Part shown: positions 1 to 64,000 of the stretch, piece after piece
How positions within the stretch are numbered: position 1 is the stretch's first letter
Layout: each line of letters opens with the position of its first letter
NCBI GenBank assembly: GCA_965205465.1
Contig: OZ242187.1
Span: 2,454,244-2,518,243, forward strand
From: Candidatus Aldehydirespiratoraceae bacterium
Lineage (GTDB): Bacteria > Actinomycetota > Acidimicrobiia > Acidimicrobiales > Aldehydirespiratoraceae
Direction of reading: 5' to 3'
DNA: 64,000 nucleotides
Program-made: the position numbers and the translations under genes
Notes under the pieces: generated by a model
Databases searched by the model: none
Told to the model about the DNA's origin: nothing
Seen by the model: the letters and a program-made list of their open reading frames with translations, nothing else

Positions 1-630
1 CGTGTTCGTAGCACGATCGCGGACACGCATCTTGAGGCGTATTTTGATGCCGCTGATCTGCAGCCAGGCGCGGACTGGGAACATGAGCTTCGCTCTCAAG
101 CGGCGTCCAGTGCTCTACTGGCTGTCCGCACTGATCTGTACGCCAGTCGGGAATGGTGTCAACGTGAGTTCCTTGTCGCGAAGCGGGCTGGCATGCCGAT
201 CGTGACGCTCAACGGAGTGTGTCGGGCCGAGGAGCGGGGATCGTTCCTGATGGACCATGTACCATCCGTGGGCTACCGCCAAATTGATGAAGACCTTCGG
301 CAGTCCAGTGTTGAGGTGGCCCTCAACCTGCTTGTCGATGCCGCACTCATGAGAGCCTTATGGGGCCTTCAGCAGGAGATGCTCAAGCAGATTGGGTTTG
401 ACTGGACTCCGTTGCACGCGCCCGAACCCGTAACGGTGCTTCCGTGGTTGCTTGAAAACCGACAGCGCGCGACCGAGGAGGGCCCACTATTGATAATGCA
501 CCCTGACCCGCCGCTAGGACCCGAGGAAGGCAGAGCGTTGACCGAACTGTTTGAGGTGGCCGGAGTTGGCGACATGGTCGACGTCGTCACACCACGCACC
601 TACATGAGCCGGACTACACGAAAGCAGTGA
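1..630 (+). CDS. TIR-domain protein, 5'-truncated by the window edge, with ~130-aa C-terminal extension of unknown function
   Basis: Frame 1 is open from nt 1; the track lists only the Met-initiated part 193..630. Translation ...AYFDAADLQPGADWEHELRSQAASSALLAVRTDLYASREWCQREFLVAKRAGMPIVTL fits the bacterial TIR pattern (D-x-x-L-x-P-G-x-x-W ... S-x-x-W-C-x-x-E). Stop TGA 628-630 overlaps the next gene's start. Confidence 0.7.
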   Translation, partial: RVRSTIADTHLEAYFDAADLQPGADWEHELRSQAASSALLAVRTDLYASREWCQREFLVAKRAGMPIVTLNGVCRAEERGSFLMDHVPSVGYRQIDEDLRQSSVEVALNLLVDAALMRALWGLQQEMLKQIGFDWTPLHAPEPVTVLPWLLENRQRATEEGPLLIMHPDPPLGPEEGRALTELFEVAGVGDMVDVVTPRTYMSRTTRKQ

Positions 631-1484
631 TGACTATTGAAGGCCTAGTTCCAAGCGACTCGCTGAGGGATGTGAGTGTCGGCCTCTCGGTCTCCGCCAG
701 CGATGACCTGAGTCGGCTTGGGCTGTCCTCGTCGCATGCCGAGCAAGCCGTAGGTGAGCTTGCTCGAGCTGTGCTGATTGCTGGAGGAAGTCTCGTTTAC
801 GGGGGACGTGTCAAGCCTTCGGGTTTCACCCAGTACCTCATGCACGAAGTACGCCGCTACGGCCGCGACGGTGAAACAGCGCTCACCCTGTGTCTTGCGG
901 CTCCCGAACACCACAAGCTCTCACACAGCGAACTCGACAAAATCGACCGAACGCTCGGGACAAGGGGACGAATCGTTTGCTTCGACCCAGAAGGTCGCGA
1001 GATCAATGGCATCTTGAGTACCAAGTCCCGTGATCCCGAGCCCTTTTCGGAAGTCGATGCCCCAGCCGCTTACAGTTCAATGCGCCGCCATCTGGCGGCC
1101 ATAACCGACGCCCGAGTCCTCATCGGTGGGAGGCTCTCGGACTTTGCTGGGGCAATGCCGGGAATCGTCGAAGAGGCGATCGTTGCGGTGGAGGCTAGGC
1201 ACCCCCTGTACGTGTCGGCAGGCTTTGGGGGTGCGGCTGCCCTCGTGGCGCAGCGGCTGCACCTCGATGATCTGCACTGGGCACCCGAAGACTTCCCGGC
1301 ACGTCCCGACGATGATCGCATCGACCGTGGTCTACAACTGCTGGACATGGCCGCTGCTACCAGCGGATGGAACGCGATGTCATGTGGATTGGATGAGCAG
1401 GGCGTTCGTCAGCTGGCGGCCACTCATCGTGCTAGCGAGGTTGCGTCGCTAGTAGTCCGAAGTCTAGCCCAGTCGCGCATCTGA
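627..1484 (+). CDS. Stand-alone SLOG-superfamily (LOG/TPALS-like) Rossmannoid nucleotide-binding protein
   Basis: GTG 627 or ATG 630 overlaps the TIR stop (GTGATG). Glycine-rich strand-loop motifs are typical of LOG/SLOG: VGLSVSAS, AGGSLVYGGR, VLIGGRLSDFAGAMPGIVEEA, YVSAGFGGAA. No extra effector-like domain in its 285 aa. Confidence 0.6.
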   Translation: MMTIEGLVPSDSLRDVSVGLSVSASDDLSRLGLSSSHAEQAVGELARAVLIAGGSLVYGGRVKPSGFTQYLMHEVRRYGRDGETALTLCLAAPEHHKLSHSELDKIDRTLGTRGRIVCFDPEGREINGILSTKSRDPEPFSEVDAPAAYSSMRRHLAAITDARVLIGGRLSDFAGAMPGIVEEAIVAVEARHPLYVSAGFGGAAALVAQRLHLDDLHWAPEDFPARPDDDRIDRGLQLLDMAAATSGWNAMSCGLDEQGVRQLAATHRASEVASLVVRSLAQSRI

Positions 1485-1559
1485 TCTGTCGGCGAGATCC
1501 CAAGTTCGGGCAGGCGCAGACCGCTACCATCTGATCGACGGTCTCTTCGAGGGAGTTTG

Positions 1560-2642
1560 ATGGCGCCAAGGGGTTCAGGTCAGCGACCGGCCGTGACGGA
1601 GGGGTTCGCCTGCTACTGGGCCTTCGCCGCCGAGCGACAGCAGGTCTATTATCGGAGGTTAGCGAGCGCGGGCGGCCCCCTCAGCAACGACTCCGTCATC
1701 ACGACCCACCGATTCACCAACGCCTATCGAGCCTCGGACCGGGTGAGCCAGTTCCTCATTAGTGAGGTCCAGTACAACCGGAAGTGGGGGTGGCTCGACA
1801 CATTCGTTCGGACTCTGATCTTTAAGATCTTCAACCGCATAGACACGTGGCGGTACATAGTCGAGCACGCCGGAGAACCAAGCTTGGATACACTTCAGGA
1901 GCGTCGTATCGATCAGGTTATGGCGACGATCGCTGGGGTGCGCCCGCTGTATTCGGCTGCCTACATCATGCCGCCCCCCAGGTCGGCGTCAGGACCCAAG
2001 TACGTACGACATCTGGAGCTGATCCGGCGGATGGTGGGTGACGGCGCACCCTGGAAGATCCAGTCGGCGCCCAACATGGCTGCCGCGTTCGGGGTTCTTC
2101 GCCGTTACGACTCCATCGGCGACTTCCTCGCCTACCAGTTTGTGACCGATCTCAACTATTCGCCGCACCTGTCGTTCTCCGAGACAGAGTTTGTCGTTCC
2201 CGGCCCTGGTTCCCTCAGAGGGCTCCGGAAGTGCTTCTCTGACCCCGGCGCGCTTTCTGACGATGAGCTCCTTCGATGGACTTGGGAGCGCCAGGAGGAT
2301 GAGTTCGCCGCTCGTGGCCTACAGTGGCATGGGCTATGGGGAAGGCCGCTCCAGCTGGTGGATGTGCAGAACCTCTTCTGCGAACTCGACAAGTACTCCC
2401 GCGTCGCCCTACCCCAACTCTCCCGGCACGCACCGGGTAAGCGGATCAAGCAGCGCTATCGCCCCTCAACTGAGCCGATGACAGCCTGGTTCCCCCCAAA
2501 GTGGGGACTTAACGACGCAGTTACGGCCCAAGACCTTTCAGAATGGACAAATCTGTCGCACCCTGTGGACCCAGACTCGATAGTCCAGTCTTCGGGCTTC
2601 GGCTCCGAGTCACTCGATGAGCCGAAGCTCCCGGGTATCTAG
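1560..2642 (+). CDS. Putative nucleotide/DNA base-hypermodification family protein (5-hmdU DNA kinase helical domain / aGPT-pyrophosphorylase-like)
   Basis: ATG 1560 is preceded by GAGGGAG (1549-1555). N-terminal FACYWAFAAERQQVYYRR...THRFTNAYRASDRVSQ resembles, from memory, the ER..I..R + RFxNxxRxxDRvT signature of that family. The coding call is solid; the function is unverified without an HMM search. Confidence 0.45.
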   Translation: MAPRGSGQRPAVTEGFACYWAFAAERQQVYYRRLASAGGPLSNDSVITTHRFTNAYRASDRVSQFLISEVQYNRKWGWLDTFVRTLIFKIFNRIDTWRYIVEHAGEPSLDTLQERRIDQVMATIAGVRPLYSAAYIMPPPRSASGPKYVRHLELIRRMVGDGAPWKIQSAPNMAAAFGVLRRYDSIGDFLAYQFVTDLNYSPHLSFSETEFVVPGPGSLRGLRKCFSDPGALSDDELLRWTWERQEDEFAARGLQWHGLWGRPLQLVDVQNLFCELDKYSRVALPQLSRHAPGKRIKQRYRPSTEPMTAWFPPKWGLNDAVTAQDLSEWTNLSHPVDPDSIVQSSGFGSESLDEPKLPGI

Positions 2643-3515
2643 ATTGCACTCGACGACGCCGCCCTTGGCTTCGCAGAGTCGTGGGAAGATCTCGAAAGCC
2701 TGGGTGTAGGCACTTCGCCACGCGATTAGGGGCTGACTTGCGACTTCGAGTCCTCGAACGGTCCTCTGCACATGTCTTAAGAGGTCCCACCCGATGGCAT
2801 CAGGCTCGAAGCAAGACGGTTCCAAGTAGTTGAAGACGAACGCTGCGAGGCCCTCTTCGACGGCGATGGCGCGTGCGCCGTCCTCGGTGCGGTCACGCTC
2901 GCCCACATCTTTCCGCTTCGCTCTCATCAGCGCTCGAAGGACAGGTGACCAACCCAAAACCGTGGCGTGCGCAAGGTGGATGATGTCGTGATAGCGGTAT
3001 CCATCTTCGATTGCAGCGTTGTCGTCGAGCGGGTCGCCTAGCTGGGCGGGGGCTTCCTTCCGGTCACTTTCTCGCTTGACTCGCTCAGCTAGTTCGTCCT
3101 GTGGAACCATTCGGACGACAGGGATCTCACCGGACTGTTCCTCTTCAAACTTAACCCGCATGTACCGGAGTAGCTTCTGACGGTCATACGGGTGGTTGTC
3201 GTAGTCAGGAAGCGGCGGCATCGCCGATGAAAACAAGTCGCCCGCCTTGTTTAGGTTCTTCTCAGCGACATCATTGAGATCCAGATTCAAGCGGCGGGCA
3301 AGCAACGCGACGTACCAGAGCAAGTCTCCAAGTTCTTCACTGACGCGATTTTCGAAGCCGGAAATCGGACCACCCTCACGGAAGAACTTCTTGGCTTCGG
3401 AGACCACCTCGCCTGCTTCGCCCGCAATCCCGAAGAGAGCTATCCGTATCGCCTTCTTGTCACTCCCGAGATCATCGGTTGCTGCCGCTCGATCAGCGAA
3501 TTCCTGCAAGTCCAT
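2610..3515 (-). CDS. MazG-like all-alpha NTP pyrophosphohydrolase fused to an unassigned ~190-aa C-terminal domain
   Basis: The N-terminal ~100 aa carry MazG metal-binding helices (FGIAGEAGEVVSEAKK ... SEELGDLLWYVALLA). Convergent with the previous gene; the 3' ends overlap by 33 nt. Confidence 0.75.
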   Translation of the reverse strand: MDLQEFADRAAATDDLGSDKKAIRIALFGIAGEAGEVVSEAKKFFREGGPISGFENRVSEELGDLLWYVALLARRLNLDLNDVAEKNLNKAGDLFSSAMPPLPDYDNHPYDRQKLLRYMRVKFEEEQSGEIPVVRMVPQDELAERVKRESDRKEAPAQLGDPLDDNAAIEDGYRYHDIIHLAHATVLGWSPVLRALMRAKRKDVGERDRTEDGARAIAVEEGLAAFVFNYLEPSCFEPDAIGWDLLRHVQRTVRGLEVASQPLIAWRSAYTQAFEIFPRLCEAKGGVVECNLDTRELRLIE

Positions 3516-3972
3516 CGTTTACTCCTCGTTACGGCCCAGCCCGGTCGGCAGTCTAAACGCATTCTCACTGACCAATGAGCGACCTTGAAGGCGAAGGTAG
3601 CTTGGGTTGCAGACAGGGCAGGACGTGTTGTTATACGGTCGTCGTGAAGGAGACGCTGGAGTGGCCCTAGCGCTGTCTAAGAACCTTGGGGTGCACGTTC
3701 TGTTGAGACAGGATGGTGGTGTGGGAGTGGCGCGGGTCGCGGTGGAAGAACAGTCGTGGCCCCGCAACCTTGTCACGGTGCCATAGGTCGTCAGCCAGGC
3801 GGTGTCACACCCGTCTGCCATCGTTGGGTTCTCGATTCGGCGAGTTCTATGACGTGCCAAATGCGATTTCCCCGCAAGGCCGGGATCGAGGCAGTTGATC
3901 CAATACCAGGCTGCTCGGGTATCGCCCGACTCGCAGCTGTCGGCTACTACTCTCCGTGGAAGGACCCCAAGC

Positions 3973-5042
3973 ATGGCCTATAGAACCATCGACCTCTTTG
4001 CAGGAGCGGGCGGGCTCACCGCAGGCTTCTGCTGGCTCGTGACAGCACAGGAGTTGAACTCTACGATCCTGTCTTCGCGGTGGAGCACGAGCCGGCGGCT
4101 GCAGCCACCTACAAGGCCAACTTCGGCATACACGTCCATGACGGGGACATCGAGTTCATGGACCCCAGGGTGTACCCCAGCGCCGACATCATCATCGGAG
4201 GGCCGCCCTGTCAGGGATTCTCTCCGCTGGGCCGTGACCGCGACCCCGACTCAAAGGCGGTACTCAACGGATTGTGGGAGCACTTCCTTGCCGCAGTCGT
4301 GCAGGTGCGACCGCGAGCGTTCGTGATCGAGAACGTCCCTCAGTTCCAGCGCTCCGCCCAGTTCAACGAGCTATTGGACCGGATGGCTAATCACCCCCTC
4401 CTGTCGCAGTTCGGCTGCGGCTACGGGGTACTGAATGCCGCGGACTACGGGGTGCCGCAGACCAGGAGACGGGGCATCTTCATGGCGGTCTACAAACAGT
4501 CCGTGCCTTGGCCTCCTCCGCCGACGCACGGCGACTCCCCGATGTTCGAGCAGCCGTATCGCACAGTGCGCGACGCGATCTCCGACCTGCCGGCCGAACC
4601 CACCACGGATCAACCCACCACAGCCGACGACGGCTCCCAGGATCTCCATATCCGACGCAACCCGCGGGAAACCTCTCTGCAGCGTTACCGGGCTATCCCA
4701 CCGGGAGGGAACCGCTTCGATCTGCAGCGCAATCGGCCCGACATCACGCCGGCCTGCTGGCTCAACAAACCCACGGGCACTACTGACGTGATGGGTCGGA
4801 TGTGGTGGGATAAACCCGGGCCGACGATACGGACCGAGTTCTTCAAGCCTGAGAAGGGACGTTACCTACATCCTGAGCACGACAGGCCTATCACCCACCG
4901 CGAGGCCGCTCGGCTCCAGAGCTTCCCCGACACCTTCATCTTTGAAGGATCCAAGATCGAGATCGCTCGCCAGATCGGGAACGCTGTCCCGCCAGTGCTC
5001 GCCCGTGAAATCGCCCTACACCTCGCGCGCATCCTCGAATAA
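3973..5042 (+). pseudogene. DNA (cytosine-5) methyltransferase, copy 1, frameshifted after motif I
   Basis: Same gene as 21852..22922. ATG 3973 gives MAYRTIDLFAGAGG. One G is missing between 4031/4032 relative to copy 2, so the frame-1 ORF ends at 4326. The remaining motifs (GGPPCQGFS, ENV, VPQTRRR, GNAVPP) lie in frame 3 (track ORF 4080..5042). Confidence 0.8.
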
Positions 5043-5086
5043 CGCAAGAATCCCGGTGGTTGACGTCCCGCTCGACCTAGCTGCCC

Positions 5087-6223
5087 TCAGTCTGCCGGTC
5101 CGGACTCGATGATCTGTCGGCTCAACCCGAGATAGAGGTCACGGTCGGGACTCGGCCCCGATTTTATTTCGGCACCAGCAAGTCGCCACCACCCATCACC
5201 CAGCCAGACGCTGTGATCCGTTCCATGCTCGGCAGGGACTACCCGGCAAGAAACCAGTTCCCCCTTGTAAGGAACAGGAAGATCCAATCCTCGGGCGATG
5301 TGGGGGTCAGCCCCCTGGTGGCCCAGGATCAAGAACCCCTCGCCGCCAAGGTTTTTGGTCAACCTCGCATCACGCGCCCGCTTCATCGGGTCCTTCTGCT
5401 GGGCGACTGTCACCATGGTCGACCGGTCGATGATCTCGCGCTGGATCTCACGCAGCAGGGCGTTCACGCGCCCCTGACCCGAAGGATTCAGCAGGATTTT
5501 GCGACGGCTCTCTTGGCTCAGCCGCCGGAGAGGGTTCGGCGGCAGGTCCTGCAGCCCACCCCAGAGCCAATAGGTGCTGTCCATCCCGTCGTCGTTCAGA
5601 CGCCGCTTGTTGTCCCGGTTGTACTGCCTACGCCTCCGACCAGAGTTGTCGGTCTTGAATTTGAGCAGGTCATCGCTGATCTGAATAACACCGGCGGCCC
5701 ATTGGGCATCGTCGTCGCTCATCCATACCAGGAGTGCGAGGTGGTCGGCGGTTCCGGATTGCTCGTGGTCGTCGCATAGGTACATCTCCATCGGGATCTC
5801 CCAACCGCCGAGGTCCTTGGAGAACTTGCAATCGACATCGTGCGCATTGATCTCCCAGTCGAGGTCGGTGCCTTCGGAGATGTCGAATTCGATTGTGAGT
5901 CCGAGTTCCACTTTGGTGCCCAAGTGGGTCTTCTCCGTCTTGTTGAGTTGTTGGTAGCACCATCGGCGCGTGCGCTGCCCGTCGAGCAGTTCATCCAGGG
6001 AGTCGCGCAGTACCCAGGCGAATCGCTCGCGACCGTCTGGTTGCTCCTCGAACCAGCGGACAAGACCCGCTAGGGCGGGGCCAGGCGATGAGGTCTGTTC
6101 GCTGGGAGGGCGTCGATTGGTGGACATCCGCGCCTTCGGGTCGTCAGCGAAGTCATCTGGCGGCGCACCACGGGACCCCCTCGATCTTGTCCTTCTGCGT
6201 CGCATGGAGTCAGGTCGGGCCAC
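5087..6223 (-). CDS. NaeI-family type II restriction endonuclease, copy 1 (intact)
   Basis: Blocks DGQRTRRWCYQQLNKTEKTHLGTKVE, VDCKFS, VTVAQQKDPMKRARD and ILGHQGADPHIARGLDLPVPYKGELVSCRVVPAE match my recollection of R.NaeI. Arg-rich N-terminal leader; alternative start M33 at 6127. Confidence 0.8.
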   Translation of the reverse strand: MARPDSMRRRRTRSRGSRGAPPDDFADDPKARMSTNRRPPSEQTSSPGPALAGLVRWFEEQPDGRERFAWVLRDSLDELLDGQRTRRWCYQQLNKTEKTHLGTKVELGLTIEFDISEGTDLDWEINAHDVDCKFSKDLGGWEIPMEMYLCDDHEQSGTADHLALLVWMSDDDAQWAAGVIQISDDLLKFKTDNSGRRRRQYNRDNKRRLNDDGMDSTYWLWGGLQDLPPNPLRRLSQESRRKILLNPSGQGRVNALLREIQREIIDRSTMVTVAQQKDPMKRARDARLTKNLGGEGFLILGHQGADPHIARGLDLPVPYKGELVSCRVVPAEHGTDHSVWLGDGWWRLAGAEIKSGPSPDRDLYLGLSRQIIESGPAD

Positions 6224-6296
6224 ACAGCGGGTCTACCGGGACTTTCGTGGTTTTGACAACTCTGCACGCCGCGCTGACGGGATTGTCGACTGGGAA

Positions 6297-6782
6297 TTAG
6301 CGCCTGCTACCAACGGTTGTCTCGCTCTGAGGTCGTGCCGTCCCCTCGGTTGAAGCGCGGACCGACTCCTGGACTCGGTCGGCCACTGACTCGGGGTCTT
6401 CGTGCTCCCAGAACCGCAGCACCGTCCACCCGGCCCGCTGCAGGTAGGCCGTAGTTTCCATGTCGCGTTCTACGTTGCGGGCGATCTTGTCGGCCCAGTA
6501 CTCCGAGTTGGTGGCGGGTTGCGTGTGGTGCTCTGGGCAGCCGTGCCAGAAACATCCGTCCACGAACACGACGATCCGGCTCTTCCGCAGCACCAGATCA
6601 GCGGTACGGGGCAGATCCGGCTCGGGACGGACCGAGACCCTGAATCGGATACCCCGTCGATGCACCGCAGAGCGCACAGCCAACTCGGGCTTCGTATCGC
6701 GGCTTCGATTGCCCTGCATCGACTTGCGGTTGCCGGGCGAGGAAGCCCAAGACGTGCTCCCAGAGCCTTCGGCCACGTTCAA
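6297..6782 (-). CDS. vsr: Very-short-patch repair endonuclease (Vsr), copy 1
   Basis: RSRDTKPELAVRSAVHRRGIRFR ... VVFVDGCFWHGCPEHH ... NVERD ... GWTVLRFWEHE are classic Vsr motifs. Confidence 0.85.
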   Translation of the reverse strand: MNVAEGSGSTSWASSPGNRKSMQGNRSRDTKPELAVRSAVHRRGIRFRVSVRPEPDLPRTADLVLRKSRIVVFVDGCFWHGCPEHHTQPATNSEYWADKIARNVERDMETTAYLQRAGWTVLRFWEHEDPESVADRVQESVRASTEGTARPQSETTVGSRR

Positions 6783-7182
6783 GACAATAATGCATCAGTC
6801 GATCCGACACGGTGTCTCCGCAGTGCTGCCCGCTATTGCCTTGCGGATCCTCGTGGTCCTAAACGTAAGCAGACCCCGGCCACTAGCTTCTTGGCTGCGA
6901 TCGGGCGTATCCTTGCTGGTTATTCCCCGGTGTCGCCAATGCCTCGTGGCATGCGCCCGGGGTATTGACTTTTTGAGGCTTGGTGGGACTGGCGCTGGAG
7001 TGCGCTTAGAGAGTCAACGATCAGGCGGAGCGCATGCACGATGCCCGTCAAGCTGTGGGTATGGTGTTGGCGGAGTAACGGACTCTGGGCGGCGGCCGGG
7101 GGTTGAGCGGACGTTGGAGAGCGGGGCGCGGAATGAGAACGTCGTGCGATGTTGACTTGCCGATAGTGCAAGGGGAGCCGGT

Positions 7183-7629
7183 GTGATGGAAAAAATCCCG
7201 CCGCCACCACTGCCAAGACGGGTCGATCATTACTCGGCAGCGTTCAAAGTGGTCGCTGAGGAACTTGCCAATAGCAACCGACTGGCGTGGGCTGGGATGC
7301 TGGGGGCGATCCGGTATCTGCTCGAATTCAAGCGATCTGCAGTTGCACCAGATGTTCGTTGGCACATCGTGCAATCCGAGTTTGGAAAGCACTGCGGAGA
7401 GGTCCGCTGGCCTGATCCAGATACCCAATCCGAACATCCTAACGATGCATGGCGAGGCCTGTTCGTGGCCCATCCCAACGACGACTGGTACGTGTTTACC
7501 GTGCTCGGCAACAAGTCCGGAACTGGTCGTAGCGGCAACGACTGGTACACCTCCGCAGTGACACGTTCCGATGAGATCACCCGCGCCGCAATCGAGGCCC
7601 TCAACCTAGCAGACTTCCCAAGATCGTAA
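7183..7629 (+). CDS. Putative RelE/ParE-superfamily (Gp49/HigB-like) toxin
   Basis: The C-terminal pattern FTVLGNKSGTGRSGNDWYTSAVTRSDEITRAAIEAL resembles the G-D/N-K-S-G...WY...A...Y tail of Gp49/HigB-type toxins. It sits upstream of an XRE antitoxin with a 33-nt gap (toxin-first order). Confidence 0.45.
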   Translation: MMEKIPPPPLPRRVDHYSAAFKVVAEELANSNRLAWAGMLGAIRYLLEFKRSAVAPDVRWHIVQSEFGKHCGEVRWPDPDTQSEHPNDAWRGLFVAHPNDDWYVFTVLGNKSGTGRSGNDWYTSAVTRSDEITRAAIEALNLADFPRS

Positions 7630-7662
7630 AGGCATAGCTATACTCCGACGCTAGGGGCAACT

Positions 7663-7983
7663 ATGACAAGAGAACCAGACGACACGGAATTCTTCAGCGT
7701 CGACGATCTACCAGACGCCGATCCAGCAGCAGTCGAAGCCGCCTACAACCAGATTGTGGCCCGCCACGTATTGGTGAACCTGCGCGCCGGCAGTGGTATG
7801 AGTCTCGAACAAGTCGCCAAGCGGCGTGGTGTGACCAGAGCCGCGGTGCACCAGCTTGAGATCCGGCCGCTCGGCAAAGTCCGGATCGCCTCATTGATCG
7901 GCTACCTGCAAGCGGTCGGCTACGACGTCGACGAAGACTGGGTCGCCCGAAGCCTTACCGCCGCTCTTCCAGCGCGTAGCTGA
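7663..7983 (+). CDS. XRE-family helix-turn-helix antitoxin-like protein, copy 1
   Basis: HTH core LRAGSGMSLEQVAKRRGVTRAAVHQLE. Paired with the upstream toxin-like gene. Confidence 0.65.
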   Translation: MTREPDDTEFFSVDDLPDADPAAVEAAYNQIVARHVLVNLRAGSGMSLEQVAKRRGVTRAAVHQLEIRPLGKVRIASLIGYLQAVGYDVDEDWVARSLTAALPARS

Positions 7984-7984
7984 G

Positions 7985-8157
7985 GCGCGCGCCTTGTTGA
8001 GCTGTTGGTAGCACCATCGCCGTGTGCGCTGCCCGTCGATCAGTTCGTCCAGGGAGTCCCGGAGCACCCAGGCGAATCGCTCGCGACCGTCTGGTTGCTC
8101 CTCGAACCAGCGAACAAGGCCCCGTAGGGCGGGGTCGGGTGACGAGGCCTCCTTCAA
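7985..8157 (-). pseudogene. Internal 5' fragment of a third NaeI-family endonuclease gene
   Basis: Encodes ...PALRGLVRWFEEQPDGRERFAWVLRDSLDELIDGQRTRRWCYQQLNK, equivalent to residues ~49-104 of the full genes. It is joined directly to the sequence that normally lies upstream of vsr. Confidence 0.75.
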
Positions 8158-8556
8158 GACAATAGTGGATCAGCCGATCCGACACGGTGCCTCGGCAGCG
8201 CTGCCCGCTCCTGTGTTGCGGGATGCTCGTGGTCCTCGAAATAACCGGACCGGCCGCGAGGTTCTTGGCTTCGATCGGGCGTATCCTTGCTTGTAACTCC
8301 CCGGTGTCGCCAATGCCTTCGTGGCATGCGCCCGGGGTATTGCCTTTTTCTGGGTGGGTCTGGGGAGATCGTCTGGTGACCGCGACTGTCACACCCCTGC
8401 TGTGTGCTTATGGCGTGGACTCTCCAGGAATTGATCGGAAGGCGCGAGGGGTGCAATTGCGTCTTGGTGATGGGCAGAGGGTGCGCGCCCAAGCCGACCG
8501 CAGCGGGCAGACTGAGGGTGTGACCGTTGGCTCCGCGATCTCGCTCTTCTCCGGCG
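8158..8556 (+). repeat. Third copy of the vsr-dcm2 spacer plus the first ~12 codons of the second methyltransferase (stub)
   Basis: Nucleotide homology by eye to 24662-24950, including GTGACCGTTGGCTCCGCGATCTC.CTCTTCTCCGGCGC (VTVGSAISLFSGA). Homology ends at about 8556. Confidence 0.7.
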
Positions 8557-8619
8557 CAGGCTGGCGGGGTGGAGCACGCACGCGTCGTAAGTGGAGTCGA
8601 ACGACACGGTGTGGGCCGA

Positions 8620-9093
8620 TCAGTATTCGAGGTCGAGGGATTGGGCTTCTGCGGTGAGTTCGTCGGCGATGGCGCGGCGTTCGGAGTCGTCGTCGTGCTT
8701 GTACTTAAGGAGATCGGCGAGCAGGACTCGGCGCCGGTTGCCGACTCGCCTATAGGGGATCTTGCGTTCCTCAAGCAGCTTCACGAGGTAGGGACGAGAC
8801 ACGTTGAGCAAGTCTGCAGCTTGCTGAGTGGTCAACTCGGCATGAACCGGCGCGACGGTGACGGCGTTGCCGTTGGCGATCTGGGCCAGGATGTCAACGA
8901 GCAGGCGGAGCGCATGCCCTGGAATCTCCAAAGTGGTGTCGGTGTCGTCTGCCTTGAGCGAGACCGAAGCGGCGTTCACCGTGGGGTGCCGACGGAGAAA
9001 CCGATCCAGGATGTCGACCGCGTCGGCCGCTTGGTTTGCTGTGGCCTCATCAGGGATCGCGAGCTGATGATCCAGTACAGCAGGGGGAGTCAT
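8620..9093 (-). CDS. Excisionase-type (HTH_17/MerR-like) DNA-binding protein, copy 1
   Basis: LTTQQAADLLNVSRPYLVKLLEERKIPYRRVGNRRRVLLADLLKY. Start chosen at MTPPAVLDHQ by comparison with copy 2 (29003..29476). Confidence 0.65.
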   Translation of the reverse strand: MTPPAVLDHQLAIPDEATANQAADAVDILDRFLRRHPTVNAASVSLKADDTDTTLEIPGHALRLLVDILAQIANGNAVTVAPVHAELTTQQAADLLNVSRPYLVKLLEERKIPYRRVGNRRRVLLADLLKYKHDDDSERRAIADELTAEAQSLDLEY

Positions 9094-9167
9094 CTTGTTA
9101 CCTCCTCTGACACCTGTGTAGCGAGTCGTGGACACGGTGAGTATGTCGATCGGCTACTTGGAGCATG

Positions 9168-9232
9168 TATCGTAAGTGATATTCAACACATTCGTAATAA
9201 AAATATTATTCAAACTAAATGAAATAGACGAA
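9168..9232. promoter_or_regulatory. AT-rich tract upstream of the HTH gene (candidate promoter/operator), copy 1
   Basis: GTAAGTGATATTCAACACATTCGTAATAAAAATATTATTCAAACTAAATGAAATAG stands out in an otherwise GC-rich context. It lies 75-140 nt upstream of ATG 9093, and a paralogous tract sits at 29551-29612. Confidence 0.4.
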
Positions 9233-9247
9233 TCACGGTTCCTGTTG

Positions 9248-9362
9248 TTACGTTGCTGCTTGGTAGGCGTCGAGTACGAGGGTGTGGAAAAGGTGCAGGG
9301 CATGCTCGGACAGCGGCATGGACTGGTACACCTCCGCAGTGAGACGTTCCGATGAGATCACC
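9248..9362. other. Patchwork scar: 3' end of a Rieske oxygenase gene (9248-9311) joined to a ~45-nt toxin-gene fragment (9318-9362)
   Basis: 9248-9311 is homologous to 29634-29697 (encodes ...SEHALH.FH.LVLDAYQAAT on the minus strand). 9318-9362 matches GACTGGTACACCTCCGCAGTGA.ACGTTCCGATGAGATCACCCGCG at 7539-7583 and 30878-30922. Confidence 0.65.
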
Positions 9363-10233
9363 CGCGAGACATCGGTCGAGGACTGTGACGAGGACCACCA
9401 CGTCGACCACCTGTTGCAACGTGAGAAAAGCCGACGCAACAGTCGATGGAACTTCCTCGGAACCTCGCGCTAGCCGTCCAGCTTTCCAACGAGCGGCGGA
9501 GCTGGCCGGCGCCGTCGCGGATCACGAGCCGGATGGCCTTGTTGTAGCCGATGATCAGGTTCCGGGCAGCTTGGGTGGTCCAGGGACCGGTGGGGTTGGT
9601 GGTGATCGCGGCGAGGTGCACTCGTCGGGTGTCGATCTCGATGAAGAACAGCACATGGAACCGCCGCATGGTGACGGTATCGACGCAGAAGAAGTCGGTC
9701 GCCACCAGGGCGTGGGCTTGGCTAGCAATGAACTCGCTCCAGCTCGGCCCGGTCCGGTTCGGGGTGGGCTCACGTCCGGCATCGCGCAAGATCTTCCACA
9801 CCGTCGACGCGGCAAGACGGTGTCCGAGACGGCATATCTCTCCATGGATGCGTCGGTAGCCCCAGGTTGGGTTCTCTGTGTCGAGGCGCAAGACCAGCCG
9901 ACGAAGCTCCGCTGGTGTGGGAGGGCGCCCGGTTCGGGGCCCAGGTGGTTGGGTCCAGTGGCGGGCGACGAGGTGTCGGTGCCAGCCGATCACGGTGGCC
10001 GGTTTCATGATCAGCATCACACGGGTAAGCCGCTGCCGGTCGAACGCACGCGAGAGCACGGCCAGGATGGTCCGGTCCGTCGGGGTGAACCTCGGCCGCT
10101 CGACTTGTCGCTGCAGGATGAGAATCTGATGGCGAAGGGCGAGGATCTCGGCGTCACGCTTGTCACCGGATACCAACAGCAGTCCGAGACGGGCTATCAG
10201 GAGCCGAAACAGGTGTGAGATAAGCGATGACAC
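9358..10233 (-). mobile_element. rve (integrase-core, IS3/IS481-superfamily) transposase gene, C-terminally degenerate
   Basis: ILALRHQILILQRQVERPRFTPTDR..., NPTWGYRRIHGEICRLGH, VATDFFCVDT...FFIEIDTRRVHLAAIT. The usual third-acidic-residue region is replaced by non-homologous sequence after ...VIRDGAGQ. No terminal repeats recognised. Confidence 0.65.
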
Positions 10234-10504
10234 GGCCGGTCACGGTACTGGTCGCCAACGCTGTGACCTGCAGCGACGCGTTCTCGGCACCCTCAGGCTG
10301 CAGCCGAGCGAGGTGACAGGATTTTCCAATACCGATCCATGCTCACGAACGCTGGTCATGGCTCCGACCTCTCGGCGATTGAAGCAGAGGGATGGAACCT
10401 CGACCAGACGGATTTCCAGCAAGAGACCGAGACGACAGCTGAGCCTGATGGCGAGCAGTACGCCCAGAGTGTCACTTATGCTGTCTACCTCTTTCGACGC
10501 TGAT

Positions 10505-11392
10505 CTACCCGCCGGCCCACTGTTCGAAGGCTGGACCGGCCGCTATGGGTCCGTCTGATCGATCAGATCGTGGGTGTACGCGGTCATTGACGGTAGCGAC
10601 TGTGGCCTCGTCAACGACTCCCGCGAGGGCATAGGAGGCGAGTTCGATTCCTATGCTTCGTGGTGTGGCGAATAGTTCGCGTACGTAGTGGAGCGCGCGC
10701 TGGGTTGTCTCTGCGGACCGGTCGTCACTGAGTAGGAGCTTCGTTGTTTGGGCCATGTCGACGATAGCCGTTGCGTCGAAGAGGCGGTACACATCGCCGG
10801 CATCCTTCGCGATCAGTCGTTCGGGGGTCTTGAGGCGTTCTCCGAGCTTGTGGGTCTTGGCGACCAGCAGCGCGGCGGCGCCGGCGACGTTGACGACAAT
10901 TCGGCGATTGTCACCCTCTTCGAGCGATGTGATCTCGAACGGGTCGAGGTCGACAACGGCGCCTTCAACTCCGTCGCTCTTGCGGGCAGCCGTCTTGCCG
11001 TGGCCGCGGGGGAGTCGAGCGCCACGTCGCCCTGCTCTGGGCACGAGCTGGGCGGGGACGATGAGATCGACCGGCACGGTGACGTCGCCGTCGAAGCCAG
11101 GGCGTTCGAATCGTTGCTGCCAGATTCCGGGCTCGCCAGGAAGCACGAATCCTGCTGCCGCCATGGCATCGCCGAGGAGAGGAGTATCGGCAAGCTGGTC
11201 AGGGTTGATGACGAGGTCAGCGTCGGTGGTGAAGGGCTGGTAGGTCGGTAAGCGGCCTTCGGTCCGCAGGTACACGGCCTGGGCGCCGATAAGCACGACT
11301 GCGTCGATGTGGGGCTGGAGGGCAACGAGCGCGTCGAGCAACACCCGTCGAGCTTCGATGTATTCGATCCGGGGTCTGGCGTTGTCGGTCAT
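10505..11392 (-). CDS. Nucleotidyltransferase-fold toxin-like protein (AbiEii-like)
   Basis: VVLIGAQAVYLRT...FTTDADLVI (G-x-x-A ... T-x-D-x-D-l NTase motif). Start ATG overlaps the stop of the upstream gene (ATGA at 11389-11392). Confidence 0.5.
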   Translation of the reverse strand: MTDNARPRIEYIEARRVLLDALVALQPHIDAVVLIGAQAVYLRTEGRLPTYQPFTTDADLVINPDQLADTPLLGDAMAAAGFVLPGEPGIWQQRFERPGFDGDVTVPVDLIVPAQLVPRAGRRGARLPRGHGKTAARKSDGVEGAVVDLDPFEITSLEEGDNRRIVVNVAGAAALLVAKTHKLGERLKTPERLIAKDAGDVYRLFDATAIVDMAQTTKLLLSDDRSAETTQRALHYVRELFATPRSIGIELASYALAGVVDEATVATVNDRVHPRSDRSDGPIAAGPAFEQWAGG

Positions 11393-12462
11393 GGTAGGCC
11401 CGGTTGAGCGGTGAGGGAGGTGGCTTGCCAGCGTGGGGCTTTGCGGCGCATCCAGTCGAGGAGGGCGTCGCCTTCGGCCGGCATTCGGCCGGGGCCGGTG
11501 AGGCAGTCGATTGCCGCTTGCGCAGGGGAGACGTAGATGGCGTTGTCCTTGGTCCAGATGCGTTCGAACACGATCTGATCGTAAGGCAGGGCTATGACAA
11601 CGTTCCCTCCATTTCGGACAGGACGCAGCCGCGCCCCCACCGCGATCCGTTCAGGGTCCTCGGCGTAGACGACTGCGATCTCGGGCGCGGCGACAGACAC
11701 CAGCGGCGAGGCAGCGAACGATCCGGTGATGGCCCATCGCTTCGTGTTGCTCGCGGCGAGATCTTCGCGGAACTGTTCGGGCCCGGCGGACGCGATCCAG
11801 TTGGTCGTCTCGTTGGAATCGAGCAACGAGTAGCCGGCGGTGATCTGGCCTAGCAGCGACTCCCATTCGACATGTTCAACGGGCCCTCGAGGTACACGGC
11901 TGATCAGCAGTTCGTCGGTCAGCGCACTCAGTAGCCTTGAGACGTAGCCAGCATCAGCGTCGATTGCATGGGCTAGCTCACTCACTCCGTAAGGGGGTTG
12001 CACTTCGGCGAGCGTGCGCAGCAGAGCCCAGGCCCGCGGGCCGCGAATGTTCAACCGCGGCACAGTCGGGGGAGACGGGTCGCGCTGTGCTCCCTCGGTG
12101 CGGAAGACAATCCCGGGTCGCTTCACTACGGCACTGACGTTGCCGGTTTGGTCGACGTAGCCGTATCCGATGTCTTCGAGAAGCTCGCGGCTGCGGGGAC
12201 TCAGCCATTCGCCGGCGATGATCGTGTCGACCTCCGGCTCAGGAAGCGCGACGACTTCGCGGGGCGTGAGATCTCTGCGGACAATAACGGTCAGCTCGCC
12301 TGAGACGTCGTCGGTTGAGGTGACCCGAATGACGCCGCCGTCGTCAGAGCGTCGACCAATCTCGATCTCCCAATCCGGTGGCGCGAGCGAGTCGAGCGAC
12401 TCTACGGTCGCGGCGAACAGACGTCGTGTTGCTTGAGAGACAGGTTTGCGTGCCATGAACAA
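11389..12462 (-). CDS. AbiEi-like winged-helix antitoxin/regulator
   Basis: wHTH segment YGVSELAHAIDADAGYVSRLLSALTDELLISR. Translationally coupled upstream partner of the NTase-fold gene, the canonical AbiEi-AbiEii order. Confidence 0.45.
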   Translation of the reverse strand: MFMARKPVSQATRRLFAATVESLDSLAPPDWEIEIGRRSDDGGVIRVTSTDDVSGELTVIVRRDLTPREVVALPEPEVDTIIAGEWLSPRSRELLEDIGYGYVDQTGNVSAVVKRPGIVFRTEGAQRDPSPPTVPRLNIRGPRAWALLRTLAEVQPPYGVSELAHAIDADAGYVSRLLSALTDELLISRVPRGPVEHVEWESLLGQITAGYSLLDSNETTNWIASAGPEQFREDLAASNTKRWAITGSFAASPLVSVAAPEIAVVYAEDPERIAVGARLRPVRNGGNVVIALPYDQIVFERIWTKDNAIYVSPAQAAIDCLTGPGRMPAEGDALLDWMRRKAPRWQATSLTAQPGLP

Positions 12463-12563
12463 GTCGCCGATCGAGGCAAGTCCGGAGTACCCGGGCCGAT
12501 TCTGAGGGACGTGCTTAGACTATCGACTTGTTTGGAACAAACAAAAGAACTTTGTAGGCACGA

Positions 12564-12586
12564 CTTCTAACGGATCTTCTAACGGA
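12564..12586 (+). repeat. Tandem 11-bp direct repeat CTTCTAACGGA x2 (1-nt spacer)
   Basis: 12564-12574 and 12576-12586 are identical. They lie ~120 nt left of the tRNA-half core and could be recombinase arm-type sites. Confidence 0.35.
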
Positions 12587-12702
12587 CGGTCTGAAACAGG
12601 CTGTTATCCACAGGGACACGCCGACACGTTCATCAGGCATAACACCAGGTCAACCGCATTTTCCGGCACGAATCGACACTCACCGATATGGGCTTTCGCG
12701 AA

Positions 12703-12747
12703 CTCATAACCCGAACGTCGCGGGTTCAAATCCCGCCCCCGCCACCA
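12703..12747 (+). tRNA. Orphan 3' half of a tRNA-Met(CAU) gene (anticodon loop to CCA); not a functional tRNA, probable att core/scar
   Basis: CTCATAACCCGAACGTCGCGGGTTCAAATCCCGCCCCCGCCACCA comprises the CAU anticodon loop, CCCGA stem strand, T-arm GCGGG-TTCAAAT-CCCGC, acceptor strand, discriminator A and CCA. The sequence 5' of 12703 cannot pair (GCGAA where TCGGG is needed; no GGCGGGG acceptor strand). Confidence 0.75.
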
Positions 12748-13021
12748 CCAAAGCCTAAGTCCGAGCACACGCCCCGACTTGGGCTTTGCCGCGTTCAGGG
12801 CTGATGTTCTATTGGACTTTCTAAATGTGCGGTTCTGAAACGACCGTGTGCAGTCCCGGTGAATGCCTAACGCGCTGGCTCCGCTAGCAAGGTCCAACTC
12901 GGCGCCCCACACTCAACGGTGCTGAGCCTTGATCAGGTGCTAGCTACAAACCTAGCGCAGGATTCATCACTCCGTTAACCGTCGGTTGCTATCAGATGTC
13001 ATCGGGTGCTATCATTCAGAT

Positions 13022-15046
13022 ATGGAAGAGGACTGGCTAGGTACCGATGAAGCAGCTAATTATCTCCGGATGGGAAAAACGAAGCTCTACGAACTAACAC
13101 GGGCTGGACGCATCCCATCGAAACGCGTCAGCAAGAGGTGGATGTACGAGCGATCCGAGTTGGCGACGTGGATGTCTGGCAGTCAGGGGTTCGCGGACTT
13201 CTTCCTCAACACACCATTCAGCATCGAGGAGAACACTGGCCTGCGCGAACCACAGCGTGACGCTTGGACGCAAGCCGCGTCTTACTTCGCGCGTGGCGGC
13301 CAGAAGGCGATCGTTCAGTTGCCGGTGGGGTGTGGCAAGTCGGGTGTTGCGGCGATCTTGCCCTTCGGGATTTCAAGAGGGCGAGTGCTGGTCATCTCTC
13401 CGAACCTCACCATCAAGGAGGAGCTCTACCGGGCACTCGACATCACGAATCGCCAGAAGTGTTTCTGGCACCAGCGTGGAGTCCTTGCTCCAGAACACAT
13501 GAGTCATGGTCCGTACGTATGCACCCTCGACACGGGCAACCTGTCGGTCTGTGAGAAGTCGCACATAGTTGTCACCAACATCCAGCAGTTCGGCACCGAC
13601 GCTGAGAAGTGGCTCAATAGGTTTCCTCAGGACTTCTTCGACCTGATCGTCGTTGATGAGGCTCACCATGGGGCGGCCACGAGCTGGCAGCGTGTATTCG
13701 AGCGGTTTCCCGACGCGAAGATCGCGAATCTGACCGCTACGCCTTTTCGGAGCGACCGGCAGGAACTCGATGGTGACCTTGTGTTTCGCTACTCGTTCAA
13801 GAGCGCAAGCCTCAAGGGCTACCTCAAGAAGGTGAAGGCGAGTTATGCGGCGCCGACGGAACTCACGTTCACGATGGAAGGCGAGGAACGGACTTTCACG
13901 CTCGATGAGGTTCTCGCGATGAAGGAGGAGGATTGGTTCAGCCGCGGGGTGGCCCTCTCGACTCCATGCAACGTGTCGATCGTCGACAACAGCCTGGAGA
14001 AGCTTGAACAGCTACGGCAGACGGGAACCAAGCACCAGCTCATCGCCGTCGCATGCTCAATCAACCATGCAAGACAGGTTCGTTCGTTATACCGAGAGCG
14101 GGGCTATGAGGCCGGTATCGTGCACAGCAATCCGCAGCGGCCGCAAGATGAGCAGGCTAATGACGAAGTCATGCGAGACCTCTACAACGGCATTCTGGAT
14201 TGCGTTATTCAGGTCCAGATGCTTGGAGAGGGCTTCGACCACCCGAAGCTCAGTGTCGCCGCAATCTTTCGACCGTTTCGGACGCTGGCGCCGTACATCC
14301 AGTTCGTAGGCCGGATCTTGCGGGTTGTCGTTCAGAACGATCCGAATCACCCGGACAACTACGGCCATATTGTGACCCACATCGGCATGAACCTCGACGA
14401 GCTACTGAAGAAGTTCCAGATGTTCGAGAACGACGATCAACGGTTCTGGGAGGAGGTGACTGGGGGAGTCGAGCCTGATCCCCCGAAGGAGGTTCTCGGC
14501 GGCAGCGCGCGGATGAAGTTGCATGAGGACATGGTTGTCAGCAACGAGATCGTGGAGCAGTTGTTCGAAGAGGACTTCATCACCGCTGAAGATGCGGAGA
14601 TTCGCGAGGACCTCGAAAGGAAGCTGGAAGCTCTCGGCCTGGATCCTCGGTTGGCGGAACAAGTCGTCCAGAAGAGCAGGGCGGCTGACATGAACCCATC
14701 AGTGACGCGAGCGGCGCAACCGTTCAGCAAGCTCCCGGCCAAGCAATGGAAGGAAGCACGGAAGCGACTAGACGAAGAGGCCCGGCGAACATCCAAGATT
14801 CTCCTGAATCGAGTTGGCTTGCGTCCCGAAGGTGTCGAGATCCCGAGACAGCTGAGGCCTGAAATCGGCGCGACGAACAACTCGATTGCCGCTTTGATGA
14901 TGGTGAACATGGCGGTCGGTTCTACCATCGACGACGAGCGAAAGAGACCGGAGTGGTCTTTCGAAGAGTTCGTTGAGGCCATCGAGGCGCTACCCGAAAT
15001 ACTCGACAGTCTCGTGCGTCAACTGAAAGCAGCCCAAAATGCCTAA
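13022..15046 (+). CDS. SF2 DEAH-box helicase (Res-like) with N-terminal excisionase-type HTH
   Basis: HTH: LGTDEAANYLRMGKTKLYELTRAGRIPSKRV. Helicase motifs I QLPVGCGKSG, II LIVVDEAHH, III NLTATPFR, and C-terminal lobe QVQMLGEGFDHPKLS ... FVGRILR. Start taken at ATG 13022 (track ORF opens at 12986). Confidence 0.8.
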   Translation: MEEDWLGTDEAANYLRMGKTKLYELTRAGRIPSKRVSKRWMYERSELATWMSGSQGFADFFLNTPFSIEENTGLREPQRDAWTQAASYFARGGQKAIVQLPVGCGKSGVAAILPFGISRGRVLVISPNLTIKEELYRALDITNRQKCFWHQRGVLAPEHMSHGPYVCTLDTGNLSVCEKSHIVVTNIQQFGTDAEKWLNRFPQDFFDLIVVDEAHHGAATSWQRVFERFPDAKIANLTATPFRSDRQELDGDLVFRYSFKSASLKGYLKKVKASYAAPTELTFTMEGEERTFTLDEVLAMKEEDWFSRGVALSTPCNVSIVDNSLEKLEQLRQTGTKHQLIAVACSINHARQVRSLYRERGYEAGIVHSNPQRPQDEQANDEVMRDLYNGILDCVIQVQMLGEGFDHPKLSVAAIFRPFRTLAPYIQFVGRILRVVVQNDPNHPDNYGHIVTHIGMNLDELLKKFQMFENDDQRFWEEVTGGVEPDPPKEVLGGSARMKLHEDMVVSNEIVEQLFEEDFITAEDAEIREDLERKLEALGLDPRLAEQVVQKSRAADMNPSVTRAAQPFSKLPAKQWKEARKRLDEEARRTSKILLNRVGLRPEGVEIPRQLRPEIGATNNSIAALMMVNMAVGSTIDDERKRPEWSFEEFVEAIEALPEILDSLVRQLKAAQNA

Positions 15047-15272
15047 GGGAAGAACACCGTCACTCATCGGAGCATCGTTAGGACGGCCCAACCAGGTCAC
15101 GTGCGGCCGAAAGTCGGCTTGTAGCCGTTGCCACGAGGACATCCTGAAGGGAGCGACCTGTTACGACGTCCCACGGGTCAACAAGCCGCACGCTGCCACG
15201 CGAAGGTTCTGTCAGGCATGTTTCGACGACGTCCTGGAGCAAACGAGGCGTGACCTCGACAGCTTAGGCTGA
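15039..15272 (+). CDS. Small zinc-ribbon protein
   Basis: 77 aa with C-x5-C-x2-C-H ... C-x16-C-x2-C (CGRKSACSRCH ... CYD ... FCQACF). Its ATG overlaps the helicase stop by 8 nt. Confidence 0.5.
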   Translation: MPKGRTPSLIGASLGRPNQVTCGRKSACSRCHEDILKGATCYDVPRVNKPHAATRRFCQACFDDVLEQTRRDLDSLG

Positions 15273-15276
15273 ATCG

Positions 15277-15426
15277 ATGACGCGACGAGAGAGTCCGCGG
15301 ATGCTGGTGGTGGCGGAACTTCAGCAGCACTGGGTGTCGCAAGTGCGCGCCTGGAACGAGCTGCTCCAACTCTCGGCGTCGAGCAGTCGCGAGCCAGACG
15401 ATGACAACAGGCTTCCTCTACTTTAG
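15277..15426 (+). CDS. Possible 49-codon micro-ORF (below the track's 60-aa cutoff)
   Basis: ATG 15277 lies 4 nt after the zinc-ribbon stop. MTRRESPRMLVVAELQQHWVSQVRAWNELLQLSASSSREPDDDNRLPLL*. About 70% G/C at third positions by hand count. Overlaps the next start by 26 nt. Confidence 0.25.
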   Translation: MTRRESPRMLVVAELQQHWVSQVRAWNELLQLSASSSREPDDDNRLPLL

Positions 15427-16648
15427 CGACGACTACCGCCACGGCTTCTACATCGAAGCACGGGAGCGGTTCACCGACGTCCTTCCGACCGCGCCAAAAA
15501 TCGAGGAACTTCAGATAGCGCTAATTGCCCTAGACCCCCACACGATTGACTTCTCGGCAGTGATGCGGCGGGGCCGAAAGGTTGCATCGTTAAAGTGGTT
15601 GGTCAGCTTCGAAGCAATCGAACCCTTCAATCCCCCGCTCAGAATCTCGGATCTGATCAGCCGACTCGATCCGAGCGTAGGGCGGCGCCTCACCGCCACG
15701 GTCGGCTCGAAGGGATCCCAACTCGCTCAGTACTCATGGACGCAGGTCAGGGATGCGATCGACTCCATCCAGGGCGATGGGTACCTTATGGCCAGAGAAC
15801 AGGCGCTGAAGTATAGGCGACCTCTAGCTACAGCGACTTCAGCCGAACCAGTCGTCGAGTATGAACACGACGCGGTTGGCGTAGCGCTCGATATGTCAGA
15901 TATCGACCGCAAGCCAATATTGGACCGGTGGACTGGGAGTAACTTGGCGCCGTTTCTCACGGGCCTCGACGAGTTCAGGCTTCTCGAAGACAAGATGGTC
16001 GACTTCGACGCCACCGTGTTCGGGGACTGGGCGAGGGAATCGAGTGCTCTGGTCGGTCTTGCGACCTTTCAACAGCGCGGGCGGAAACTGACGATTATCA
16101 ACGTCAATCGGACTGACGTAGAGCATGCCCTCGGGGTTGATCTCGTTTACTACAACCATCAATTCGACGCCTACGTGCTCGTCCAATACAAGAGGATGCA
16201 GAAGCACAACACAACAGGTCACGAGTATCGGCCAGATAAACAACTTGAGAAGGAGTTGGAGAGGATGCGATCCCTGAGTCGATCAGAGACAGCGGCATGC
16301 AATGCGAACGAATACCGGCTCAACGATTCAGGCATGTACCTGAAGCTGTGCCCCTCGACCTCTCCGTCGCTCCAACCTTCTGGCCTCATCCGAGGTATGT
16401 ACTTGCCGTTGGAGTACTGGGACCTGGCGCTCGCCTCAAGCTTGACGTTGGGTAAGCGAGGAGGCCGAGCAGTGACATTTGACAACATCGGTCGGTATAT
16501 GTCGAACTCTCTGTTCGTGAAACTGGTCGCATCGGGCTGGGTCGGCTCACGGGGGCTGACATCCGCCAACGTAACCGAAATCGTGCGGGCGTCACTATCC
16601 GGCAACAAGTCGGTCATGCTCGCTGATGCGCGCGCGGTTGATGCGTGA
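15401..16648 (+). CDS. Unknown 415-aa protein with a PD-(D/E)xK-like (restriction-endonuclease fold) core
   Basis: TDVEHALGVDLVYYNHQFDAYVLVQYKRM at nt 16121-16192: E241, D247, Q262-x-K264. The ~230-aa N-terminal region has no motif I recognise. Confidence 0.45.
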   Translation: MTTGFLYFSDDYRHGFYIEARERFTDVLPTAPKIEELQIALIALDPHTIDFSAVMRRGRKVASLKWLVSFEAIEPFNPPLRISDLISRLDPSVGRRLTATVGSKGSQLAQYSWTQVRDAIDSIQGDGYLMAREQALKYRRPLATATSAEPVVEYEHDAVGVALDMSDIDRKPILDRWTGSNLAPFLTGLDEFRLLEDKMVDFDATVFGDWARESSALVGLATFQQRGRKLTIINVNRTDVEHALGVDLVYYNHQFDAYVLVQYKRMQKHNTTGHEYRPDKQLEKELERMRSLSRSETAACNANEYRLNDSGMYLKLCPSTSPSLQPSGLIRGMYLPLEYWDLALASSLTLGKRGGRAVTFDNIGRYMSNSLFVKLVASGWVGSRGLTSANVTEIVRASLSGNKSVMLADARAVDA

Positions 16649-16682
16649 TGATGCCGAGAACCTACGTAGGAACTGACTTAGC

Positions 16683-18316
16683 CTGGATCCACCGGTGTGG
16701 TGAGGTGTTGGGGGTTGGCGCGTCCACCAGAAAGGCCTCCTGACATGGGAGAATGCTGTTAACGACAACGGTCATTCTGGCCATGTGAGGAGGCACTTCC
16801 TGTGAGCAGCATATCTGGTGGGATTGATGGGGTGGAGGTTCGTTTTGATGAGGGGTCTTTGGTGGGGGATGCGGGTTTGTTGTTGGCGGGCACGGTGATG
16901 GATCGTCTGGGGCTCGAGGCGATGCTTGATGAGGTGGTGCGCCCGCCGGGGTCGGGGCGGGGGTCGGGGGCCAAGGCGTTGTCGTTGGTGGCGTCGATGC
17001 TTGTGGGGGGTTCGTTTATCGACGACGCGGACAGGTTGCGGGCCGGGTCAACAGCTCAGGTGCTGCCGTTTAGGCCGGTGGCGCCGTCGACTCTGGGAAC
17101 GTGGTTGCGGTCGTTCACTTTCGGGCATCTGCGTCAGTTCGACCGCGCCAACGAGTTGGCGCTTGGCCGGGCGTGGTCTTTGGGTGCGGCGCCGGCTGTT
17201 AAAGAGATGACGCTGGATTTGGATTCCACGGTGTGTGAGGTCCACGGTCGCGACAAACATGGCACCGCTTATGGCCACACCAAGGTTCTGGGTTATCACC
17301 CGTTGGTGGCGGTGCGCGACGACACCGGCGAGTTCATTCATTCCCGTATGCGGTCGGGTTCGTCTCAGCGCGGTCACGGGCGGTTCGTGTCTGAGACCCT
17401 GGCCCGGTTGCGTCGCTTAGCACCCGACGCGGAAGTCACCGTGCGCGCCGACGCCGGGTTCTTCTCCTATGAGTTGTTGGACCTCATCGAGACCCACAAG
17501 GCGTTCTGGTCGTTCACGATCCCCCAAAACGCCATGGTCAAAACAGCTATAGCAGCCATAGACGACAAAGCCTGGAAGCCCATCGCCTACACCCGCGGCG
17601 GCCAAGCCCAGGTCGCTGAGACCACCATCAAAACCGGGCCCCGATCCCGCAGCGCCGAACCCCGCGAACTACGGCTTGTGGTGCGACGTACCCGCCTCAC
17701 CGGCTCCCAAGCCGAACTGTGGCCCGACTGGCGCCACCACTGCTTGGTCACCAACCGAACCGACCTCGACACCGAAACCGCCGACACCTACCACCGAGCC
17801 CACGCCCGAGTCGAACTCGCCATCAAAGACCTCAAAGACAACGGACTAGCCCACTGCCCCTCAGGGAACTTCTTCGCCAACGGCGCCTGGTTGGCCTGCG
17901 CCACGCTCGCACACAACCTCGCCCGCTGGACAGCCCGCCTCGGCCACACCCAACACCCCAAACACCTCACCATCGCGGCCACCGTCCGCAACCGGCTCCT
18001 GTCGCTGCCCGGCCGGCTCGTCAACCACTCAGGCCGCCACATCCTACGCCTGCCCCTCAACTGGCCCTGGAAACACACCTTCACCACAGCGCACCAACAC
18101 CTACACAACCTGCCCCTGCTCATCTAAACACCCACCCCCCGGGGGCCGGCACCCCCAGCACACACCCCAACGCCACCAACCCAACCCAACCCAACCCCCA
18201 ACCCCGACCCTGCACGCCCCAACACACCAAACCCGGCGTGAAACCCCCCGCCCGACCCCAACCCGCCACCAGCCCGCGAATCCCGCGCTCACCAAAGGCC
18301 AATCGGTGGATTCAGG
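16683..18316 (+). mobile_element. IS1380-family insertion sequence A (1634 bp)
   Basis: Ends CCTGGATCCACCG ... CGGTGGATTCAGG are imperfect inverted repeats. Flanked by CTTAG at 16678-16682 and 18317-18321. Confidence 0.8.
16802..18127 (+). CDS. IS1380-family DDE transposase (IS A)
   Basis: 441 aa: FDEGSLVGDAGLLL..., LDLDSTVCEVHGRDKHGTAYGHTKVLGYHPL, VRADAGFFS, YHRAHARVELAIKDLKD. Confidence 0.85.
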   Translation: MSSISGGIDGVEVRFDEGSLVGDAGLLLAGTVMDRLGLEAMLDEVVRPPGSGRGSGAKALSLVASMLVGGSFIDDADRLRAGSTAQVLPFRPVAPSTLGTWLRSFTFGHLRQFDRANELALGRAWSLGAAPAVKEMTLDLDSTVCEVHGRDKHGTAYGHTKVLGYHPLVAVRDDTGEFIHSRMRSGSSQRGHGRFVSETLARLRRLAPDAEVTVRADAGFFSYELLDLIETHKAFWSFTIPQNAMVKTAIAAIDDKAWKPIAYTRGGQAQVAETTIKTGPRSRSAEPRELRLVVRRTRLTGSQAELWPDWRHHCLVTNRTDLDTETADTYHRAHARVELAIKDLKDNGLAHCPSGNFFANGAWLACATLAHNLARWTARLGHTQHPKHLTIAATVRNRLLSLPGRLVNHSGRHILRLPLNWPWKHTFTTAHQHLHNLPLLI

Positions 18317-18321
18317 CTTAG

Positions 18322-19934
18322 CCTGGATCCACCGACGCGGTGAGGCTTGTGGGGTTGGCGCGTCCACCAGAAAGGCCTCCTGATCTGCGACGATTGTGAT
18401 GTCAATATGCACGTTCGTCTCAACAACAGGAGGCACTTTTTGTGTCTGTATCTTCGCGCAGTTTGGACCGGTTCGCAACGACCTTCGATCATGAGGGCCT
18501 GGTCGCCAACGCGGGCCTGATCCTGGCGGCCACGCTGATGGACCGTTTGGGTCTGCTGGGGCTGATCGAGCGGTGGGTGCGCACCGGCTCGGCGAACCCG
18601 GGCCGAAAGATTCTCACGCTGGTCGCGGCGATGCTCGCTGGCGCCACTCACATCGATCATGTCGAGATGCTGCGCGCGGGCGGCACCGGTCGGGTGCTGG
18701 GGTTCACCCCGATGGCGCCCTCCACGGTGGGGTCGTTCTTGCGGACCTTCACGTTCGGCCACGCCCGCCAGCTCGAAGCGGTGCTGGCGCGCACGCTGGC
18801 GCGTGCCTGGGGACTAGGCGCAGGCCCCGGCGACAAGCCGCTGACGGTCGATCTGGACTCCACGATCTGCGAGGTCCACGGCAAGCACAAGGGCGGCGCC
18901 GCGTACGGCTACACCAAGGTGCTGGGCTATCACCCGCTGCTGGCCGCACGCGCCGACACCCGCGAAGTGCTCGCCGCCCGCATGCGCAAAGGCTCCGCGG
19001 GCTCGGCGCGAGGAGTGGTGCGATTCGTCGACGAGCTCGTCGCCAACCTGCGACGCGCCGGGGCCACCGGGCCGACCACCGTACGCGCCGACTCGGGGTT
19101 CTGGTCCCACAAGCTGATCGACCGCCTCGACGCCCACGACGTCAAGTGGTCGATCACCGTCGCGCTCGGATCCGCTGTGCGCGCAGCGATCCAAGCGATC
19201 GGCGACAACGCCTGGGCCGACATCGCCTACACCCAAGGCGGCCGCGCCCAAGTCGCCGAGACCCAATACGTCACCGGCCGCGGCAAACACGAGCGCACCG
19301 TTCGCCTCGTGGTGCGCCGCACCCGACTCGCCCAGGGCACCCAACAACAGATGTGGCCCGACTGGCGACACCACGCGTTCATCACCAACACCGACCACGA
19401 CACCGCCGCCGCTGATGAGTTCCACCGCGCCCACGCCGTCGTCGAGCTCGCCATCCGCGACCTCAAAGAAGGCTCCGGGCTCGACCACGTCCCCTCAGGC
19501 CACTACGGCGCCAACTGCGCATGGCTCGCCTGCGCAGTGCTCGCCCACAACATCGGCCACTGGACCGCGCTCCTCGCCGGCGCGCCGCCCGCCACCAACC
19601 ACTCCCGACGCACCCGACTCGTCGCCCTCGCCGCCGTGCTGGTGAACCGCTCAGGCACACCCACCCTGCGATACCCCGCCCGCTGGCCCTGGGCAACACA
19701 ATTCCACACCACACTCAAAGCCCTGCGAGCCCTTCCCGGACCCTCCGGCTAAACGACACCACCCGGAACTGACGCCCCCACACAAACCCAGCGTCAACAA
19801 CCCAAACCACACCCCCACACCTAGCCCAACACGCCCAAACACACCAAACCACACCCCCAACAACCCGACGCGACCCCAACCCGCCACCAGCCCGCGAATC
19901 CCGCGCTCACCAAAGGCCAATCGGTGGATTCAGG
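18322..19934 (+). mobile_element. IS1380-family insertion sequence B (1613 bp), diverged from A
   Basis: Same terminal sequences as IS A. Flanked by CTTAG at 18317-18321 and 19935-19939. Confidence 0.8.
18442..19752 (+). CDS. IS1380-family DDE transposase (IS B)
   Basis: 436 aa, collinear with the IS A transposase but clearly diverged: FDHEGLVANAGLIL..., VDLDSTICEVHGKHKGGAAYGYTKVLGYHPL, VRADSGFWS, FHRAHAVVELAIRDLKE. Confidence 0.85.
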   Translation: MSVSSRSLDRFATTFDHEGLVANAGLILAATLMDRLGLLGLIERWVRTGSANPGRKILTLVAAMLAGATHIDHVEMLRAGGTGRVLGFTPMAPSTVGSFLRTFTFGHARQLEAVLARTLARAWGLGAGPGDKPLTVDLDSTICEVHGKHKGGAAYGYTKVLGYHPLLAARADTREVLAARMRKGSAGSARGVVRFVDELVANLRRAGATGPTTVRADSGFWSHKLIDRLDAHDVKWSITVALGSAVRAAIQAIGDNAWADIAYTQGGRAQVAETQYVTGRGKHERTVRLVVRRTRLAQGTQQQMWPDWRHHAFITNTDHDTAAADEFHRAHAVVELAIRDLKEGSGLDHVPSGHYGANCAWLACAVLAHNIGHWTALLAGAPPATNHSRRTRLVALAAVLVNRSGTPTLRYPARWPWATQFHTTLKALRALPGPSG

Positions 19935-19993
19935 CTTAGGCGAGTGCATCTCTGCCCGGCACAACAGGCCGTAGCGCAGTGGGGCAGTAGGCG

Positions 19994-20485
19994 ATGAGCG
20001 CGGGACCGTCCAGGCGAGGGAGGGATCGCGGGAAGTGGTCGGAGCCGGATGTACCGCACAAGGGATGGAACTGCGTTGACCTCGAGGACCTCGAGGATCT
20101 CATCGGGACTTGTGAGATGTGCGAAACTCAATCCATTCGGTACGTCCACCACATGGAACACCCCGACTACCCTGACGTGCTCGGCGTAGGACGTGTGTGC
20201 GCTGGACACATGGAGGAGGACTACGTAGGGGCGCGGCAGCGCGAGAAGCAAGCCGTCTCCCTTGCGAGCCGACGATCGAGGTGGATGACCACGGAGTGGA
20301 GAGAATCTCAACGGGGCAATCGCTACATCAACCGCAATGGCTTCAACATCGTCCTGTACGAGAGGTTCGACGGCTGGGCATATCGGATAAAGCAGAGCGA
20401 TTCAGAGCACTCGTGGTATGGCACGCGATACACCACGCTCGCCGAGGCAAAGCTCGCGGCATTCGAGTGCTTCGTCGCTCTTTGA
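19994..20485 (+). CDS. Hypothetical CxxC...CxxH zinc-binding protein
   Basis: 163 aa: GWNCVDLEDLEDLIGTCEMCETQSIRYVHHMEHPDYPDVLGVGRVCAGHME. No family recognised. Confidence 0.45.
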   Translation: MSAGPSRRGRDRGKWSEPDVPHKGWNCVDLEDLEDLIGTCEMCETQSIRYVHHMEHPDYPDVLGVGRVCAGHMEEDYVGARQREKQAVSLASRRSRWMTTEWRESQRGNRYINRNGFNIVLYERFDGWAYRIKQSDSEHSWYGTRYTTLAEAKLAAFECFVAL

Positions 20486-20881
20486 CCGCCGTTGCCTACC
20501 AACTTCCGTCCCCCCGCTAGAAGTACAACTGCATGACCAGCTGAAGCGGCGCGGGACTAACGCTGGTACCGTGTTTCGAACAGAGATTTTCGCTATTTCC
20601 CCTAGTGAGTAGTGCGAGGGCATCGACACCAGCACGTTAGCGGTCTGTTCGCCGGGCTTGGGGCTGGGCTAGAAAGCTGTGACACCGTCTGTGAGGTCGC
20701 AGCGGTATGTCATCGGCTTCACCCACAGGGGCATCATCGCTAAGGTCTGGCTATCTGGCGGCGGTGGGGTAGAGCTGCGTCATGGGACGACGCTTGTCGA
20801 GCCACAGGTCAACGCAGCAATTTGTTCGACGCGTAATTAGGATCACTTGACAGATCTCGCGGTTGCACCTGTAATTGACTC

Positions 20882-21469
20882 GTGGCTAAGGGTAGTGCGA
20901 AGCAGCGAATCGGAGAATTCCTGCTACAGAACGTCGGCAAGGTCGTCACGGGCCATCAGCTACAAGAAGCCGCTGGCCCCAACGTTACTGAGTGGGCACG
21001 GCGGGCTCGGGAGCTGCGCAACGAAGAGGGCTGGGAGATCCATACCCATCGGGACGACGTTCTGTTGAAGCCGGGCGAGTACCGCTTGGCCTCCGTGCCT
21101 CCGGCAAAGGGCCCCAAGAGCGGGTCTCGACCACTGTCTGCCCGCATTCGTGCCGAAGTGCTGTCACGGGACGGTCACACATGCCAGATGTGCGGCGCTG
21201 CCGCGGGGGACGTCGGTGAAGATGGACGGCCCGTACGGATACATATCGACCATATCAAGGCCAGAAGCCTCGGGGGATCTGACGATCTCTCCAACCTCCG
21301 AGCGCTGTGCAGCACATGCAATGAGGGGGCCAAGAACCTGACCCAAGAACCTCCGAGCGCAACATGGCTGCTCTCTCAGGTGCGCCGCGCTTCCATAGGC
21401 GACCAGCGGGCGGTGTTGGGCTGGTTACAGGCTAAGTTCCAACAGCGAGAGCATTCCGAGCAGACCTAG
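20882..21469 (+). CDS. HNH endonuclease with N-terminal winged-helix-like domain
   Basis: GHTCQMCG ... IHIDHIKARSLGGSDDLSNLRALCSTCNEGAKN gives the HNH catalytic H/N/N plus two CxxC pairs. GTG start. Confidence 0.75.
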   Translation: MAKGSAKQRIGEFLLQNVGKVVTGHQLQEAAGPNVTEWARRARELRNEEGWEIHTHRDDVLLKPGEYRLASVPPAKGPKSGSRPLSARIRAEVLSRDGHTCQMCGAAAGDVGEDGRPVRIHIDHIKARSLGGSDDLSNLRALCSTCNEGAKNLTQEPPSATWLLSQVRRASIGDQRAVLGWLQAKFQQREHSEQT

Positions 21470-21851
21470 AGCGTTGCTCCGATCAGTCGGTCCAGCAACG
21501 AGCATCCTGTGCCCGACCTATCACGGTCGGATTCAGCGCGTGGGTCAGATCGGGTCGATCGCGCGTTTGCGTCAGGGGCCAAGCGAGCCTGTTGGTAAAG
21601 GTCGGGGGTCGAGTAGGGCGAAGCTCTGCTCCGAGGATCGCTGTCGCTGCGACTCGTTGACGCGGGGTCTGCGGGGCGGTGTCACACCCCTCTGTCATCG
21701 TTGGGTTCTCGATTTCGGTGAGTTCTATGACGTGCCAGATGCGATTTCCCCGCAAGGCCGGTGTTGAGATAGTTGATCCAATACCAGGCTGCTCGGGTAT
21801 CGCCCGGCTCACAGCTGTCGGCTACTACTCTCCGTGAAAGGGACACCAACC

Positions 21852-22922
21852 ATGGCCTATAGAACCATCGACCTCTTTGCAGGAGCGGGCGGGCTCACCG
21901 CAGGTTTCTGGCTGGCTCGCGACAGCGCAGGAGTTGAACTCTACGATCCTGTCTTCGCGGTGGAGCACGAGCCGGCGGCTGCAGCCACCTACAAGGCCAA
22001 CTTCGGCATACACGTCCATGACGGGGACATCGAGTTCATGGACCCCAGGGTGTACCCCAGCGCCGACATCATCATCGGAGGGCCGCCCTGTCAGGGATTC
22101 TCTCCGCTGGGCCGTGACCGCGACCCCGACTCAAAGGCGGTACTCAACGGATTGTGGGAGCACTTCCTTGCCGCAGTCGTGCAGGTGCGACCGCGAGCGT
22201 TCGTGATCGAGAACGTCCCTCAGTTCCAGCGCTCCGCCCAGTTCAACGAGCTATTGGACCGGATGGCTAATCACCCCCTCCTGTCGCAGTTCGGCTGCGG
22301 CTACGGGGTACTGAATGCCGCGGACTACGGGGTGCCGCAGACCAGGAGACGGGGCATCTTCATGGCGGTCTACAAACAGTCCGTGCCTTGGCCTCCTCCG
22401 CCGACGCACGGCGACTCCCCGATGTTCGAGCAGCCGTATCGCACAGTGCGCGACGCGATCTCCGACCTGCCGGCCGAACCCACCACGGATCAACCCACCA
22501 CAGCCGACGACGGCTCCCAGGATCTCCATATCCGACGCAACCCGCGGGAAACCTCTCTGCAGCGTTACCGGGCTATCCCACCGGGAGGGAACCGCTTCGA
22601 TCTGCAGCGCAATCGGCCCGACATCACGCCGGCCTGCTGGCTCAACAAACCCACGGGCACTACTGACGTGATGGGTCGGATGTGGTGGGATAAACCCGGG
22701 CCGACGATACGGACCGAGTTCTTCAAGCCTGAGAAGGGACGTTACCTACATCCTGAGCACGACAGGCCTATCACCCACCGCGAGGCCGCTCGGCTCCAGA
22801 GTTTCCCCGACACCTTCATCTTTGAAGGATCCAAGATCGAGATCGCTCGCCAGATCGGGAACGCTGTCCCGCCAGTGCTCGCCCGCGAGATCGCCCTGCA
22901 CCTCGCGCGCATCCTCGAATAA
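21852..22922 (+). CDS. DNA (cytosine-5) methyltransferase, copy 2 (intact), presumed cognate of the NaeI-family enzyme
   Basis: Motifs I DLFAGAGG, IV GGPPCQGFS, VI FVIENV, VIII GVPQTRRR, X QIGNAVPP. Convergent with the endonuclease gene. Confidence 0.85.
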   Translation: MAYRTIDLFAGAGGLTAGFWLARDSAGVELYDPVFAVEHEPAAAATYKANFGIHVHDGDIEFMDPRVYPSADIIIGGPPCQGFSPLGRDRDPDSKAVLNGLWEHFLAAVVQVRPRAFVIENVPQFQRSAQFNELLDRMANHPLLSQFGCGYGVLNAADYGVPQTRRRGIFMAVYKQSVPWPPPPTHGDSPMFEQPYRTVRDAISDLPAEPTTDQPTTADDGSQDLHIRRNPRETSLQRYRAIPPGGNRFDLQRNRPDITPACWLNKPTGTTDVMGRMWWDKPGPTIRTEFFKPEKGRYLHPEHDRPITHREAARLQSFPDTFIFEGSKIEIARQIGNAVPPVLAREIALHLARILE

Positions 22923-22966
22923 CGCAAGAATCCCGGTGGTCGACGCCCCGATCGACCTAGCTGCCC

Positions 22967-24103
22967 TCAGTCTGCTGGTCCGGACTCGATGATCTGTTGG
23001 CTCAACCCGAGATAGAGGTCACGGTCGGGGTTCGGTCCTGATGCTTCGTCGGCGCTGGCGAGTCGCCACCACCCGTCACCCAACCAGACCCTGCTATCCG
23101 CTCCGTCCTCGGCGGGGACAACCCGGCAAGAAACCAACTCCCCCTTGTACGGAACAGGAAGATCCAATCCTCGGGCGATGTGGGGGTCAGCCCCCTGGTG
23201 ACCCAGGATCAAGAACCCCTTGCCGCCAAGGTTCTGGGGCAACCTCGCATCACGCGCCCGCTTCATCGGGTCCTTCTGCTGCGCGACTGTGACCATGGTC
23301 TGCCGGTCGATGATTTGGCACTGGATCTCGCGCAGCAAGGCGTTCACGCGCTCCTGGCCCGAAGTATTCAGCAGGATTTTACGACGGCTTTCTTCGCTCA
23401 TCCGCCGGAGAGGGTTCGGCGGCAGGTCCTGCTGTCCACCCCAGAGCCAATAGGTGCTGTCCATCCCGTCGTCGTTCAGACGCCGCTTGTTGTCCCGGTT
23501 GTACTGCCTACGCCTCCGACCGGAGTCGTAGGTCCTGAATTTGAGAAGGTCATCGCTGATCTGAACAACACCGGCGGCCCATTGGGCATCGTCGTCGTTC
23601 ATCCATACGAGGAGTGCGAGGTGGTCGGCAGTACCGGCTTGCTCATGGTCGTCGCAGAGGTACATCTCCATCGGGATCTCCCAACCGCCGAAGTCCTTGG
23701 AGAACTTGCAATCGACATCCTGTCCATCGATCTTCCAGTCGAGGTCGGTCCCGTCGGAGATGTCGAATTCCTTCGTGAGCCCGAGTTCCACTTTGGTGCC
23801 CAAGTGGGTCTTCTCGGTCTTGTTGAGTTGTTGGTAGCACCATCGGCGCGTGCGCTGCCCGTCGAGCAGTTCGTCTAGGGCGTCGCGCAGCACCCAGGCG
23901 AATCGCTCACGACCGTCTGGTTGCTCCTCGAACCAGCGAACAAGACCCGCAAGGGCGGGGGCAGGTGACGAGGACTCTTCACTGGGAGGACGCCGCTTGG
24001 TGGACATCCGTGCCTTCGGGTCGTCAGCGAAGCCTTCTGGCGGCGCGCCACGGGACCCCCTCGATCTTGTCTTTCTACGTCGCATGGAGTCCGGTTGGGT
24101 CAC
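22967..24103 (-). CDS. NaeI-family type II restriction endonuclease, copy 2
   Basis: Same motif set as 5087..6223. About 40 of 378 residues differ between the copies (hand comparison). Confidence 0.8.
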   Translation of the reverse strand: MTQPDSMRRRKTRSRGSRGAPPEGFADDPKARMSTKRRPPSEESSSPAPALAGLVRWFEEQPDGRERFAWVLRDALDELLDGQRTRRWCYQQLNKTEKTHLGTKVELGLTKEFDISDGTDLDWKIDGQDVDCKFSKDFGGWEIPMEMYLCDDHEQAGTADHLALLVWMNDDDAQWAAGVVQISDDLLKFRTYDSGRRRRQYNRDNKRRLNDDGMDSTYWLWGGQQDLPPNPLRRMSEESRRKILLNTSGQERVNALLREIQCQIIDRQTMVTVAQQKDPMKRARDARLPQNLGGKGFLILGHQGADPHIARGLDLPVPYKGELVSCRVVPAEDGADSRVWLGDGWWRLASADEASGPNPDRDLYLGLSQQIIESGPAD

Positions 24104-24175
24104 ACCGCGGGTCTACCGGGACCGTCGTGGTTTTGGCAACCCTAGACACTGCACTGCCGGAATGCCGACTGGGAA

Positions 24176-24661
24176 CTAACGCCGGCTACCAACGGTTGTC
24201 TCGCCCTGAGGCCGCCCCGTCCCCTCGGCCGAAGCACGGACCGACTTCTCGACTCGGTCAGCTACCGACTCGGGGTCCTCGTGCTCCCAGAACCGCAGCA
24301 CCGTCCACCCCGCCTGTTGCAGGTAGGCCGTAGTCTCGGCGTCGCGCTCGACGTTGCGGGCGATCTTGTCGGCCCAGTACTCCGAATTGGTGGCGGGTTG
24401 CGTGTGGTGCTCGGGGCAGCCGTGCCAGTAACAGCCGTCCACGAACACCGCGATCCGGCTCTTCCGCAGTACCAGATCAGCTGTACGGGGCAATTCCGGC
24501 TGAGGACGGACCGAGACCCTGAAGCGGATACCGCGTCGATGCACCGCAGAGCGCACGGCCAACTCGGGCTTCGTATCGCGGCTTCGATTGCCCTGCATCG
24601 ACTTGCGGTTGCCGGGCGAGGAAGCCCAAGACGCTCTCCCCGAGCCTTCGGCCACCTTCAA
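24176..24661 (-). CDS. vsr: Very-short-patch repair endonuclease (Vsr), copy 2
   Basis: AVFVDGCYWHGCPEHH ... NVERD ... GWTVLRFWEHE. Confidence 0.85.
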   Translation of the reverse strand: MKVAEGSGRASWASSPGNRKSMQGNRSRDTKPELAVRSAVHRRGIRFRVSVRPQPELPRTADLVLRKSRIAVFVDGCYWHGCPEHHTQPATNSEYWADKIARNVERDAETTAYLQQAGWTVLRFWEHEDPESVADRVEKSVRASAEGTGRPQGETTVGSRR

Positions 24662-24914
24662 GACAATAGTGGATCAGTTGATCCGACACGGTGCCTCGGC
24701 AGTGCTACTCGCTCCTGTGTTGGTCACTAGTCGGATCAAGCCGCGCCATCATTCCCGTCCAGGTCGCCTGGCGACCGCGACTGTCACACCCCTGCTGTGT
24801 GCTTGTGGTGTGGACTCTCTACGAATTGATCGGAAGGCGCGAGGGGTGCAATTGCGTCTTGGTGATGGGCAGAGGGTGCGCGCCCAGGCCGACCGCAGCG
24901 GGCAGACTGAGAGT

Positions 24915-26003
24915 GTGACCGTTGGCTCCGCGATCTCTCTCTTCTCCGGCGCCGGGGGCCTCGACTGGGGGATCGAATCGGCGGGGTTCGCCACACTGGC
25001 CGCGGTGGAATGGGACGACGATGCCTGCGACACCTTGGAGAAGAACGCCCCAATCTACTTTCAGAGTCTCCGCGAGGTGGTTCGGGCCGACCTCTACCCG
25101 CTCGCCAGCGGCGCAGGTGAGGGTCTGACCACGCGGGACATCCTCCGAGCGGCCGGTCTGTCGAGCCGGGAGAGGCCCGATCTGCTCGTGGGTGGGCCAC
25201 CTTGCGTTGCATTCTCCAAGTCAGGCTTCTGGCTCGACTGGAAGCGTGATGGCGTTGACCCCGCAGCGAGTCTTCTGCAGGCCTATACCCGTGTGCTTGC
25301 CGAGGCAAGGCCCCGCTACTTCATTTTTGAGAACGTGTACGCGCTGACCTTCAACAACAAGGCGAGCAGGCCGGCGTTCACCCGCTTACTGGCAGAGATC
25401 GAGGCGGCGGGATACCGGTTTTGGTGGCAAGTGTTGAACACGGCCGACTACGGAGTGCCCCAGGCCCGTCCTCGTCTGTGTGTCGTGGGTTGTCGCAAGC
25501 GAGACACACTGCCTGATCCGCCGGATCCGACTCACCACGGACCATGGGAACGACGAGCTACGACCGGTGGGCCGCTGCCCCACGTCACGGCTGGCGAGGC
25601 GCTCGCCGGGTTGATCACCGACCCCGAGCCCCAGGAGGTGGTGCGAGGGCGTTGGAGCCATCTCCTGCCTGAGGTCCCGCCTGGTGACAACTACCTCTAT
25701 TTCACGGAGAAGCGTGGTCACCCAGCGCCGATCTTCGAGTGGCGGTCGCGGTATTGGTCGTTCCTGTTGAAACTCGATCCAGGTAGGCCGTCACCGACGA
25801 TCCAGGCTCAGCCCGGTCCCAACGTCGGTCCGTTCCACTGGGACAACCGCCGTTTGCGCGTCCCCGAGCTTCGTAGACTCTTCACGTTCCCCGACGACTT
25901 CGCGTTCGTCGGCAAGCGAGCATCAGTGCAGGCTCAGATCGGGAACTCGGTGCCTCCGCTATTTTCGGAGCGAGTCGCTCGAGCGGTCGCGGCCGCGTGC
26001 TAG
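24915..26003 (+). CDS. Second, unrelated DNA (cytosine-5) methyltransferase
   Basis: Motifs SLFSGAGG, GGPPCVAFS, FIFENV, GVPQARPR, QIGNSVPP. Start proposed at in-frame GTG 24915 (VTVGSAISLF...); the track ORF opens far upstream at 24588. Confidence 0.8.
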   Translation: MTVGSAISLFSGAGGLDWGIESAGFATLAAVEWDDDACDTLEKNAPIYFQSLREVVRADLYPLASGAGEGLTTRDILRAAGLSSRERPDLLVGGPPCVAFSKSGFWLDWKRDGVDPAASLLQAYTRVLAEARPRYFIFENVYALTFNNKASRPAFTRLLAEIEAAGYRFWWQVLNTADYGVPQARPRLCVVGCRKRDTLPDPPDPTHHGPWERRATTGGPLPHVTAGEALAGLITDPEPQEVVRGRWSHLLPEVPPGDNYLYFTEKRGHPAPIFEWRSRYWSFLLKLDPGRPSPTIQAQPGPNVGPFHWDNRRLRVPELRRLFTFPDDFAFVGKRASVQAQIGNSVPPLFSERVARAVAAAC

Positions 26004-26041
26004 CGCAGCCGAACTAAGTAGACTCGGCGAGAGGAGGTTTC

Positions 26042-27025
26042 ATGGCGACTGCGGATCAACTGAAGGCGCTTGTCCGCAGCCACGCATCGGGGGACGAGAA
26101 CCAGTTCTACTCTGTCGCCCTGCAGGTAGCCGCCCGGGCGGCGCGAAGTGGCCATAACAAGTTGGCCCAAGAGTTGCGCGACCTGGTCGACGAGGCGAAG
26201 GCAAGGTCGGAGTCCCCTCGGTCGCTTCGGCCAGTCCCGGTGACCCAGCCGCGGGGCGAACTTGCGGGGCTCTTGGCGGTTAGCTACCCCGACGAACGGC
26301 TGTCGGGCCTGGCCCTTGAGGCGGAAGTGCTTCACCGGGTCGAACGAGTGCTGACCGAACAGCGGCAAGCCGATCGCCTCCGTGAGCATGGCTACCACCC
26401 CCAGCATCGCCTTCTGCTGATCGGTTCTCCCGGCACGGGAAAGACAATGACCGGCCGAGTGCTCGCAGGCGAGCTTCGCCTCCCGCTCTTCATGATCCGC
26501 CTCGAGGTGCTCATCACAAAGTTCATGGGCGAGACCGCAGCGAAGCTGAGGTTGATCTTTGATGCTGTCGAAGAAACCCGCGGCGTGTACCTCTTCGACG
26601 AAGTGGATGCTCTTGCAGGCGACCGTTCTTCGGGAAACGACGTCGGCGAAATCCGCCGAGTGCTCAACTCGTTCCTACAGTTCTTGGATGCGAACAATTC
26701 CCAAAGCGTGATCGTCGCGACCTCCAATCATCCGCAGCTCCTCGATCGAGCGATGTTCAGGCGCTTCGACTCGGTGATCGAATACCCGTTGCCCTCCCCG
26801 AAGATCGCACGCGAGGTCATACGTCACCGACTTGCTTCGGTCGACATGAAGGAACTCCGCTGGACCGATGTCGATCAAGCGGCAGAAGGCCTGAGCCACG
26901 CCGAACTGACCCTCGCATGTGAGCAAGCAGCGAAGGGCGCGATTCTGTCAGAGAAGGACCGTGTTACGACGGCGATGTTGAAAGCGGCCCTTCGGGAGCG
27001 GCGACACGTTTCCGGTAGCGCCTGA
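26042..27025 (+). CDS. Classical AAA+ ATPase, IetA-like
   Basis: Walker A LLIGSPGTGKT, Walker B VYLFDEVDAL, sensor ATSNHP, arginine finger RRFD. Followed by an S8-protease remnant, as in ietAS-type pairs. Confidence 0.7.
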   Translation: MATADQLKALVRSHASGDENQFYSVALQVAARAARSGHNKLAQELRDLVDEAKARSESPRSLRPVPVTQPRGELAGLLAVSYPDERLSGLALEAEVLHRVERVLTEQRQADRLREHGYHPQHRLLLIGSPGTGKTMTGRVLAGELRLPLFMIRLEVLITKFMGETAAKLRLIFDAVEETRGVYLFDEVDALAGDRSSGNDVGEIRRVLNSFLQFLDANNSQSVIVATSNHPQLLDRAMFRRFDSVIEYPLPSPKIAREVIRHRLASVDMKELRWTDVDQAAEGLSHAELTLACEQAAKGAILSEKDRVTTAMLKAALRERRHVSGSA

Positions 27026-27042
27026 TCCTCGCCCGGATTCCA

Positions 27043-28695
27043 ATGGCTCCCCGCAATCGACCGCACATCATCGTCGCCCGGCCACCCGAGACGGACCGGT
27101 ACACATCACACCACATGGGTCGCGACAGCCCGAGACCTCCTGCGCCGATCGACCGACAGGAGCACGGGGTGGCCTTGGCGCGAGCGACAGAGGAGGCCGC
27201 GAACGCCGGTCGGGTGAGTCGGTGTAGCACCGTCGAGCGAGGGCGTGTACGTCACGTTCGACAGCTCACCGGGCTTCGAGCTCCGCCTGATGACCTTCGA
27301 CCCGCAGCGATCGACGCCCTTGCGATAGGGCGGGGATTTGAGGCCGTAAACGGCGAGCTGCGCTATCTCGGCACGGAGGTGGCGGGGGCAGCATCGCTGA
27401 TCACCGGCTCACCGGGCTTTCTGATGACCTTCGACCCGCAGCGATCGACGCCCTTGCGATAGGGCGGGGATTTGAGGCCGTAAACGGCGAGCTGCGCTAT
27501 CTGGACGAGGGCAGCATCGCTGATCATCCGGGCGGGCGAGGATCACCTGGAGCGAAGCGATCTCGAACCCGTGGAGAGTCCTGCGCAGGCGTGGAACGCA
27601 CTGAGCGTGGGAGCCTTCACCGAACTTGTGGATGTCGAGGCGTCGGGCAGCGACTACGAGGGCTGGGCACCCATCGCCCCTCCAGGTGAGCTCTCACCAT
27701 TCAGTCGCACATCGGTGTCCTTTCAGCGGCAATGGCCGGCCAAGCCGGAGATCGTGATGGAAGGCGGCAACGCCGCTCGGTCTCCTGGTCCTGGCAACGA
27801 TGTCGACTGGCCTGAATCGCTCCAGCTGTTGACTACCCACCACCGGCCGACCGAACGACTACTTACCGTCGCGAATGCAACCAGTGCAGCGACTTCTCAG
27901 GCCAGCCAGCTCGCGGCGACCGTGGCTGCGGAGTACCCGAGCCTGTGGCCCGAGACGATTCGGGCGCTGGTCGTCCACTCCGCTGAGTGGACCCCGGCGA
28001 TGAGAGACCAGTTCGACGCTGCAAAGGGCCGTCGGGCACGCGAAGCACTCCTGCGGCGATATGGGTTCGGGGTACCAAGCACCGACCGGGCACTACGAAG
28101 TGCTGGCGACGCGCTCACGCTCGTTCTGCAGAGCACGATCAGGCCCTTTGACGACAAGAGCCTTCGGGAGATGCACACCCACGAGCTGCCGTGGCCGACG
28201 GAGGTGCTCGCAGATCTGGCCGAGGCCTCCGTACGTCTCAGGGTCACGCTCTCGTACTTCATCGAGCCTTACCCCGCTCGCCGCGGGTGGCGTCATCGCT
28301 ACCGCTACGCGTCGCACGGGCTTCGCTTTGAGCTGAAGCGACCCGACGAGACGAACGACGATTTTCACAAGCGCTTGAACCGGCGTGCTCTCGACGAAGA
28401 GGAAGGGCGCCCTGTCGGCGGAGACTCGGATGGCTGGCGGCTTGGAAGTCAGGCGCGGAGCCGCGGTTCACTCCACGCCGACTTCTGGGACGGCACCGCC
28501 GTCGAGCTTGCTTCTCGAGGCCGGATCGCCGTGTTCCCTGTCACGGGATGGTGGAAGGAACAACCGAAACGAGACAGGAGCGAGTTCGGAGTGCGTTACG
28601 GGCTCGTGATCTCCATCGAGACGCCGGTCGAGACGGCGGACCTGTGGACGCCGGTCGCTGCTCAGGTCGGGATCCCGACGGCGATCAAGACGTAG
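27043..28695 (+). pseudogene. Decayed S8 (subtilisin-like) peptidase gene, IetS-like
   Basis: The N-terminal piece (27043-) changes frame before GVYVTFDSSPGFELRL and meets stops inside a duplicated block. Only the C-terminal ~370 aa remain open (27571..28695), with a Ser-motif-like ANATSAATSQASQLAATVAAEYP. No Asp/His catalytic region found. Confidence 0.5.
27265..27526 (+). repeat. Tandem duplication, period 134 bp, with identical 82-bp cores (27287-27368 and 27421-27502)
   Basis: Core CTGATGACCTTCGACCCGCAGCGATCGACGCCCTTGCGATAGGGCGGGGATTTGAGGCCGTAAACGGCGAGCTGCGCTATCT occurs twice. Each is followed by CAGCATCGCTGATCA and preceded by CTCACCGGGCTT. Confidence 0.85.
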
Positions 28696-29002
28696 CTGAC
28701 GATGAAGAGATCGAGGCGGCCTGGGATGCGCACCGGGACGCCAACAGCTCACAGAAATCTCACGGACTAGAAGCAAACGATGGGGAACAGGGGGAGGAGC
28801 GGAGGGCCGGATCCCTTGTGAGACCAGGGATTCCGCGGTCCGCTCAGGCTGGGCGCGTGTGTCCCAGAATGCTCATATCCCGGAGGTGGCGCTTTGGGGC
28901 CTGGCGCTGGTGTGCGCTTCTCGCGAGATGGCAACTCCTACGTCCGCCAAGTCGGAGACCGCAGAGGTACAACCCGCACCCGGGCGTTGCGTCTAGGACC
29001 GA

Positions 29003-29476
29003 TCAGTATTCGAGGCCGAGGGATTGGGCTTCTGTGGTGAGATCGTCGGCAATAGCCCGGCGCTCGGAGTCGTCGTCGTGCTTGTACTTAAGGAGATCGG
29101 TGAGCAGGACCCGGCGCCGGTTGCCGACTCGCCTGTAGGGGATCTTGCGTTCCTCGAGCAGCTTCACGAGGTAGGGGCGAGACACGTTGAGCAAGTCTGC
29201 AGCTTGCTGGGTGGTCAACTCGGCATGAACCGGCGCGACGGTGACGGCGTTGCCGTTGGCGATCTGTGCCAGGATGTCAACGAGCAGGCGGAGCGCATGC
29301 CCTGGAATCTCCAGAGTGGTGTCGGTGTCGTCTGCCTTGAGCGAGACCGACGCGCCGGTCACCGTAGGGTGTTGACGGAGAAATCGGCCCAGGATGTCGA
29401 CCGCGTCGGCCGCTTGGCTTGCTGTGGCCTCATCGGGGATCGCGAGTTGATGATCCAGCACAGCCGGGGGTGTCAT
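29003..29476 (-). CDS. Excisionase-type (HTH_17/MerR-like) DNA-binding protein, copy 2
   Basis: 157 aa, near-identical in layout to 8620..9093: LTTQQAADLLNVSRPYLVKLLEERKIPYRRVGNRRRVLL. Confidence 0.65.
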   Translation of the reverse strand: MTPPAVLDHQLAIPDEATASQAADAVDILGRFLRQHPTVTGASVSLKADDTDTTLEIPGHALRLLVDILAQIANGNAVTVAPVHAELTTQQAADLLNVSRPYLVKLLEERKIPYRRVGNRRRVLLTDLLKYKHDDDSERRAIADDLTTEAQSLGLEY

Positions 29477-29550
29477 CTTTATGCCTCCTCTGACCCTGTG
29501 CAGCGAGTCATGGACACGGTGAGTATGCCGATCGGCTACTTGGGGCAGCT

Positions 29551-29612
29551 ATCGTAAGCGATAATCAAAATATTCGCAATAACAGTATTATTCGAGCTAA
29601 GTGAAATAGCCG
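29551..29612. promoter_or_regulatory. AT-rich tract upstream of the HTH gene, copy 2
   Basis: ATCGTAAGCGATAATCAAAATATTCGCAATAACAGTATTATTCGAGCTAAGTGAAATAG; paralogue of 9168-9232. Confidence 0.4.
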
Positions 29613-29626
29613 AATCACGGTTCCTG

Positions 29627-30745
29627 TTATTGCGTTGCTGCTTGGTAGGCGTCGAGTACGAGGCTGTGGAAATGGTGCAGCGCATGCTCGGACAACCCCG
29701 AGCCCAAGGGATCGTTCACGATGCGCCCTTGGGTGAAGGCCGGTGTCTGCATCCCGCGCTGCACGCTTTCGACCAAGTTGATGTCTTCGACCTGGAGGAC
29801 CTGGTCGAGGTAGCGGATCGATTCAAGCTCTGCTTCATTCGGCTCATCCGACTCAAAGAAGAAATCGTAGGTCTGGAACGTGACGTTCTCCGATACCGGG
29901 ATGATCTTGAGAATGCTCATATTCCCTCGCCCGGGGTAACGCATGATGCAGGTGTTGGGCCAGACCCACCAAACGGCGTGGTCGGTGACCGTCGCCTCTG
30001 ACACGTCGTACGCGCTGTTCTCGGTCCTGCCGGCCTGGGCCATGTGGCTTGAGTAGATGCCGTGCGTCGTGACCTTGTAGGTGTCCATGTCGACCAGCGA
30101 GACGAAGTCCTTGTGGGCGACGTGGCAGTGGTAGCACTCGAGGAAGTTGTCGACGACGTTCTTCCAGTTGGAGTTGATCGTGTATTTGAGACGGTGGGCG
30201 AAGGTGAGTTGTTCGACATCGGGGGCCCAGTGCGCAATCTCTTGTGCGAGTTGGCCCGAAGCCTGCGCCAGCGGCGCCGCGGTCGGGTCGAGGTTGACGT
30301 AGACGAACCCTCCGAGTTCCTCGACCTGCACCTGGTCGAGGCAGATCGAACTGACCTCGAAATCGACGAGGTTCTTCGTGTGCCGGGCGGACTGGAGAGT
30401 TCCGCCGAGATCATAGGACCACCCGTGATAAGGGCACACGATATTGCTCGTCGTGCCCTCGCCAGCGAGAACCTGATGGGCCCGATGCTTGCACACGTTG
30501 AAGAAGGCGCGGAGCTCGCCGCTGACATCTCGCATGGCGACGATGGGCATCCCGGCGACCTCATCGGCTACGTAGTTGCCGGGATTCCGCAATTTCTCGC
30601 CGTGGCAGAGCCACTGCCACGACCGGCTGATGATCTGCTGCTGGTCGGTCTCGAACCACTCGGGCAGCGTGTAGGCGTCGGCCTGCAGCGACATCGATAA
30701 AGACGGATCGGGGTCCCAACCCCCGGCAATCGTTTTCGATCTCAT
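29627..30745 (-). CDS. Rieske [2Fe-2S] non-haem-iron oxygenase alpha subunit
   Basis: Rieske motif CKHRAHQV...CPYHGWSY. Start placed at ATG 30745 (MRSKTIAGGW...), because the 84-codon upstream extension of the track ORF runs antisense through toxin/antitoxin gene fragments. Confidence 0.8.
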   Translation of the reverse strand: MRSKTIAGGWDPDPSLSMSLQADAYTLPEWFETDQQQIISRSWQWLCHGEKLRNPGNYVADEVAGMPIVAMRDVSGELRAFFNVCKHRAHQVLAGEGTTSNIVCPYHGWSYDLGGTLQSARHTKNLVDFEVSSICLDQVQVEELGGFVYVNLDPTAAPLAQASGQLAQEIAHWAPDVEQLTFAHRLKYTINSNWKNVVDNFLECYHCHVAHKDFVSLVDMDTYKVTTHGIYSSHMAQAGRTENSAYDVSEATVTDHAVWWVWPNTCIMRYPGRGNMSILKIIPVSENVTFQTYDFFFESDEPNEAELESIRYLDQVLQVEDINLVESVQRGMQTPAFTQGRIVNDPLGSGLSEHALHHFHSLVLDAYQAATQ

Positions 30746-30825
30746 GGCCGGACCGTAACAGTCTTTGAACGCTCGCTTACGCGGGTCTGTCCGCGAAGCA
30801 ACCAAGTAGGTCACAGCGAAGTCGT

Positions 30826-30966
30826 GGTGTGACCAAAGCCGCGGTGCACCAACTCGAAACCAGCCGCTGATCGCATCGACTGGTACACCTCCGCAGTGAC
30901 ACGTTCCGATGAGATCACCCGCGCCGCAATCGAGGTCCTCAACCTGCGGACTTCCCAAGATCGTAA
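30826..30966 (+). pseudogene. Scrambled toxin-antitoxin debris: ~45-nt internal antitoxin fragment (30826-30870) fused to the last ~89 nt of the toxin gene (30878-30966)
   Basis: 30826- GTGGTGTGACCAAAGCCGCGGTGCACCA matches 31157-31184. 30878-30966 matches 7539-7629, including the stop TAA. Confidence 0.65.
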
Positions 30967-30999
30967 AGGTGTAGCTATACTCCGTCGATAGGGGCAACT

Positions 31000-31539
31000 A
31001 TGGCAAGAGAACCAGACGACAGGGAGTTCTTCAGCGTCGACGATCTGCCAGACGCCGATCCAGCGGCAGTCGAAGCCGCCTACAGCCAGATTGTGGCCCG
31101 CCACGTATTGGCGAACCTTCGCGCTGGCAGTGGTATGAGTCTCGAACAAGTCGCCAGGCTGCGTGGTGTGACCAAAGCCGCGGTGCACCAGCTTGAGATC
31201 CGGCCGCTCGGCAAAGTCCGGATCGCCTCATTGATCGGCTACCTGCAAGCGGTCGGCTACGACGTCGACGAAGACTGGGTCGCCCGAAGCCTTACCGCCG
31301 CTCTTCCAGCGCGTAGCTACGGCGCGCGCCTCGGGGACTGGCCGCGTCCGGCAATCTTGTCGTTGGTCAGCATGCCGTCGGCGTGGTGTATACGATCCCG
31401 GGACTGGGTAAATGGGAGCGAGATATTCGTCGGGCTCAAAGCGCGCCTCATAGCTGCGCTCGCACTTGTCCAATTCGCAATCGCCGTCAGCCTTAGGCAC
31501 GGCCCAACAAGGAGGTCGGAGAAGGTTGCAGGTCGATAA
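31000..31539 (+). CDS. XRE-family antitoxin-like protein, copy 2, with stop-codon loss (natural end would be 31320)
   Basis: First 106 aa are collinear with 7663..7983. The TGA of copy 1 is TAC here (GCGCGTAGCTACGGCGCG vs GCGCGTAGCTGAGGCGCG), which extends the ORF by 73 codons. Confidence 0.6.
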   Translation: MAREPDDREFFSVDDLPDADPAAVEAAYSQIVARHVLANLRAGSGMSLEQVARLRGVTKAAVHQLEIRPLGKVRIASLIGYLQAVGYDVDEDWVARSLTAALPARSYGARLGDWPRPAILSLVSMPSAWCIRSRDWVNGSEIFVGLKARLIAALALVQFAIAVSLRHGPTRRSEKVAGR

Positions 31540-34210
31540 GGTTTCGCGTGGGCTATTTCTGCCGATTGCGGTAAGCGCTGTATTGCTGATATTGGCCCAG
31601 CCCATCTTGGCCTGGAGCGGCGCCGAGCCTCCGGCGGCCTCACCAACTACGACGACCCACGACTCGGTCACCCTCATTAGCCCGGAGTGGCCGGCAATCC
31701 AAGGCGATCTGGTTTGGGAAGCAACCATGACGGTGGGAAGCAACGGAGGCTTCCTGGAGAATGGCGGTCCTCTCGATGGCTCTATCACCGACAACGAATT
31801 TGCATGGAGAGGGGTGGACTACACAGTAAGAGACATCTTCCTCATCCATCCGGAGTCGGATCCGGCGTCAACAACTGTCAGCATCGATGTTGACCCCGAA
31901 CTCCCGGAAGAGTCCAGTGGTCTGCGGCTTGTGGTTGAGGGGTTAGGGCTGAATCTTGCGGACGGAAGTGGTGACAGTGGGCATTTCAGATGGCACGATG
32001 TCGACCTGGATTGGAATATCGGCGAGACGGTTTCCCTGAGTCTCAATGAGTTTCCCCAGCATCTTGAGCCTCGGTCCATAGACGGCCGAGCAAACAACCT
32101 CAACTATCTCACGTGGGGCATGGCGGGCACGAGCCTTCTCAGGAAGGCCCCGCTCTCTTACACGGACGGCGTATCAGTACCTGCGGACTCGCGACCGAAC
32201 CCGCGCACCATCAGCAACCTGGTGTTCTCCCAGGACGAATCGGTGCTGAACTCCAAACAGGCGAGCGACATGATCTGGCAGTGGGGCCAGTTCATAGATC
32301 ACGACATAACTCTCAGCCCGAACAACCTGGATGATCCCTTCCCAGTCCCCGTTCCTCGATGGGATCCGGTTTTTGATCCAAGCGGGACCGGCCAAGCCAC
32401 CATCCATGTCGATCGTTCTGCATTCGACCCTGAGACTGGGACAGATACACACAATCCTCGCAGGCAGATCAACGCTGTCACGGCGTTCATTGATGGCTCA
32501 CAGGTGTATGGCTCAGAGAGGACCCGTGCCTACGCTCTTCGCGCCAACGACGATACGGGAAGGCTCAAGACCTCACACCAAGGACGATTCTTGCCCTACA
32601 ACGAGCAAGGACTCGAGAACGAAGGGGGTAGCAATCGCCAGAATCTATTCTTGGCGGGCGATGTCCGAGTCAACGAACAGATCGGACTCACCTCCATGCA
32701 TACTCTGTTCGTCCGCGAGCACAACCGCCTCGCGGAGGTCATAGCCGACCAGAATCCTGGGCTGAGTGGCGACGAGATCTACGAACTGGCCCGCAAAGTC
32801 GTTGGTGCTCAGATACAAGCGGTCACGTTCAACGAATTCTTGCCCCTACTACTGGGTCCCGACGCAATAGGCCCGTATTCTGGCTACGACCCAAGCGTCG
32901 CCCCGACCATCACAAGCGAGTTCTCAGCGGGGGCCTACCGGGTCGGCCACACCCAGCTCTCCCCGAATCTCCTGCTCCTCGGCGCCGATGGAGAGACCAG
33001 CCAGATAAGCCTTGCACAAGCGTTCTTCAATCCCTCGTTCTTCGAGGATCATGGCATCTCTGCAGTCCTTCGCGGCCTAGCCGCCCAACAGGCCCAAGAC
33101 GTCGACTCGCTGATCATCAACGAAGTACGAAACCTTCTCCTCCGAGAACCTCAAGGGCCTGCCTTCGATCTGGTGGCCCTCAACATTCAGCGGGGCCGCG
33201 ATCACGGTGTGGGGGATTACAACACCGTGCGCAGCGCGTTCGGCTTGCCTCCGGTGGAGAGCTTTGCCGACATTTCATCTGAGCCGAGCGTTCAGATAGC
33301 TCTGAGACTCGCTTACGGAAACGTCGACGACTTGGACCTCTGGACGGCTGCCCTGGCAGAAGACCATGTGCCCGGAGCGGCGGTCGGTGAGACCCTCCAG
33401 GCCACAATCTCCGACCAGTTCCGCCGCCTCCGCGACGGCGACCGCTACTGGTTCGAGAATGACCCCTATTTCCTGGCCAACCCTGCGCTTGTGGACCAGG
33501 TAGGCGGTACGACCCTGGCGGATATCATCCGCCGCAACACCCCCATCGGCAGCGAGATCGATGACAACGCATTTGTCGTCGGAGGCGACGCTGAACCGCA
33601 GCGTGCCTCCGAAGTGTTCGATGACGTTCCTCCCGACGCATGGTACGAGCCCGCAGTCACTTGGATGGCCCAACACAACATCACCACTGGCTGCAACGTG
33701 CGACTGTTCTGCCCGGACCAGGACGTAACCCGCCAACAGTTCGTCACCTTCCTGTGGAGAGCAGCGGGCGAACCCACCGCCACCCACTTGGGCTCGGAAG
33801 CCTTCGCCGATGTTCAAGAGGGTGGCTACTCGGACGAAGCGATCGGCTGGGCCGTCTCCCGAGAAGTGATTGAAGGATGCACACCGGGCACATTCGGAGA
33901 CCAAGACTGGAACTTCTGCCCTCAGCAACCGGTGACCCGAGGGCACATGGCCACCCTGCTGTACCAGCACGTAGAAGCCGACTACATCGGACAAACCGCT
34001 CCCTATACGGACGTGGCACCCGACAGCGACCACGTAAACAGTGTGGCCTGGATACACGAATTCGAAATCGCCACCGGATGCGACACCGATCTCTTCTGCC
34101 CCGACCGCAACGCCACCCGCGCCGAAGCAGCAGCCTTCATAAACGGAGTAGCTGCCCGACCTTCGGCCTGGGGACCAGGAACCAACTGCTTCCCACCCGC
34201 CGCAGAATAG
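31466..34210 (+). CDS. Secreted/anchored animal-haem-peroxidase-family protein with three C-terminal SLH-like repeats
   Basis: Peroxidase core RSIDGRANNL...MIWQWGQFIDHDITL...AFIDGSQVYG...FLAGDVRVNEQ. N-terminal hydrophobic segment LFLPIAVSAVLLILAQPILA. Three repeats of type F.DV....W...V.W......T.GC....FCP...VTR. Start uncertain (TTG 31526 after AAGGAGG is an alternative). Confidence 0.75.
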   Translation: MSNSQSPSALGTAQQGGRRRLQVDKVSRGLFLPIAVSAVLLILAQPILAWSGAEPPAASPTTTTHDSVTLISPEWPAIQGDLVWEATMTVGSNGGFLENGGPLDGSITDNEFAWRGVDYTVRDIFLIHPESDPASTTVSIDVDPELPEESSGLRLVVEGLGLNLADGSGDSGHFRWHDVDLDWNIGETVSLSLNEFPQHLEPRSIDGRANNLNYLTWGMAGTSLLRKAPLSYTDGVSVPADSRPNPRTISNLVFSQDESVLNSKQASDMIWQWGQFIDHDITLSPNNLDDPFPVPVPRWDPVFDPSGTGQATIHVDRSAFDPETGTDTHNPRRQINAVTAFIDGSQVYGSERTRAYALRANDDTGRLKTSHQGRFLPYNEQGLENEGGSNRQNLFLAGDVRVNEQIGLTSMHTLFVREHNRLAEVIADQNPGLSGDEIYELARKVVGAQIQAVTFNEFLPLLLGPDAIGPYSGYDPSVAPTITSEFSAGAYRVGHTQLSPNLLLLGADGETSQISLAQAFFNPSFFEDHGISAVLRGLAAQQAQDVDSLIINEVRNLLLREPQGPAFDLVALNIQRGRDHGVGDYNTVRSAFGLPPVESFADISSEPSVQIALRLAYGNVDDLDLWTAALAEDHVPGAAVGETLQATISDQFRRLRDGDRYWFENDPYFLANPALVDQVGGTTLADIIRRNTPIGSEIDDNAFVVGGDAEPQRASEVFDDVPPDAWYEPAVTWMAQHNITTGCNVRLFCPDQDVTRQQFVTFLWRAAGEPTATHLGSEAFADVQEGGYSDEAIGWAVSREVIEGCTPGTFGDQDWNFCPQQPVTRGHMATLLYQHVEADYIGQTAPYTDVAPDSDHVNSVAWIHEFEIATGCDTDLFCPDRNATRAEAAAFINGVAARPSAWGPGTNCFPPAAE

Positions 34211-34347
34211 AGGACAGTGACACCCCCGTTCACCTGGTGAAAGGCTGTTGATGTGGCTGTTCGCGGCCTACATCGTGTGGGAGGTAGTCAACCGCCTATT
34301 CGCGGACCAGGGATGCAACGGCATGTCGCTGGATCGGGCATGGTGGT

Positions 34348-35172
34348 GTGGTGATTGTGGTGGCGACCAGCGCGGCCGAGCTTGCCGAGATGTGTGAACG
34401 GCTTCGAGAGTTCGGTGTGGGATCGCTGGATGTTGTGGAGCCCAGCGACACCCGCCGGGTGATATTGGCCGCCGTGGATGACGAGCGGAATGCCGGGAGC
34501 CTTGTTGCGTCGCTTCAAGCTGAGGGTGTGATGGCGGTGACAAGGCCCGCTGGCGGTGCGGCCCTACGGGCATGGCTCCGTGACACTCGCCCGGTCACGT
34601 TCGGTGGACGACTAAGCGTCTGCCCGGCAACGTCAGAGCACGACCGCAGCGATCTTGTGGGGTTGATCGAGCTCGGTTCAGGTGGTTTCGGAAGTGGCCA
34701 CCATCCCACGACACGCCAGATGATCGAAGCATTGGTGGAGCGGATCGCTGGCGGTGAGCGGGTCCTTGACGTTGGCTGTGGAAGCGGAATTCTAGGACTC
34801 TGCGCGCTCAAGCTTGGTGCAGCGAACGTGGTGGCGGTCGATGTCAAGCCCGATGCCGTGGAAGCGACAAAACGCAATGCTGGAATCAACGCCATGGGCG
34901 GTCGGATCCAAGCATCGCTCGCTGCTCTTGGCGAGATCGACGGCACGTTCGATGTCGTGCTCGCGAACATTGCCCGAGCAGGGATCGTCGAACTCGCCTC
35001 GGAACTGGTCTCGCATGTGTCGCCGGGCGGGTGGCTCGCGGTGGGAGGCATCTCGCCTTCGCAGTGCTCTCAGGTTGTCGACTTCCTCAATCCTCTCGTC
35101 GAAGTCGAACGCCGAACCAGCGGTGAGTGGTCATCTCTAGTGCTCGCTGCCCCCGCAGAACCCCGACCCTAG
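34348..35172 (+). CDS. prmA: Ribosomal protein L11 methyltransferase
   Basis: GSGGFGSGHHPTTRQMIE...VLDVGCGSGILGL...VAVDVKPDAVEAT is the PrmA signature. Confidence 0.75.
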   Translation: MVIVVATSAAELAEMCERLREFGVGSLDVVEPSDTRRVILAAVDDERNAGSLVASLQAEGVMAVTRPAGGAALRAWLRDTRPVTFGGRLSVCPATSEHDRSDLVGLIELGSGGFGSGHHPTTRQMIEALVERIAGGERVLDVGCGSGILGLCALKLGAANVVAVDVKPDAVEATKRNAGINAMGGRIQASLAALGEIDGTFDVVLANIARAGIVELASELVSHVSPGGWLAVGGISPSQCSQVVDFLNPLVEVERRTSGEWSSLVLAAPAEPRP

Positions 35173-35191
35173 AGCCGGTGTAGGTCAGGAT

Positions 35192-35731
35192 TCAGGTACT
35201 GAGTAGCGCGGCGAGGCGGTCGAACCGGTGGTCTTCGTCACCTGTGATCCGTCCGACCCAGCGCAGCGCCTCTGCGGTGTCGATGTGGGTTCCGAGCGCG
35301 ATCATGGCTTCGATGTCGATCCAGTCCTTGGGTCGATCGAACACCGCCTTGCAGACGCTGAGGTGGGTGGCGGAGAGCACGCGAATCGTGTGATCGGCGA
35401 AAGGCACAGTGACGGTTGCGGCTTCCGCGGCGGCGTGAAAGGGGTCGTAGGAGAAGAAGAGGTCGATTGGTGTGTCGTCCCACATGTTCCGCGCCTGGCC
35501 GTCGCGGGCCAGCGTCTCGGCGACGGTGTCGGTGTCGACTCCGAGTTGGCTGAGTGGCTCGAATACCTCTGCGGCTCGCTCTACGGATACGAAAACGTTC
35601 ACATCGATGTCGATCGTGGCTCTCGGCTCGGCGTGATAGGCGAGCGAGATCGCACCACCGAAAGCGTGTGGTATTGCTGTCAGGGCACGATCAATTGCGA
35701 GGATCTTGTCGGGCAGCGACAAGCGGGTCAC
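35192..35731 (-). CDS. Nucleotidyltransferase-fold protein (toxin-like)
   Basis: IPHAFGGAISLAYHAEPRATIDIDVNVF (GG...T-x-D-x-D). Start uncertain (GTG ~35731). Abuts the upstream HTH gene. Confidence 0.45.
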   Translation of the reverse strand: MTRLSLPDKILAIDRALTAIPHAFGGAISLAYHAEPRATIDIDVNVFVSVERAAEVFEPLSQLGVDTDTVAETLARDGQARNMWDDTPIDLFFSYDPFHAAAEAATVTVPFADHTIRVLSATHLSVCKAVFDRPKDWIDIEAMIALGTHIDTAEALRWVGRITGDEDHRFDRLAALLST

Positions 35732-36054
35732 GACGAGTCGATTCGGGGATAGACGAGTGAGGCGCGTCTGTGATGTCCGACGGCGTCGGCAAGGAGGAGC
35801 ACATCCACGAGTCGGCTGGCGTGCTCTTCGGGGCATGACGGTGGGGGGATGTCTGGTGGCTGGGATGCGAGTTGGAGTTCTAAACGGTCGCCCGCTGCTG
35901 TGATGAGCCGTCGCAGTGTGCGAGTCGTAGGGTCTCGCCGCCCATGCTCGTAGGCGGAGATCACCGGTTGGCTGGTGCCGGCGCGTGCAGCCAGCACCGC
36001 CTGACTCAGACCGTGACGCTGCCGCGCCGCTCGAAGGAGTTCTGCCGGTTCCAT
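35728..36054 (-). CDS. XRE-family HTH protein (antitoxin-like)
   Basis: MEPAELLRAARQRHGLSQAVLAARAGTSQPVISAYEHGRRDPT. Start taken at M15 of the track ORF. Confidence 0.6.
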   Translation of the reverse strand: MEPAELLRAARQRHGLSQAVLAARAGTSQPVISAYEHGRRDPTTRTLRRLITAAGDRLELQLASQPPDIPPPSCPEEHASRLVDVLLLADAVGHHRRASLVYPRIDSS

Positions 36055-36220
36055 AATTAACAGCATAATATATCGCTTTGTATATGTCAGCCCCACAGCA
36101 GCTAGTTCAGCATGCGTTGCTGAGGCGCAGATCTCGGACTAAGTTATGCGTGTTCAACTGGCAGATGAGGTCGACCGGTGGCTGGTTACGAGTCACGGTT
36201 GACCTAGGAGGACTGACATC

Positions 36221-37378
36221 ATGACTGGTGGAGATGCCACAATGCGGGCGTACGGGGGGCAGCAGCCGGTCCCGACGTTCGACGACCCAGCGTTCAGGAA
36301 ACTCAACAAGCCTCTTGCCGAAGCCCGTGTTGCGATCGTGACCTCGGCAGCGCTGCACCGGCCCGATCAGGATCGCTTCGCTGTGGTTGACACAGGCTTT
36401 CGGACGCTTGACCGTGCTGACCGCAACATCGTCCTGGGCCACTGGAGTCCCAACTTCGACCACACAGGCTTTCAACTCGACCTCAATGTCGTGTATCCGA
36501 TCGACCGGTTGGAGGAATTGGCCGCTCAGGGTGTCATCGGTGATGTCGCGCCACGGCATTTCGCCTTTGCCGGCAACCAACCTGAGACAGTCAGCGAACT
36601 GCGTCTCGACACAGGCCCCGCATGTGCGAAGGAGCTGTTGGCCGATGCGGTCGATGTGGTGGTGCTGACGCCGGTTTGACCGGAGTGCACGCGTACCGTG
36701 AGTGCGCTCGCCCATGTCTTCGAAGCCGCTGGTTTGTCGACCATTGTGCTCGCTTCGATGAAGGAGGTAGCCGAGCGGATGATGCCCCCGCGCACGCTCT
36801 ACTGCGAGTTCCCGCTGGGCCGTCCGCTGGGGCGTCCCGACGACGTTGAGTTGCAGCTTGATGTCTTGAACCGCGCCTTGGCATTGCTCGACTCGAACGA
36901 ACCTGTACTCGAGACTCATCCGCTGGTGATCGAATCCGAGGAAACACCTATGGCGTGCTCGATCCCACCGCGCTTCGATGCAACGCTTCCGCCCGCGGTT
37001 GATGAAGCCCAGGGTCTGAGAGCGGCCTATGACCGGTCATTCGACGCCCGGGGTGTCACCTCGGTCGGCCGCGCCATCGACGCCGACACAGTTGTCGATG
37101 CACTCGACGTCCTGGCTCAGTGGGCCAAAGGTTCGTCGTGGAAGGAAACTCCGCTACCGGGCAAGAACACGATCGCGGTCTGTCACGACATACGGGCCTA
37201 CTACACCGAAGCAGCCCTAGAGCTGGCGACAGGGCCGGCGCCAGGGGGGCGTGCGGTCGAAGCCTGGTTCTACACCGAGACCGAAGCTGGCAAGACCTTG
37301 ATGGCGGCGCGCACACAACTGAAGGAGCAGGACGCACCGTTCCCGTTCTGGTTCTACATGGCCCCCGCCCACCGCTAG
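36221..37378 (+). CDS. GrdB/PrdB-family (glycine/sarcosine/betaine/D-proline reductase component B-like) protein with in-frame TGA, probable selenocysteine
   Basis: Track ORFs 36221..36679 and 36698..37378 are in the same frame, separated only by TGA 36677-36679. Read-through gives VVVLTPV-U-PECTRTVSALAHVFEAAGLSTIVL. U-x-x-C-T-R matches the GrdB redox motif as I recall it. RBS AGGAGGA lies 8 nt before ATG 36221. Confidence 0.65.
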
Positions 37379-37388
37379 CCTGGTTGGG

Positions 37389-38612
37389 TTGACTGAGCCG
37401 ACAATTACAGTTCGTCTGGGGCATCCAGACTTCTTGGATCTCGCCTGGGAGCAGTCCGTCGTCGATTGGGACAGTCCTCGGCTGGTGACGCTGCCGAAGG
37501 GGATCTCGCGTCACGAGGTCAGGTTCGTCGCCTACGACGAAGGACTGTATGCGATCAAGGAACTGCCCCACAAAGCGGCGCGCAACGACTACCAGGTGCT
37601 TCGCGCGCTTGAGCGGCTGGAGGGACCGTCGGTCAGTGCGGTGGGTCTGGTTGAGGACCGCTCAGATGACCCTGGAGCGGAACGTTCGGCTGCTCTGATA
37701 ACGAGATATGTCGACTTCTCGTTTTCATACCGGGAGTTGCTCGAAGGAACTGGTTTCGGTGAACGGCGCCGACAGATGCTGGCTGCTTTCGCCGGGCTGC
37801 TCGTCGAATTGCATCTGGCCGGTTGCTTCTGGGGTGACTGTTCGCTGTCGAACGTTCTCTTCAAGTACGACGCAATGGCTATCGAGGCTCTGATGGTTGA
37901 TGCCGAAACCGCCGAACTGCACCCCGAACTCAGCGACGGTCAACGCCTCCACGACATCGACATCATGACAATCAACGTGGCAGGTGGTATGGCCGACATA
38001 GCGGCTTCACGAGGGGTTGGTATTGATGACGCTGATACCGACCTTGGCGAAGAGATAGCTCGTTGGTACGAATGGCTGTGGGACGAGACAACCAGTGAGA
38101 CCGTGATCGGCACAGACGAGCGCTATCGCATCACCGAACGGATTCGGCACCTCAACGAACTCGGATTCACGGTCGACGAAGTCGACCTCACCTCCACCGA
38201 TGGAGGCACCCGGCTGCGGATGCGGCCAAGCGTCGGCCCCCGGAACCACAACACGCGTCGCTTGCGGGAGATCACAGGAATAGAGGCGTCGGAGTGGCAG
38301 GCACGGCACCTGCTCAGCGACATCTATCACTTCTCAGCAGGCCGCAGCAGCGAGAAGAGCGGTGATCTGGTGTTGGCTGCGATCCGCTGGCGAGCCGAAC
38401 GGTGGGAGCCGGCAATCCGCCGAATCCAAGCTCAGGCGGGAGATGACAATGTCCTGCAGGGATACTGCGACTTCCTGAATTATCGCTATGAGGCATCGAG
38501 TAGCGCCGGCGCCGACCTGGGCCAAGAAGCCGCCTTCGACGGATGGCTCGCAGCCGGTCGCCCGGGTTTCCGCCCCGAACCCGAAGCTTCACCGACAAGG
38601 ACCGACATTTAA
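37389..38612 (+). CDS. DUF4032 protein (Kdo/RIO-like kinase fold)
   Basis: ISRHEVRFV...YAIKELP...LITRYVDFSFSYREL...LHLAGCFWGDCSLSNVLF...VDAETAELHPELSDGQRLHD. Confidence 0.6.
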   Translation: MTEPTITVRLGHPDFLDLAWEQSVVDWDSPRLVTLPKGISRHEVRFVAYDEGLYAIKELPHKAARNDYQVLRALERLEGPSVSAVGLVEDRSDDPGAERSAALITRYVDFSFSYRELLEGTGFGERRRQMLAAFAGLLVELHLAGCFWGDCSLSNVLFKYDAMAIEALMVDAETAELHPELSDGQRLHDIDIMTINVAGGMADIAASRGVGIDDADTDLGEEIARWYEWLWDETTSETVIGTDERYRITERIRHLNELGFTVDEVDLTSTDGGTRLRMRPSVGPRNHNTRRLREITGIEASEWQARHLLSDIYHFSAGRSSEKSGDLVLAAIRWRAERWEPAIRRIQAQAGDDNVLQGYCDFLNYRYEASSSAGADLGQEAAFDGWLAAGRPGFRPEPEASPTRTDI

Positions 38613-38650
38613 CGTACAAATTGCTGTTCAGGAGTTGTACACTTACCGTT

Positions 38651-38914
38651 ATGGATGTAGCGGTCACTGATTTTCGAGCCCATTTGAGGCACTGGTTGGA
38701 TCAGGTGAGAGACGGTGAAGAGGTTGTGGTCACCGAGAGAGGAATCCCGGTGGCAAAGATCATCGGACTGGAGACCACCGCGATAATCGAGTCACTGGTC
38801 CAGCAGGGAAAAATCTCCAAGCCCTCTTCTCAAAACCGGCCCGTGGCAACCGGTCGCGCGCGGCAGCGGTCCCGCCAGTCGGTCTCAGAGGTGGTTTCCG
38901 AGCAGCGGAACTGA
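38651..38914 (+). CDS. Phd/YefM-family antitoxin
   Basis: MDVAVTDFRAHLRHWLDQVRDGEEVVVTERGIPVAKII. ATG 38651; 4-nt gap to the PIN gene. Confidence 0.8.
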   Translation: MDVAVTDFRAHLRHWLDQVRDGEEVVVTERGIPVAKIIGLETTAIIESLVQQGKISKPSSQNRPVATGRARQRSRQSVSEVVSEQRN

Positions 38915-38918
38915 TCGC

Positions 38919-39356
38919 TTGGCCATCGTCTATTTCGACTCCAGCGCGCTTGTCAAGCTGCTGGTTGAGGAGTCTGGGAGCGATATTGTTGCCGCTCTCT
39001 GGGACGGGTGCGATGCTGCGGTCTCAAGCCGTCTCGCCTATCCAGAGGTGTGCGCAGCATTGGCCGCGGCTGGACGCAACCACGACTTGGACCAGGCCAG
39101 TCTTACTCGCTGCGAACAAGACTGGGAGCACTATTGGGCGGCGATTCGCCCCGTTGAACTCACTCACCCTGTGCAGATGGCGGCTGGTCGGCTGGCCAAG
39201 CAACACAGCCTTCGCGGAGCCGACGCGATCCACCTCGCCAGCGCTTTGGCACTAGGTACTGCGGATGTGGTGGTGGCTGTGTGGGACCTGAGGCTCCATG
39301 CCGGAGTAGTATCGGAGGCTCTGGCAGTGTCTCCGCCCAGTTTGGAAACGACATGA
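38919..39356 (+). CDS. vapC: PIN-domain ribonuclease toxin VapC
   Basis: IVYFDSSALVKLL.EE ... LRGADAIHLASAL carries the PIN acidic residues. Confidence 0.8.
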   Translation: MAIVYFDSSALVKLLVEESGSDIVAALWDGCDAAVSSRLAYPEVCAALAAAGRNHDLDQASLTRCEQDWEHYWAAIRPVELTHPVQMAAGRLAKQHSLRGADAIHLASALALGTADVVVAVWDLRLHAGVVSEALAVSPPSLETT

Positions 39357-40321
39357 AGGCGATCGAGATCCAAGGTGACCGACTGGTGTGGAGCGACACA
39401 CTGAGTCCGTCGTTGGGGGATGGGGAGGTCCGCATCGAGGTCAAAGCCAGCGCCGTGAATCGGGCTGATTTGGCGCAACGAGCGGGCGTCTATCCAGCGC
39501 CGCCGGGTGCCAGTCCGATTCTCGGACTGGAGTGTTCGGGCGTGGTGTCCGAGATCGCCCCAGGTGTGTCCGGCTTTGAGATCGGCGATGAAGTTTGTGC
39601 CCTTCTCGCCGGAGGCGGTTATGCCGAAGAAGTCGTAGTCCCGGCCCCGCAGGTTGTCCCGGTCCCTGCCGGTTTGTCGTTCGTTGAAGCCGCCGCTCTG
39701 CCCGAGGTCTTCGCCACCGCGTATCTGAATCTCTACACCGAAGCTGCCTTGGCTCCCGGCGAACGAGTGCTGTTGCATGCCGGAGCGAGTGGTGTGGGCA
39801 CCGCCGCTATTCAATTGTGCAGGGCCTTCGGCAACCCCGTTTTCGTAACGGCTGGTACCGATGACAAGATCGAGCGCTGCGTAACGCTGGGGGCGTCCCG
39901 AGGCTGCAATCGACATTCTGGGAGCTTCGTCGATCACGTTGAGAGCTGGACCGATGGCAACGGCTTCGACGTAATCCTCGATCCGGTGGGTGCCAGCTAT
40001 CTCAACGACAACATCAGAAGTCTCGCCATCGACGGTCGGCTGGTGCTGATCGGCTTGATGGGCGGCGCCAACGTAGAAATCTCGCTTGGGCTGTTGATGA
40101 TGAAACGACTGCGAGTGATCGGTTCAACACTGCGAGCCAGGCCGGTGGCTGCGAAAGCTGTGATCATGTCGGCGCTTCGCGAACGGGTCTGGCCGCCTAT
40201 CGAATCGGGTGAGATCGGTCCCATCATCGACGAGGTGATCCCCATTGCCGAGACCGAGCGGGCTCACGAACTGGTCGAATCCAACGAAACTTTCGGCAAA
40301 GTCGTCCTCAAAGTCGACTGA
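39353..40321 (+). CDS. NAD(P)H:quinone oxidoreductase (MDR/zeta-crystallin family)
   Basis: MKAIEI...VRIEVKASAVNRADLAQRAG.YP...GLECSG.V...LHAGASGVGTAAIQL. ATG 39353 overlaps the vapC stop (ATGA). Confidence 0.8.
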   Translation: MKAIEIQGDRLVWSDTLSPSLGDGEVRIEVKASAVNRADLAQRAGVYPAPPGASPILGLECSGVVSEIAPGVSGFEIGDEVCALLAGGGYAEEVVVPAPQVVPVPAGLSFVEAAALPEVFATAYLNLYTEAALAPGERVLLHAGASGVGTAAIQLCRAFGNPVFVTAGTDDKIERCVTLGASRGCNRHSGSFVDHVESWTDGNGFDVILDPVGASYLNDNIRSLAIDGRLVLIGLMGGANVEISLGLLMMKRLRVIGSTLRARPVAAKAVIMSALRERVWPPIESGEIGPIIDEVIPIAETERAHELVESNETFGKVVLKVD

Positions 40322-40396
40322 TCAAGCCAAGCACCGCCCCGGTTAATCGCTGGTTCGGCTTTTAAGGTTGGGTCGGGCCGCTCGGTCACTGCGGAC

Positions 40397-41488
40397 TCAC
40401 ACCAACTGGGTCTCGCGCAGCGAATCCGACATCGAGACGATGTACCCGATCGCCGGGTCGGCCTGGCCCTCTAGGAGGTTCTGATAGACGGCGATGATCT
40501 CATTGGGGCCGGTTCGATGAGCGACAGTGAGCCAGCGGTCCGTTGTGTCTAGGAGACTGTGGAACGAACGGGCGATGCGCGAGGTCAACTCAGCTGCCCC
40601 CCACTCTTGGTTCCGCTTCGTTACCTGGCCCGGAGCGAAAAAAAACTCGGGCTTTGGTCCCGTAAGATCCTCAGCCGAGCCGCCCGGATCCTCCGAGTGA
40701 GTGGCCCCGACCGTCAGCGAGCAGGCAAGGTTGTCCGCGAAGTGCGTGTGTACCGCCGAGCGGACCGTGCCGCTGCCGGCGGTGTCGACCAGACACGAGG
40801 TGATTGAGGCGTCAAGGTGGCCGATCTCGTCGTAGGTGATCACCTGCGGATACATGCCGAGGCTCTCGACGAACCTACGGTTGCGGGACGACGTGAGTCC
40901 GACGCAGTTGTGGCCGCGGCGGGCCAGACAGTCAGCGAGGCAGATCGAGGTCTTTGACGAGGCGCTGGTGACGAGGGTCTGGGAAGCACCGTGGAATTCA
41001 TGATCGGCGAGGTAGTCGTCAATGAGGAACGAAGTCATGAACAGACCGCGCAGCAGCAGATACTCATCGACTTGGTCGCACCGAAACGTCGGGTCGCTGT
41101 CGACATCGTTGAAGTCGGTGTAGGTGCTGGCGTGGTTGGCGCGATGCGCGCCGATATCGCGGAACCCGCTTCGTCGCGGCTGAGCGTTGATGACAAGTTG
41201 GTCAGACATGGGGTAGAAGCCGAAGAACCGCCCGCCGAGGGGTATTTCAGGGTTGGCCGTTTCGACCACCGAGCCGAGTCCCATGGCCGGGAGTCGTCCC
41301 CAAGGGGTTTCAGTGGGGAAGAACCCCCAGTAGTCGAGCATGTCGCCGGCCACTGCGTAGGTGACGTTGTTGGTGGTGAATGCGAACCGTTCGACGGCGA
41401 GGCGAATCTGGCCTTCTGCTAGTTCTGCCGCGGGTTTGTCGATGATCCGGGTGTCTCTGAAATTCTCGCGGGTGACCTCGAAATCCAT
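40397..41488 (-). CDS. DUF2855 family protein
   Basis: VERFAFTTNNVTYAVAGDMLDYWGFFP...GRFFGFYPMSDQL matches my recollection of DUF2855. Confidence 0.5.
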   Translation of the reverse strand: MDFEVTRENFRDTRIIDKPAAELAEGQIRLAVERFAFTTNNVTYAVAGDMLDYWGFFPTETPWGRLPAMGLGSVVETANPEIPLGGRFFGFYPMSDQLVINAQPRRSGFRDIGAHRANHASTYTDFNDVDSDPTFRCDQVDEYLLLRGLFMTSFLIDDYLADHEFHGASQTLVTSASSKTSICLADCLARRGHNCVGLTSSRNRRFVESLGMYPQVITYDEIGHLDASITSCLVDTAGSGTVRSAVHTHFADNLACSLTVGATHSEDPGGSAEDLTGPKPEFFFAPGQVTKRNQEWGAAELTSRIARSFHSLLDTTDRWLTVAHRTGPNEIIAVYQNLLEGQADPAIGYIVSMSDSLRETQLV

Positions 41489-41589
41489 GGGCGGATCCTA
41501 ACAACTGAGCGCAACTATTGCCAGTCTGAGACGCAATACAGTAGGTTGAAACGGTATTTCAAAGTCGATACAGGATACTCAGACCGACC

Positions 41590-42555
41590 ATGCACATTCT
41601 TCAAACACCAGATGACGCAGCCGACCACTTGGTCGACTATCCGGGAAACCGTCGCTACGTGTCAGTCCCGGCTGGCGACGGGCAAGACCTGAGAATCCAT
41701 ATGGTCGATGCCGGTGACCGATCCGCTCCAGCGGTGGTGTTCCTCCATGGCAACCCCTCGTGGTCGTACCTGTGGCGGCACCAGATCGCGGCAGCGGTTG
41801 ACGCCGGGTACCGTGCGATCGCTCCAGATCTGGTTGGGATGGGTCTGTCCGACAAACCGTCTGAGATGTCCGACTACAGCGTCGCACGCCATGTCGGCTG
41901 GATGCGCGCGGTGTTGTTCGACCAGCTCGGCCTCACCGATATCTCATTCGTGCTACATGACTGGGGTGGGATAATCGGCATGCGCCTCACCGCTGAGCAG
42001 CCCGAACGAGTCGGGCGCATGGTCATCTCCAACACCGGACTGCCGTGGCGTGACGTTACTGTACCGTTGCCCGAAGTCATCGAAGCTTCGGGTCCGCTGG
42101 CCGACTTCCAGGCATTCGCGGCGGAAGCCCCGAAGTGGGAGCCTTGGACTCTGCTTGGAATGGTCATGCTCTCCCAACCTGGGCCCGAACTCGAATCGGC
42201 CTACCAAACGCCATACCCGGAGCAGAATCTGACGGTCGGCAGTCGCGCCTTCACACAGTTGTTACCGACCCGCGCCGACAATCCGATGTACCCCGACAAC
42301 TATGAGGCCTGGAAGGTTCTCGACACCTTCACCAAGCCTGTGCTCACTATCTTCAGCGACAAGGATCCGGTGGCCCCCGACGGGTGGAAACCGATTGTTG
42401 ACCGCATCCCTGGAGCCAACGGCCAACCCCACACGATCCTTGAGGGAGGTGGCCACTTTGTCCAAGAAGACCTGCCGGAGCAGTACACAGAGACACTGAT
42501 GGGTTGGTTGGGAGACGCAGGTGAGCGTCCGCTTGCTACGGTCGTGGCGCGATGA
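41590..42555 (+). CDS. Haloalkane dehalogenase (alpha/beta hydrolase)
   Basis: VVFLHGNPSWSYLWRHQI and nucleophile motif VLHDWGG, plus C-terminal GGGHFVQED. Confidence 0.8.
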   Translation: MHILQTPDDAADHLVDYPGNRRYVSVPAGDGQDLRIHMVDAGDRSAPAVVFLHGNPSWSYLWRHQIAAAVDAGYRAIAPDLVGMGLSDKPSEMSDYSVARHVGWMRAVLFDQLGLTDISFVLHDWGGIIGMRLTAEQPERVGRMVISNTGLPWRDVTVPLPEVIEASGPLADFQAFAAEAPKWEPWTLLGMVMLSQPGPELESAYQTPYPEQNLTVGSRAFTQLLPTRADNPMYPDNYEAWKVLDTFTKPVLTIFSDKDPVAPDGWKPIVDRIPGANGQPHTILEGGGHFVQEDLPEQYTETLMGWLGDAGERPLATVVAR

Positions 42556-43157
42556 CAGACAGCGGTGAAATCCAGACCCCGATCGACGGGCGTGCCGTTC
42601 GACGGGAACGCAACATAGACAATGTGCTCGACGTGGTGATTGAGATGTTTGCCGAAGAGTCGCTGTTCCCCACCATCGAGCAAGCCGCGAAACGGTCCGG
42701 GCTGTCGTTGCGCTCGCTGTATCGGTATTTCGCTGACCCAGGAGAGTTGCTTGAAGCAGTCATTAAACGCAACCGCGAGGTCTCAGCTGATGATGCCCAT
42801 CTTTCGTCGATCGGCCAGGGACCGCTTCCCGCTCGGGTCGATGATTTCATAGCGATGCGGATGCGCCTCCACGAGAGGATTGGCCCGGTGTATCGAGCGA
42901 CGGTCGCCAACGCCGCGCTGAATTCACGCATCCGCGACGAACTGGCCGCGACCCGCAACGATTTCCGTGCTCAATTCGAGCTTCAGTTCGCCCCCGAATT
43001 GAATGAACGCAGGCGGTCTGATCGAGTGGCTGTGCTGTCCGCCGGAGACGTGATCACTCAACTCGAATCGATCGATTTTCTCCGCCGTCACCGTCAACTG
43101 ACCGTCGCTGAGACTGAGGACTCGCTGCGCATCGTGCTGTTGGCAATACTCGTGTAG
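42552..43157 (+). CDS. TetR-family transcriptional regulator
   Basis: N-terminal HTH TIEQAAKRSGLSLRSLYRYFADPGEL. Start overlaps the dehalogenase stop. Confidence 0.7.
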   Translation: MTDSGEIQTPIDGRAVRRERNIDNVLDVVIEMFAEESLFPTIEQAAKRSGLSLRSLYRYFADPGELLEAVIKRNREVSADDAHLSSIGQGPLPARVDDFIAMRMRLHERIGPVYRATVANAALNSRIRDELAATRNDFRAQFELQFAPELNERRRSDRVAVLSAGDVITQLESIDFLRRHRQLTVAETEDSLRIVLLAILV

Positions 43158-43223
43158 TGCCAGTTAAACTAGCATAATATCGTCCAACTGAGTCGCCAGA
43201 CTCATTCCAGAAGGTCACCACCG

Positions 43224-43748
43224 ATGAACAGTCCGACAAGTCCCACGATTGACTCGATACCCGTAGCCAAGACACCCCCCGGTGGCTGGACCGAATGGCC
43301 GGCCCCGATCCTCGTTGGTTGCCGTGAACCTCGCCCCGAGGGAGCACCGGACCTTGATGGTTACTGGCAGACGATTGAAGTGACGGTCAACGATCAGGTC
43401 GTACCCGACCACCCGTCGGTAGGAGGTGTTACTCGGGTCGAGCAGGCCGGTGATCGACTAGTTGCGATCGGCGGGGGCGTGGTTCACGACATGCGCTGCG
43501 ACGGCACACTCGAAAACGGGGTCCATGATGTGGCCGAGTTCGACAAGAGAACCGAGATCAATGTCGCGGCGAGCTACGAAGACGGTGTGCATGTGCTGCG
43601 CCCTGAGGGGATGAACCTCGAGGTTCGTCGCTGGCGCGAGGGTGAACACCTGATCTGGGACTACGCGCGTTTCGTGGCGCGAATGAAACGTCTCGGGTCA
43701 TCAGATCTCGATCCCAGCGATGTCTTTGCTGCAATCGCCGACGCCTGA
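43224..43748 (+). CDS. Hypothetical protein (paralogous pseudogene at 46471..46960)
   Basis: 174-aa ORF with no recognised motif. Its conservation in a second local copy supports the coding call. Confidence 0.5.
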   Translation: MNSPTSPTIDSIPVAKTPPGGWTEWPAPILVGCREPRPEGAPDLDGYWQTIEVTVNDQVVPDHPSVGGVTRVEQAGDRLVAIGGGVVHDMRCDGTLENGVHDVAEFDKRTEINVAASYEDGVHVLRPEGMNLEVRRWREGEHLIWDYARFVARMKRLGSSDLDPSDVFAAIADA

Positions 43749-43782
43749 TACGAACCATCACTAACCAACGAAGGAGCGACAG

Positions 43783-44244
43783 ATGGAGGTAGTGAACGAA
43801 GTAGTGCCGAGCACCGCGAAACGACTTGAGGAAATGATGCAACCCGGTCCCGAGGGCCCGATCTACATGGTCAACCTCTTGAAGTTCAAGGACCGAGCTG
43901 AGTATGAAGACGGGCGCGAGACTGATCTCAGCGGCTATGACGCGTATCAAATCTATGGACGAGAGGTCTTCAAGTTGTTACCCGAATACGGCGGCAAGTT
44001 CGTGTTTGCCGGTGATGTGACCTTTCTGTCACTCGGCCAGGTCGAGGAACTCTGGGACGAGATCGCGATCGTGATGTACCCGTCGCGGGCAGATCTGGTG
44101 GCAATGTCGTCGTCGCAGGCGTGGCAGGAGATCTCGGTGCATCGCAGCGCGGGACTGGCCGGCCAACTGAACATCGAAACCGTGGCTCAACCAGGATTGC
44201 CGGTTGCGCCCGGTGGCCGACATCTTGCGGGAGTCCTGGCATGA
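43783..44244 (+). CDS. DUF1330-like protein with a chimeric 3' end
   Basis: IYMVNLLKFKDRAEYEDG...IAIVMYPSRADLVAM is DUF1330-like. The last ~30 nt are homologous to the 3' end of the nitronate monooxygenase gene (47828-47885) but are read in another frame. Confidence 0.5.
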   Translation: MEVVNEVVPSTAKRLEEMMQPGPEGPIYMVNLLKFKDRAEYEDGRETDLSGYDAYQIYGREVFKLLPEYGGKFVFAGDVTFLSLGQVEELWDEIAIVMYPSRADLVAMSSSQAWQEISVHRSAGLAGQLNIETVAQPGLPVAPGGRHLAGVLA

Positions 44245-44266
44245 TTGCCAGGCCCGTGTCCGTTCC

Positions 44267-44853
44267 CTAGGTGTGCATTCCGAGGACGTTGTCCTTGGTT
44301 AGTTGGGTGAGGGTGGCCATGGGGGTGTCCCAGTTGAGGGCTCCGTGGGGCCGGTGTTGATTGTAGTGGGTCATGAACATTTGGTGGGGGTCGCTGCGTT
44401 GGGTGTCTGATTCCCAGTCGCGGGCGTAGGCCCATTCCTCGTTGAGGATGCGGTTGAATCGCTCGACTTTGCCGTTGGTCTGGGGCCTGTAGGGCCGGGT
44501 GCGCTTAGGGCTGGTGCGGGTGTCTTTGAGTGCTCGTCGGAAGGTGTCTGAGCGGTAGCACGGTCCGTTGTCGGTGAGCACGCGTTCACAGCCGATCCCC
44601 AACAGCGCGAACCAAGCGGCGGCGCGTCTCCAGAAACCGGCTGCGGTGTCGCCGGTCTCGTTGGTGTGGATCTCTGAGTAGCCGAGGCGGGTGCGGTCGT
44701 CGATGGCTGAGTGCACGTAGCGGTACCCGACCTTGCGTCGGGGCCCGGCCCGGCCGCGGCCGTGTATGCGCCAGCCGCCGCCGTCAGGGATCGCGGGGAG
44801 TTTTTTGACGTCTACATGCACCAGCTCGCCTGGGGTTTCGCGCTGCAGGCCTG
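44267..44853 (-). mobile_element. IS481-family transposase gene remnant (N-terminal HTH region missing)
   Basis: ...PGELVHVDVKKLPAIPDGGGWRIHGR...YVHSAIDDRTR...VLTDNGPCYRS...TRPYRPQTNGKVERFN. The reading frame is closed by TGA just upstream of PGLQRETPGELVH. Confidence 0.75.
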
Positions 44854-45237
44854 GTCACGATGGCAAAGTGTGCGACGCCGACACCCGCCGCCGCATCCCT
44901 TACTCGCAGCGATCCCGACCTGGCGTCGTTTTCCCGAATGCCGGGTGCCTCGGCATCGACGCACCGGATCGATGACATTCGGGCCGTGATTGCCGGCCTT
45001 CGGTTTGGTCGGATCGGCTGCGTATGGCAGATGGAAGCCACCGTCCCAATCGCAGCTCGGGCCGTTGATAACGACCTCGCCGAGGTGAAGCGCAGGTGGC
45101 ATGGGATTCTCGATCGGGCCATGGATCATCGAACAACCGGAGCAAGTGGATAGTCTAGTGAATCGCATTCACGCAGTGGTGAGCGACTCTCAGATCACGA
45201 TCGCGTAGTAGCCTCCAGTCTCGCTCGCGGAACCAGA

Positions 45238-46323
45238 TCACTCGAAGAATTGAACGCAATTGAGTTCCTCGAACGCCTGGATGAGTCGTGCGCCGAACGA
45301 CGCCTCACCAGCACGAAGCCAGCCCCGCGGGTCGTAGTGCTTCTTGTTCGGTGCGTCCTTGCCCTCGGGGTTGCCGATCTGCCCTTGTAGGTAGTCGCCC
45401 CGCTCGTTGGAGTAGTCCCGGACACCCGACCAGAAGGCCCACTGCAGATCGGTGTCGATGTTCATCTTGATCACGCCATACCCGATCGCCTCGCGAATCT
45501 CAGCCTCAGTCGAGCCTGATCCTCCGTGGAACACGAAGTTGACTGGTTTGGGCGACGCGGTGTCGAACTCCGTGTGTACATGAGCCTGAGCGTCGCGCAG
45601 AATGGTGGGCGTCAGCTTCACGTTGCCTGGCCGGTACACGCCGTGCACGTTTCCGAACGCGGCGGCGATAGTGAAGTTGGGCGAGACTTTCTGGAGTTGG
45701 CCGTAGGCGTAGGCGACTTCTTCGGTCGTCGAGTACAGATCCTCGGGACTTGCGTCTTCGTTGTTGACACCATCTTCCTCACCTCCGGTGATGCCGAGTT
45801 CGATTTCGAGCGTCATGCCCATGGCGGTCATGCGTTCGAGGTACTTGGAGCATGTGTCGATGTTCTGCTCGATCGGCTCTTCGGAGAGGTCGAGCATGTG
45901 GGAACTGAATAGAGGGCGACCGGTCGCTGCGTAGACCGCCTCACCTTCGTCCAGCAGCCCGTCGATCCATGGCAGCAGCTTGCGCGCAGCGTGATCCGTG
46001 TGGAGAATTACGCGCGCGCCGTACGAAGCGGCAAGGGCGTTGACGTGGTGGGCAGCCGCGGTGGCCCCTGCGACCGCGGCGTCGTTCGAGCCCAACCCGA
46101 TTCCCTTGCCAGCGTTGAACGCTGCTCCGCCGCTCGAGAACTGAATGATCACGGGACTGTTTACCGCGACCGCAGCTTCCATTGCCGCGTTCATCGAGTT
46201 GCTTCCGACGCAGTTCACCGCCGGGATCGCTCTCTGCTCCGCCTTGGCTTTGGCGAAGATTTCACGGAGCGAGGAACCGGTCAGAACTCCAGCGGGGAAG
46301 TCAGTGTTTAATTCTGCTACCAT
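45238..46323 (-). CDS. fba: Class II fructose-1,6-bisphosphate aldolase
   Basis: AIPAVNCVGSNSMNAAMEAAVAVNSPVIIQFSSGGA...ILHTDHA...VFHGGSGS. Start at ATG 46323 (MVAELNTDF...). Confidence 0.9.
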   Translation of the reverse strand: MVAELNTDFPAGVLTGSSLREIFAKAKAEQRAIPAVNCVGSNSMNAAMEAAVAVNSPVIIQFSSGGAAFNAGKGIGLGSNDAAVAGATAAAHHVNALAASYGARVILHTDHAARKLLPWIDGLLDEGEAVYAATGRPLFSSHMLDLSEEPIEQNIDTCSKYLERMTAMGMTLEIELGITGGEEDGVNNEDASPEDLYSTTEEVAYAYGQLQKVSPNFTIAAAFGNVHGVYRPGNVKLTPTILRDAQAHVHTEFDTASPKPVNFVFHGGSGSTEAEIREAIGYGVIKMNIDTDLQWAFWSGVRDYSNERGDYLQGQIGNPEGKDAPNKKHYDPRGWLRAGEASFGARLIQAFEELNCVQFFE

Positions 46324-46470
46324 CGACTCAGGATAACGGAGCGGTTCGGCGATGATCAAGGTTTCGAGCGAGAGCAGCGTCCGACCTGTGGCGACAATCG
46401 ACTCGGTAGTGTTCGACCTAAATGGCACACTCGTGGACTCGCGGGGCGCACTGGCTCGGACACGCAGTGA

Positions 46471-46960
46471 GGCGGTCCGTCAGCCCCCGGTGGCTGGACC
46501 GAATGGCCGGCCCCGATCCTCGTTGGTTGCCGGGAACCCCGCCCCGAGGGCGCACCGGACCTTGACGGCTATTGGCAGACGTTCGAAGTGACGGTTAACG
46601 ATGAGGTCGTACCCGACCATCACGGCTTGGGGGTTGTCACTCGGATCGAACAAGCCGGAGATCGAATAATCGTGATCGGTGGGGGGGGTGGTTCACGACA
46701 TGCGCTGCGACGGCACGCTTGAGAACGGAGTCCGTGACGTGGCCGAGTTCGATAAGAGCACTGAGATCATCGTTGCGGCGAGTTACGAAGACGGTGTACA
46801 TGTGCTGCGCCCCCAAGGTATGAACTTTGAGGTCCGTCGTTGGCGCGAGGGTGCACACTTGATGTGGGACTACGCCATGTTCGTGGCGCGGATGAGGCAC
46901 CTCGGGTCATCAGACGCTGATCCCCAGGAGGTCCTAGCCTCAGTCGCGGTCCGCTCCTAG
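46471..46960 (+). pseudogene. 5'-truncated, frameshifted paralogue of 43224..43748
   Basis: Homology starts at ~46484 with no start codon. Frame 1 (…GGWTEWPAPILVGC…) switches to frame 2 (GGVVHDMRCDGTLENG…) at a G8 run (46681-46688), where copy 1 has GGCGGGGGCG. Confidence 0.6.
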
Positions 46961-46971
46961 GAGGTGCCGGG

Positions 46972-47898
46972 ATGAAGACCCGGATCACAGAACTCTTGGG
47001 GATTGACATCCCGGTGGTGCAGGCCCCAATGGGTTACATCGCCCGGGCGCAGTTGGCTTCGGCGGTATCCAACGCTGGAGGTATGGGCATCATTGAGACG
47101 TCCTCGGGTCAACTCGATGAGATCAAGGTGGAGATCGCCAAGATGCGTGACCTCACCGACCGCCCGTGGGGGGTCAACATCGCTCAGATGTTGATGCCGG
47201 ACGCCACTGTGATCGATTTTGTGATTGAACACGATGTGCGGTTCGTGACGACCTCGGCAGGCGATCCTCGGCGTTTCACTTCAATGCTCAAGGCTGCGGG
47301 GATCACCGTGTTTCATGTGGTGCCGACCTTACGAGGCGCGCTCAAAGCGGTTGACGCTGGGGTGGACGGATTGATCGTGGAGGGAGTCGAGGGCGGCGGT
47401 TTCAAGAACGCCCACGGGTCGTCGACGATGGTGCTGACGCCACTGGTAAGAGCCGCGGTGGAGGTGCCGGTGATCGCTGCGGGAGGTATCTGCGACGGTG
47501 TGTCGATGGCCGCCGCGCTAACGCTCGGCGCCGACGGTGTACAGATGGGCACGCGAATGCTGTCCGCTTCAGAGTCACCGGTTCACGACAACTGGAAACA
47601 GGCGGTAATAGCGGCCGCAGAGACCGACACGGTGTTGTTGAACCGATTCGGACGTCCGGGCATGCGGGCGTTGCGAACAGAGCTGACAGCTGAGATGGAG
47701 CACAGCGATCAAGTTCATCTGCCTGGGTTGGATCTGCTCATGGAGCAGTACTTCGGTGGGCGGATGGATGTGGCGGTGCCGTTCGGCGGCCAAGTAATGG
47801 GCCGTATCGATGAAGTGCGCCCGGTGGCCGACATCTTGCGGGAATCCTGGCATGATTGCCAGGCCCGCCTCCGTTCCCTAGGCGAGGCTGCCGGGTAA
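46972..47898 (+). CDS. Nitronate monooxygenase / NMO-family flavin oxidoreductase
   Basis: LGIDIPVVQAPMGYIARAQLASAVSNAGGMGIIE...VIAAGGICDG. Confidence 0.8.
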   Translation: MKTRITELLGIDIPVVQAPMGYIARAQLASAVSNAGGMGIIETSSGQLDEIKVEIAKMRDLTDRPWGVNIAQMLMPDATVIDFVIEHDVRFVTTSAGDPRRFTSMLKAAGITVFHVVPTLRGALKAVDAGVDGLIVEGVEGGGFKNAHGSSTMVLTPLVRAAVEVPVIAAGGICDGVSMAAALTLGADGVQMGTRMLSASESPVHDNWKQAVIAAAETDTVLLNRFGRPGMRALRTELTAEMEHSDQVHLPGLDLLMEQYFGGRMDVAVPFGGQVMGRIDEVRPVADILRESWHDCQARLRSLGEAAG

Positions 47899-48019
47899 CG
47901 AAACTAACGGCTACTGGCTATGGACCAAGGCGCAGTGAAAGCAACCGGTTCGCCTGTGGCGAATGCCGTTTCGGAGGGGTTTTTGACGCGCACGTCAACG
48001 GCCATGACAAGCTGAGAGC

Positions 48020-49501
48020 GTGCAAGCAACGCCGGATGAGCGACCGATAGTGAGGGCCAGAGGCCCTCACCCGTTGGTTGCTGCGGCGCTTTCGGTGATT
48101 TGGCCCGGTCTCGGACATTTCGGGCATCGCAACCGCCGCGCTTTGGTACTGCTACTGAGCTCACTCGCACTTAGCGGCGCGTTGGTTGCCTATGTTGCCA
48201 CGCGCAGCAAGACGACCCTGCTCACCTGGACTGTTTCGCGGTCACCGCTGTGGATCGCCATCGTGATTGCGGGACTGGTTCTGGTATTTCGCATTTGGGT
48301 CGCGGTTGACGCTTACATGGTTGCGCGGGGCTGGCCTCAACCCATGGGTCGTTCGCTTCTGGCCCATCGAGCGATTGCTACGGTCACGTTTGTTGTTCTG
48401 GCCGGAATTATTGCCGTGCCTCACTTCTTTGCTGTGCGGTACGCGGTTGCTCAACTAGATCTCTTGTACGACGTTTTCAGTGCAACGACCACGGTGACCG
48501 CCAACCCGACCCCGCTAGTCGATCCAAACGAGTCACCCGACCGAATCGCTCCTGGGCAGGGTTCAACAGACCAGGATTCGGCGTCGGGGTCGACAACGAC
48601 TCCTGCTGAGGCATCGCGGCTCAGAGAAACTTGGGACGGGGAGGAACGCTTGACCATCGCGTTGCTCGGCGGTGACGGCGGATTCGGGCGCAGTGGAGTA
48701 CGAACCGACACGATCATTGTGGTTTCAATTGACGTGGCCACAGGTGACGCCGCCGCTTTCAGCATCCCCCGCAATTGGAGAGACCTGACTTTCCCGGAAG
48801 GAACGCCCGCGGCCGAACGATGGCCTGAGGGTTTTCCCGGTATTGCCAACGAGGTGTACGCCCTGGGTTTGCGTTTCCCTGACACGTTCCCGAACGTTGA
48901 CGATCCGGCAGGTCACGCAATCAAGTCCGCCCTTGCCCAGCTGACCGGTTTACCGATCCAGTACTACGTAGTCATTGACATGGTTGGTCTTGTCGACAGC
49001 ATCGACTTGTTCGGCGGTATCGACTTGCGTGTCACCGAAACGATCAACGAGCGACTCAAGCCCATTGTCCGAGGAGGACCACCGATCGACATAGTGGTCG
49101 AACCCGGGGACTACCATTTTGATGGCTTGACCGCGTTGGCGTACGTGAGGACGAGAACCGGAACGTCTGACTACCACCGCATGACCCGGCAGCGATGCGT
49201 GGTCGAAGCCTTGATCGACCAGGTGTCGATCCCAGATGTGTTCACCAATTTCGTTTCGTTGACTGGAATCATCTCTGCCCATGTCAAGACTGACATTCCG
49301 CTTGATCGTCTTGATGAACTCGTTGGGGTTGCCCGCAAGCTCGATACTTCCAAGGTTGTCACGGCCAATTTCATCCCGCCTGAATTCCCGCGGGGCAGCG
49401 TGCCGACTGCGCTGGTACGAGAGGCCGTTACCGAGGCGCTCTTGGGCGTCACGAACGAAGCTAATGCGTCTCTCTCCGAGGCCTGTCAAAACCCCGGGTA
49501 G
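48020..49501 (+). CDS. LCP (LytR-CpsA-Psr) family cell-envelope phosphotransferase
   Basis: N-terminal TM segments, then LTIALLGGDGG...RTDTIIVVSID...AAFSIPRN...ALAYVRTR. Confidence 0.8.
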   Translation: MQATPDERPIVRARGPHPLVAAALSVIWPGLGHFGHRNRRALVLLLSSLALSGALVAYVATRSKTTLLTWTVSRSPLWIAIVIAGLVLVFRIWVAVDAYMVARGWPQPMGRSLLAHRAIATVTFVVLAGIIAVPHFFAVRYAVAQLDLLYDVFSATTTVTANPTPLVDPNESPDRIAPGQGSTDQDSASGSTTTPAEASRLRETWDGEERLTIALLGGDGGFGRSGVRTDTIIVVSIDVATGDAAAFSIPRNWRDLTFPEGTPAAERWPEGFPGIANEVYALGLRFPDTFPNVDDPAGHAIKSALAQLTGLPIQYYVVIDMVGLVDSIDLFGGIDLRVTETINERLKPIVRGGPPIDIVVEPGDYHFDGLTALAYVRTRTGTSDYHRMTRQRCVVEALIDQVSIPDVFTNFVSLTGIISAHVKTDIPLDRLDELVGVARKLDTSKVVTANFIPPEFPRGSVPTALVREAVTEALLGVTNEANASLSEACQNPG

Positions 49502-50285
49502 GAAGCACGTCGGTGTGGTCGTGCCCGGGATGGCTGTGGTGCCCATGGTCGTCCAGCACGATCATGTCGTGATCGTGTGTGTGGTTGGCGTGGTCACCGA
49601 GCAAGCGTTTCCCGAACGCCTGCCGGAGCCGCTCCTCGGTGAGCATTTCTTGCGGGCTGCCAGCCCCGATGAGCCTGTTGGCGAGCAACATCACAGAATC
49701 ACAGTGCCGGGCCTCATCAAGGTGGTGTGTGGTGAGGATCACAATCGCGCCCCGGCGGGAATATTCCTCGATCATCGCAAGGATTCGGTCTTGGCTTGGG
49801 ATGTCCAGTCCTGTTATTGGCTCATCCAGCAGGAGCATTTCGGGTTCGGAGGCCAGCACTTGGGCAATCCTCACCCGCTGCTGTTGTCCACCGCTGAGTT
49901 CGCCGAAACTGTGATTCAAAAGGTGGTTGATGTTGAGGCGCTCGCCGGCGGCGTGCATGGCTGCTCGGTCAGCGGCCTTGAGCCGGCCGGTTAGGCCCCG
50001 CTCGCGATATCTGCCCATTGCTAACACTTCGTAGGGGGTGAGAGGCATCCAGGTGGCGGGCAGGTGTTGGCAGACGTATGCAAGCCGGTCGGGTACGCCA
50101 TCGATCTGTCCGGAGGTGGGGTGTATCAAACCAGCGATGCTCTCCAGCATTGTGGTCTTGCCCGAGCCGTTGACTCCCATGACCGCGGTGGATGTGCCGG
50201 GTTCGAACCTGTGGGTGACATCGTCGAGAGCGTTGAAGTCGTCGAATCGAACGGTCAGGTTCTCAACTTTCACGGCCATCTTCAC
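49461..50285 (-). CDS. znuC: Metal (zinc-type) ABC transporter ATP-binding protein with His-rich tail
   Basis: Walker A GVNGSGKTT, signature LSGGQQQR, Walker B LLLDEP. C-terminal HANHTHDHD...HGHHSHPGHDH. Confidence 0.7.
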   Translation of the reverse strand: MKMAVKVENLTVRFDDFNALDDVTHRFEPGTSTAVMGVNGSGKTTMLESIAGLIHPTSGQIDGVPDRLAYVCQHLPATWMPLTPYEVLAMGRYRERGLTGRLKAADRAAMHAAGERLNINHLLNHSFGELSGGQQQRVRIAQVLASEPEMLLLDEPITGLDIPSQDRILAMIEEYSRRGAIVILTTHHLDEARHCDSVMLLANRLIGAGSPQEMLTEERLRQAFGKRLLGDHANHTHDHDMIVLDDHGHHSHPGHDHTDVLPTRGFDRPRRETH

Positions 50286-50294
50286 GCAGTCAGA

Positions 50295-51335
50295 CTAGTT
50301 GGGCTGTGCAGAGGAAAACCGACGGCTTCTCCGTTCCGTTCTGCTCGGCAGAAAGTCAGCACCGCAGCTGTCCTCAGCGCAGTCAGTACCGACAGATTCG
50401 AATTGGAAGGTTGTGTGTGTGATTCCGTGTTCCTGCTCGGCGATGCGCTGTAACTCAACCAGCAGCTCCGCTTGATCGCGGGGCCGGTCGGGGTCGATGA
50501 GAACATGAGCCGTCAGCGACACGAAACCTGATGTCACCGTCCATGCATGGACATCGTGAATCGCATCCACACCCGGCACGTTCTCCATGTCCGAGCGCAG
50601 CTTGTGCAGGTCAAGATCCTCCGGTACGCCCTCCATCAACACGGCAAGCACCGTTTTGGCGAGATTCCAAGAACCGATGAGTATCAGCAGCACGATCAAG
50701 ACGCTGATGATCGGGTCGACGATGACAATCCACTCAACGTCACGCCACACCAAGATGATGATTCCTGAGAGCAGAACGCCGATCGAGCCCATGATGTCGG
50801 CCATGACGTGTTGCAGAGCGCCCTTGACGTTGATGCTGTGTTTTGATGGGCCGCGCAGCATATAAGCCACGGCGATGTTCACGAACAAACCGATGCCGCC
50901 GACGACGAGAACGGTGGCTCCTTCGACCTCCGTTTCCCGCCAGCTATTAAAGCGGTTGATCGCTTCCCACATGATCCAGCCCGAGATCAGCCATAAGGAC
51001 ACGACGTTGACCCCGGCCGCCAGAACCTCGGCGCGGTTGCTGCCGTAGGTGCGCTTGGCCGAGGCCGGCCGTTTGGCCAGCCGGATGGCGAAGAGCGCCA
51101 AAGCGATGGAAGCGCTGTCGGTAAGCATGTGGCCCGCGTCGGCGATCAGCGCCAGGCTTCCCGAGATCACGCCTCCTAGGACCTCGACGACCATGAAGAG
51201 GCCTGTAATCGCCAGCGCGCCGACAAGGACGCGTCGCGATGCCGCTCTCAGATCGTGATGGTCGTGCCCGTTGTTCTGGTTGCTGCTGTCGCCTGAGGCG
51301 GATCGAGCCCTGCGTCTACGCAGTCTGCGAGCCAT
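50295..51335 (-). CDS. Cation diffusion facilitator (CzcD/ZitB-like) efflux transporter
   Basis: LIADAGHMLTDSAS, ALQHVMADIMGS, C-terminal VHDVHAWT...; N-terminal His-rich NGHDHHD. Confidence 0.85.
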   Translation of the reverse strand: MARRLRRRRARSASGDSSNQNNGHDHHDLRAASRRVLVGALAITGLFMVVEVLGGVISGSLALIADAGHMLTDSASIALALFAIRLAKRPASAKRTYGSNRAEVLAAGVNVVSLWLISGWIMWEAINRFNSWRETEVEGATVLVVGGIGLFVNIAVAYMLRGPSKHSINVKGALQHVMADIMGSIGVLLSGIIILVWRDVEWIVIVDPIISVLIVLLILIGSWNLAKTVLAVLMEGVPEDLDLHKLRSDMENVPGVDAIHDVHAWTVTSGFVSLTAHVLIDPDRPRDQAELLVELQRIAEQEHGITHTTFQFESVGTDCAEDSCGADFLPSRTERRSRRFSSAQPN

Positions 51336-51458
51336 GGCATTCCTGACCGGAGTATTGATGGGCTACCAACCTTGATTTCAGTATGCCCGGTTGATTCAGA
51401 AAGAAGCAAGGTTCGACGACGCCTCCGTGCTGGTGACGGGCTGTCAGCGATCCAACTT

Positions 51459-51935
51459 TCAGACGAGACCCTCGCACTTTGCACAGTGACCGTGAAGGTC
51501 AAGGTTGTGATGAAGGGGCTTGAAACTGGCGCGGGTAGCGACCAGGTTGAGGTTCTGATCCAGCAACTCCTCGACTTCATCGTCGAGACGGACATCTTCG
51601 ATAACGCCGCAGTTGACGCATACGAGGTGATGGTGGTGTGAGAGCAATGGCTCGGCCAATTCGAAGTGGGCATGTCCGCCGCCGCTGGTTATGCGGTTGA
51701 CAATTCCGCATCGCTCTAGGACTTCGAGGTTGCGGTAGACGGAACTGGAGGCCAGATCGGGCGCGATTGCGACGATGTCGGGCAGCGTGAGCGGTTGGCT
51801 CGATCCAGCTAATGCATCGACAAGACGGTGGCGCCCGGTTGTATAGCGGTGGTTGTCGTTGGAGAGTCGCTTGTTCACAAAAGCATGACGCTCAAAGGAC
51901 TGGTCGGCGGGTCGGGTTGCTGTTGGCTTTTCCAT
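51459..51935 (-). CDS. zur: Fur-family metalloregulator, probably Zur
   Basis: TTGRHRLVDAL..., HHHHLVCVNCG...HGHCAKC. Divergent from znuA. Confidence 0.7.
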   Translation of the reverse strand: MEKPTATRPADQSFERHAFVNKRLSNDNHRYTTGRHRLVDALAGSSQPLTLPDIVAIAPDLASSSVYRNLEVLERCGIVNRITSGGGHAHFELAEPLLSHHHHLVCVNCGVIEDVRLDDEVEELLDQNLNLVATRASFKPLHHNLDLHGHCAKCEGLV

Positions 51936-51952
51936 CAGGGGTTTAAAATGTA

Positions 51953-51965
51953 AATGAGACTCATT
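51953..51965. promoter_or_regulatory. Candidate Zur operator (6-1-6 palindrome AATGAG-A-CTCATT) in an AT-rich zur/znuA divergent promoter
   Basis: AAAATGTAAATGAGACTCATTATCATAATAG lies between zur (start 51935) and znuA (start 52009). Confidence 0.4.
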
Positions 51966-52008
51966 ATCATAATAGTCAAGTCATCAGCGGTAAAGGGGGA
52001 TCATAGTC

Positions 52009-53073
52009 ATGCGTGTCAGACTGCGAACCATATTGGTAGTCACAGGCCTGGCTCTGGTGATAGCTGGATGCGCAGGATCTTCGGACTCGATGGCCAAAAC
52101 CGAATCTGGCGCTCCGAAAGTACTAGTGACAACCGGTATCTGGGCCGATGTTGTCGCCAATGTGGCCTGTGGTGGAATTGCCGATGTTGAGACGATTGTT
52201 CCGGTCGGTGGCGACCCCCACGGATTCGAGCCGTCGCTTCAAGACCGCGAGCGCATGGAGAACGCCGACCTTGTGGTGGCCAACGGATTGGATCTGGAAC
52301 TTCAACTTGTCGACACGCTCGCGGCGGTTGAGAATTCTGGGACGCCTGTGTTTGAGATCGCGGAACGGATCGAGCCGATTCCTTTCTCTTCGGATCACGA
52401 CGATCACGCCGGGGAAGACGACGATCACGATGCCGACGAGGACCACGACGACCACGACGATCACGATGCCGACGAGGATCACGACGATCACGATGCCGAC
52501 GATGCCGATCACGCCAGCGACGACGGTGGTCACGGCCACGGCAGTGTAGACCCGCATGTCTGGTTCGATCCCGTGCGCGTCTCGGGTGTTTTGAACGAAC
52601 TGGCTCGGCACTTGACTGACGATGCAGGCATTAATGGCGACGCCGTCACCGCATGTTTAGGTGAATACCAAGCGGAGTTGGCCGCGCTGGACCAAGAACT
52701 TGAAGATCTGTTGGAGCAGTTACCAGCCAGGAAACGCAAGTTGGTCACAAACCACGACGCTCTGAGCTATTTTGCTGACCGTTACGGGTTTGAGATCATC
52801 GGGACTGTGCTCCCGTCGCCCACGGCCATATCAGAGACAAACCCGGCCCAGCTTGAGGAATTGGCGAGGACCATCGAGCACGAAGGGGTCAACGCCATAT
52901 TCGCCGAGACGGTGCACTCCAGCGATGATGCCGAAGCGCTCGCCTCGCGGGTCGGCGACGTGGAGGTCGTGACGCTTTATACCGGCAGCCTCGGCCCACC
53001 GGGCAGTGGCGCAGAGGACTATGTCGGGTTAATGCGCACCAATGCACGTCTGATAGTTGACGCGCTCGGTTAG
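52009..53073 (+). CDS. znuA: Zinc ABC transporter substrate-binding protein with His/Asp-rich loop
   Basis: Lipoprotein-like LALVIAGCAG. The long DHDDHAGEDDDHDADEDHDDHDDHDADEDHDDHDADDADH loop is typical of ZnuA. HVWFDP motif. Confidence 0.8.
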   Translation: MRVRLRTILVVTGLALVIAGCAGSSDSMAKTESGAPKVLVTTGIWADVVANVACGGIADVETIVPVGGDPHGFEPSLQDRERMENADLVVANGLDLELQLVDTLAAVENSGTPVFEIAERIEPIPFSSDHDDHAGEDDDHDADEDHDDHDDHDADEDHDDHDADDADHASDDGGHGHGSVDPHVWFDPVRVSGVLNELARHLTDDAGINGDAVTACLGEYQAELAALDQELEDLLEQLPARKRKLVTNHDALSYFADRYGFEIIGTVLPSPTAISETNPAQLEELARTIEHEGVNAIFAETVHSSDDAEALASRVGDVEVVTLYTGSLGPPGSGAEDYVGLMRTNARLIVDALG

Positions 53074-53081
53074 AACTGACT

Positions 53082-53939
53082 GTGGAGTTTCTGACCGACC
53101 CAGTGATGTGGTGGATCGATCCATTCACGTCCAACTCATTCATGCGAAACGCGCTCTACGCGGGCTTGCTTGTGGTACTCACCACCTCGGTTGTGGGCAC
53201 TTGGGTCGTGTTGCGTGGGATGAGCTTTTTGGGCGACGCCCTGGCGCACGGCGTGCTCCCCGGCATCGCTGTGGCGTTCATCATCGGTGTGAACACCACA
53301 ATCGGAGCGTTTGTTGCAGCCTTGGTGATGGTGTTGGGTATCAACTTGATCCGAAATCATTCGCCGCTCCCCGAAGACGCCTCAATTGGTGTGCTCTTCG
53401 TGGGTTTCCTGGCTCTGGCAGTGGTGATCATGTCGAGTTCGTCGGGGTCATACACGGGTGACCTCAATCGCTTTCTGTTCGGCTCGATCACCGGAGTCGA
53501 CTCCGGTGACCTTCGGCGCCAAGCAATCGCGGCGGTGATCTCGCTGGCTGGCGTGACGGTTTTTTATCGAGCGTTTCTGGTGATGACTTTCGACGAAGCC
53601 CAGGCACAGATCTTGGGTCTGCGCCCCCGTCTAGCGCACGCGATGCTGCTGGTGTTGCTTGTGATCTCAATCGTTTCGTCTTTCGAAGCGGTCGGGAACC
53701 TGTTGGTGTTCGCCTTTTTGATCGCGCCGCCCGCTACTGCGGTGCTGCTGGTAAGGAGAGTGCCGCGGATCATGATCGTGGCGACTGCGATCGGAGCGGG
53801 GTCGACAGTGGTCGGGCTGCTCATCAGCTATCACCACAGCACCGCCGCCGGAGCCACGATGGCCCTTGCAACGGTAGTTGTCTTTCTCGTCGTGCTCACG
53901 TCAAAGTCGGCGCTGAATGCAATTGGAGAGCGTCGCTAG
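53082..53939 (+). CDS. znuB: Metal ABC transporter permease
   Basis: Polytopic ABC-3 permease: FLGDALAHGVLPGIA..., 8-9 hydrophobic segments. Confidence 0.8.
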   Translation: MEFLTDPVMWWIDPFTSNSFMRNALYAGLLVVLTTSVVGTWVVLRGMSFLGDALAHGVLPGIAVAFIIGVNTTIGAFVAALVMVLGINLIRNHSPLPEDASIGVLFVGFLALAVVIMSSSSGSYTGDLNRFLFGSITGVDSGDLRRQAIAAVISLAGVTVFYRAFLVMTFDEAQAQILGLRPRLAHAMLLVLLVISIVSSFEAVGNLLVFAFLIAPPATAVLLVRRVPRIMIVATAIGAGSTVVGLLISYHHSTAAGATMALATVVVFLVVLTSKSALNAIGERR

Positions 53940-54138
53940 AACTCAACGCGGCAGACTTTGCCTGCCGGACCCTTGCCCGCCGGACCCTTGACCGAAGGCC
54001 CTAGTCTGTTGTGACGGGAAACAACTGGGGAGCGCAACTTGAATTCGATGCATCGCCAACAGAATCTGAGCGCGCAGCTTCTAGAGATAATCCGCACGAC
54101 CCGGTAGGCCTCTGATTCGAACCGGTTGAGGAGGAAGC

Positions 54139-54927
54139 ATGGATCTGTCCACCATCGACTACGAAGTACGTGACCATGTGGCCCATGTGCGGTTCACCCA
54201 AGGCGACGCCGCCAACGTCATCAACCGAGTCTTCGCTGCGGATTTAAGGGCGGTGATGCTTGAGATCGAGTGGGACGACGAGGTGCGTGCCGTGTCGGTT
54301 ACAGCCGAAGGCAAGTTGTTCAGCGCTGGTGGCGATCTCAAAGAGTTCCATTCCAAAGGCGCGGATCTTCCCAAACACGTCGCCGACCTACTCGCGGACT
54401 TCCACACGGCCATCTACAAGATGAACCGCATCCCCAAACCGTTCGTGGCCGGGGTCCGTGGTGGAGTGGGCGGAGCGGGACTCTCGCTGGTCGGGGCTTT
54501 CGATCTAGTCGTATCCGGTGAATCAGCCAAGTACACGATGGCCTACACCCGAGCGGGTATGACACCCGACGGAACTTCCAGCTACTTCGTTGCCCGCCAC
54601 ATTGGCCTACGTCGGATGCTGGATCTCACGCTCACCAACCGGACGTTGTCAGCAGCCGAAGCCGAAGCTTGGGGGTTGGTGAACCGGGTGGTGCCCGATG
54701 ATGAGGTCGACGAGGCGACTCAGCAGCTCGCTCAACAACTAGCCGACGGTGCCCCGTATGCGATCGGTAACGCCAAGCGCATCATCTATGAGGGTTACGA
54801 GCGGTCTCTCGAAGAAGCCGGCGAGATTGAAGGCGTGATGATCACAGGCGCAGCCGCAACCAACGACGGCAAGGAAGGAATCGCCGCATTTGTTGAGAAA
54901 CGCCGCCCCAACTTCACCGGTTCCTGA
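54139..54927 (+). CDS. Enoyl-CoA hydratase/isomerase (crotonase) family protein
   Basis: FSAGGDLKEF...KPFVAGVRGGVGGAGLSL...; C-terminal EGIAAFVEKRRPNF. Confidence 0.85.
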   Translation: MDLSTIDYEVRDHVAHVRFTQGDAANVINRVFAADLRAVMLEIEWDDEVRAVSVTAEGKLFSAGGDLKEFHSKGADLPKHVADLLADFHTAIYKMNRIPKPFVAGVRGGVGGAGLSLVGAFDLVVSGESAKYTMAYTRAGMTPDGTSSYFVARHIGLRRMLDLTLTNRTLSAAEAEAWGLVNRVVPDDEVDEATQQLAQQLADGAPYAIGNAKRIIYEGYERSLEEAGEIEGVMITGAAATNDGKEGIAAFVEKRRPNFTGS

Positions 54928-54938
54928 GACCCCCGACC

Positions 54939-55781
54939 TTGACTGACCAGCCGACTTCCCCAACGAACAGGCAACCTGGCGACGAGCGCTACATGCACGG
55001 GTACCACGAGGTGATCGTGGGGTCGTACACTCGCCGTACCGCGGAGACGTGCGCGGGCTTTCTGCTGCCTCGCCTGCAACCGGACACAGTGCTACTCGAT
55101 CTGGGTTGTGGCCCCGGCACGATCACTGCCGGTCTGGCTCGCCGGGTCGGGCGAGCGGTCGGATTAGACGCATCCGCGGAGATGGTCGACGCTGCGGAAA
55201 ACCACGTCGCAGACTACGGGATCGGCAATGCGACTTTTGAGGTCGGTTCGGCTTACGACCTGCCATTCAGCGATGACAGCTTCGACGTGGTGCACGCCCA
55301 TCAGGTGTTCCAGCATCTGTCGCAACCTGTCGAGGCGCTGCGGGAAGTCCGCCGAATTTTGACACCCGGAGGGATAGTGGCAATTCGTGACTCCGATTAC
55401 GAAACGATGATCCACGCTCCAGTCACCGAGGCCATCGTTCGTTGGCGAGAGCTCTATCACCAGGTGTCCAGGGCCAACGGCGGCGAATCGAACGCTGCGC
55501 GGCATCTGTTGTCCTGGGTGACCGAGGCCGGATTTGTCGACCCGGAAGTCACCACCGACTCGGTCACGCATGCGACTCCCGAAGGGCGAACCGCTTGGGG
55601 CGAGATGTGGGCGGTGCGCGTCGTAGACAGCGACTTTGCCCGTCACGCGGTAGACCACGGGCTCTCCACCCGAGCCGAACTGCAGGAGATTTCAGACGCC
55701 TTTCGCCACTGGACGAGCGAACCCACCGGTTTCTGGGCCTACATGTGCGGCGAAGTCATCGCCACCTGCCCCTCAACTTGA
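54939..55781 (+). CDS. Class I SAM-dependent methyltransferase
   Basis: Motif I VLLDLGCGPGTIT; post-I GLDAS; FDVVHAHQVFQH. Confidence 0.8.
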   Translation: MTDQPTSPTNRQPGDERYMHGYHEVIVGSYTRRTAETCAGFLLPRLQPDTVLLDLGCGPGTITAGLARRVGRAVGLDASAEMVDAAENHVADYGIGNATFEVGSAYDLPFSDDSFDVVHAHQVFQHLSQPVEALREVRRILTPGGIVAIRDSDYETMIHAPVTEAIVRWRELYHQVSRANGGESNAARHLLSWVTEAGFVDPEVTTDSVTHATPEGRTAWGEMWAVRVVDSDFARHAVDHGLSTRAELQEISDAFRHWTSEPTGFWAYMCGEVIATCPST

Positions 55782-56083
55782 CCAGACTGGAGTTCTTGTC
55801 CTGCCCAGCAGTCTGCTGAGTGATCTGCGGGATCGTTCGGCGAAACCACCCGTCGGATTTCAAGGTGTTTGTCTTCCCAACACGCCGACCCCGGCGACGG
55901 AGCGAACACAGCTGAAGCGCCGTATTCGAGCATCGGCAGCACATCTGAATGCAACGAATCGCCGACCATCACGAAACGCGACGGGTTGGTGGTCAGTGTT
56001 TGTTCCCAGCTGCGCCCCGTCCGCCCCGACCGGGGTGAGGATGGGAGCACCGCCCTGTCTTTGACTTGTTGCGCGCTCCACAT
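55739..56083 (-). pseudogene. Possible 3' remnant of a HAD-family hydrolase gene
   Basis: Only a motif-III-like stretch NPSRFVMVGDSLHSDVLPMLEYGASAVF is visible; no DxDxT region upstream. The ORF starts exactly where the NTase-fold gene ends. Confidence 0.3.
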
Positions 56084-56689
56084 TTACCCAACACTGTCTG
56101 ACTCTGTTCTGGCTGATCTACCGGCCGCCTTCGAGACGGCCGACGCACAAATAGAGGAGAACCAACCTCGCAGGACGCGCACCCGACGACCCCTGCGAGC
56201 ACGCACAAGCATTTCCTTAGCCCAATACTCGTCGCGCGGGCGCAGGCTCCGAACACCCGCAGCGACCTCCATCAGATCTAGGAGTTCCTCTTCGTCGTAT
56301 ATACCAGTCTCACGGATCAAAACAATGCAGTCTTCTTCGTCGGCCCTGCGGCCTGATTGGAGTTTCATGGCCAACAGATACCGCGGGCCCGCGGAGTCTA
56401 GGATGAGGCACTCGCCAGTGAAAACCCTCTCCGGTTGTACATCAAGAGACACCGCAAAGCCCTTCACCCCATCATTGATCCAATCAGGTGCCAGATGATG
56501 CCTCGCAGCGACCACCTCGCACGCTTCTCGCAGAGCGTTGTTCATTCCCTCCGAGACGACATCTATGTCGCCGGTAAGCCTGCCTGGGACGCGAGTCAGC
56601 ATTGGTGCTCCCCCGACTGTGACTAGATGCACGGGAGCACAGTTCGCGGCTGCCATGATCTCATCAACCTCCGACAGCAGTGCAGGCAT
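56084..56689 (-). CDS. Nucleotidyltransferase-fold protein (DUF6036/MNT-like, toxin-antitoxin-type)
   Basis: VHLVTVGGAPMLTRVPGRLTGDIDVV (GG...T-G-D-I-D). Start taken at MPALLSEV (56689). Confidence 0.45.
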   Translation of the reverse strand: MPALLSEVDEIMAAANCAPVHLVTVGGAPMLTRVPGRLTGDIDVVSEGMNNALREACEVVAARHHLAPDWINDGVKGFAVSLDVQPERVFTGECLILDSAGPRYLLAMKLQSGRRADEEDCIVLIRETGIYDEEELLDLMEVAAGVRSLRPRDEYWAKEMLVRARRGRRVRVLRGWFSSICASAVSKAAGRSARTESDSVG

Positions 56690-56735
56690 CTCGTTGGCGC
56701 CGAACCGCCCGTAGCCCCCCAGCGGGAGGCTTTCG

Positions 56736-57170
56736 TCAACCAACTTGGGTAAACCCGTGGATTCTGTGATCTTCGATGCTCGCGGGGTCGAACCACACCC
56801 GATGGTACGCACACGCATCGGGCGCGTTGCTGTGAAGCGTCCAAAGACTAGACACGCGCCGCCGGGAGGCGGTCATCGCTATGTTGCGGCGGCTACGATG
56901 CGCCCACACCCAACCAGGGACTGGCACACCATCACGGTCACACAACGCATGAACGACCGCAGCGATGCGCGTCAAGTCATGACGACGGCGTGTGAAACGG
57001 TGGTACCAGCGATGCCGGCGAGGCGGTTCCTGCACCATTGCAATGCGGTGAGCGTGGTCAGCGTGAGCCCATTGCTTACACAACACGCGGAGTTCAACGA
57101 TGCGGCCGCGCTTGTCGTCATCGGCCATCCAGCGGGGAACTTGGTCGGCGGTGATAGTGGGGACGAACAT
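56736..57170 (-). CDS. Hypothetical protein, upstream partner of the NTase-fold gene
   Basis: 144-aa ORF, co-directional, 46 nt upstream of 56689. No motif recognised. Confidence 0.3.
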   Translation of the reverse strand: MFVPTITADQVPRWMADDDKRGRIVELRVLCKQWAHADHAHRIAMVQEPPRRHRWYHRFTRRRHDLTRIAAVVHALCDRDGVPVPGWVWAHRSRRNIAMTASRRRVSSLWTLHSNAPDACAYHRVWFDPASIEDHRIHGFTQVG

Positions 57171-57508
57171 GATGGTATGGAGGTGGGATCGGGTTCTCGC
57201 GACCCATATTAGCGGGTTAGCTTCATCGTGCCTAGAGGGGCAACGCCTGCTCCGACCAAGGTGGAGGATGTGAGCAGAGAATCCACCACCAGAACAACAC
57301 CGCAGGGAACGCCACGACAGCGACTAGAACGCGTGACGTTGGTTAGAACCGTTCTAGGTACGGCTCCCTGTGCTAGTCGCGGGCAGTAGTCAGTATTCGC
57401 CGGACGCGATCATCGCTGCGATTTTTTCTGTTTCGATCATTGAAGTAGTCTCTGGTGGGTCTGGCGCTGATGGCTGGAGGCCGACGAAAGGAGGACCTCG
57501 GGGTGGTG

Positions 57509-58501
57509 ATGTCCTCGGAGGTTGCGGGTCGGGTTCCGCTCGTTGACTTGTCGGGAGCGTTCGAACCTGGCCGACGGCGCGATCACGTCGTTGAGGCGAT
57601 CAGGCGGGCCTGTGAAGACGTGGGTTTTCTGGTCATTACAGGTCACGGAGTCAGCAGCGAAACCGTGCAACGGATCGAAGACGTCTCCCGCCAATTCTTC
57701 GCCCTGCGGATTACCGAGAAGATGGAACTCATGTGCCCGGAAGGCAACAGGCGGGGCTACAAGCCTCTCGGGGGCACGCTGCTGGCGTCGTCGCGTGGGG
57801 TTGAGACACCCCCAGACCTGTGCGAGTTGTACCTCGTCAACCGCTTTGATGACCCCGAAGCGGCCCGGCGCGCTGGATTGCGCGAAGGCCGCGAAGCCTT
57901 CTTCGCGCCGAACGTCTGGCCTGACCCAGAGCAGGTTCTGAATTTCCGGGAGACCTTCGAGACCTACTACGCGGTGATGGAGGGTTTGGCCGCCAGGCTG
58001 ATGGGCCTGATGGCGTTGGCCCTCGGCCTGAACGAGAATTGGTTCGACGACAAGATCGCCGACCATGTCACGGCCCTCTCCGCCATCCACTACCCGGCCC
58101 TTGACGAAGGCCCACTCCCCGGGCAGTACCGACGCGGGCCGCATTCGGACTGGGGCAGCCTGACTGTGTTGCACCATGACGGCGGGCCGGGTCTGCAGAT
58201 CATGTCGCCCGAAGGCCAATGGGAGGACGTACCGGTGGTCCGCGGGTCCTTTGTGGTGAACATCGGTGACCTGATGGCAATGTGGACTAACGACCGTTGG
58301 GTTTCGACGGTGCACCGCGTCGTCGTGCCAGCCGATCACGGGCGTGAGCGGATCTCGATCGCGTTCTTCCACCAACCGACTTACGACGCACGCATCGAAT
58401 GCATCCCCACCTGCACGTCGACCGACGACCCTCCTCGCCATGAACCGACCACTTCAGGCGAGTGGCTGGAATCGATGATCGACAAGACCACCGCCTATTG
58501 A
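57509..58501 (+). CDS. 2-oxoglutarate/Fe(II)-dependent oxygenase (isopenicillin-N-synthase-like)
   Basis: VPLVDLSG...ACEDVGFLVITGHGV...GPHSDWGSLTVLH...WVSTVHRV gives the H-x-D...H triad and RxS. Start ATG 57509 or GTG 57503 after AAGGAGGA. Confidence 0.8.
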   Translation: MSSEVAGRVPLVDLSGAFEPGRRRDHVVEAIRRACEDVGFLVITGHGVSSETVQRIEDVSRQFFALRITEKMELMCPEGNRRGYKPLGGTLLASSRGVETPPDLCELYLVNRFDDPEAARRAGLREGREAFFAPNVWPDPEQVLNFRETFETYYAVMEGLAARLMGLMALALGLNENWFDDKIADHVTALSAIHYPALDEGPLPGQYRRGPHSDWGSLTVLHHDGGPGLQIMSPEGQWEDVPVVRGSFVVNIGDLMAMWTNDRWVSTVHRVVVPADHGRERISIAFFHQPTYDARIECIPTCTSTDDPPRHEPTTSGEWLESMIDKTTAY

Positions 58502-58579
58502 TTGATTCGTCAATGGCACCTTCGGCCCAAGGCTCTAGCATGAGTGCCGGTTGGGACGGACCAAAGACCGGGAGGTCGC

Positions 58580-59602
58580 ATGAACCCTCGAAGAGACATG
58601 CTTATCGGTGCCATTGCCTGCATCGTCATATTCTTCTTCTTTGTCAGCATCGATTTGTACGAGACAGTCTCGGACTTCACGAGTGAGCACGAAGGCTGGC
58701 AACTCGTTGAGATCCTGGCGGCTGTGCCTACGCTCGCTCTGGTCACCTCTTGGTTCGCCGTGCGGCGCTGGCTGGAAGTGGCTCACCTCAACGACCGCTT
58801 GGCGCACACGATCGGGCAACTCAAGGAAGCGATTGATGAACGCCAGGCCATGGAGGAACAGATCGGCGAGGCTTACAAAATGGCGGCGATGGGCCAGCTA
58901 GCCGGCGGACTCACCCGGGAACTCAACAATGTGATGCAACCGATCGTCACCTTGGCGCAGATGGGAGTCGAGCAAACCGACCAAAGCGAATCGCAAAGGG
59001 AGAATATGGGTCGCATACTCTTGGCGGCGGAGCGTGGTTGCAAGATTCTCGAGAGTTCATTGGCTGACCCCGCCGGCGGATTCGGCGAAGCAGAAGAGAT
59101 CGTCCCGTCGCAGGGGTTGTCCAGTGTGATTGCCCAGGTAGGAAGGTCGGTTGGAAACGATGTGACGATTGTGTCCCGTTTCAGCGACGAGGGTGGCGTG
59201 ATCTCAGTGAACCGTGAAGAATTCGACTCGGTGTTTACGAGTTTGCTGACCAACGCGGCACAGGCCATGAAGCGTGGAGGCGAGATCACGGTGGGACTTT
59301 CGACCCGCACATTTGACGAGGCTCAGGCGCGTGTGCAGGGAGTCTCAGCCGGCAACTACTTCAGTGCCACTGTGGTCGACCAAGGCATTGGCATGACCGA
59401 TGATGTGCGAACCCAAGTTTTTGATCCGTTCTTCACAACCAAATCGGCCGACGGATGCGCCGGTCTGGGTCTCACCATCGCCTATGAACAGGTTCACGGA
59501 TGGTCGGGCAGGATCACCGCGGAATCGTCTTATGGTGAGGGTTCGACGTTTGAAGTCCTCATCCCCCGCCACCATGCGGACGAAGCCCAGGAGCCTGAAT
59601 AA
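58580..59602 (+). CDS. Membrane sensor histidine-kinase homologue lacking the phospho-accepting His
   Basis: Two TM segments, coiled linker, H-box-like MGQLAGGLTRELNNVMQPI (Arg where His is expected, CGG 58916-58918). HATPase_c: NLLTNAAQAM, DQGIGM, GLGLTIAYE. Confidence 0.7.
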   Translation: MNPRRDMLIGAIACIVIFFFFVSIDLYETVSDFTSEHEGWQLVEILAAVPTLALVTSWFAVRRWLEVAHLNDRLAHTIGQLKEAIDERQAMEEQIGEAYKMAAMGQLAGGLTRELNNVMQPIVTLAQMGVEQTDQSESQRENMGRILLAAERGCKILESSLADPAGGFGEAEEIVPSQGLSSVIAQVGRSVGNDVTIVSRFSDEGGVISVNREEFDSVFTSLLTNAAQAMKRGGEITVGLSTRTFDEAQARVQGVSAGNYFSATVVDQGIGMTDDVRTQVFDPFFTTKSADGCAGLGLTIAYEQVHGWSGRITAESSYGEGSTFEVLIPRHHADEAQEPE

Positions 59603-59973
59603 TGGCGACCGTGTTGGTGGCTGACGACGACCCGGGGGTGCGCTTTGCGCTGACGCGGCTGTTGGATGCTTGTGGTGACTATGAGGTAATCGAAGCCGAC
59701 AGCTGTGAAGCGGCGCTGGAGCTGACGGCTTCCCAGAAACCGGATGTGGTTGTGACAGAGGCCGTGATGCCGACAATGACCGCGATCGAGTACATAAAGG
59801 CGTTGCGCTGGGCCTACCCTCGCGCCGGGATCGTGGCTTTGTCTGCGGGTGGCATGCACCAAAGCCCAGAGTTCGCCACCGGCCTTGCCAGCACCGCAGG
59901 AGCCGACGAAGTCCTGCGCAAACCTGTCAAAAACGAACCCCTGCTAACCGCCGTCAACAAAGTCCTCCGCTAA
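59602..59973 (+). CDS. Stand-alone receiver (CheY-like) domain with Glu at the phospho-acceptor position
   Basis: VLVADDDP ... PDVVVTEAVMP (GAG 59758-59760 where Asp is expected) ... IVALSAGG ... LRKP. Start overlaps the kinase stop (ATAATG). Confidence 0.75.
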   Translation: MATVLVADDDPGVRFALTRLLDACGDYEVIEADSCEAALELTASQKPDVVVTEAVMPTMTAIEYIKALRWAYPRAGIVALSAGGMHQSPEFATGLASTAGADEVLRKPVKNEPLLTAVNKVLR

Positions 59974-59977
59974 GCTC

Positions 59978-60187
59978 ATGCGGATGGACGGATCAAGTGG
60001 ATCTGCTGCTGATGACGCTGCGCTTCAGAAGCTCCTTGAAGCCCGTCAACTGTACGCGGACTATTTAGCCGTCAGGTCTGTCGCCGAGGCGGCGACCCTT
60101 CGCGATCTGGCGACCAAGGCCGTGTCTGAGGACAGCTACCGAGACCACACCTTCACACCTCAGCCACTCACGATCCCGTTCCGCTGA
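59978..60187 (+). CDS. Hypothetical 69-aa protein
   Basis: ORF only; 4 nt after the receiver gene. Confidence 0.3.
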   Translation: MRMDGSSGSAADDAALQKLLEARQLYADYLAVRSVAEAATLRDLATKAVSEDSYRDHTFTPQPLTIPFR

Positions 60188-60350
60188 TCTCTTTGCTTTG
60201 CGATGTTCCTTGATGAGTCAGGACGATGGGGTCTTCGAAGTAGCAGAACGATGGAGACCCGAAGACACCGAGGTTCAGTAGCTCGCCCGCGATCGTAATC
60301 GTGCAAGCGGTAGGGGATGACGTGACGCGCTGTGGCATCTGGACGCGGCT

Positions 60351-60414
60351 CATCTTCGGATCGGGATCAGCGACCATCGGGTCATCTTCGGATCGGGATC
60401 AGCGACCATCGGGT
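60351..60414 (+). repeat. Perfect 32-bp tandem duplication (CATCTTCGGATCGGGATCAGCGACCATCGGGT x2)
   Basis: 60351-60382 is identical to 60383-60414. It lies 55 nt upstream of the GmrSD start. Confidence 0.9.
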
Positions 60415-60468
60415 CCGATTGCATACAATGCGAACGATTTCCGAGGAGCCGTAGGAAGGGACCAAACA

Positions 60469-62319
60469 ATGGCTGTCGATATTCAGCAGATCACAGGTAC
60501 TGCTCGGTCCGTACAAGAGCTTCTGTTGGGGACTCGCTACGGACTTGACTTCTACCAGCGTGAGTACAGCTGGGAGGAAGCGCAGGTCGGTGAGCTCATC
60601 GACGACCTGACCGGTCGGTTCTTCGATGAGCACGACGAGGCTCACGAACGTGACGACGTGGCCACCTACCGTCCGTACTTCCTAGGGCCGATCGTGACTG
60701 CACAGCGTGGTGGTGTGCGCTATCTCGTCGACGGTCAACAACGGATCACGACCCTCAGCCTCCTGTTGATCTATGTCCGTCACAGACTCGTCGAATCTCA
60801 TTCCAAGGATGCAGATGCTCTCAATTCGCTGATCTACTCTTCGGCGTTCGGCAAGACGACATTCAACCTCGACGTTGACGAGCGCGAGAAGTGCCTGCAG
60901 GCCATCCTGGATGACGAGGAGTACGACGCCAGCGCGGAACCTGAGTCAGTTCGCAACCTCTGGAACAGATACCAGACGATCGTCGAACGGTTCCCGGGCG
61001 ATCTTCACGGCGACACGCTGCCGTACTTCGCTGACTGGCTCCAGCACCGGGTGATCCTCGTCGCCGTTGGAGCGCCAGATCAAGACATGGCGCTCGAGAT
61101 ATTCGAGACCATGAACGACCGAGGTCTGCGTCTGAGCAGTACCGACATGCTCAAGAGCTTCCTGCTCGCGCAGGTCGGCGACGAGAAAGTGATCCGGGAT
61201 CTCAACGGCCGTTGGCGTCAGCGGGTCACCGAGTTGGTCGATTCTGAGAAGAACGCCGACGCTGACTTTGTCAAGGCTTGGCTGCGCGGCAAGCACGCGG
61301 TGACACAGCGCGAACGCAAAGCCAACGCAGCACCGCGCGACTTCGACATCATCGGCACGGCGTTCCACAAGTGGGTGAGAGACAACCGGACTGAGATCGG
61401 ACTCACAGGACAAGAGACCTACCGACGATTTGTCGAGCGCGAGTTCTTGGGACTCAGTAGCCGCTACCTGGAACTCTTGCGCGCTTCTCGCGACTTGAGC
61501 CCAGGCCTCGAAGCCGTCTTCTGCAACGCGAGAAACGGCTTCACTCTTCAGCTCCCTGTGATCCTCGCTGCTGTCACCCCAGAGGATGATGACGAGACCT
61601 TCACGGCGAAGGCCGCGCTCGTGGCCGGCTCCCTGGACATCTTCATCGCCCGGAGAATGGTGAACCACCGTAACTTTGGTTACTCAACGGTCGTCTACAC
61701 GATGTTCAACCTGATCAAGGAACTTCGCGACAACCCTGTCGAAACTGTTCGAAGAGTCCTGACCCAGTTTCTTGAGAACGAATGGGAGGAACTCGAAGGA
61801 ATTTGGTTGTTTAGCCTCACGAAGCGAAATCGCCGCCACATCCACTACCTCCTCGCCCGCATCACCGCCTGGCTCGACGACGAACTGGGAACAGGAATGT
61901 CGCTGGCCGACTACCTCGACCGATCACGCAAGCATCCCTTCGAAGTCGAACACATCTGGGCCGACAAGTTCGAACGACACGCGGAAGAGTTCCCGACCGT
62001 CTACGAATTCGAGGAACACCGAAACATGTTCGGCGACCTTTTGCTGCTGCCGAAGGACTTCAACGCCAGCTACGGCGCGATGCCCTACGAACAGAAGGTC
62101 CAGCACTACTCGGGCCAGAATATCCTGGCGAAGTCGCTTCACCCGCTGGCGTACCAGCATCACCCCAGCTTCAACAGGCTCCGCGAGACTTACAACCTCG
62201 CATTCGAGCCGTACCCGACGACATTCACCAAAGACGATATCGACACCCGCCAAGCTCTCTACCATGAGTTGGCTGAGGTCGTCTGGAGCCCGGAGCGAAT
62301 CGGACTGGGGCCTTGTTGA
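60469..62319 (+). CDS. GmrSD-family (DUF262 + DUF1524) type IV modification-dependent restriction endonuclease
   Basis: DUF262: YQREYSW...YFLGPIV...YLVDGQQRITTL. DUF1524/HNH-like: HPFEVEHIWADKF...FGDLLLLPKDFNAS. ATG 60469 follows GGAAGGG. Confidence 0.8.
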   Translation: MAVDIQQITGTARSVQELLLGTRYGLDFYQREYSWEEAQVGELIDDLTGRFFDEHDEAHERDDVATYRPYFLGPIVTAQRGGVRYLVDGQQRITTLSLLLIYVRHRLVESHSKDADALNSLIYSSAFGKTTFNLDVDEREKCLQAILDDEEYDASAEPESVRNLWNRYQTIVERFPGDLHGDTLPYFADWLQHRVILVAVGAPDQDMALEIFETMNDRGLRLSSTDMLKSFLLAQVGDEKVIRDLNGRWRQRVTELVDSEKNADADFVKAWLRGKHAVTQRERKANAAPRDFDIIGTAFHKWVRDNRTEIGLTGQETYRRFVEREFLGLSSRYLELLRASRDLSPGLEAVFCNARNGFTLQLPVILAAVTPEDDDETFTAKAALVAGSLDIFIARRMVNHRNFGYSTVVYTMFNLIKELRDNPVETVRRVLTQFLENEWEELEGIWLFSLTKRNRRHIHYLLARITAWLDDELGTGMSLADYLDRSRKHPFEVEHIWADKFERHAEEFPTVYEFEEHRNMFGDLLLLPKDFNASYGAMPYEQKVQHYSGQNILAKSLHPLAYQHHPSFNRLRETYNLAFEPYPTTFTKDDIDTRQALYHELAEVVWSPERIGLGPC

Positions 62320-62429
62320 AGAGTCGTCTCACAGATTGACTGAGCGTTGGATGCGATTTGGAACTTCGCTCGCTTGTGCGGAGTGAACCGCCCGTACTCA
62401 GGTCCTCTAGCCCGTCGGTTCGCTCGCGC

Positions 62430-63539
62430 TCAGAACCCGAGGTCGTTGGCGAGTTGTAGGGCGTGGAGGGCTTGTTGGGCGTTTTCGAGTAGTGCGGCGC
62501 CGCGTTTGGCGAAGAACTCGTCGGAATCGGTGACAGCGCCGCCGCCGTAGCGATGGTGTTCGGTACGGCAAGCCTGTTCGAGCATCAGGGGGGTGAACCA
62601 GTCGTATTTGACCGCTGAAGCGGCCATGGCCAGTTCGACAACTCTTGGATCGCCGTGCCAACCGGCATCACCGAGACCCTCAAGGTAAGCGCCAAGCACC
62701 GCTTCGCGTAGCCGCGGTAGCTGGTCCGGTTCAACGAAGAAGTCGTATGCGGCGTCGGGGACAAGGTTTCCTATGTCCTCGCCGAGCGCTCCGTCACCGA
62801 CGAAGGCCCAATCCAGCAGAACAAAGCTGCCGTCATTGGTCTGGATCAGGTTCTTGGTCCAGAAGTCAAGGTGGCACAGGGTGCGTGGAAGCGAGTCAAG
62901 CACCGAGTAGAGCCGATGACGCTGCGCGTGCAGTTCGTTGGCGGCCGACCTCAGAGCCGCTGGGAAGTGCTCTGCCACAAGGGGTTGGTTCCATGAGTGA
63001 TTGTCATCAATCAATTCCCAAACCACAGGTTTTTCGGTGCTGTAGTCGCGCAAGAAGCCTTGAGACAGCCATTCAACGTCCGGTATCTCGCCACCGAGGG
63101 CAATTCTGCCTTGTGCTGCTCCCAGCCGCCGTGCCACTTCTGCATAGGTGTCAATGTCCCAGTTCTCGGCTGGTGTGCCGTCAACGAACTCCATGGCAAC
63201 AACGGCGTCTTCGTCGGTGATATCGACACCCACGCAGACCGGTGCCCGCACACCTTCTTCAGCGAAGCACCCGACGACACCGGATTGGTAAGCGAGAGGT
63301 TCACGCAGCCAGTAATTCCAGCGATCAGTGGATTCGCAGTCCTGCGACCAGTGCCGCGTGAACGCCGTGGTACCCCCCTCGCGTCGGCGAGCCAGTCGCT
63401 TCACGACCAGATGGCGATCACCCTTCGTCAATTCCCAAATATCAGCAGTGAGCCACCGACTGTGTTGAGGCTCCGTCACCCGCCAACCGTCCTGTTCCAA
63501 CCCAACGCGCGCAAGGGATTCGCTCAACCGTAGATCCAC
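62430..63539 (-). CDS. Aminoglycoside/choline-kinase-type phosphotransferase (APH family)
   Basis: HLVVKRL (Lys), catalytic loop LCHLDFWTKNLI, metal-binding VLLDWAFVG. Confidence 0.75.
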   Translation of the reverse strand: MDLRLSESLARVGLEQDGWRVTEPQHSRWLTADIWELTKGDRHLVVKRLARRREGGTTAFTRHWSQDCESTDRWNYWLREPLAYQSGVVGCFAEEGVRAPVCVGVDITDEDAVVAMEFVDGTPAENWDIDTYAEVARRLGAAQGRIALGGEIPDVEWLSQGFLRDYSTEKPVVWELIDDNHSWNQPLVAEHFPAALRSAANELHAQRHRLYSVLDSLPRTLCHLDFWTKNLIQTNDGSFVLLDWAFVGDGALGEDIGNLVPDAAYDFFVEPDQLPRLREAVLGAYLEGLGDAGWHGDPRVVELAMAASAVKYDWFTPLMLEQACRTEHHRYGGGAVTDSDEFFAKRGAALLENAQQALHALQLANDLGF

Positions 63540-64000
63540 CCTGCAACCCTAGAAGCACCTGCGATCGCCGAGGGCGGAAAGGTTGATGAACCTGCGGGTG
63601 GTGCGCGGCAGTGGGGGAGTCCTAGCAACCTGGTCCAGTTGGCCGTCACGAACTCTGTGTCATTTCCCGTCGGGGCTTGTCCAAAGGAGCGACAGGTATA
63701 GTTCGAGGCACTCTAGGCCAAGTCTGGCCTATGGCCTCGATACGGCTGGTTTGCCGTGCTTCGCACAGCGTCTCGGCATCCGCGGCTACCCCTAAAAGCA
63801 CGATGAGCCCCCAACGAAGGGGACTCTCGCAAGCCACTCTCGTGGCTCAGACCACCGACACGAGCACTTGGTGCTCCGATGACCTCGACACACATGATAC
63901 CCAGGTCCGCTACAGAAACCGAATCGCCGTGTCTGGGGCGAAGCAAAGACCGTCAATGCCAGGAACACCCCGGTCGTGAGGTCTGAGATGTTGTACGGGT

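Follow-up and report, generated by a model that had tools for sequence, protein, structure and literature searches.

A mobile cassette of Actinomycetota joining TIR and SLOG genes to an HMUDK_hel and MazG-MazG_C gene pair, with a possible anti-phage role

Genes at the locus

The window analysed in this study is a stretch of 64,000 nucleotides from a Candidatus Aldehydirespiratoraceae bacterium (contig OZ242187.1, positions 2,454,244 to 2,518,243). Four genes lie in its first 3515 positions:

1..630, plus strand: 3′ half of a long TIR_2 gene (ORF1), recognised by the TIR_2 profile, with the frame open to the window edge; residues 209-417 of a 417-aa protein
630..1484, plus strand: stand-alone SLOG (cluster 2) gene (ORF2, PF18163), whose start overlaps the TIR stop; 284 aa from ATG 630, 285 aa from GTG 627
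1560..2642, plus strand: HMUDK_hel gene (ORF3, PF18723; the family was formerly named aGPT-Pplase clade 1 or aGPT-Pplase1); 360 aa from ATG 1560, alternative start TTG 1557 (361 aa)
2610..3515, minus strand: MazG-MazG_C fusion gene (ORF4, PF03819 and PF18722), 301 aa, convergent with the HMUDK_hel gene

The TIR gene is read in frame 1 (bases 1-630), which has no stop codon between the window edge and the TGA at 628-630. ORF1 is 100% identical to the C-terminal 209 residues (209-417) of the 417-aa protein P0241, and the N-terminal 208 residues are encoded left of the window. The fragment spans most of the TIR domain, including the glutamate of a W-C-x-x-E motif (within ASREWCQREF), plus some 120 aa of conserved C-terminal sequence. 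This glutamate is at least 95% conserved among 45 homologues. Against Pfam TIR_2, the fragment scores 27.9 bits (cut-off 28) and the full-length homologue in locus L001 scores 34.3 bits. A faint match of ORF1 to the NCBIfam ThcB4 model was also found; since its 18.5 bits are far below the cut-off of 220 bits, ORF1 was rejected as a ThcB4 orthologue.

The TIR stop codon overlaps both candidate SLOG start codons, GTG 627 and ATG 630, in the sequence GTGATG (627-632). An overlap of 1-4 nt was seen again in homologous loci, and the two genes are fused in L117, L131, L133, P0286, P0082 and Actinomyces. Since gene calls of the homologues start at the ATG (284 aa), 630-1484 is the likelier SLOG gene; nearly all of 242 homologues are about 284 aa in length. 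The product matches PF18163 LD_cluster2 with 163 bits (E = 1e-47). It consists of a Rossmann-like core and a four-helix C-terminal extension only, and the view of a first-pass annotation that it lacks an effector domain thus holds. By Foldseek, its AlphaFold model (pLDDT 92.8) matched the TRPM MHR1/2 region, the BcThsA SLOG with 3′cADPR (7uxs, 6lhx; probability 1.0), LOG enzymes, and DprA. The PADLOC ThsA models did not match the protein. LOG-like glycine-rich, arginine, and glutamate positions are kept in SLOG cluster 2 (R153, P178-G179, E182-E183, GFGGAAA).

The HMUDK_hel ORF, which is 100% identical to P0121, contains HRFTNAYRASDRV and matches PF18723 with 295 bits. It is all-helical and carries the family-invariant R-F-x-N-x-x-R-x-x-D, G-P-G, and a Cys-Glu pair (C275-E276, in CExDK); the invariant residues are common to the phage and E. 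coli members. By homology, the protein is related to phage thymidine-hypermodification proteins. The best PDB match of its model (pLDDT 89.3) is 8z2m, the PaMx11 gp46 5-PmdU glycinyltransferase, which is a weak match (probability 0.89, E = 0.44).

The fusion ORF scores 34 bits for PF03819 MazG and 168 bits for PF18722 MazG_C. The MazG part belongs to the all-alpha NTP pyrophosphohydrolases, and its metal-binding motif is intact; in a PDB profile search it alone was matched (2q73, 2q5z, DCTPP1/RS21-C6). The MazG_C invariants are YRxHDxxH, LGWSP..R, KR, and D..DG.RA..EE, in this order. A phage homologue of MazG_C was looked for and none was found. The overlap of exactly 33 nt (2610-2642) between the 3′ ends of this gene and the HMUDK_hel gene was found again in homologous loci.

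The Pfam scores of the four window proteins are far beyond chance. They agree with the first-pass assignment of ORF1 to TIR, ORF2 to SLOG (also through the Foldseek match to BcThsA), ORF3 to HMUDK_hel, and ORF4 to a MazG fusion. The reported TIR-SLOG coupling, the gap between the SLOG and HMUDK_hel genes (72-75 nt, depending on the start codon), and the convergent overlap were all confirmed on the sequence.

Extent and conservation of the cassette

It had been suspected that the unit continues to the left, and this was found to be so. Locus L054 is 99.92% identical to positions 1-7431 of the window. Upstream of its 421-aa TIR gene, in divergent orientation, lie genes for a ThsB-type TIR (154 aa) and Nmad2 (219 aa). 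The same two genes lie divergently just left of the long TIR gene in about 25 other genomes, and the 155-aa TIR of L001 is a full-length match (191 bits) to the PADLOC ThsB model PDLC00418. The order is Nmad2 and ThsB-type TIR (both leftward and off-window, placed from L054), long TIR_2, SLOG-cluster2, and HMUDK_hel (all rightward), and MazG-MazG_C (leftward). Thus, positions 1-3515 are the right-hand two thirds, four of six genes, of a conserved and horizontally mobile cassette. The four-gene layout proposed earlier is a conserved unit, but the real unit has six or more genes. It is made of three dyads, namely HMUDK_hel with MazG-MazG_C, the long TIR with SLOG, and ThsB with Nmad2.

The six-gene set recurs in shuffled order across Actinomycetota. 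It was found in Acidimicrobiia (47-89% SLOG identity), Marmoricola, Mycolicibacterium (GCA_009729185.1), and JGI metagenomes; the flanking regions are unrelated. The four genes at positions 1-3515 are not neighbours by chance. Linkage is kept after rearrangement in L006, L011, and L012, while in L116, L121, and L134 all cassette genes are co-directional, with ends touching or overlapping. The defence island around the present locus also encodes Dcm/NaeI/Vsr, GmrSD, and a TIR-STAND protein. With PADLOC and NCBIfam, no known defence component was recognised among the four proteins.

Is the cassette an immunity locus at all? It might serve a house-keeping or epigenetic role, such as modifying bases in the host cell's DNA or clearing the dNTP pool of non-canonical forms, or it might be the remnant of a prophage hypermodification cluster. 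Phage relatives of HMUDK_hel serve DNA hypermodification, the MazG family is classically house-cleaning, and dCTP pyrophosphatase 1 is among the nearest solved relatives of the MazG part. However, a P-loop 5-hmdU kinase (PF18748), an amino-acid:DNA transferase (PF18724), and a hydroxymethylase are all missing from the cassette. No phage structural genes were found near it, and MazG_C lacks a phage homologue. Moreover, the cassette always comes with two or three TIR genes, its distribution is patchy and mobile, it sits in a defence island, and the homologous E. coli system DS-4 was scored defensive. A role outside immunity is therefore very improbable.

The enzyme pair and the TIR/SLOG genes in other loci

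HMUDK_hel and MazG-MazG_C form an autonomous dyad that is much more widespread than TIR/SLOG, and the two are a single ORF in L079 and L107. The co-occurrence samples are biased to close relatives, with one genome per species. Among the best 80 of 541 HMUDK_hel matches, TIR/SLOG is present at only 10 loci (5 of the 17 whose flanks reach 4 kb or more), while 35 loci have the HMUDK_hel and MazG pair without any TIR or SLOG. Since the pair is usually found without TIR/SLOG, it does not need them. TIR/SLOG therefore fits an accessory layer on an autonomous core, and the first-pass placing of TIR and SLOG at the centre of the system was abandoned. The partner of HMUDK_hel is either MazG-MazG_C or a thymidylate-synthase-like gene, mostly in a mutually exclusive manner. 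In a crude neighbour-joining tree of HMUDK_hel, the TIR/SLOG-associated members fall into at least five clades. As for the SLOG gene, HMUDK_hel lies within 10 kb of stand-alone SLOG-cluster2 genes in 77% of species-level loci (17 of 22). Three SLOG genes (L014, L015, and L017) stand by themselves in DISARM-like surroundings.

Without the enzyme pair, TIR-SLOG is found in L009, in Actinomyces (where another TIR gene comes after a TIR-SLOG fusion), and in proteins with a CHAT protease. The latter are distant TIR-SLOG proteins that have a C-terminal CHAT domain instead of HMUDK_hel/MazG neighbours. Such single-chain TIR-SLOG(cluster 2)-CHAT proteins, of 1220-1800 aa and known here as ORFs only, were found in Planctomycetota, Myxococcota, Verrucomicrobiota, and Kuenenia. 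They are homologous to both ORF1 and ORF2 (phmmer E = 1e-11 to 1e-20), and in L037 the gene is followed by two ThsB-like genes. A search for a paper characterising these fusions found none.

These distributions bear on a reading in which two or three independent defence systems merely travel together. The off-window ThsB gene allows a simpler scheme, in which ThsB would make the signal, SLOG would bind it, and the coupled long TIR would deplete NAD+ as the effector, making a split analogue of ThsA with TIR in place of SIR2. HMUDK_hel and MazG-MazG_C would then be a separate, self-sufficient system sharing the island. This agrees with the enzyme pair standing alone in most loci of the sample (the best 80 of 541) and even being fused into a single protein, and with TIR-SLOG standing without it in L009, Actinomyces, and L037. 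It also agrees with the tight coupling or fusion of TIR and SLOG, which is like that of SIR2 and SLOG in ThsA, with the conserved catalytic glutamate of the long TIR, with the strong ThsB match of the small TIR, and with the fold match to the ThsA SLOG bound to 3′cADPR. The ThsA SLOG itself maps to PF18163 by HHblits (DefensePredictor tables, PMC13092281). On the other hand, the full set is kept over 37-89% protein identity, in varied flanks and through reshuffling. MazG, TIR, SLOG, HMUDK_hel, ThsB, and Nmad2 genes are interleaved in single co-directional operons (L116, L121, L134), HMUDK_hel accompanies most stand-alone SLOG genes, and DS-4 was cloned and scored as one unit joining HMUDK_hel with TIR and Nmad2. 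Co-travelling systems are thus possible but somewhat doubtful.

Another reading is that all the proteins form one biosynthetic pathway. TIR would act as an N-glycosidase or in base exchange on NAD or nucleotides, SLOG in LOG-like base release or transfer, MazG in converting NTP to NMP, MazG_C as a kinase (a putative function given by others), and HMUDK_hel in C5-pyrimidine chemistry. The modified nucleotide would be a toxic analogue or chain terminator, comparable to viperin products, or an alarm signal. Some SLOG and TIR domains have been treated as signal-generating enzymes in a review of the Aravind group (PMC9503650), which favours this reading. All components come from nucleotide-processing superfamilies, HMUDK_hel is invariably partnered by enzymes that handle free pyrimidine nucleotides (in DS-4 a dNMP kinase too), and the phage relatives of HMUDK_hel sit in base-hypermodification clusters. 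The LOG-like positions of SLOG cluster 2 might be added; however, the arginine and glutamate positions are presumably also kept in the non-catalytic SLOG of ThsA, and so they do not show catalysis. Also, in most genomes the HMUDK_hel/MazG dyad is maintained with no TIR/SLOG beside it, which would be strange if all were obligatory steps of a pathway, and in other phyla TIR-SLOG is joined to a protease and not to nucleotide enzymes. A single pathway is therefore unlikely.

The reading preferred here, with a probability of about 0.5, is that the cassette is an anti-phage system of three dyads in which a TIR/SLOG signalling layer is set on the enzyme-pair core. It is drawn from the homology of the cassette to the validated DS-4, the defence-island setting, the conserved linkage, the fusions, and the complementary distribution. 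I infer the defence role at this locus, the order from signal through SLOG to enzyme pair, and the chemistry. Upon infection, TIR would make an NAD-derived nucleotide, which the SLOG protein would bind in a Thoeris-like sensing step. The complex would switch on or direct HMUDK_hel and MazG-MazG_C. By homology, these may act on C5 of pyrimidines in (d)NTPs or DNA, with MazG hydrolysing (d)NTPs that are possibly 5-modified. The activated pair would starve or corrupt phage DNA synthesis. It is plausible that the effector acts in trans to SLOG, as would fit the presence of either HMUDK_hel nearby or a CHAT fusion.

Comparison with known systems

The first-pass annotation knew of no characterised system with this layout. 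There is a validated relative, E. coli DS-4 (working name NTTI; DefensePredictor, Science 2026), which consists of a thymidylate-synthase-like protein, a dNMP kinase, a stand-alone HMUDK_hel, TIR, and Nmad2 and was scored protective; the protection on record is weak, about 8.6-fold with small plaques, and against lambda only (PMC13092281). The genes shared with the cassette are ThsB and Nmad2, both off-window, and HMUDK_hel, in the window. The HMUDK_hel proteins are 27% identical over 325 aa (E = 4e-33), the small ThsB-type TIRs 37% over the full length, and the Nmad2 proteins 52%; the TIR and Nmad2 genes are adjacent in both. Both systems also pair HMUDK_hel with enzymes acting on free pyrimidine nucleotides. 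In contrast, the thymidylate-synthase-like protein and the dNMP kinase replace MazG-MazG_C in DS-4, which also lacks the long TIR_2 and SLOG.

Type I Thoeris (ThsB TIR and ThsA SIR2-SLOG) shares with the cassette a TIR with the catalytic glutamate, the same SLOG fold (BcThsA, probability 1.0), and ThsB itself, of which the small off-window TIR is a full-length PADLOC match. In contrast, the cassette SLOG has no SIR2 or other effector domain and is coupled, elsewhere fused, to TIR. Nmad2, HMUDK_hel, and MazG-MazG_C have no Thoeris counterpart. Type III Thoeris, to the extent covered by the cited accounts, has several ThcB TIRs and a SLOG-NucS effector (van den Berg et al. 2024, via 10.64898/2025.12.03.692087 and 10.64898/2026.01.22.701046). 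As far as those accounts go, it resembles the cassette in combining several different TIRs with one SLOG-containing protein, while the cassette SLOG lacks the NucS nuclease domain. The TIR-SLOG-CHAT proteins (compare type IV Thoeris, with TIR and a caspase-like protease) have the same TIR_2 and LD_cluster2 pair. There, the caspase-like CHAT is in cis, whereas in the window TIR and SLOG are separate genes and a protease is absent.

Phage thymidine-hypermodification clusters (M6, ViI, PaMx11) contain a P-loop 5-HMUDK, a gp55-like HMUDK_hel, and an amino-acid:DNA transferase, and the gp55-type protein is dispensable in the in-vitro reconstitution (PMC8989533, PMC11472151). ORF3 and the gp55-like protein of M6, whose gene adjoins that of the P-loop kinase, share a Pfam family as well as the invariant Cys-Glu and GPG, and the cluster transferase gp46 is the weak best fold match of ORF3. 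Unlike these clusters, the cassette lacks the kinase, the transferase, and the hydroxymethylase, and it is found in cells, linked to TIR genes. Burroughs et al. 2015 (NAR 43:10633; cited in PMC13092281 and PMC9503650) are said to have defined the SLOG clusters and predicted TIR-SLOG systems, and reportedly also predicted a defence role for MazG-, NMAD-, and aGPT-Pplase-type domains. The cassette described here joins TIR and SLOG signalling proteins, without a killing domain, to a widespread pair of nucleotide or DNA-base enzymes.

The long TIR gene and its SLOG partner

The window opens inside a cassette of six genes, two of which (Nmad2 and a ThsB-type TIR) lie off-window to the left. The four others are the SLOG gene ORF2, whose start lies at 627-632, and the following three.

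1-630, + strand: ORF1, C-terminal half of a TIR protein; frame 1, open at the window edge, closes with the TGA at 628-630 (209 residues)
From the ATG at 1560, + strand: ORF3, HMUDK_hel protein of 360 aa, 72-75 nt after ORF2, identical to database protein P0121 (PF18723, 295 bits)
2610-3515, - strand: ORF4, MazG-MazG_C protein, overlapping ORF3 by exactly 33 nt

All sequence features given in the first-pass annotation were borne out, and its interpretation in part. As it had proposed, ORF1 is a TIR ORF running off the window edge. Its translation includes ...DLYASREWCQREFLVAKRAG..., and this truncated form scored 27.9 bits against Pfam TIR_2 (cut-off 28). Residues 209-417 of a 417-aa database protein, P0241, are 100 % identical to ORF1. 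Thus, ORF1 makes up the C-terminal half of a TIR protein of 417 aa, and a full-length homologue clears the TIR_2 threshold with 34.3 bits. Among 45 homologues of the long TIR, at least 95 % keep the glutamate of the WCxxE motif. A TIR protein with the catalytic glutamate, as expected of Thoeris, is present both as ORF1 and as the small off-window TIR. NCBIfam gave only a faint ThcB4/FxsC match to ORF1, ThcB4 scoring about 18 bits against a cut-off of 220 bits. An apparent frameshift breaks the long TIR gene into two overlapping ORFs (8740-10001) in L018, which is, of the species representatives, the Ca. Aldehydirespiratoraceae MAG nearest to the window (94.8 % DNA identity).

The stop codon of ORF1 overlaps both possible start codons of ORF2 in the GTGATG at 627-632, in agreement with the translational coupling suggested earlier. 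ORF2 homologues start at the ATG, which gives 284 aa; since the gene call uses this start too, an exact-sequence look-up from the GTG start returned no match. The SLOG assignment made from sequence alone was upheld by profile and by fold. ORF2 matches PF18163 (SLOG cluster 2) with 163 bits (E = 1e-47; gathering cut-off 25.3), and its AlphaFold model (pLDDT 92.8) has a Rossmann-like core followed by four C-terminal helices. The Foldseek matches include the BcThsA SLOG domain with 3'cADPR (7uxs, 6lhx, 8bto; probability 1.0, E ~1e-3) as well as the N-terminal SLOG-like domains of TRPM channels, LOG enzymes, and DprA, while a PDB sequence search with the SLOG profile found nothing meaningful. The residues kept in the family are YGG, GFTQ, R153, PG..EE, and GFGGAAA. 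Equivalent positions are presumably present in both catalytic LOG enzymes and the ligand-binding ThsA SLOG, and they therefore do not discriminate between a sensor and an enzyme for ORF2.

It had also been claimed that this SLOG protein lacks an effector domain, and this was found to be so: by Pfam and by the model, the 284 residues are a SLOG domain with a short helical tail only, and the PADLOC ThsA models did not match ORF2. Thus, the sensor domain is not joined to a killing domain (SIR2, TM, NucS, caspase, and so on). In known systems of the Thoeris type, a single protein carries both the domain that senses the signal and the domain that kills. A protein search recovered 242 SLOG relatives, nearly all of them stand-alone, about 284 aa in length, and from Acidimicrobiia, including Ca. 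Aldehydirespirator and the sponge-associated Ca. Poriferisodalis. Wherever the long TIR and SLOG genes are split, they overlap by 1-4 nt; the two are fused in Actinomyces, in database proteins P0286 and P0082, and in three homologous loci (L117, L131, and L133). Proteins of 1220-1800 aa in Planctomycetota, Myxococcota, Verrucomicrobiota, and Kuenenia begin with the homologous TIR-SLOG pair and terminate in CHAT, a caspase-like protease. These proteins have a protease in cis, whereas the window has TIR and SLOG as separate genes, and no CHAT was found in the window region or in L054, the contig that covers its left flank.

Among the sampled loci, TIR_2-SLOG(cluster 2)-CHAT single chains of 1220-1800 aa occur in L026, L033, L034, L036, L037, and L041, from Planctomycetota, Myxococcota, a deltaproteobacterial MAG, and Verrucomicrobiota. 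The chain of L036 has an extra C-terminal calcineurin-like phosphoesterase domain, and the gene of L037 is followed by two ThsB-like TIR genes. Three stand-alone SLOG-cluster2 genes (L014, L015, and L017) have no cassette partner; a divergent 293-340-aa protein with no Pfam match adjoins the SLOG gene. The SLOG gene follows a 1216-1604-aa SNF2-type helicase in L014 and L017 (~4700-16500), and two DUF1156 proteins come after it in L017, which makes for a DISARM-like context.

The HMUDK_hel and MazG-MazG_C enzyme pair

ORF3 bears HRFTNAYRASDRV, the signature from which membership of a hypermodification family had been predicted, and its PF18723 score leaves it in that family. The model (pLDDT 89.3) is entirely helical. 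A PDB sequence search with ORF3 found no match. The top PDB fold match, weak but specific, is PaMx11 gp46 (8z2m; probability 0.89, E = 0.44), a 5-phosphomethyl-dU glycinyltransferase whose Cys247 attacks C6 of the pyrimidine (PMC11472151); helix-hairpin-helix glycosylases follow at lower probability. The Cys-Glu pair C275-E276 (CExDK) is invariant among ORF3, the phage members, and the protein of DS-4, an E. coli system from DefensePredictor. C275 may be the putative equivalent of gp46 Cys247. The family is very large, with at least 7,988 significant homologues among 8,000 candidates scored. Its phage members include an M6 gp55-type protein adjoining a P-loop 5-hmdU DNA kinase and a Brevibacterium phage protein beside a thymidylate synthase and two glycosyltransferases. 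Even in phages, the gp55 type has only a putative role, since M6 gp55 was not needed in the in-vitro reconstitution of hypermodification.

The convergent MazG fusion seen in the first pass likewise stands, since Pfam finds both MazG and MazG_C in ORF4. The MazG half (PF03819, 34 bits) has the ExxE ... ExxD metal-binding motif with invariant E33, E60/E61, and D64. In a PDB profile search, only this half found matches, namely the small MazG proteins 2q73 and 2q5z and dCTP pyrophosphatase 1 (DCTPP1), and no PDB relatives of MazG_C were recovered. MazG_C has a conserved motif set of YRxHDxxH, LGWSP, KR, DG.RA, and EE, and was labelled a predicted kinase by DefensePredictor (PMC13092281). In two metagenome contigs, HMUDK_hel, MazG, and MazG_C form one ORF of 659-665 aa (L079, 42-2018; L107, 3070-5064).

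Did the pair come from a prophage hypermodification locus? This origin was rejected, as a tblastn search of phage genomes found no match to ORF4. PHROGs matches were limited to ORF3, the MazG part of ORF4, and the small TIR. In the phage 5-hmdU hypermodification pathway, a kinase and a transferase stand beside HMUDK_hel, whereas neither the P-loop 5-hmdU DNA kinase (PF18748) nor the amino-acid:DNA transferase (PF18724) was found among the cassette proteins; both were detected in the control phage PaTs-2. It is also conceivable, if quite unlikely, that all components of the cassette are consecutive enzymes producing a modified nucleotide.

The off-window genes, the island, and the distribution of the cassette

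The left flank is covered by two contigs of one ENA sample. One of them, L054, is 99.92 % identical to window positions 1-7431. Divergently upstream of the long TIR gene, it has a 154-aa ThsB-type TIR gene and a 219-aa Nmad2 gene. Thus, the suspicion that the unit continues to the left was correct, by at least two genes. Two more genes follow farther left.

L054 3960-6497, - strand: TIR-NB-ARC-TPR (STAND-type) gene, 845 aa, directly beyond Nmad2
L054 1-369: GmrSD-type gene, farther left than TIR-NB-ARC-TPR

ThsB and Nmad2 are same-strand neighbours in all loci where both were found. In L001 (87 % SLOG identity), the 155-aa TIR aligns with the whole of PDLC00418, a ThsB model of PADLOC (191 bits). 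The position of the L054 TIR-NB-ARC-TPR gene is taken in L001 by a second ThsB-like TIR (180 aa) and a DUF4238 gene; since the gene content beyond Nmad2 differs, the left border of the cassette is variable. The right flank in the window has a C5-cytosine methyltransferase (frameshifted), a NaeI-type endonuclease, and Vsr. The genes on both sides thus identify the locus as a defence island. A promoter and terminator scan of 1-4100 yielded nothing exceeding the shuffle expectation, with no terminator between ORF2 and ORF3.

The island has further features. The methyltransferase is split, with the N-terminal motif MAYRTIDLFAGAGG in 3895-4326 and the remainder in 4080-5042 (+), while in L054 and L135 the same methyltransferase is one intact 356-aa gene. 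The frameshift site is probably the single gap in the 7.4-kb alignment of L054 and the window, and it could reflect a true pseudogene or an assembly error. A second Dcm and NaeI-type pair lies 17 kb downstream (362-aa methylase, +; 378-aa NaeI, -; 21834-24103), with two DDE transposase genes (441 and 436 aa; 16802-19752) between the copies; this second copy could make the frameshift of the first methylase tolerable. A 161-nt stretch of the NaeI 5' end is directly duplicated (5936-6096 and 7990-8150, 89 % identical), which yields an ORF for an 88-aa NaeI N-terminal fragment (7891-8157), and three segments beyond vsr are repeated about 1.4-2 kb downstream at 84-90 % (6771-6984 and 8146-8359). 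These partial direct duplications look like rearrangement scars. At 12986-15046 (+), a 686-aa protein combines HTH_17 at its N-terminus with a ResIII/DEAD-type helicase, and an HTH_17 protein precedes it (8620-9135, -). The gene for the 686-aa protein may also belong to the defence or mobile-element genes of the island.

Is the cassette conserved elsewhere? In a SLOG-centred sample of one genome per species (40 loci), six-frame ORFs were searched with seven reference proteins. HMUDK_hel lies within 10 kb of a stand-alone SLOG in 17 of 22 loci, the majority of which also have the long TIR, ThsB, Nmad2, and MazG-MazG_C. The gene order varies: HMUDK_hel adjoins Nmad2 in L006; it lies upstream, with MazG directly after SLOG, in L011; and the HMUDK_hel-MazG pair is 4 kb distant in L012. 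A Mycolicibacterium genome (GCA_009729185.1) and a JGI metagenome have an HMUDK_hel 57-58 % identical to ORF3 and keep the six-gene layout within wholly different flanks. Thus, the four-gene unit of the first-pass annotation does recur outside this genome, but as a larger unit of six genes including ThsB and Nmad2.

From a metagenome scan with an alignment of diverse HMUDK_hel sequences, 80 further loci were taken (the best 80 of 541 hits). In three of them (L116, L121, and L134), all genes run in one direction and abut or overlap, in the order ThsB-like, MazG-MazG_C, TIR, long TIR, SLOG, HMUDK_hel, ThsB, and Nmad2, and this string looks like one operon. Across the best 80 of 541, 35 loci have MazG-MazG_C only, 15 a thymidylate-synthase-like gene only, 10 have TIR/SLOG/Nmad2, and 20, many of them short contigs, have no partner. 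Where at least 4 kb is available on both sides (n = 17), the counts are 8, 2, 5, and 2, respectively. In about one-fifth of the sampled HMUDK_hel genes (including L058, L060, L062, L088, L089, L097, L126, L128, and L131), the thymidylate-synthase-like partner replaces MazG-MazG_C, with near mutual exclusion.

The dependence is asymmetric: the stand-alone SLOG is nearly always near the dyad of HMUDK_hel and MazG-MazG_C, but the dyad usually occurs without TIR/SLOG. In a crude NJ tree of 101 HMUDK_hel sequences without support values, the TIR/SLOG-linked members are spread over at least five clades and alternate there with dyad-only ones. As a hint only, this tree suggests that the linkage was gained or lost repeatedly. 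Unrelated flanks, a shuffled gene order, and the scattered tree members led to the rejection of mere synteny by descent as the sole cause of the SLOG-HMUDK linkage. A rival explanation is that ThsB is the signal maker, the long TIR and SLOG form a split ThsA-like NADase, and the enzyme pair is an independent fellow traveller. The off-window ThsB gene permits such a simpler Thoeris analogue, and dyads without TIR/SLOG are common; set beside the near-constant presence of the dyad around stand-alone SLOG genes, I consider this explanation rather unlikely.

A proposed composite unit compared with known systems

I favour the reading, at roughly even odds (about 0.5), that the cassette is one composite anti-phage unit. 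HMUDK_hel and MazG-MazG_C, as a pyrimidine-nucleotide/DNA-base enzyme pair, would be the core, to which a Thoeris-like TIR/SLOG layer and the ThsB/Nmad2 pair would be attached. The complementary distribution of partners, with CHAT in cis to TIR-SLOG in other phyla and HMUDK_hel/MazG in trans in Actinomycetota, fits the first-pass proposal that an SLOG without an effector may delegate to neighbouring enzymes. More tentatively, and with considerable doubt, a TIR-made nucleotide signal might be read by the free SLOG, which would switch on HMUDK_hel and MazG-MazG_C as a pyrimidine-C5-directed pair; these enzymes would then corrupt phage DNA building blocks chemically or withhold them. If true, this would be a new immune effector class, in which the base chemistry of phage hypermodification is turned against phages, and the first Thoeris-type system with sensor and effector on separate proteins.

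Is the cassette a catalogued system? For window positions 1-3515 this was rejected, as PADLOC matched none of the four window proteins and NCBIfam gave nothing beyond the faint ThcB4/FxsC match. The accessible part of Yirmiya et al. 2025 (10.64898/2025.12.03.692087) describes 29 Thoeris configurations, each with TIR and effector; it includes SLOG-SIR2, SLOG type III, SLOG-Patatin, and SLOG+4TM, with no MazG, HMUDK, or Nmad2 context in that part. Type III Thoeris is described, in the accessible text, as several TIRs with a SLOG-NucS effector (10.64898/2025.12.03.692087; 10.64898/2026.01.22.701046). Type III membership was rejected, given the lack of a NucS domain and a ThcB4 score far under the cut-off. 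Since ORF2 has no effector domain, the cassette stands outside every catalogued Thoeris type.

The closest relative is DS-4 (working name NTTI), which is among the validated units of DefensePredictor and has five genes: thymidylate-synthase-like, dNMP kinase, HMUDK_hel, TIR, and Nmad2 (PMC13092281). Its phenotype in Table S7 concerns lambda only (-log EOP 0.93, plaques smaller; PMC13092281). The identities between DS-4 and the cassette are 27 % for HMUDK_hel (BLASTP E = 4e-33), 37 % for TIR, and 52 % for Nmad2. Both have a stand-alone HMUDK_hel (PF18723), and the adjacent ThsB-type TIR and Nmad2 are found off-window in L054 and in most homologous loci; in place of the thymidylate-synthase-like and dNMP kinase partners, the window has MazG-MazG_C. 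Thus, the cassette is not DS-4, as the partner enzymes differ and a TIR-SLOG pair is added. One metagenome locus, L128 (HMUDK_hel, thymidylate-synthase-like, ThsB, and Nmad2), looks like an environmental version of DS-4.

MazG, MazG-C, aGPT-Pplase, and NMAD are listed as predicted, not validated, defence domains, and the earlier predictions are credited to Burroughs et al. 2015 (PMC13092281). Part of the cassette was probably foreseen in earlier comparative-genomic work. Pairs of HMUDK_hel with MazG-MazG_C or, alternatively, with a thymidylate-synthase-like protein are very frequent and are predicted to be defensive, and DS-4 is the sole validated relative of the pair. In the cassette, the sensor-like SLOG stands as a small protein of its own, with a nucleotide/DNA-base enzyme pair as its regular neighbour. 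The cassette is therefore a handle on the role of hypermodification-type enzymes in bacterial immunity and on TIR signal relay via a free SLOG adaptor, for which the Mycolicibacterium version (L044) may be an experimentally tractable starting point. Compared with the known systems, it is a new combination of known kinds with one weakly validated cousin, DS-4.

Follow-up and report, generated by a model that had tools for sequence, protein, structure and literature searches.

An in-frame UGA in a PrdB-like gene of Acidimicrobiales: two adjacent open reading frames as one predicted selenoprotein gene

Two adjacent open reading frames (ORFs) in a genome of Candidatus Aldehydirespiratoraceae (Acidimicrobiales) are almost certainly one gene for a PrdB-like selenoprotein of 385 residues, with an internal TGA that stands for selenocysteine (Sec). 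The gene was found in a stretch of 64 kb, the whole of which is called here the window. The interval 36221-37378 is very likely to be a single gene of the PrdB/GrdB superfamily whose UGA is decoded as Sec by means of a hairpin in the mRNA. The coding sequence has the following features.

36206..36211, + strand: putative Shine-Dalgarno-like AGGAGG, 9 nt 5' of the ATG at 36221, inferred from sequence
36221..37378, + strand: complete selenoprotein coding sequence, 385 residues and a TAG stop, with the predicted Sec as residue 153
36269..36895, + strand: PrdB-like domain, residues 17-225 (NCBIfam TIGR04483, Pfam PF07355)
36677..36679, + strand: UGA codon, predicted Sec (U153); TGA in 81/81 sequences, Cys in 54/66 homologues, no variant in four assemblies
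36686..36688, + strand: TGC codon for Cys156, partner in the U-P-E-C motif; Cys in 66/66 homologues, TGY in 81/81 loci
36938..37375, + strand: C-terminal, mostly helical domain, residues about 240-385, missing from canonical PrdB

Direct reading of the sequence and its translation place the ATG at 36221, the TGA at 36677-36679 and the TAG at 37376-37378 in a single frame, which the ORF listing divides into 36221-36679 (152 aa) and 36698-37378 (226 aa, with a GTG start). The read-through product has 385 residues, with the junction ...DVVVLTPV-U-PECTRTVSALAHVFEAAGLSTIVL... (also given as DVVVLTPV-U-PECTRTVSALAHVFEAAG). The original prediction had stated that both ORFs share a frame and are parted only by this TGA, that read-through would yield one protein of 385 aa, and that automatic annotation would split the gene. 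The first two statements were borne out by the ORF list and the translation; the third agrees with the hundreds of separate 226-aa proteins in public databases, which are the downstream half called alone and constitute the closest protein-database matches. In 80 genomes, tblastn matches span residues 1-385, and the TGA together with the next 35 nt shows neither variants nor indels in the contigs of four independent public runs that cover the gene. At the protein level, the window is 96-99% identical to loci of Candidatus Aldehydirespiratoraceae MAGs (Acidimicrobiales). The 80 related loci used in the comparisons below are the best 80 of at least 578 species-level genomes with a relative, and nearly all of these 80 are labelled Acidimicrobiia or, more broadly, Actinomycetota. 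The hosts of the gene are Acidimicrobiia of activated sludge, soil, freshwater and marine settings. More than 60 full-length homologues (380-416 aa, 41-54% identity) have also been found in Woeseiaceae and other Pseudomonadota, Solirubrobacterales, Acidimicrobiales and Tara Oceans samples.

The affiliation of the protein was studied by family searches in which U was replaced by C in the query. The best match was the NCBIfam PrdB family TIGR04483 (E 1.6e-37, 129.2 bits), which aligns residues 17-225 with profile positions 12-220 of 238, at a score under the equivalog cut-off of 300 bits. Pfam GRDB (PF07355) matched with 29.3 bits, above its gathering score of 22, and aligns residues 11-150 with profile positions 202-345 of 347; TIGR01918, the family of the glycine/betaine/sarcosine/D-proline reductase selenoprotein B, reached 48.5 bits, below its cut-off of 65.45. 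The last ~150 residues had no match to any Pfam or NCBIfam family, and this C-terminal domain is conserved in all full-length homologues. Assignment to the GrdB/PrdB family, as initially proposed, thus stands at the level of the superfamily (Pfam GRDB, with NCBIfam PrdB as best match) and falls for a bona fide PrdB or GrdB, whose cut-offs lie above the scores obtained. The protein is labelled "PrdB-like", and not PrdB or GrdB proper, because of these scores, the extra C-terminal domain and the lack of a PrdA or GrdA partner nearby.

A genuine PrdB subunit of a Stickland-type D-proline reductase, with PrdA encoded elsewhere in the genome, is an improbable identity for this protein. It would account for TIGR04483 being the best NCBIfam match, over 209 of the 238 profile positions, and for the name "D-proline reductase (dithiol) PrdB" that JGI gives to some homologues. 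On the other hand, a score of 129 bits is far under the 300-bit cut-off, the protein carries ~150 additional residues at its C-terminus, the Acidimicrobiia that host it are not amino-acid fermenters, and the gene lacks both a PrdA or GrdE gene within the 64-kb window and a conserved neighbour in the 81 loci. In fact, no gene for PrdA, GrdE (Gly_reductase), GrdA, a thioredoxin system or the sel functions was detected within the 64-kb window, and neither prdA nor other prd genes were found within +/-10 kb in five contigs of the source lineage. Among the 81 loci, the commonest neighbouring family is an AMP-binding ligase (18/81), and sulfatase families occur in about 8 loci each. A downstream gene for a DUF4032 kinase-like protein is restricted to the clade of the window, and the surroundings in the source lineage contain restriction-modification systems, toxin-antitoxin systems and IS elements. 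With its score under the NCBIfam cut-off for PrdB, the protein is probably not a D-proline reductase; that low score, together with the absence of a gene for a pyruvoyl subunit nearby, makes D-proline reduction unlikely. A tentative reading, for which we would claim a little less than even confidence, is that the long-form PrdB-like protein is a self-contained selenoenzyme whose substrate and physiological role are unrelated to the Stickland-type reduction of proline or glycine. If this is true, the enzyme represents a redox activity, so far uncharacterised, that is widespread among aerobic bacteria of the environment, with relatives in at least 578 species-level genomes.

The interpretation of the TGA as a Sec codon is strongly supported. 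The aligned codon is TGA in all 81 sequences (the 80 related loci and the window), which have protein identities of 60-99%. The predicted motif U-P-E-C (residues 153-156 in the translation) is conserved as U-P-x-C, and its second Cys, three residues after the TGA position, is present in each of the 66 full-length homologues. At the TGA position itself, these homologues have Cys (54), Gly (11) or Ser (1). The Sec form is found in essentially all Acidimicrobiales that have the gene; the Cys form occurs in Woeseiaceae, other Pseudomonadota and Solirubrobacterales. Both the placement of Sec in a U-x-x-C redox motif and the expectation that many homologues carry Cys, as originally put forward, therefore gained support, the former from the invariant TGA and second Cys and the latter from the alignment check that had been suggested. 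The same proposal had named as contrary evidence an aligned residue other than Cys or Sec, with the two halves as separate genes; what is found is Cys in 54 of 66 homologues, and more than 60 of the homologues are single chains. Reassignment of TGA in the genetic code was also considered and ruled out, TGA being a common normal stop in the window, where it terminates 16 of the 39 long coding-like ORFs.

Downstream of the UGA, the 81 sequences share a hairpin that is a candidate bacterial SECIS. In the numbering used here, the T of TGA is position 1, so that the window position is 36676 + n. Its elements, and those of an alternative helix in the same place, are as follows.

36687..36711, + strand: conserved candidate bacterial SECIS hairpin (99.8% of cells paired, covariation, RNAalifold, frozen synonymous sites)
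36687-36688 with 36710-36711, + strand: closing pairs of the hairpin, G11-C35 and Y12-G34
A13 C14 / U32 C33, + strand: 2x2 internal loop of the hairpin, common to the 81 sequences
36691-36696 with 36702-36707, + strand: 6-bp stem of the hairpin, positions 15-20 with 26-31
36697-36701, + strand: apical loop CGUGA of the hairpin (C21 G22 U23 G24 A25)
36683..36709, + strand: originally predicted 8-bp hairpin; alternative helix of this lineage, in competition for the 3' arm of the conserved hairpin

In the 67 distinct rows of the alignment, 99.8% of the cells of the conserved hairpin are paired. None of 500 shuffles matched the observed pairing or the covariation score, pairing reached 69% at most in a control with the 3' partners slid, and RNAalifold, run unguided, returned exactly the same structure. 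Among the 81 sequences, pair 18-28 is U-A in 41, C-G in 35 and U-G in 5, and never C-A; pair 17-29 is either G-C or G-U, and pair 12-34 either C-G or U-G, so that covariation on both sides is seen in only one of the eight pairs. Third codon positions have zero entropy in all 81 sequences at codons 4 and 6-9 after the UGA, codon 5 being the covarying one, as opposed to about 1.2-1.9 up- and downstream of the hairpin. The region also codes for a conserved peptide; therefore, part of this nucleotide conservation reflects constraint on the protein. The free energy of the hairpin is -8.5 kcal/mol in the window sequence, a value equal to the median of the family, and 65 of the 81 sequences are at or below -7.5. 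A covariance model of the hairpin scored 77.5 bits at the site and, when used to scan the window for more SECIS-like elements, gave nothing else significant; an Rfam scan of the window matched no family to the hairpin. A rare Ser codon, AGT, is fixed inside the hairpin.

The model of bacterial SECIS elements (bSECIS) comprises a loop of 3-9 nt, an upper stem of 4-16 bp, a distance of 16-37 nt from UGA to loop, a minimum free energy of -7.5 kcal/mol or lower, and a G at loop position 1 or 2, after which G or U is usual (PMC13188914). The conserved hairpin has a loop of 5 nt that begins C-G-U, a stem of 6 bp, a spacing of 17 nt and a free energy of -8.5 kcal/mol, and agrees with the model in all four of its criteria (stem and loop size, loop G-U, spacing and free energy). 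It differs from the consensus at the ends of the loop: in the commonest pattern, the first and last loop nucleotides form a closing pair, whereas here they are C and A and do not pair. Another example of the same geometry is provided by locus L006, a 96%-identical relative, in which a second PrdB-like gene lies ~5 kb away (L006 11350-12288, minus strand). This paralogue is a short form of ~270 aa with 43% identity and its own in-frame TGA (VPV-U-PNCTRAV). Its hairpin, CCGCGC-GGUCG-GCGCGG, is unrelated in sequence and extends over exactly the same stretch, +15 to +31, and the second and third nucleotides of its loop are G-U; the same geometry with a different sequence is what a shared SelB would require. 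The scan of related loci for Sec/Cys pairs was noisy owing to off-frame shadows of the same gene, and the L006 paralogue was its sole yield.

The candidate SECIS, as supported by covariation, is thus the 6-bp stem 36691-36696/36702-36707 with the loop CGUGA, and this only partly coincides with the original prediction. That prediction had placed a SECIS 4 nt after the TGA, in a stem of 8 bp formed by GAGTGCAC (36683-36690) and GTGCGCTC (36702-36709), with one G-U pair and a loop of 11 nt. A conserved hairpin is indeed present at that place and uses the same 3' arm, but with a different stem and loop. The 8-bp helix exists physically as described and is thermodynamically competitive in the window sequence (-11.8 versus -8.5 kcal/mol for the conserved hairpin); however, the family median for this helix is +1.6, and it is stable in the clade of the window only. 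Across the 81 homologous sequences, its stem is paired in 65.5% of cells versus 65.6% in shuffled controls, and the segment 36670-36740 folded no better than shuffled sequence (z = 0.61). As a SECIS, the 8-bp helix was therefore rejected: it is not conserved, and the bSECIS model, with 3-9 nt for the loop and 16-37 nt for the spacing, does not admit a loop of 11 nt at 11 nt from the UGA (PMC13188914).

Decoding of UGA as Sec depends on a dedicated machinery, for which the relevant reports concern relatives of the source organism. The tRNA and Rfam scans of the 64-kb window gave no hits at all, tRNA-Sec included, and a motif scan for SelA, SelB and SelD combined with ARAGORN gave none in the window and 85 loci, a total of 1.07 Mb that covers only ~13 kb per genome. 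Ilumatobacter coccineus, I. nonamiensis and Ca. Microthrix parvicella have been reported to possess SelD, SelA and SelB (Peng et al., 2016, PMC5029168 Tables S1 and S2), with 15, 10 and 7 known selenoproteins, respectively; neither Sec machinery nor selenoproteins are listed there for Acidimicrobium ferrooxidans (PMC5029168). The TGA form of the gene is present in MAGs assigned to Ilumatobacter or Microthrix (L014, L019, L022, L023 and L036). In another order of Acidimicrobiia, selA, selB, selC and selD have been described in all 84 complete Actinomarina genomes (2026 preprint). The fact that these reports come from relatives (Ilumatobacter, Microthrix and Actinomarina) leaves some room for a genome devoid of Sec machinery in which the UGA is read through selenium-free, either through near-cognate insertion of Cys or Trp or with the hairpin stimulating the read-through; Cys can also functionally replace Sec, and is used by 54 of the 66 homologues. 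This alternative is nevertheless very unlikely, given that the UGA and a SECIS-like hairpin have been kept in 81 sequences although TGC would do, that the hairpin fits the SelB-type bSECIS model, and that Sec machinery with 7-15 selenoproteins is reported in cultured members of the same order.

The separation of the two halves in the databases could alternatively mean that there are two genes, one for a 152-aa protein that ends at the TGA and another for a 226-aa protein that starts at GTG 36698. Hundreds of 226-aa and 152-aa calls would be in accordance with this arrangement, as would a GGAG located 12 nt upstream of the GTG in the window. However, this GGAG is a Glu codon found only in the clade of the window and replaced by CTC or CTG in most relatives, and the conservation of the GTG is due to its being frozen as part of the hairpin loop. 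The six codons between TGA and GTG (P-x-C-T-R-T) are conserved, and include that of the invariant Cys156, which sits 5' of the GTG that gene callers take as the start of the 226-aa fragment. Moreover, more than 60 homologues consist of one polypeptide, 380-416 aa long, that has Cys at the TGA position. Because an invariant Cys is encoded between TGA and GTG and the homologues are single chains, the division into two genes is taken as ruled out, with only a very small probability left to it.

One gene translated through the TGA is also what the pattern of substitution indicates. In the 81 sequences, the mean entropies at the first, second and third codon positions are 0.51, 0.36 and 1.40 over the 180 nt before the element, and 0.57, 0.42 and 1.46 over the 180 nt after it; that is, third positions reach 1.40 before and 1.46 after the TGA, with 0.36-0.57 at the other two, and no further in-frame stop occurs in any of the sequences. 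This periodicity in the same frame on both sides and the absence of further stops mean that both halves are translated and under purifying selection. An intact Cys-type gene killed by a nonsense mutation from TGC or TGT to TGA, for which one base change would be enough and which might be expected in surroundings as mobile and variable as these, where transposases and restriction-modification systems occur, appears effectively refuted by the comparative data, namely the identical TGA in 81/81 sequences of different species and the strong in-frame purifying selection on both halves without added stops or frameshifts, and its probability is negligible.

The structural context of the Sec/Cys pair was approached with an AlphaFold2 model of a Cys homologue (P0032, 51% identical to the window protein), built from an alignment of 82 rows (pLDDT 94.5, pTM 0.93). 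In this model, the Sec-equivalent Cys152 is in a loop that follows the strand 145-149, Cys155 opens the helix 155-168, and a helical domain extends from about residue 259 on. The modelled order of beta-strand, loop, CxxC and helix is the one that redox-active CxxC motifs usually have. In the window protein, a U-P-E-C redox centre made up of Sec153 and the invariant Cys156 is accordingly predicted at the N-terminal end of a helix that comes after a beta-strand. A search of the PDB by sequence had no significant match, and a Foldseek search with the P0032 model also gave none that was significant (best E 0.02, TM < 0.3); the fold therefore gives no functional lead.

In the proposed mechanism, the UGA at 36677 would be decoded as Sec during translation, and the mRNA hairpin 11-35 nt downstream would bring to the ribosome a SelB that carries GTP and Sec-tRNA(Sec). 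The chemistry may resemble that of PrdB: the selenol of the mature protein might attack a bound substrate or a disulfide-type bond, Cys156 would resolve the adduct to a selenenylsulfide, and a cellular thiol system would re-reduce the latter. The substrate is probably one other than D-proline or glycine, because the gene stands alone, without PrdA, GrdA or GrdE, and its product has an extra helical C-terminal domain.

For annotation, the main consequence is that the hundreds of 152-aa and 226-aa "hypothetical proteins" of Acidimicrobiia would be the halves of one selenoprotein, an error that has spread through public databases. The SECIS alignment, with its covarying pair, could be used for the automatic repair of such split annotations. 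There is nothing here to surprise a specialist in selenoproteins: metagenome studies have reported PrdB-type UxxC selenoproteins from 2005 onwards, and the window gene amounts to a sound correction of annotation and not to a discovery. The metagenome surveys that found PrdB-type selenoproteins to be abundant in oxic waters gave no account of the task of a "proline reductase" subunit in such places. The stand-alone gene, the extra domain and the sub-threshold PrdB score suggest that this name is misleading.

PrdB itself is reported as the selenoprotein subunit of the clostridial D-proline reductase (Kabisch et al., 1999, as cited in PMC1088965 and PMC13188914). The window protein resembles it in a domain that spans nearly the whole profile, in a Sec placed in U-x-x-C and followed by T-R, and in the in-frame UGA. 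It differs in its length (385 aa, for a profile of 238), in the extra helical C-terminal domain, in the absence of prdA, prdC and other prd genes nearby, and in hosts that are not amino-acid fermenters. A second group for comparison comprises GrdB, GrdF and GrdH, the selenoprotein B of glycine, sarcosine and betaine reductases (PF07355, TIGR01917, TIGR01918), which belong to the same Pfam family, although the PF07355 match in the window protein stops just before the Sec. GrdB has its homologous domain at the C-terminus (profile about 203-421), after an N-terminal region of ~200 aa, whereas the window protein has it at the N-terminus; the motif of GrdB is UxxCxxC (PMC13188914) instead of UxxC, and none of grdA, grdE, grdC and grdD is near the window gene.

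Finally, similar proteins have been described outside Stickland fermenters. "Proline reductase" selenoproteins are listed for Anaeromyxobacter and Geobacter, which are non-Stickland bacteria (PMC1794560). "Proline reductase PrdB" (pfam07355, UxxC) ranked third in abundance among the selenoprotein families of the Sargasso Sea survey, with 42 genes (PMC1088965), and in the GOS data set it comprised 235 Sec and 110 Cys forms (PMC2398784). These two ocean studies do not describe domain architecture or the absence of PrdA, and the stand-alone long-form architecture is not discussed in PMC1088965, PMC2398784 or PMC1794560. The ocean family and the window gene have in common the pfam07355 domain, the UxxC motif, abundance in oxic samples and the existence of both Sec and Cys forms (PMC1088965, PMC2398784). 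Judging from these descriptions and not from sequence comparison, the window gene most plausibly belongs to the ocean-metagenome PrdB family.

Conservation of the selenocysteine insertion element (SECIS) has also been observed among strains. In contigs of other strains from the same metagenomes (public sequencing runs X2 and X5), alignment to the window is confined to the SECIS stretch (36686-36729), and the diverged part upstream, which reads ...CTGACCCCGGTCTGACC..., still holds the TGA; the element is therefore far more conserved than its flanks. In L006, a locus of a closely related genome (96% identity), a second PrdB-like gene of a short form (about 270 aa; L006 11350-12288, minus strand) carries an in-frame TGA of its own, with the Sec codon at L006 11707 in the context VPV-U-PNCTRAV. 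The hairpin of this paralogue, CCGCGC-GGUCG-GCGCGG, is placed at +15 to +31 (counted from the T of the TGA as 1), and its geometry equals that of the main SECIS, although the sequence is different. This short-form paralogue is absent from the window. An Acidimicrobiia-type orthologue (62% identity), with both the TGA and the SECIS, is held by locus L052 (CAMDLK010000018.1), the record of which is entitled 'MAG: Bifidobacterium breve'; this record is probably mislabelled, or its bin contaminated.

At the protein level, the active-site position is occupied by glycine, in place of Sec or Cys, in 11 full-length homologues (P0100, P0110, P0149, P0152, P0158, P0166, P0169 and P0171-P0174 in alignment A3). 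Their motif, L-G-P-M-C-T-R-T-V-C, retains the partner Cys and includes a further Cys seven residues past the Gly, and this type of active site may mean either that the redox pair has been rewired or that function has been lost.

Regarding the surroundings of the selenoprotein gene, it is overlapped on the minus strand by an antisense ORF of 270 aa (36107-36919). This ORF has no Pfam match, and its best interpretation is that of a GC-rich shadow ORF rather than a gene. Two kb upstream of the selenoprotein gene, a 914-aa protein (31466-34207, plus strand) combines a haem peroxidase domain of animal type (E 4.5e-152) with an S-layer homology domain, a combination that is unusual for an actinobacterium.

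The window also contains two copies of a cassette formed by a C5 cytosine methyltransferase and a NaeI-type restriction endonuclease (4080-6223 and 21834-24103), and the following:

24588-26000, third C5 methylase
26042-28692, AAA ATPase and subtilase genes, adjoining the third methylase
12986-15043, ResIII helicase
16802-19749, two DDE transposases
60301-62316, GmrSD

Finally, at 1557-3515, a protein with the helical domain of 5-hmdU DNA kinase (E 1e-87) adjoins a MazG/MazG_C pyrophosphohydrolase. Such a pairing is typical of phage thymidine hypermodification systems; here it lies within a bacterial island, together with GmrSD, the ResIII helicase and both DDE transposases.
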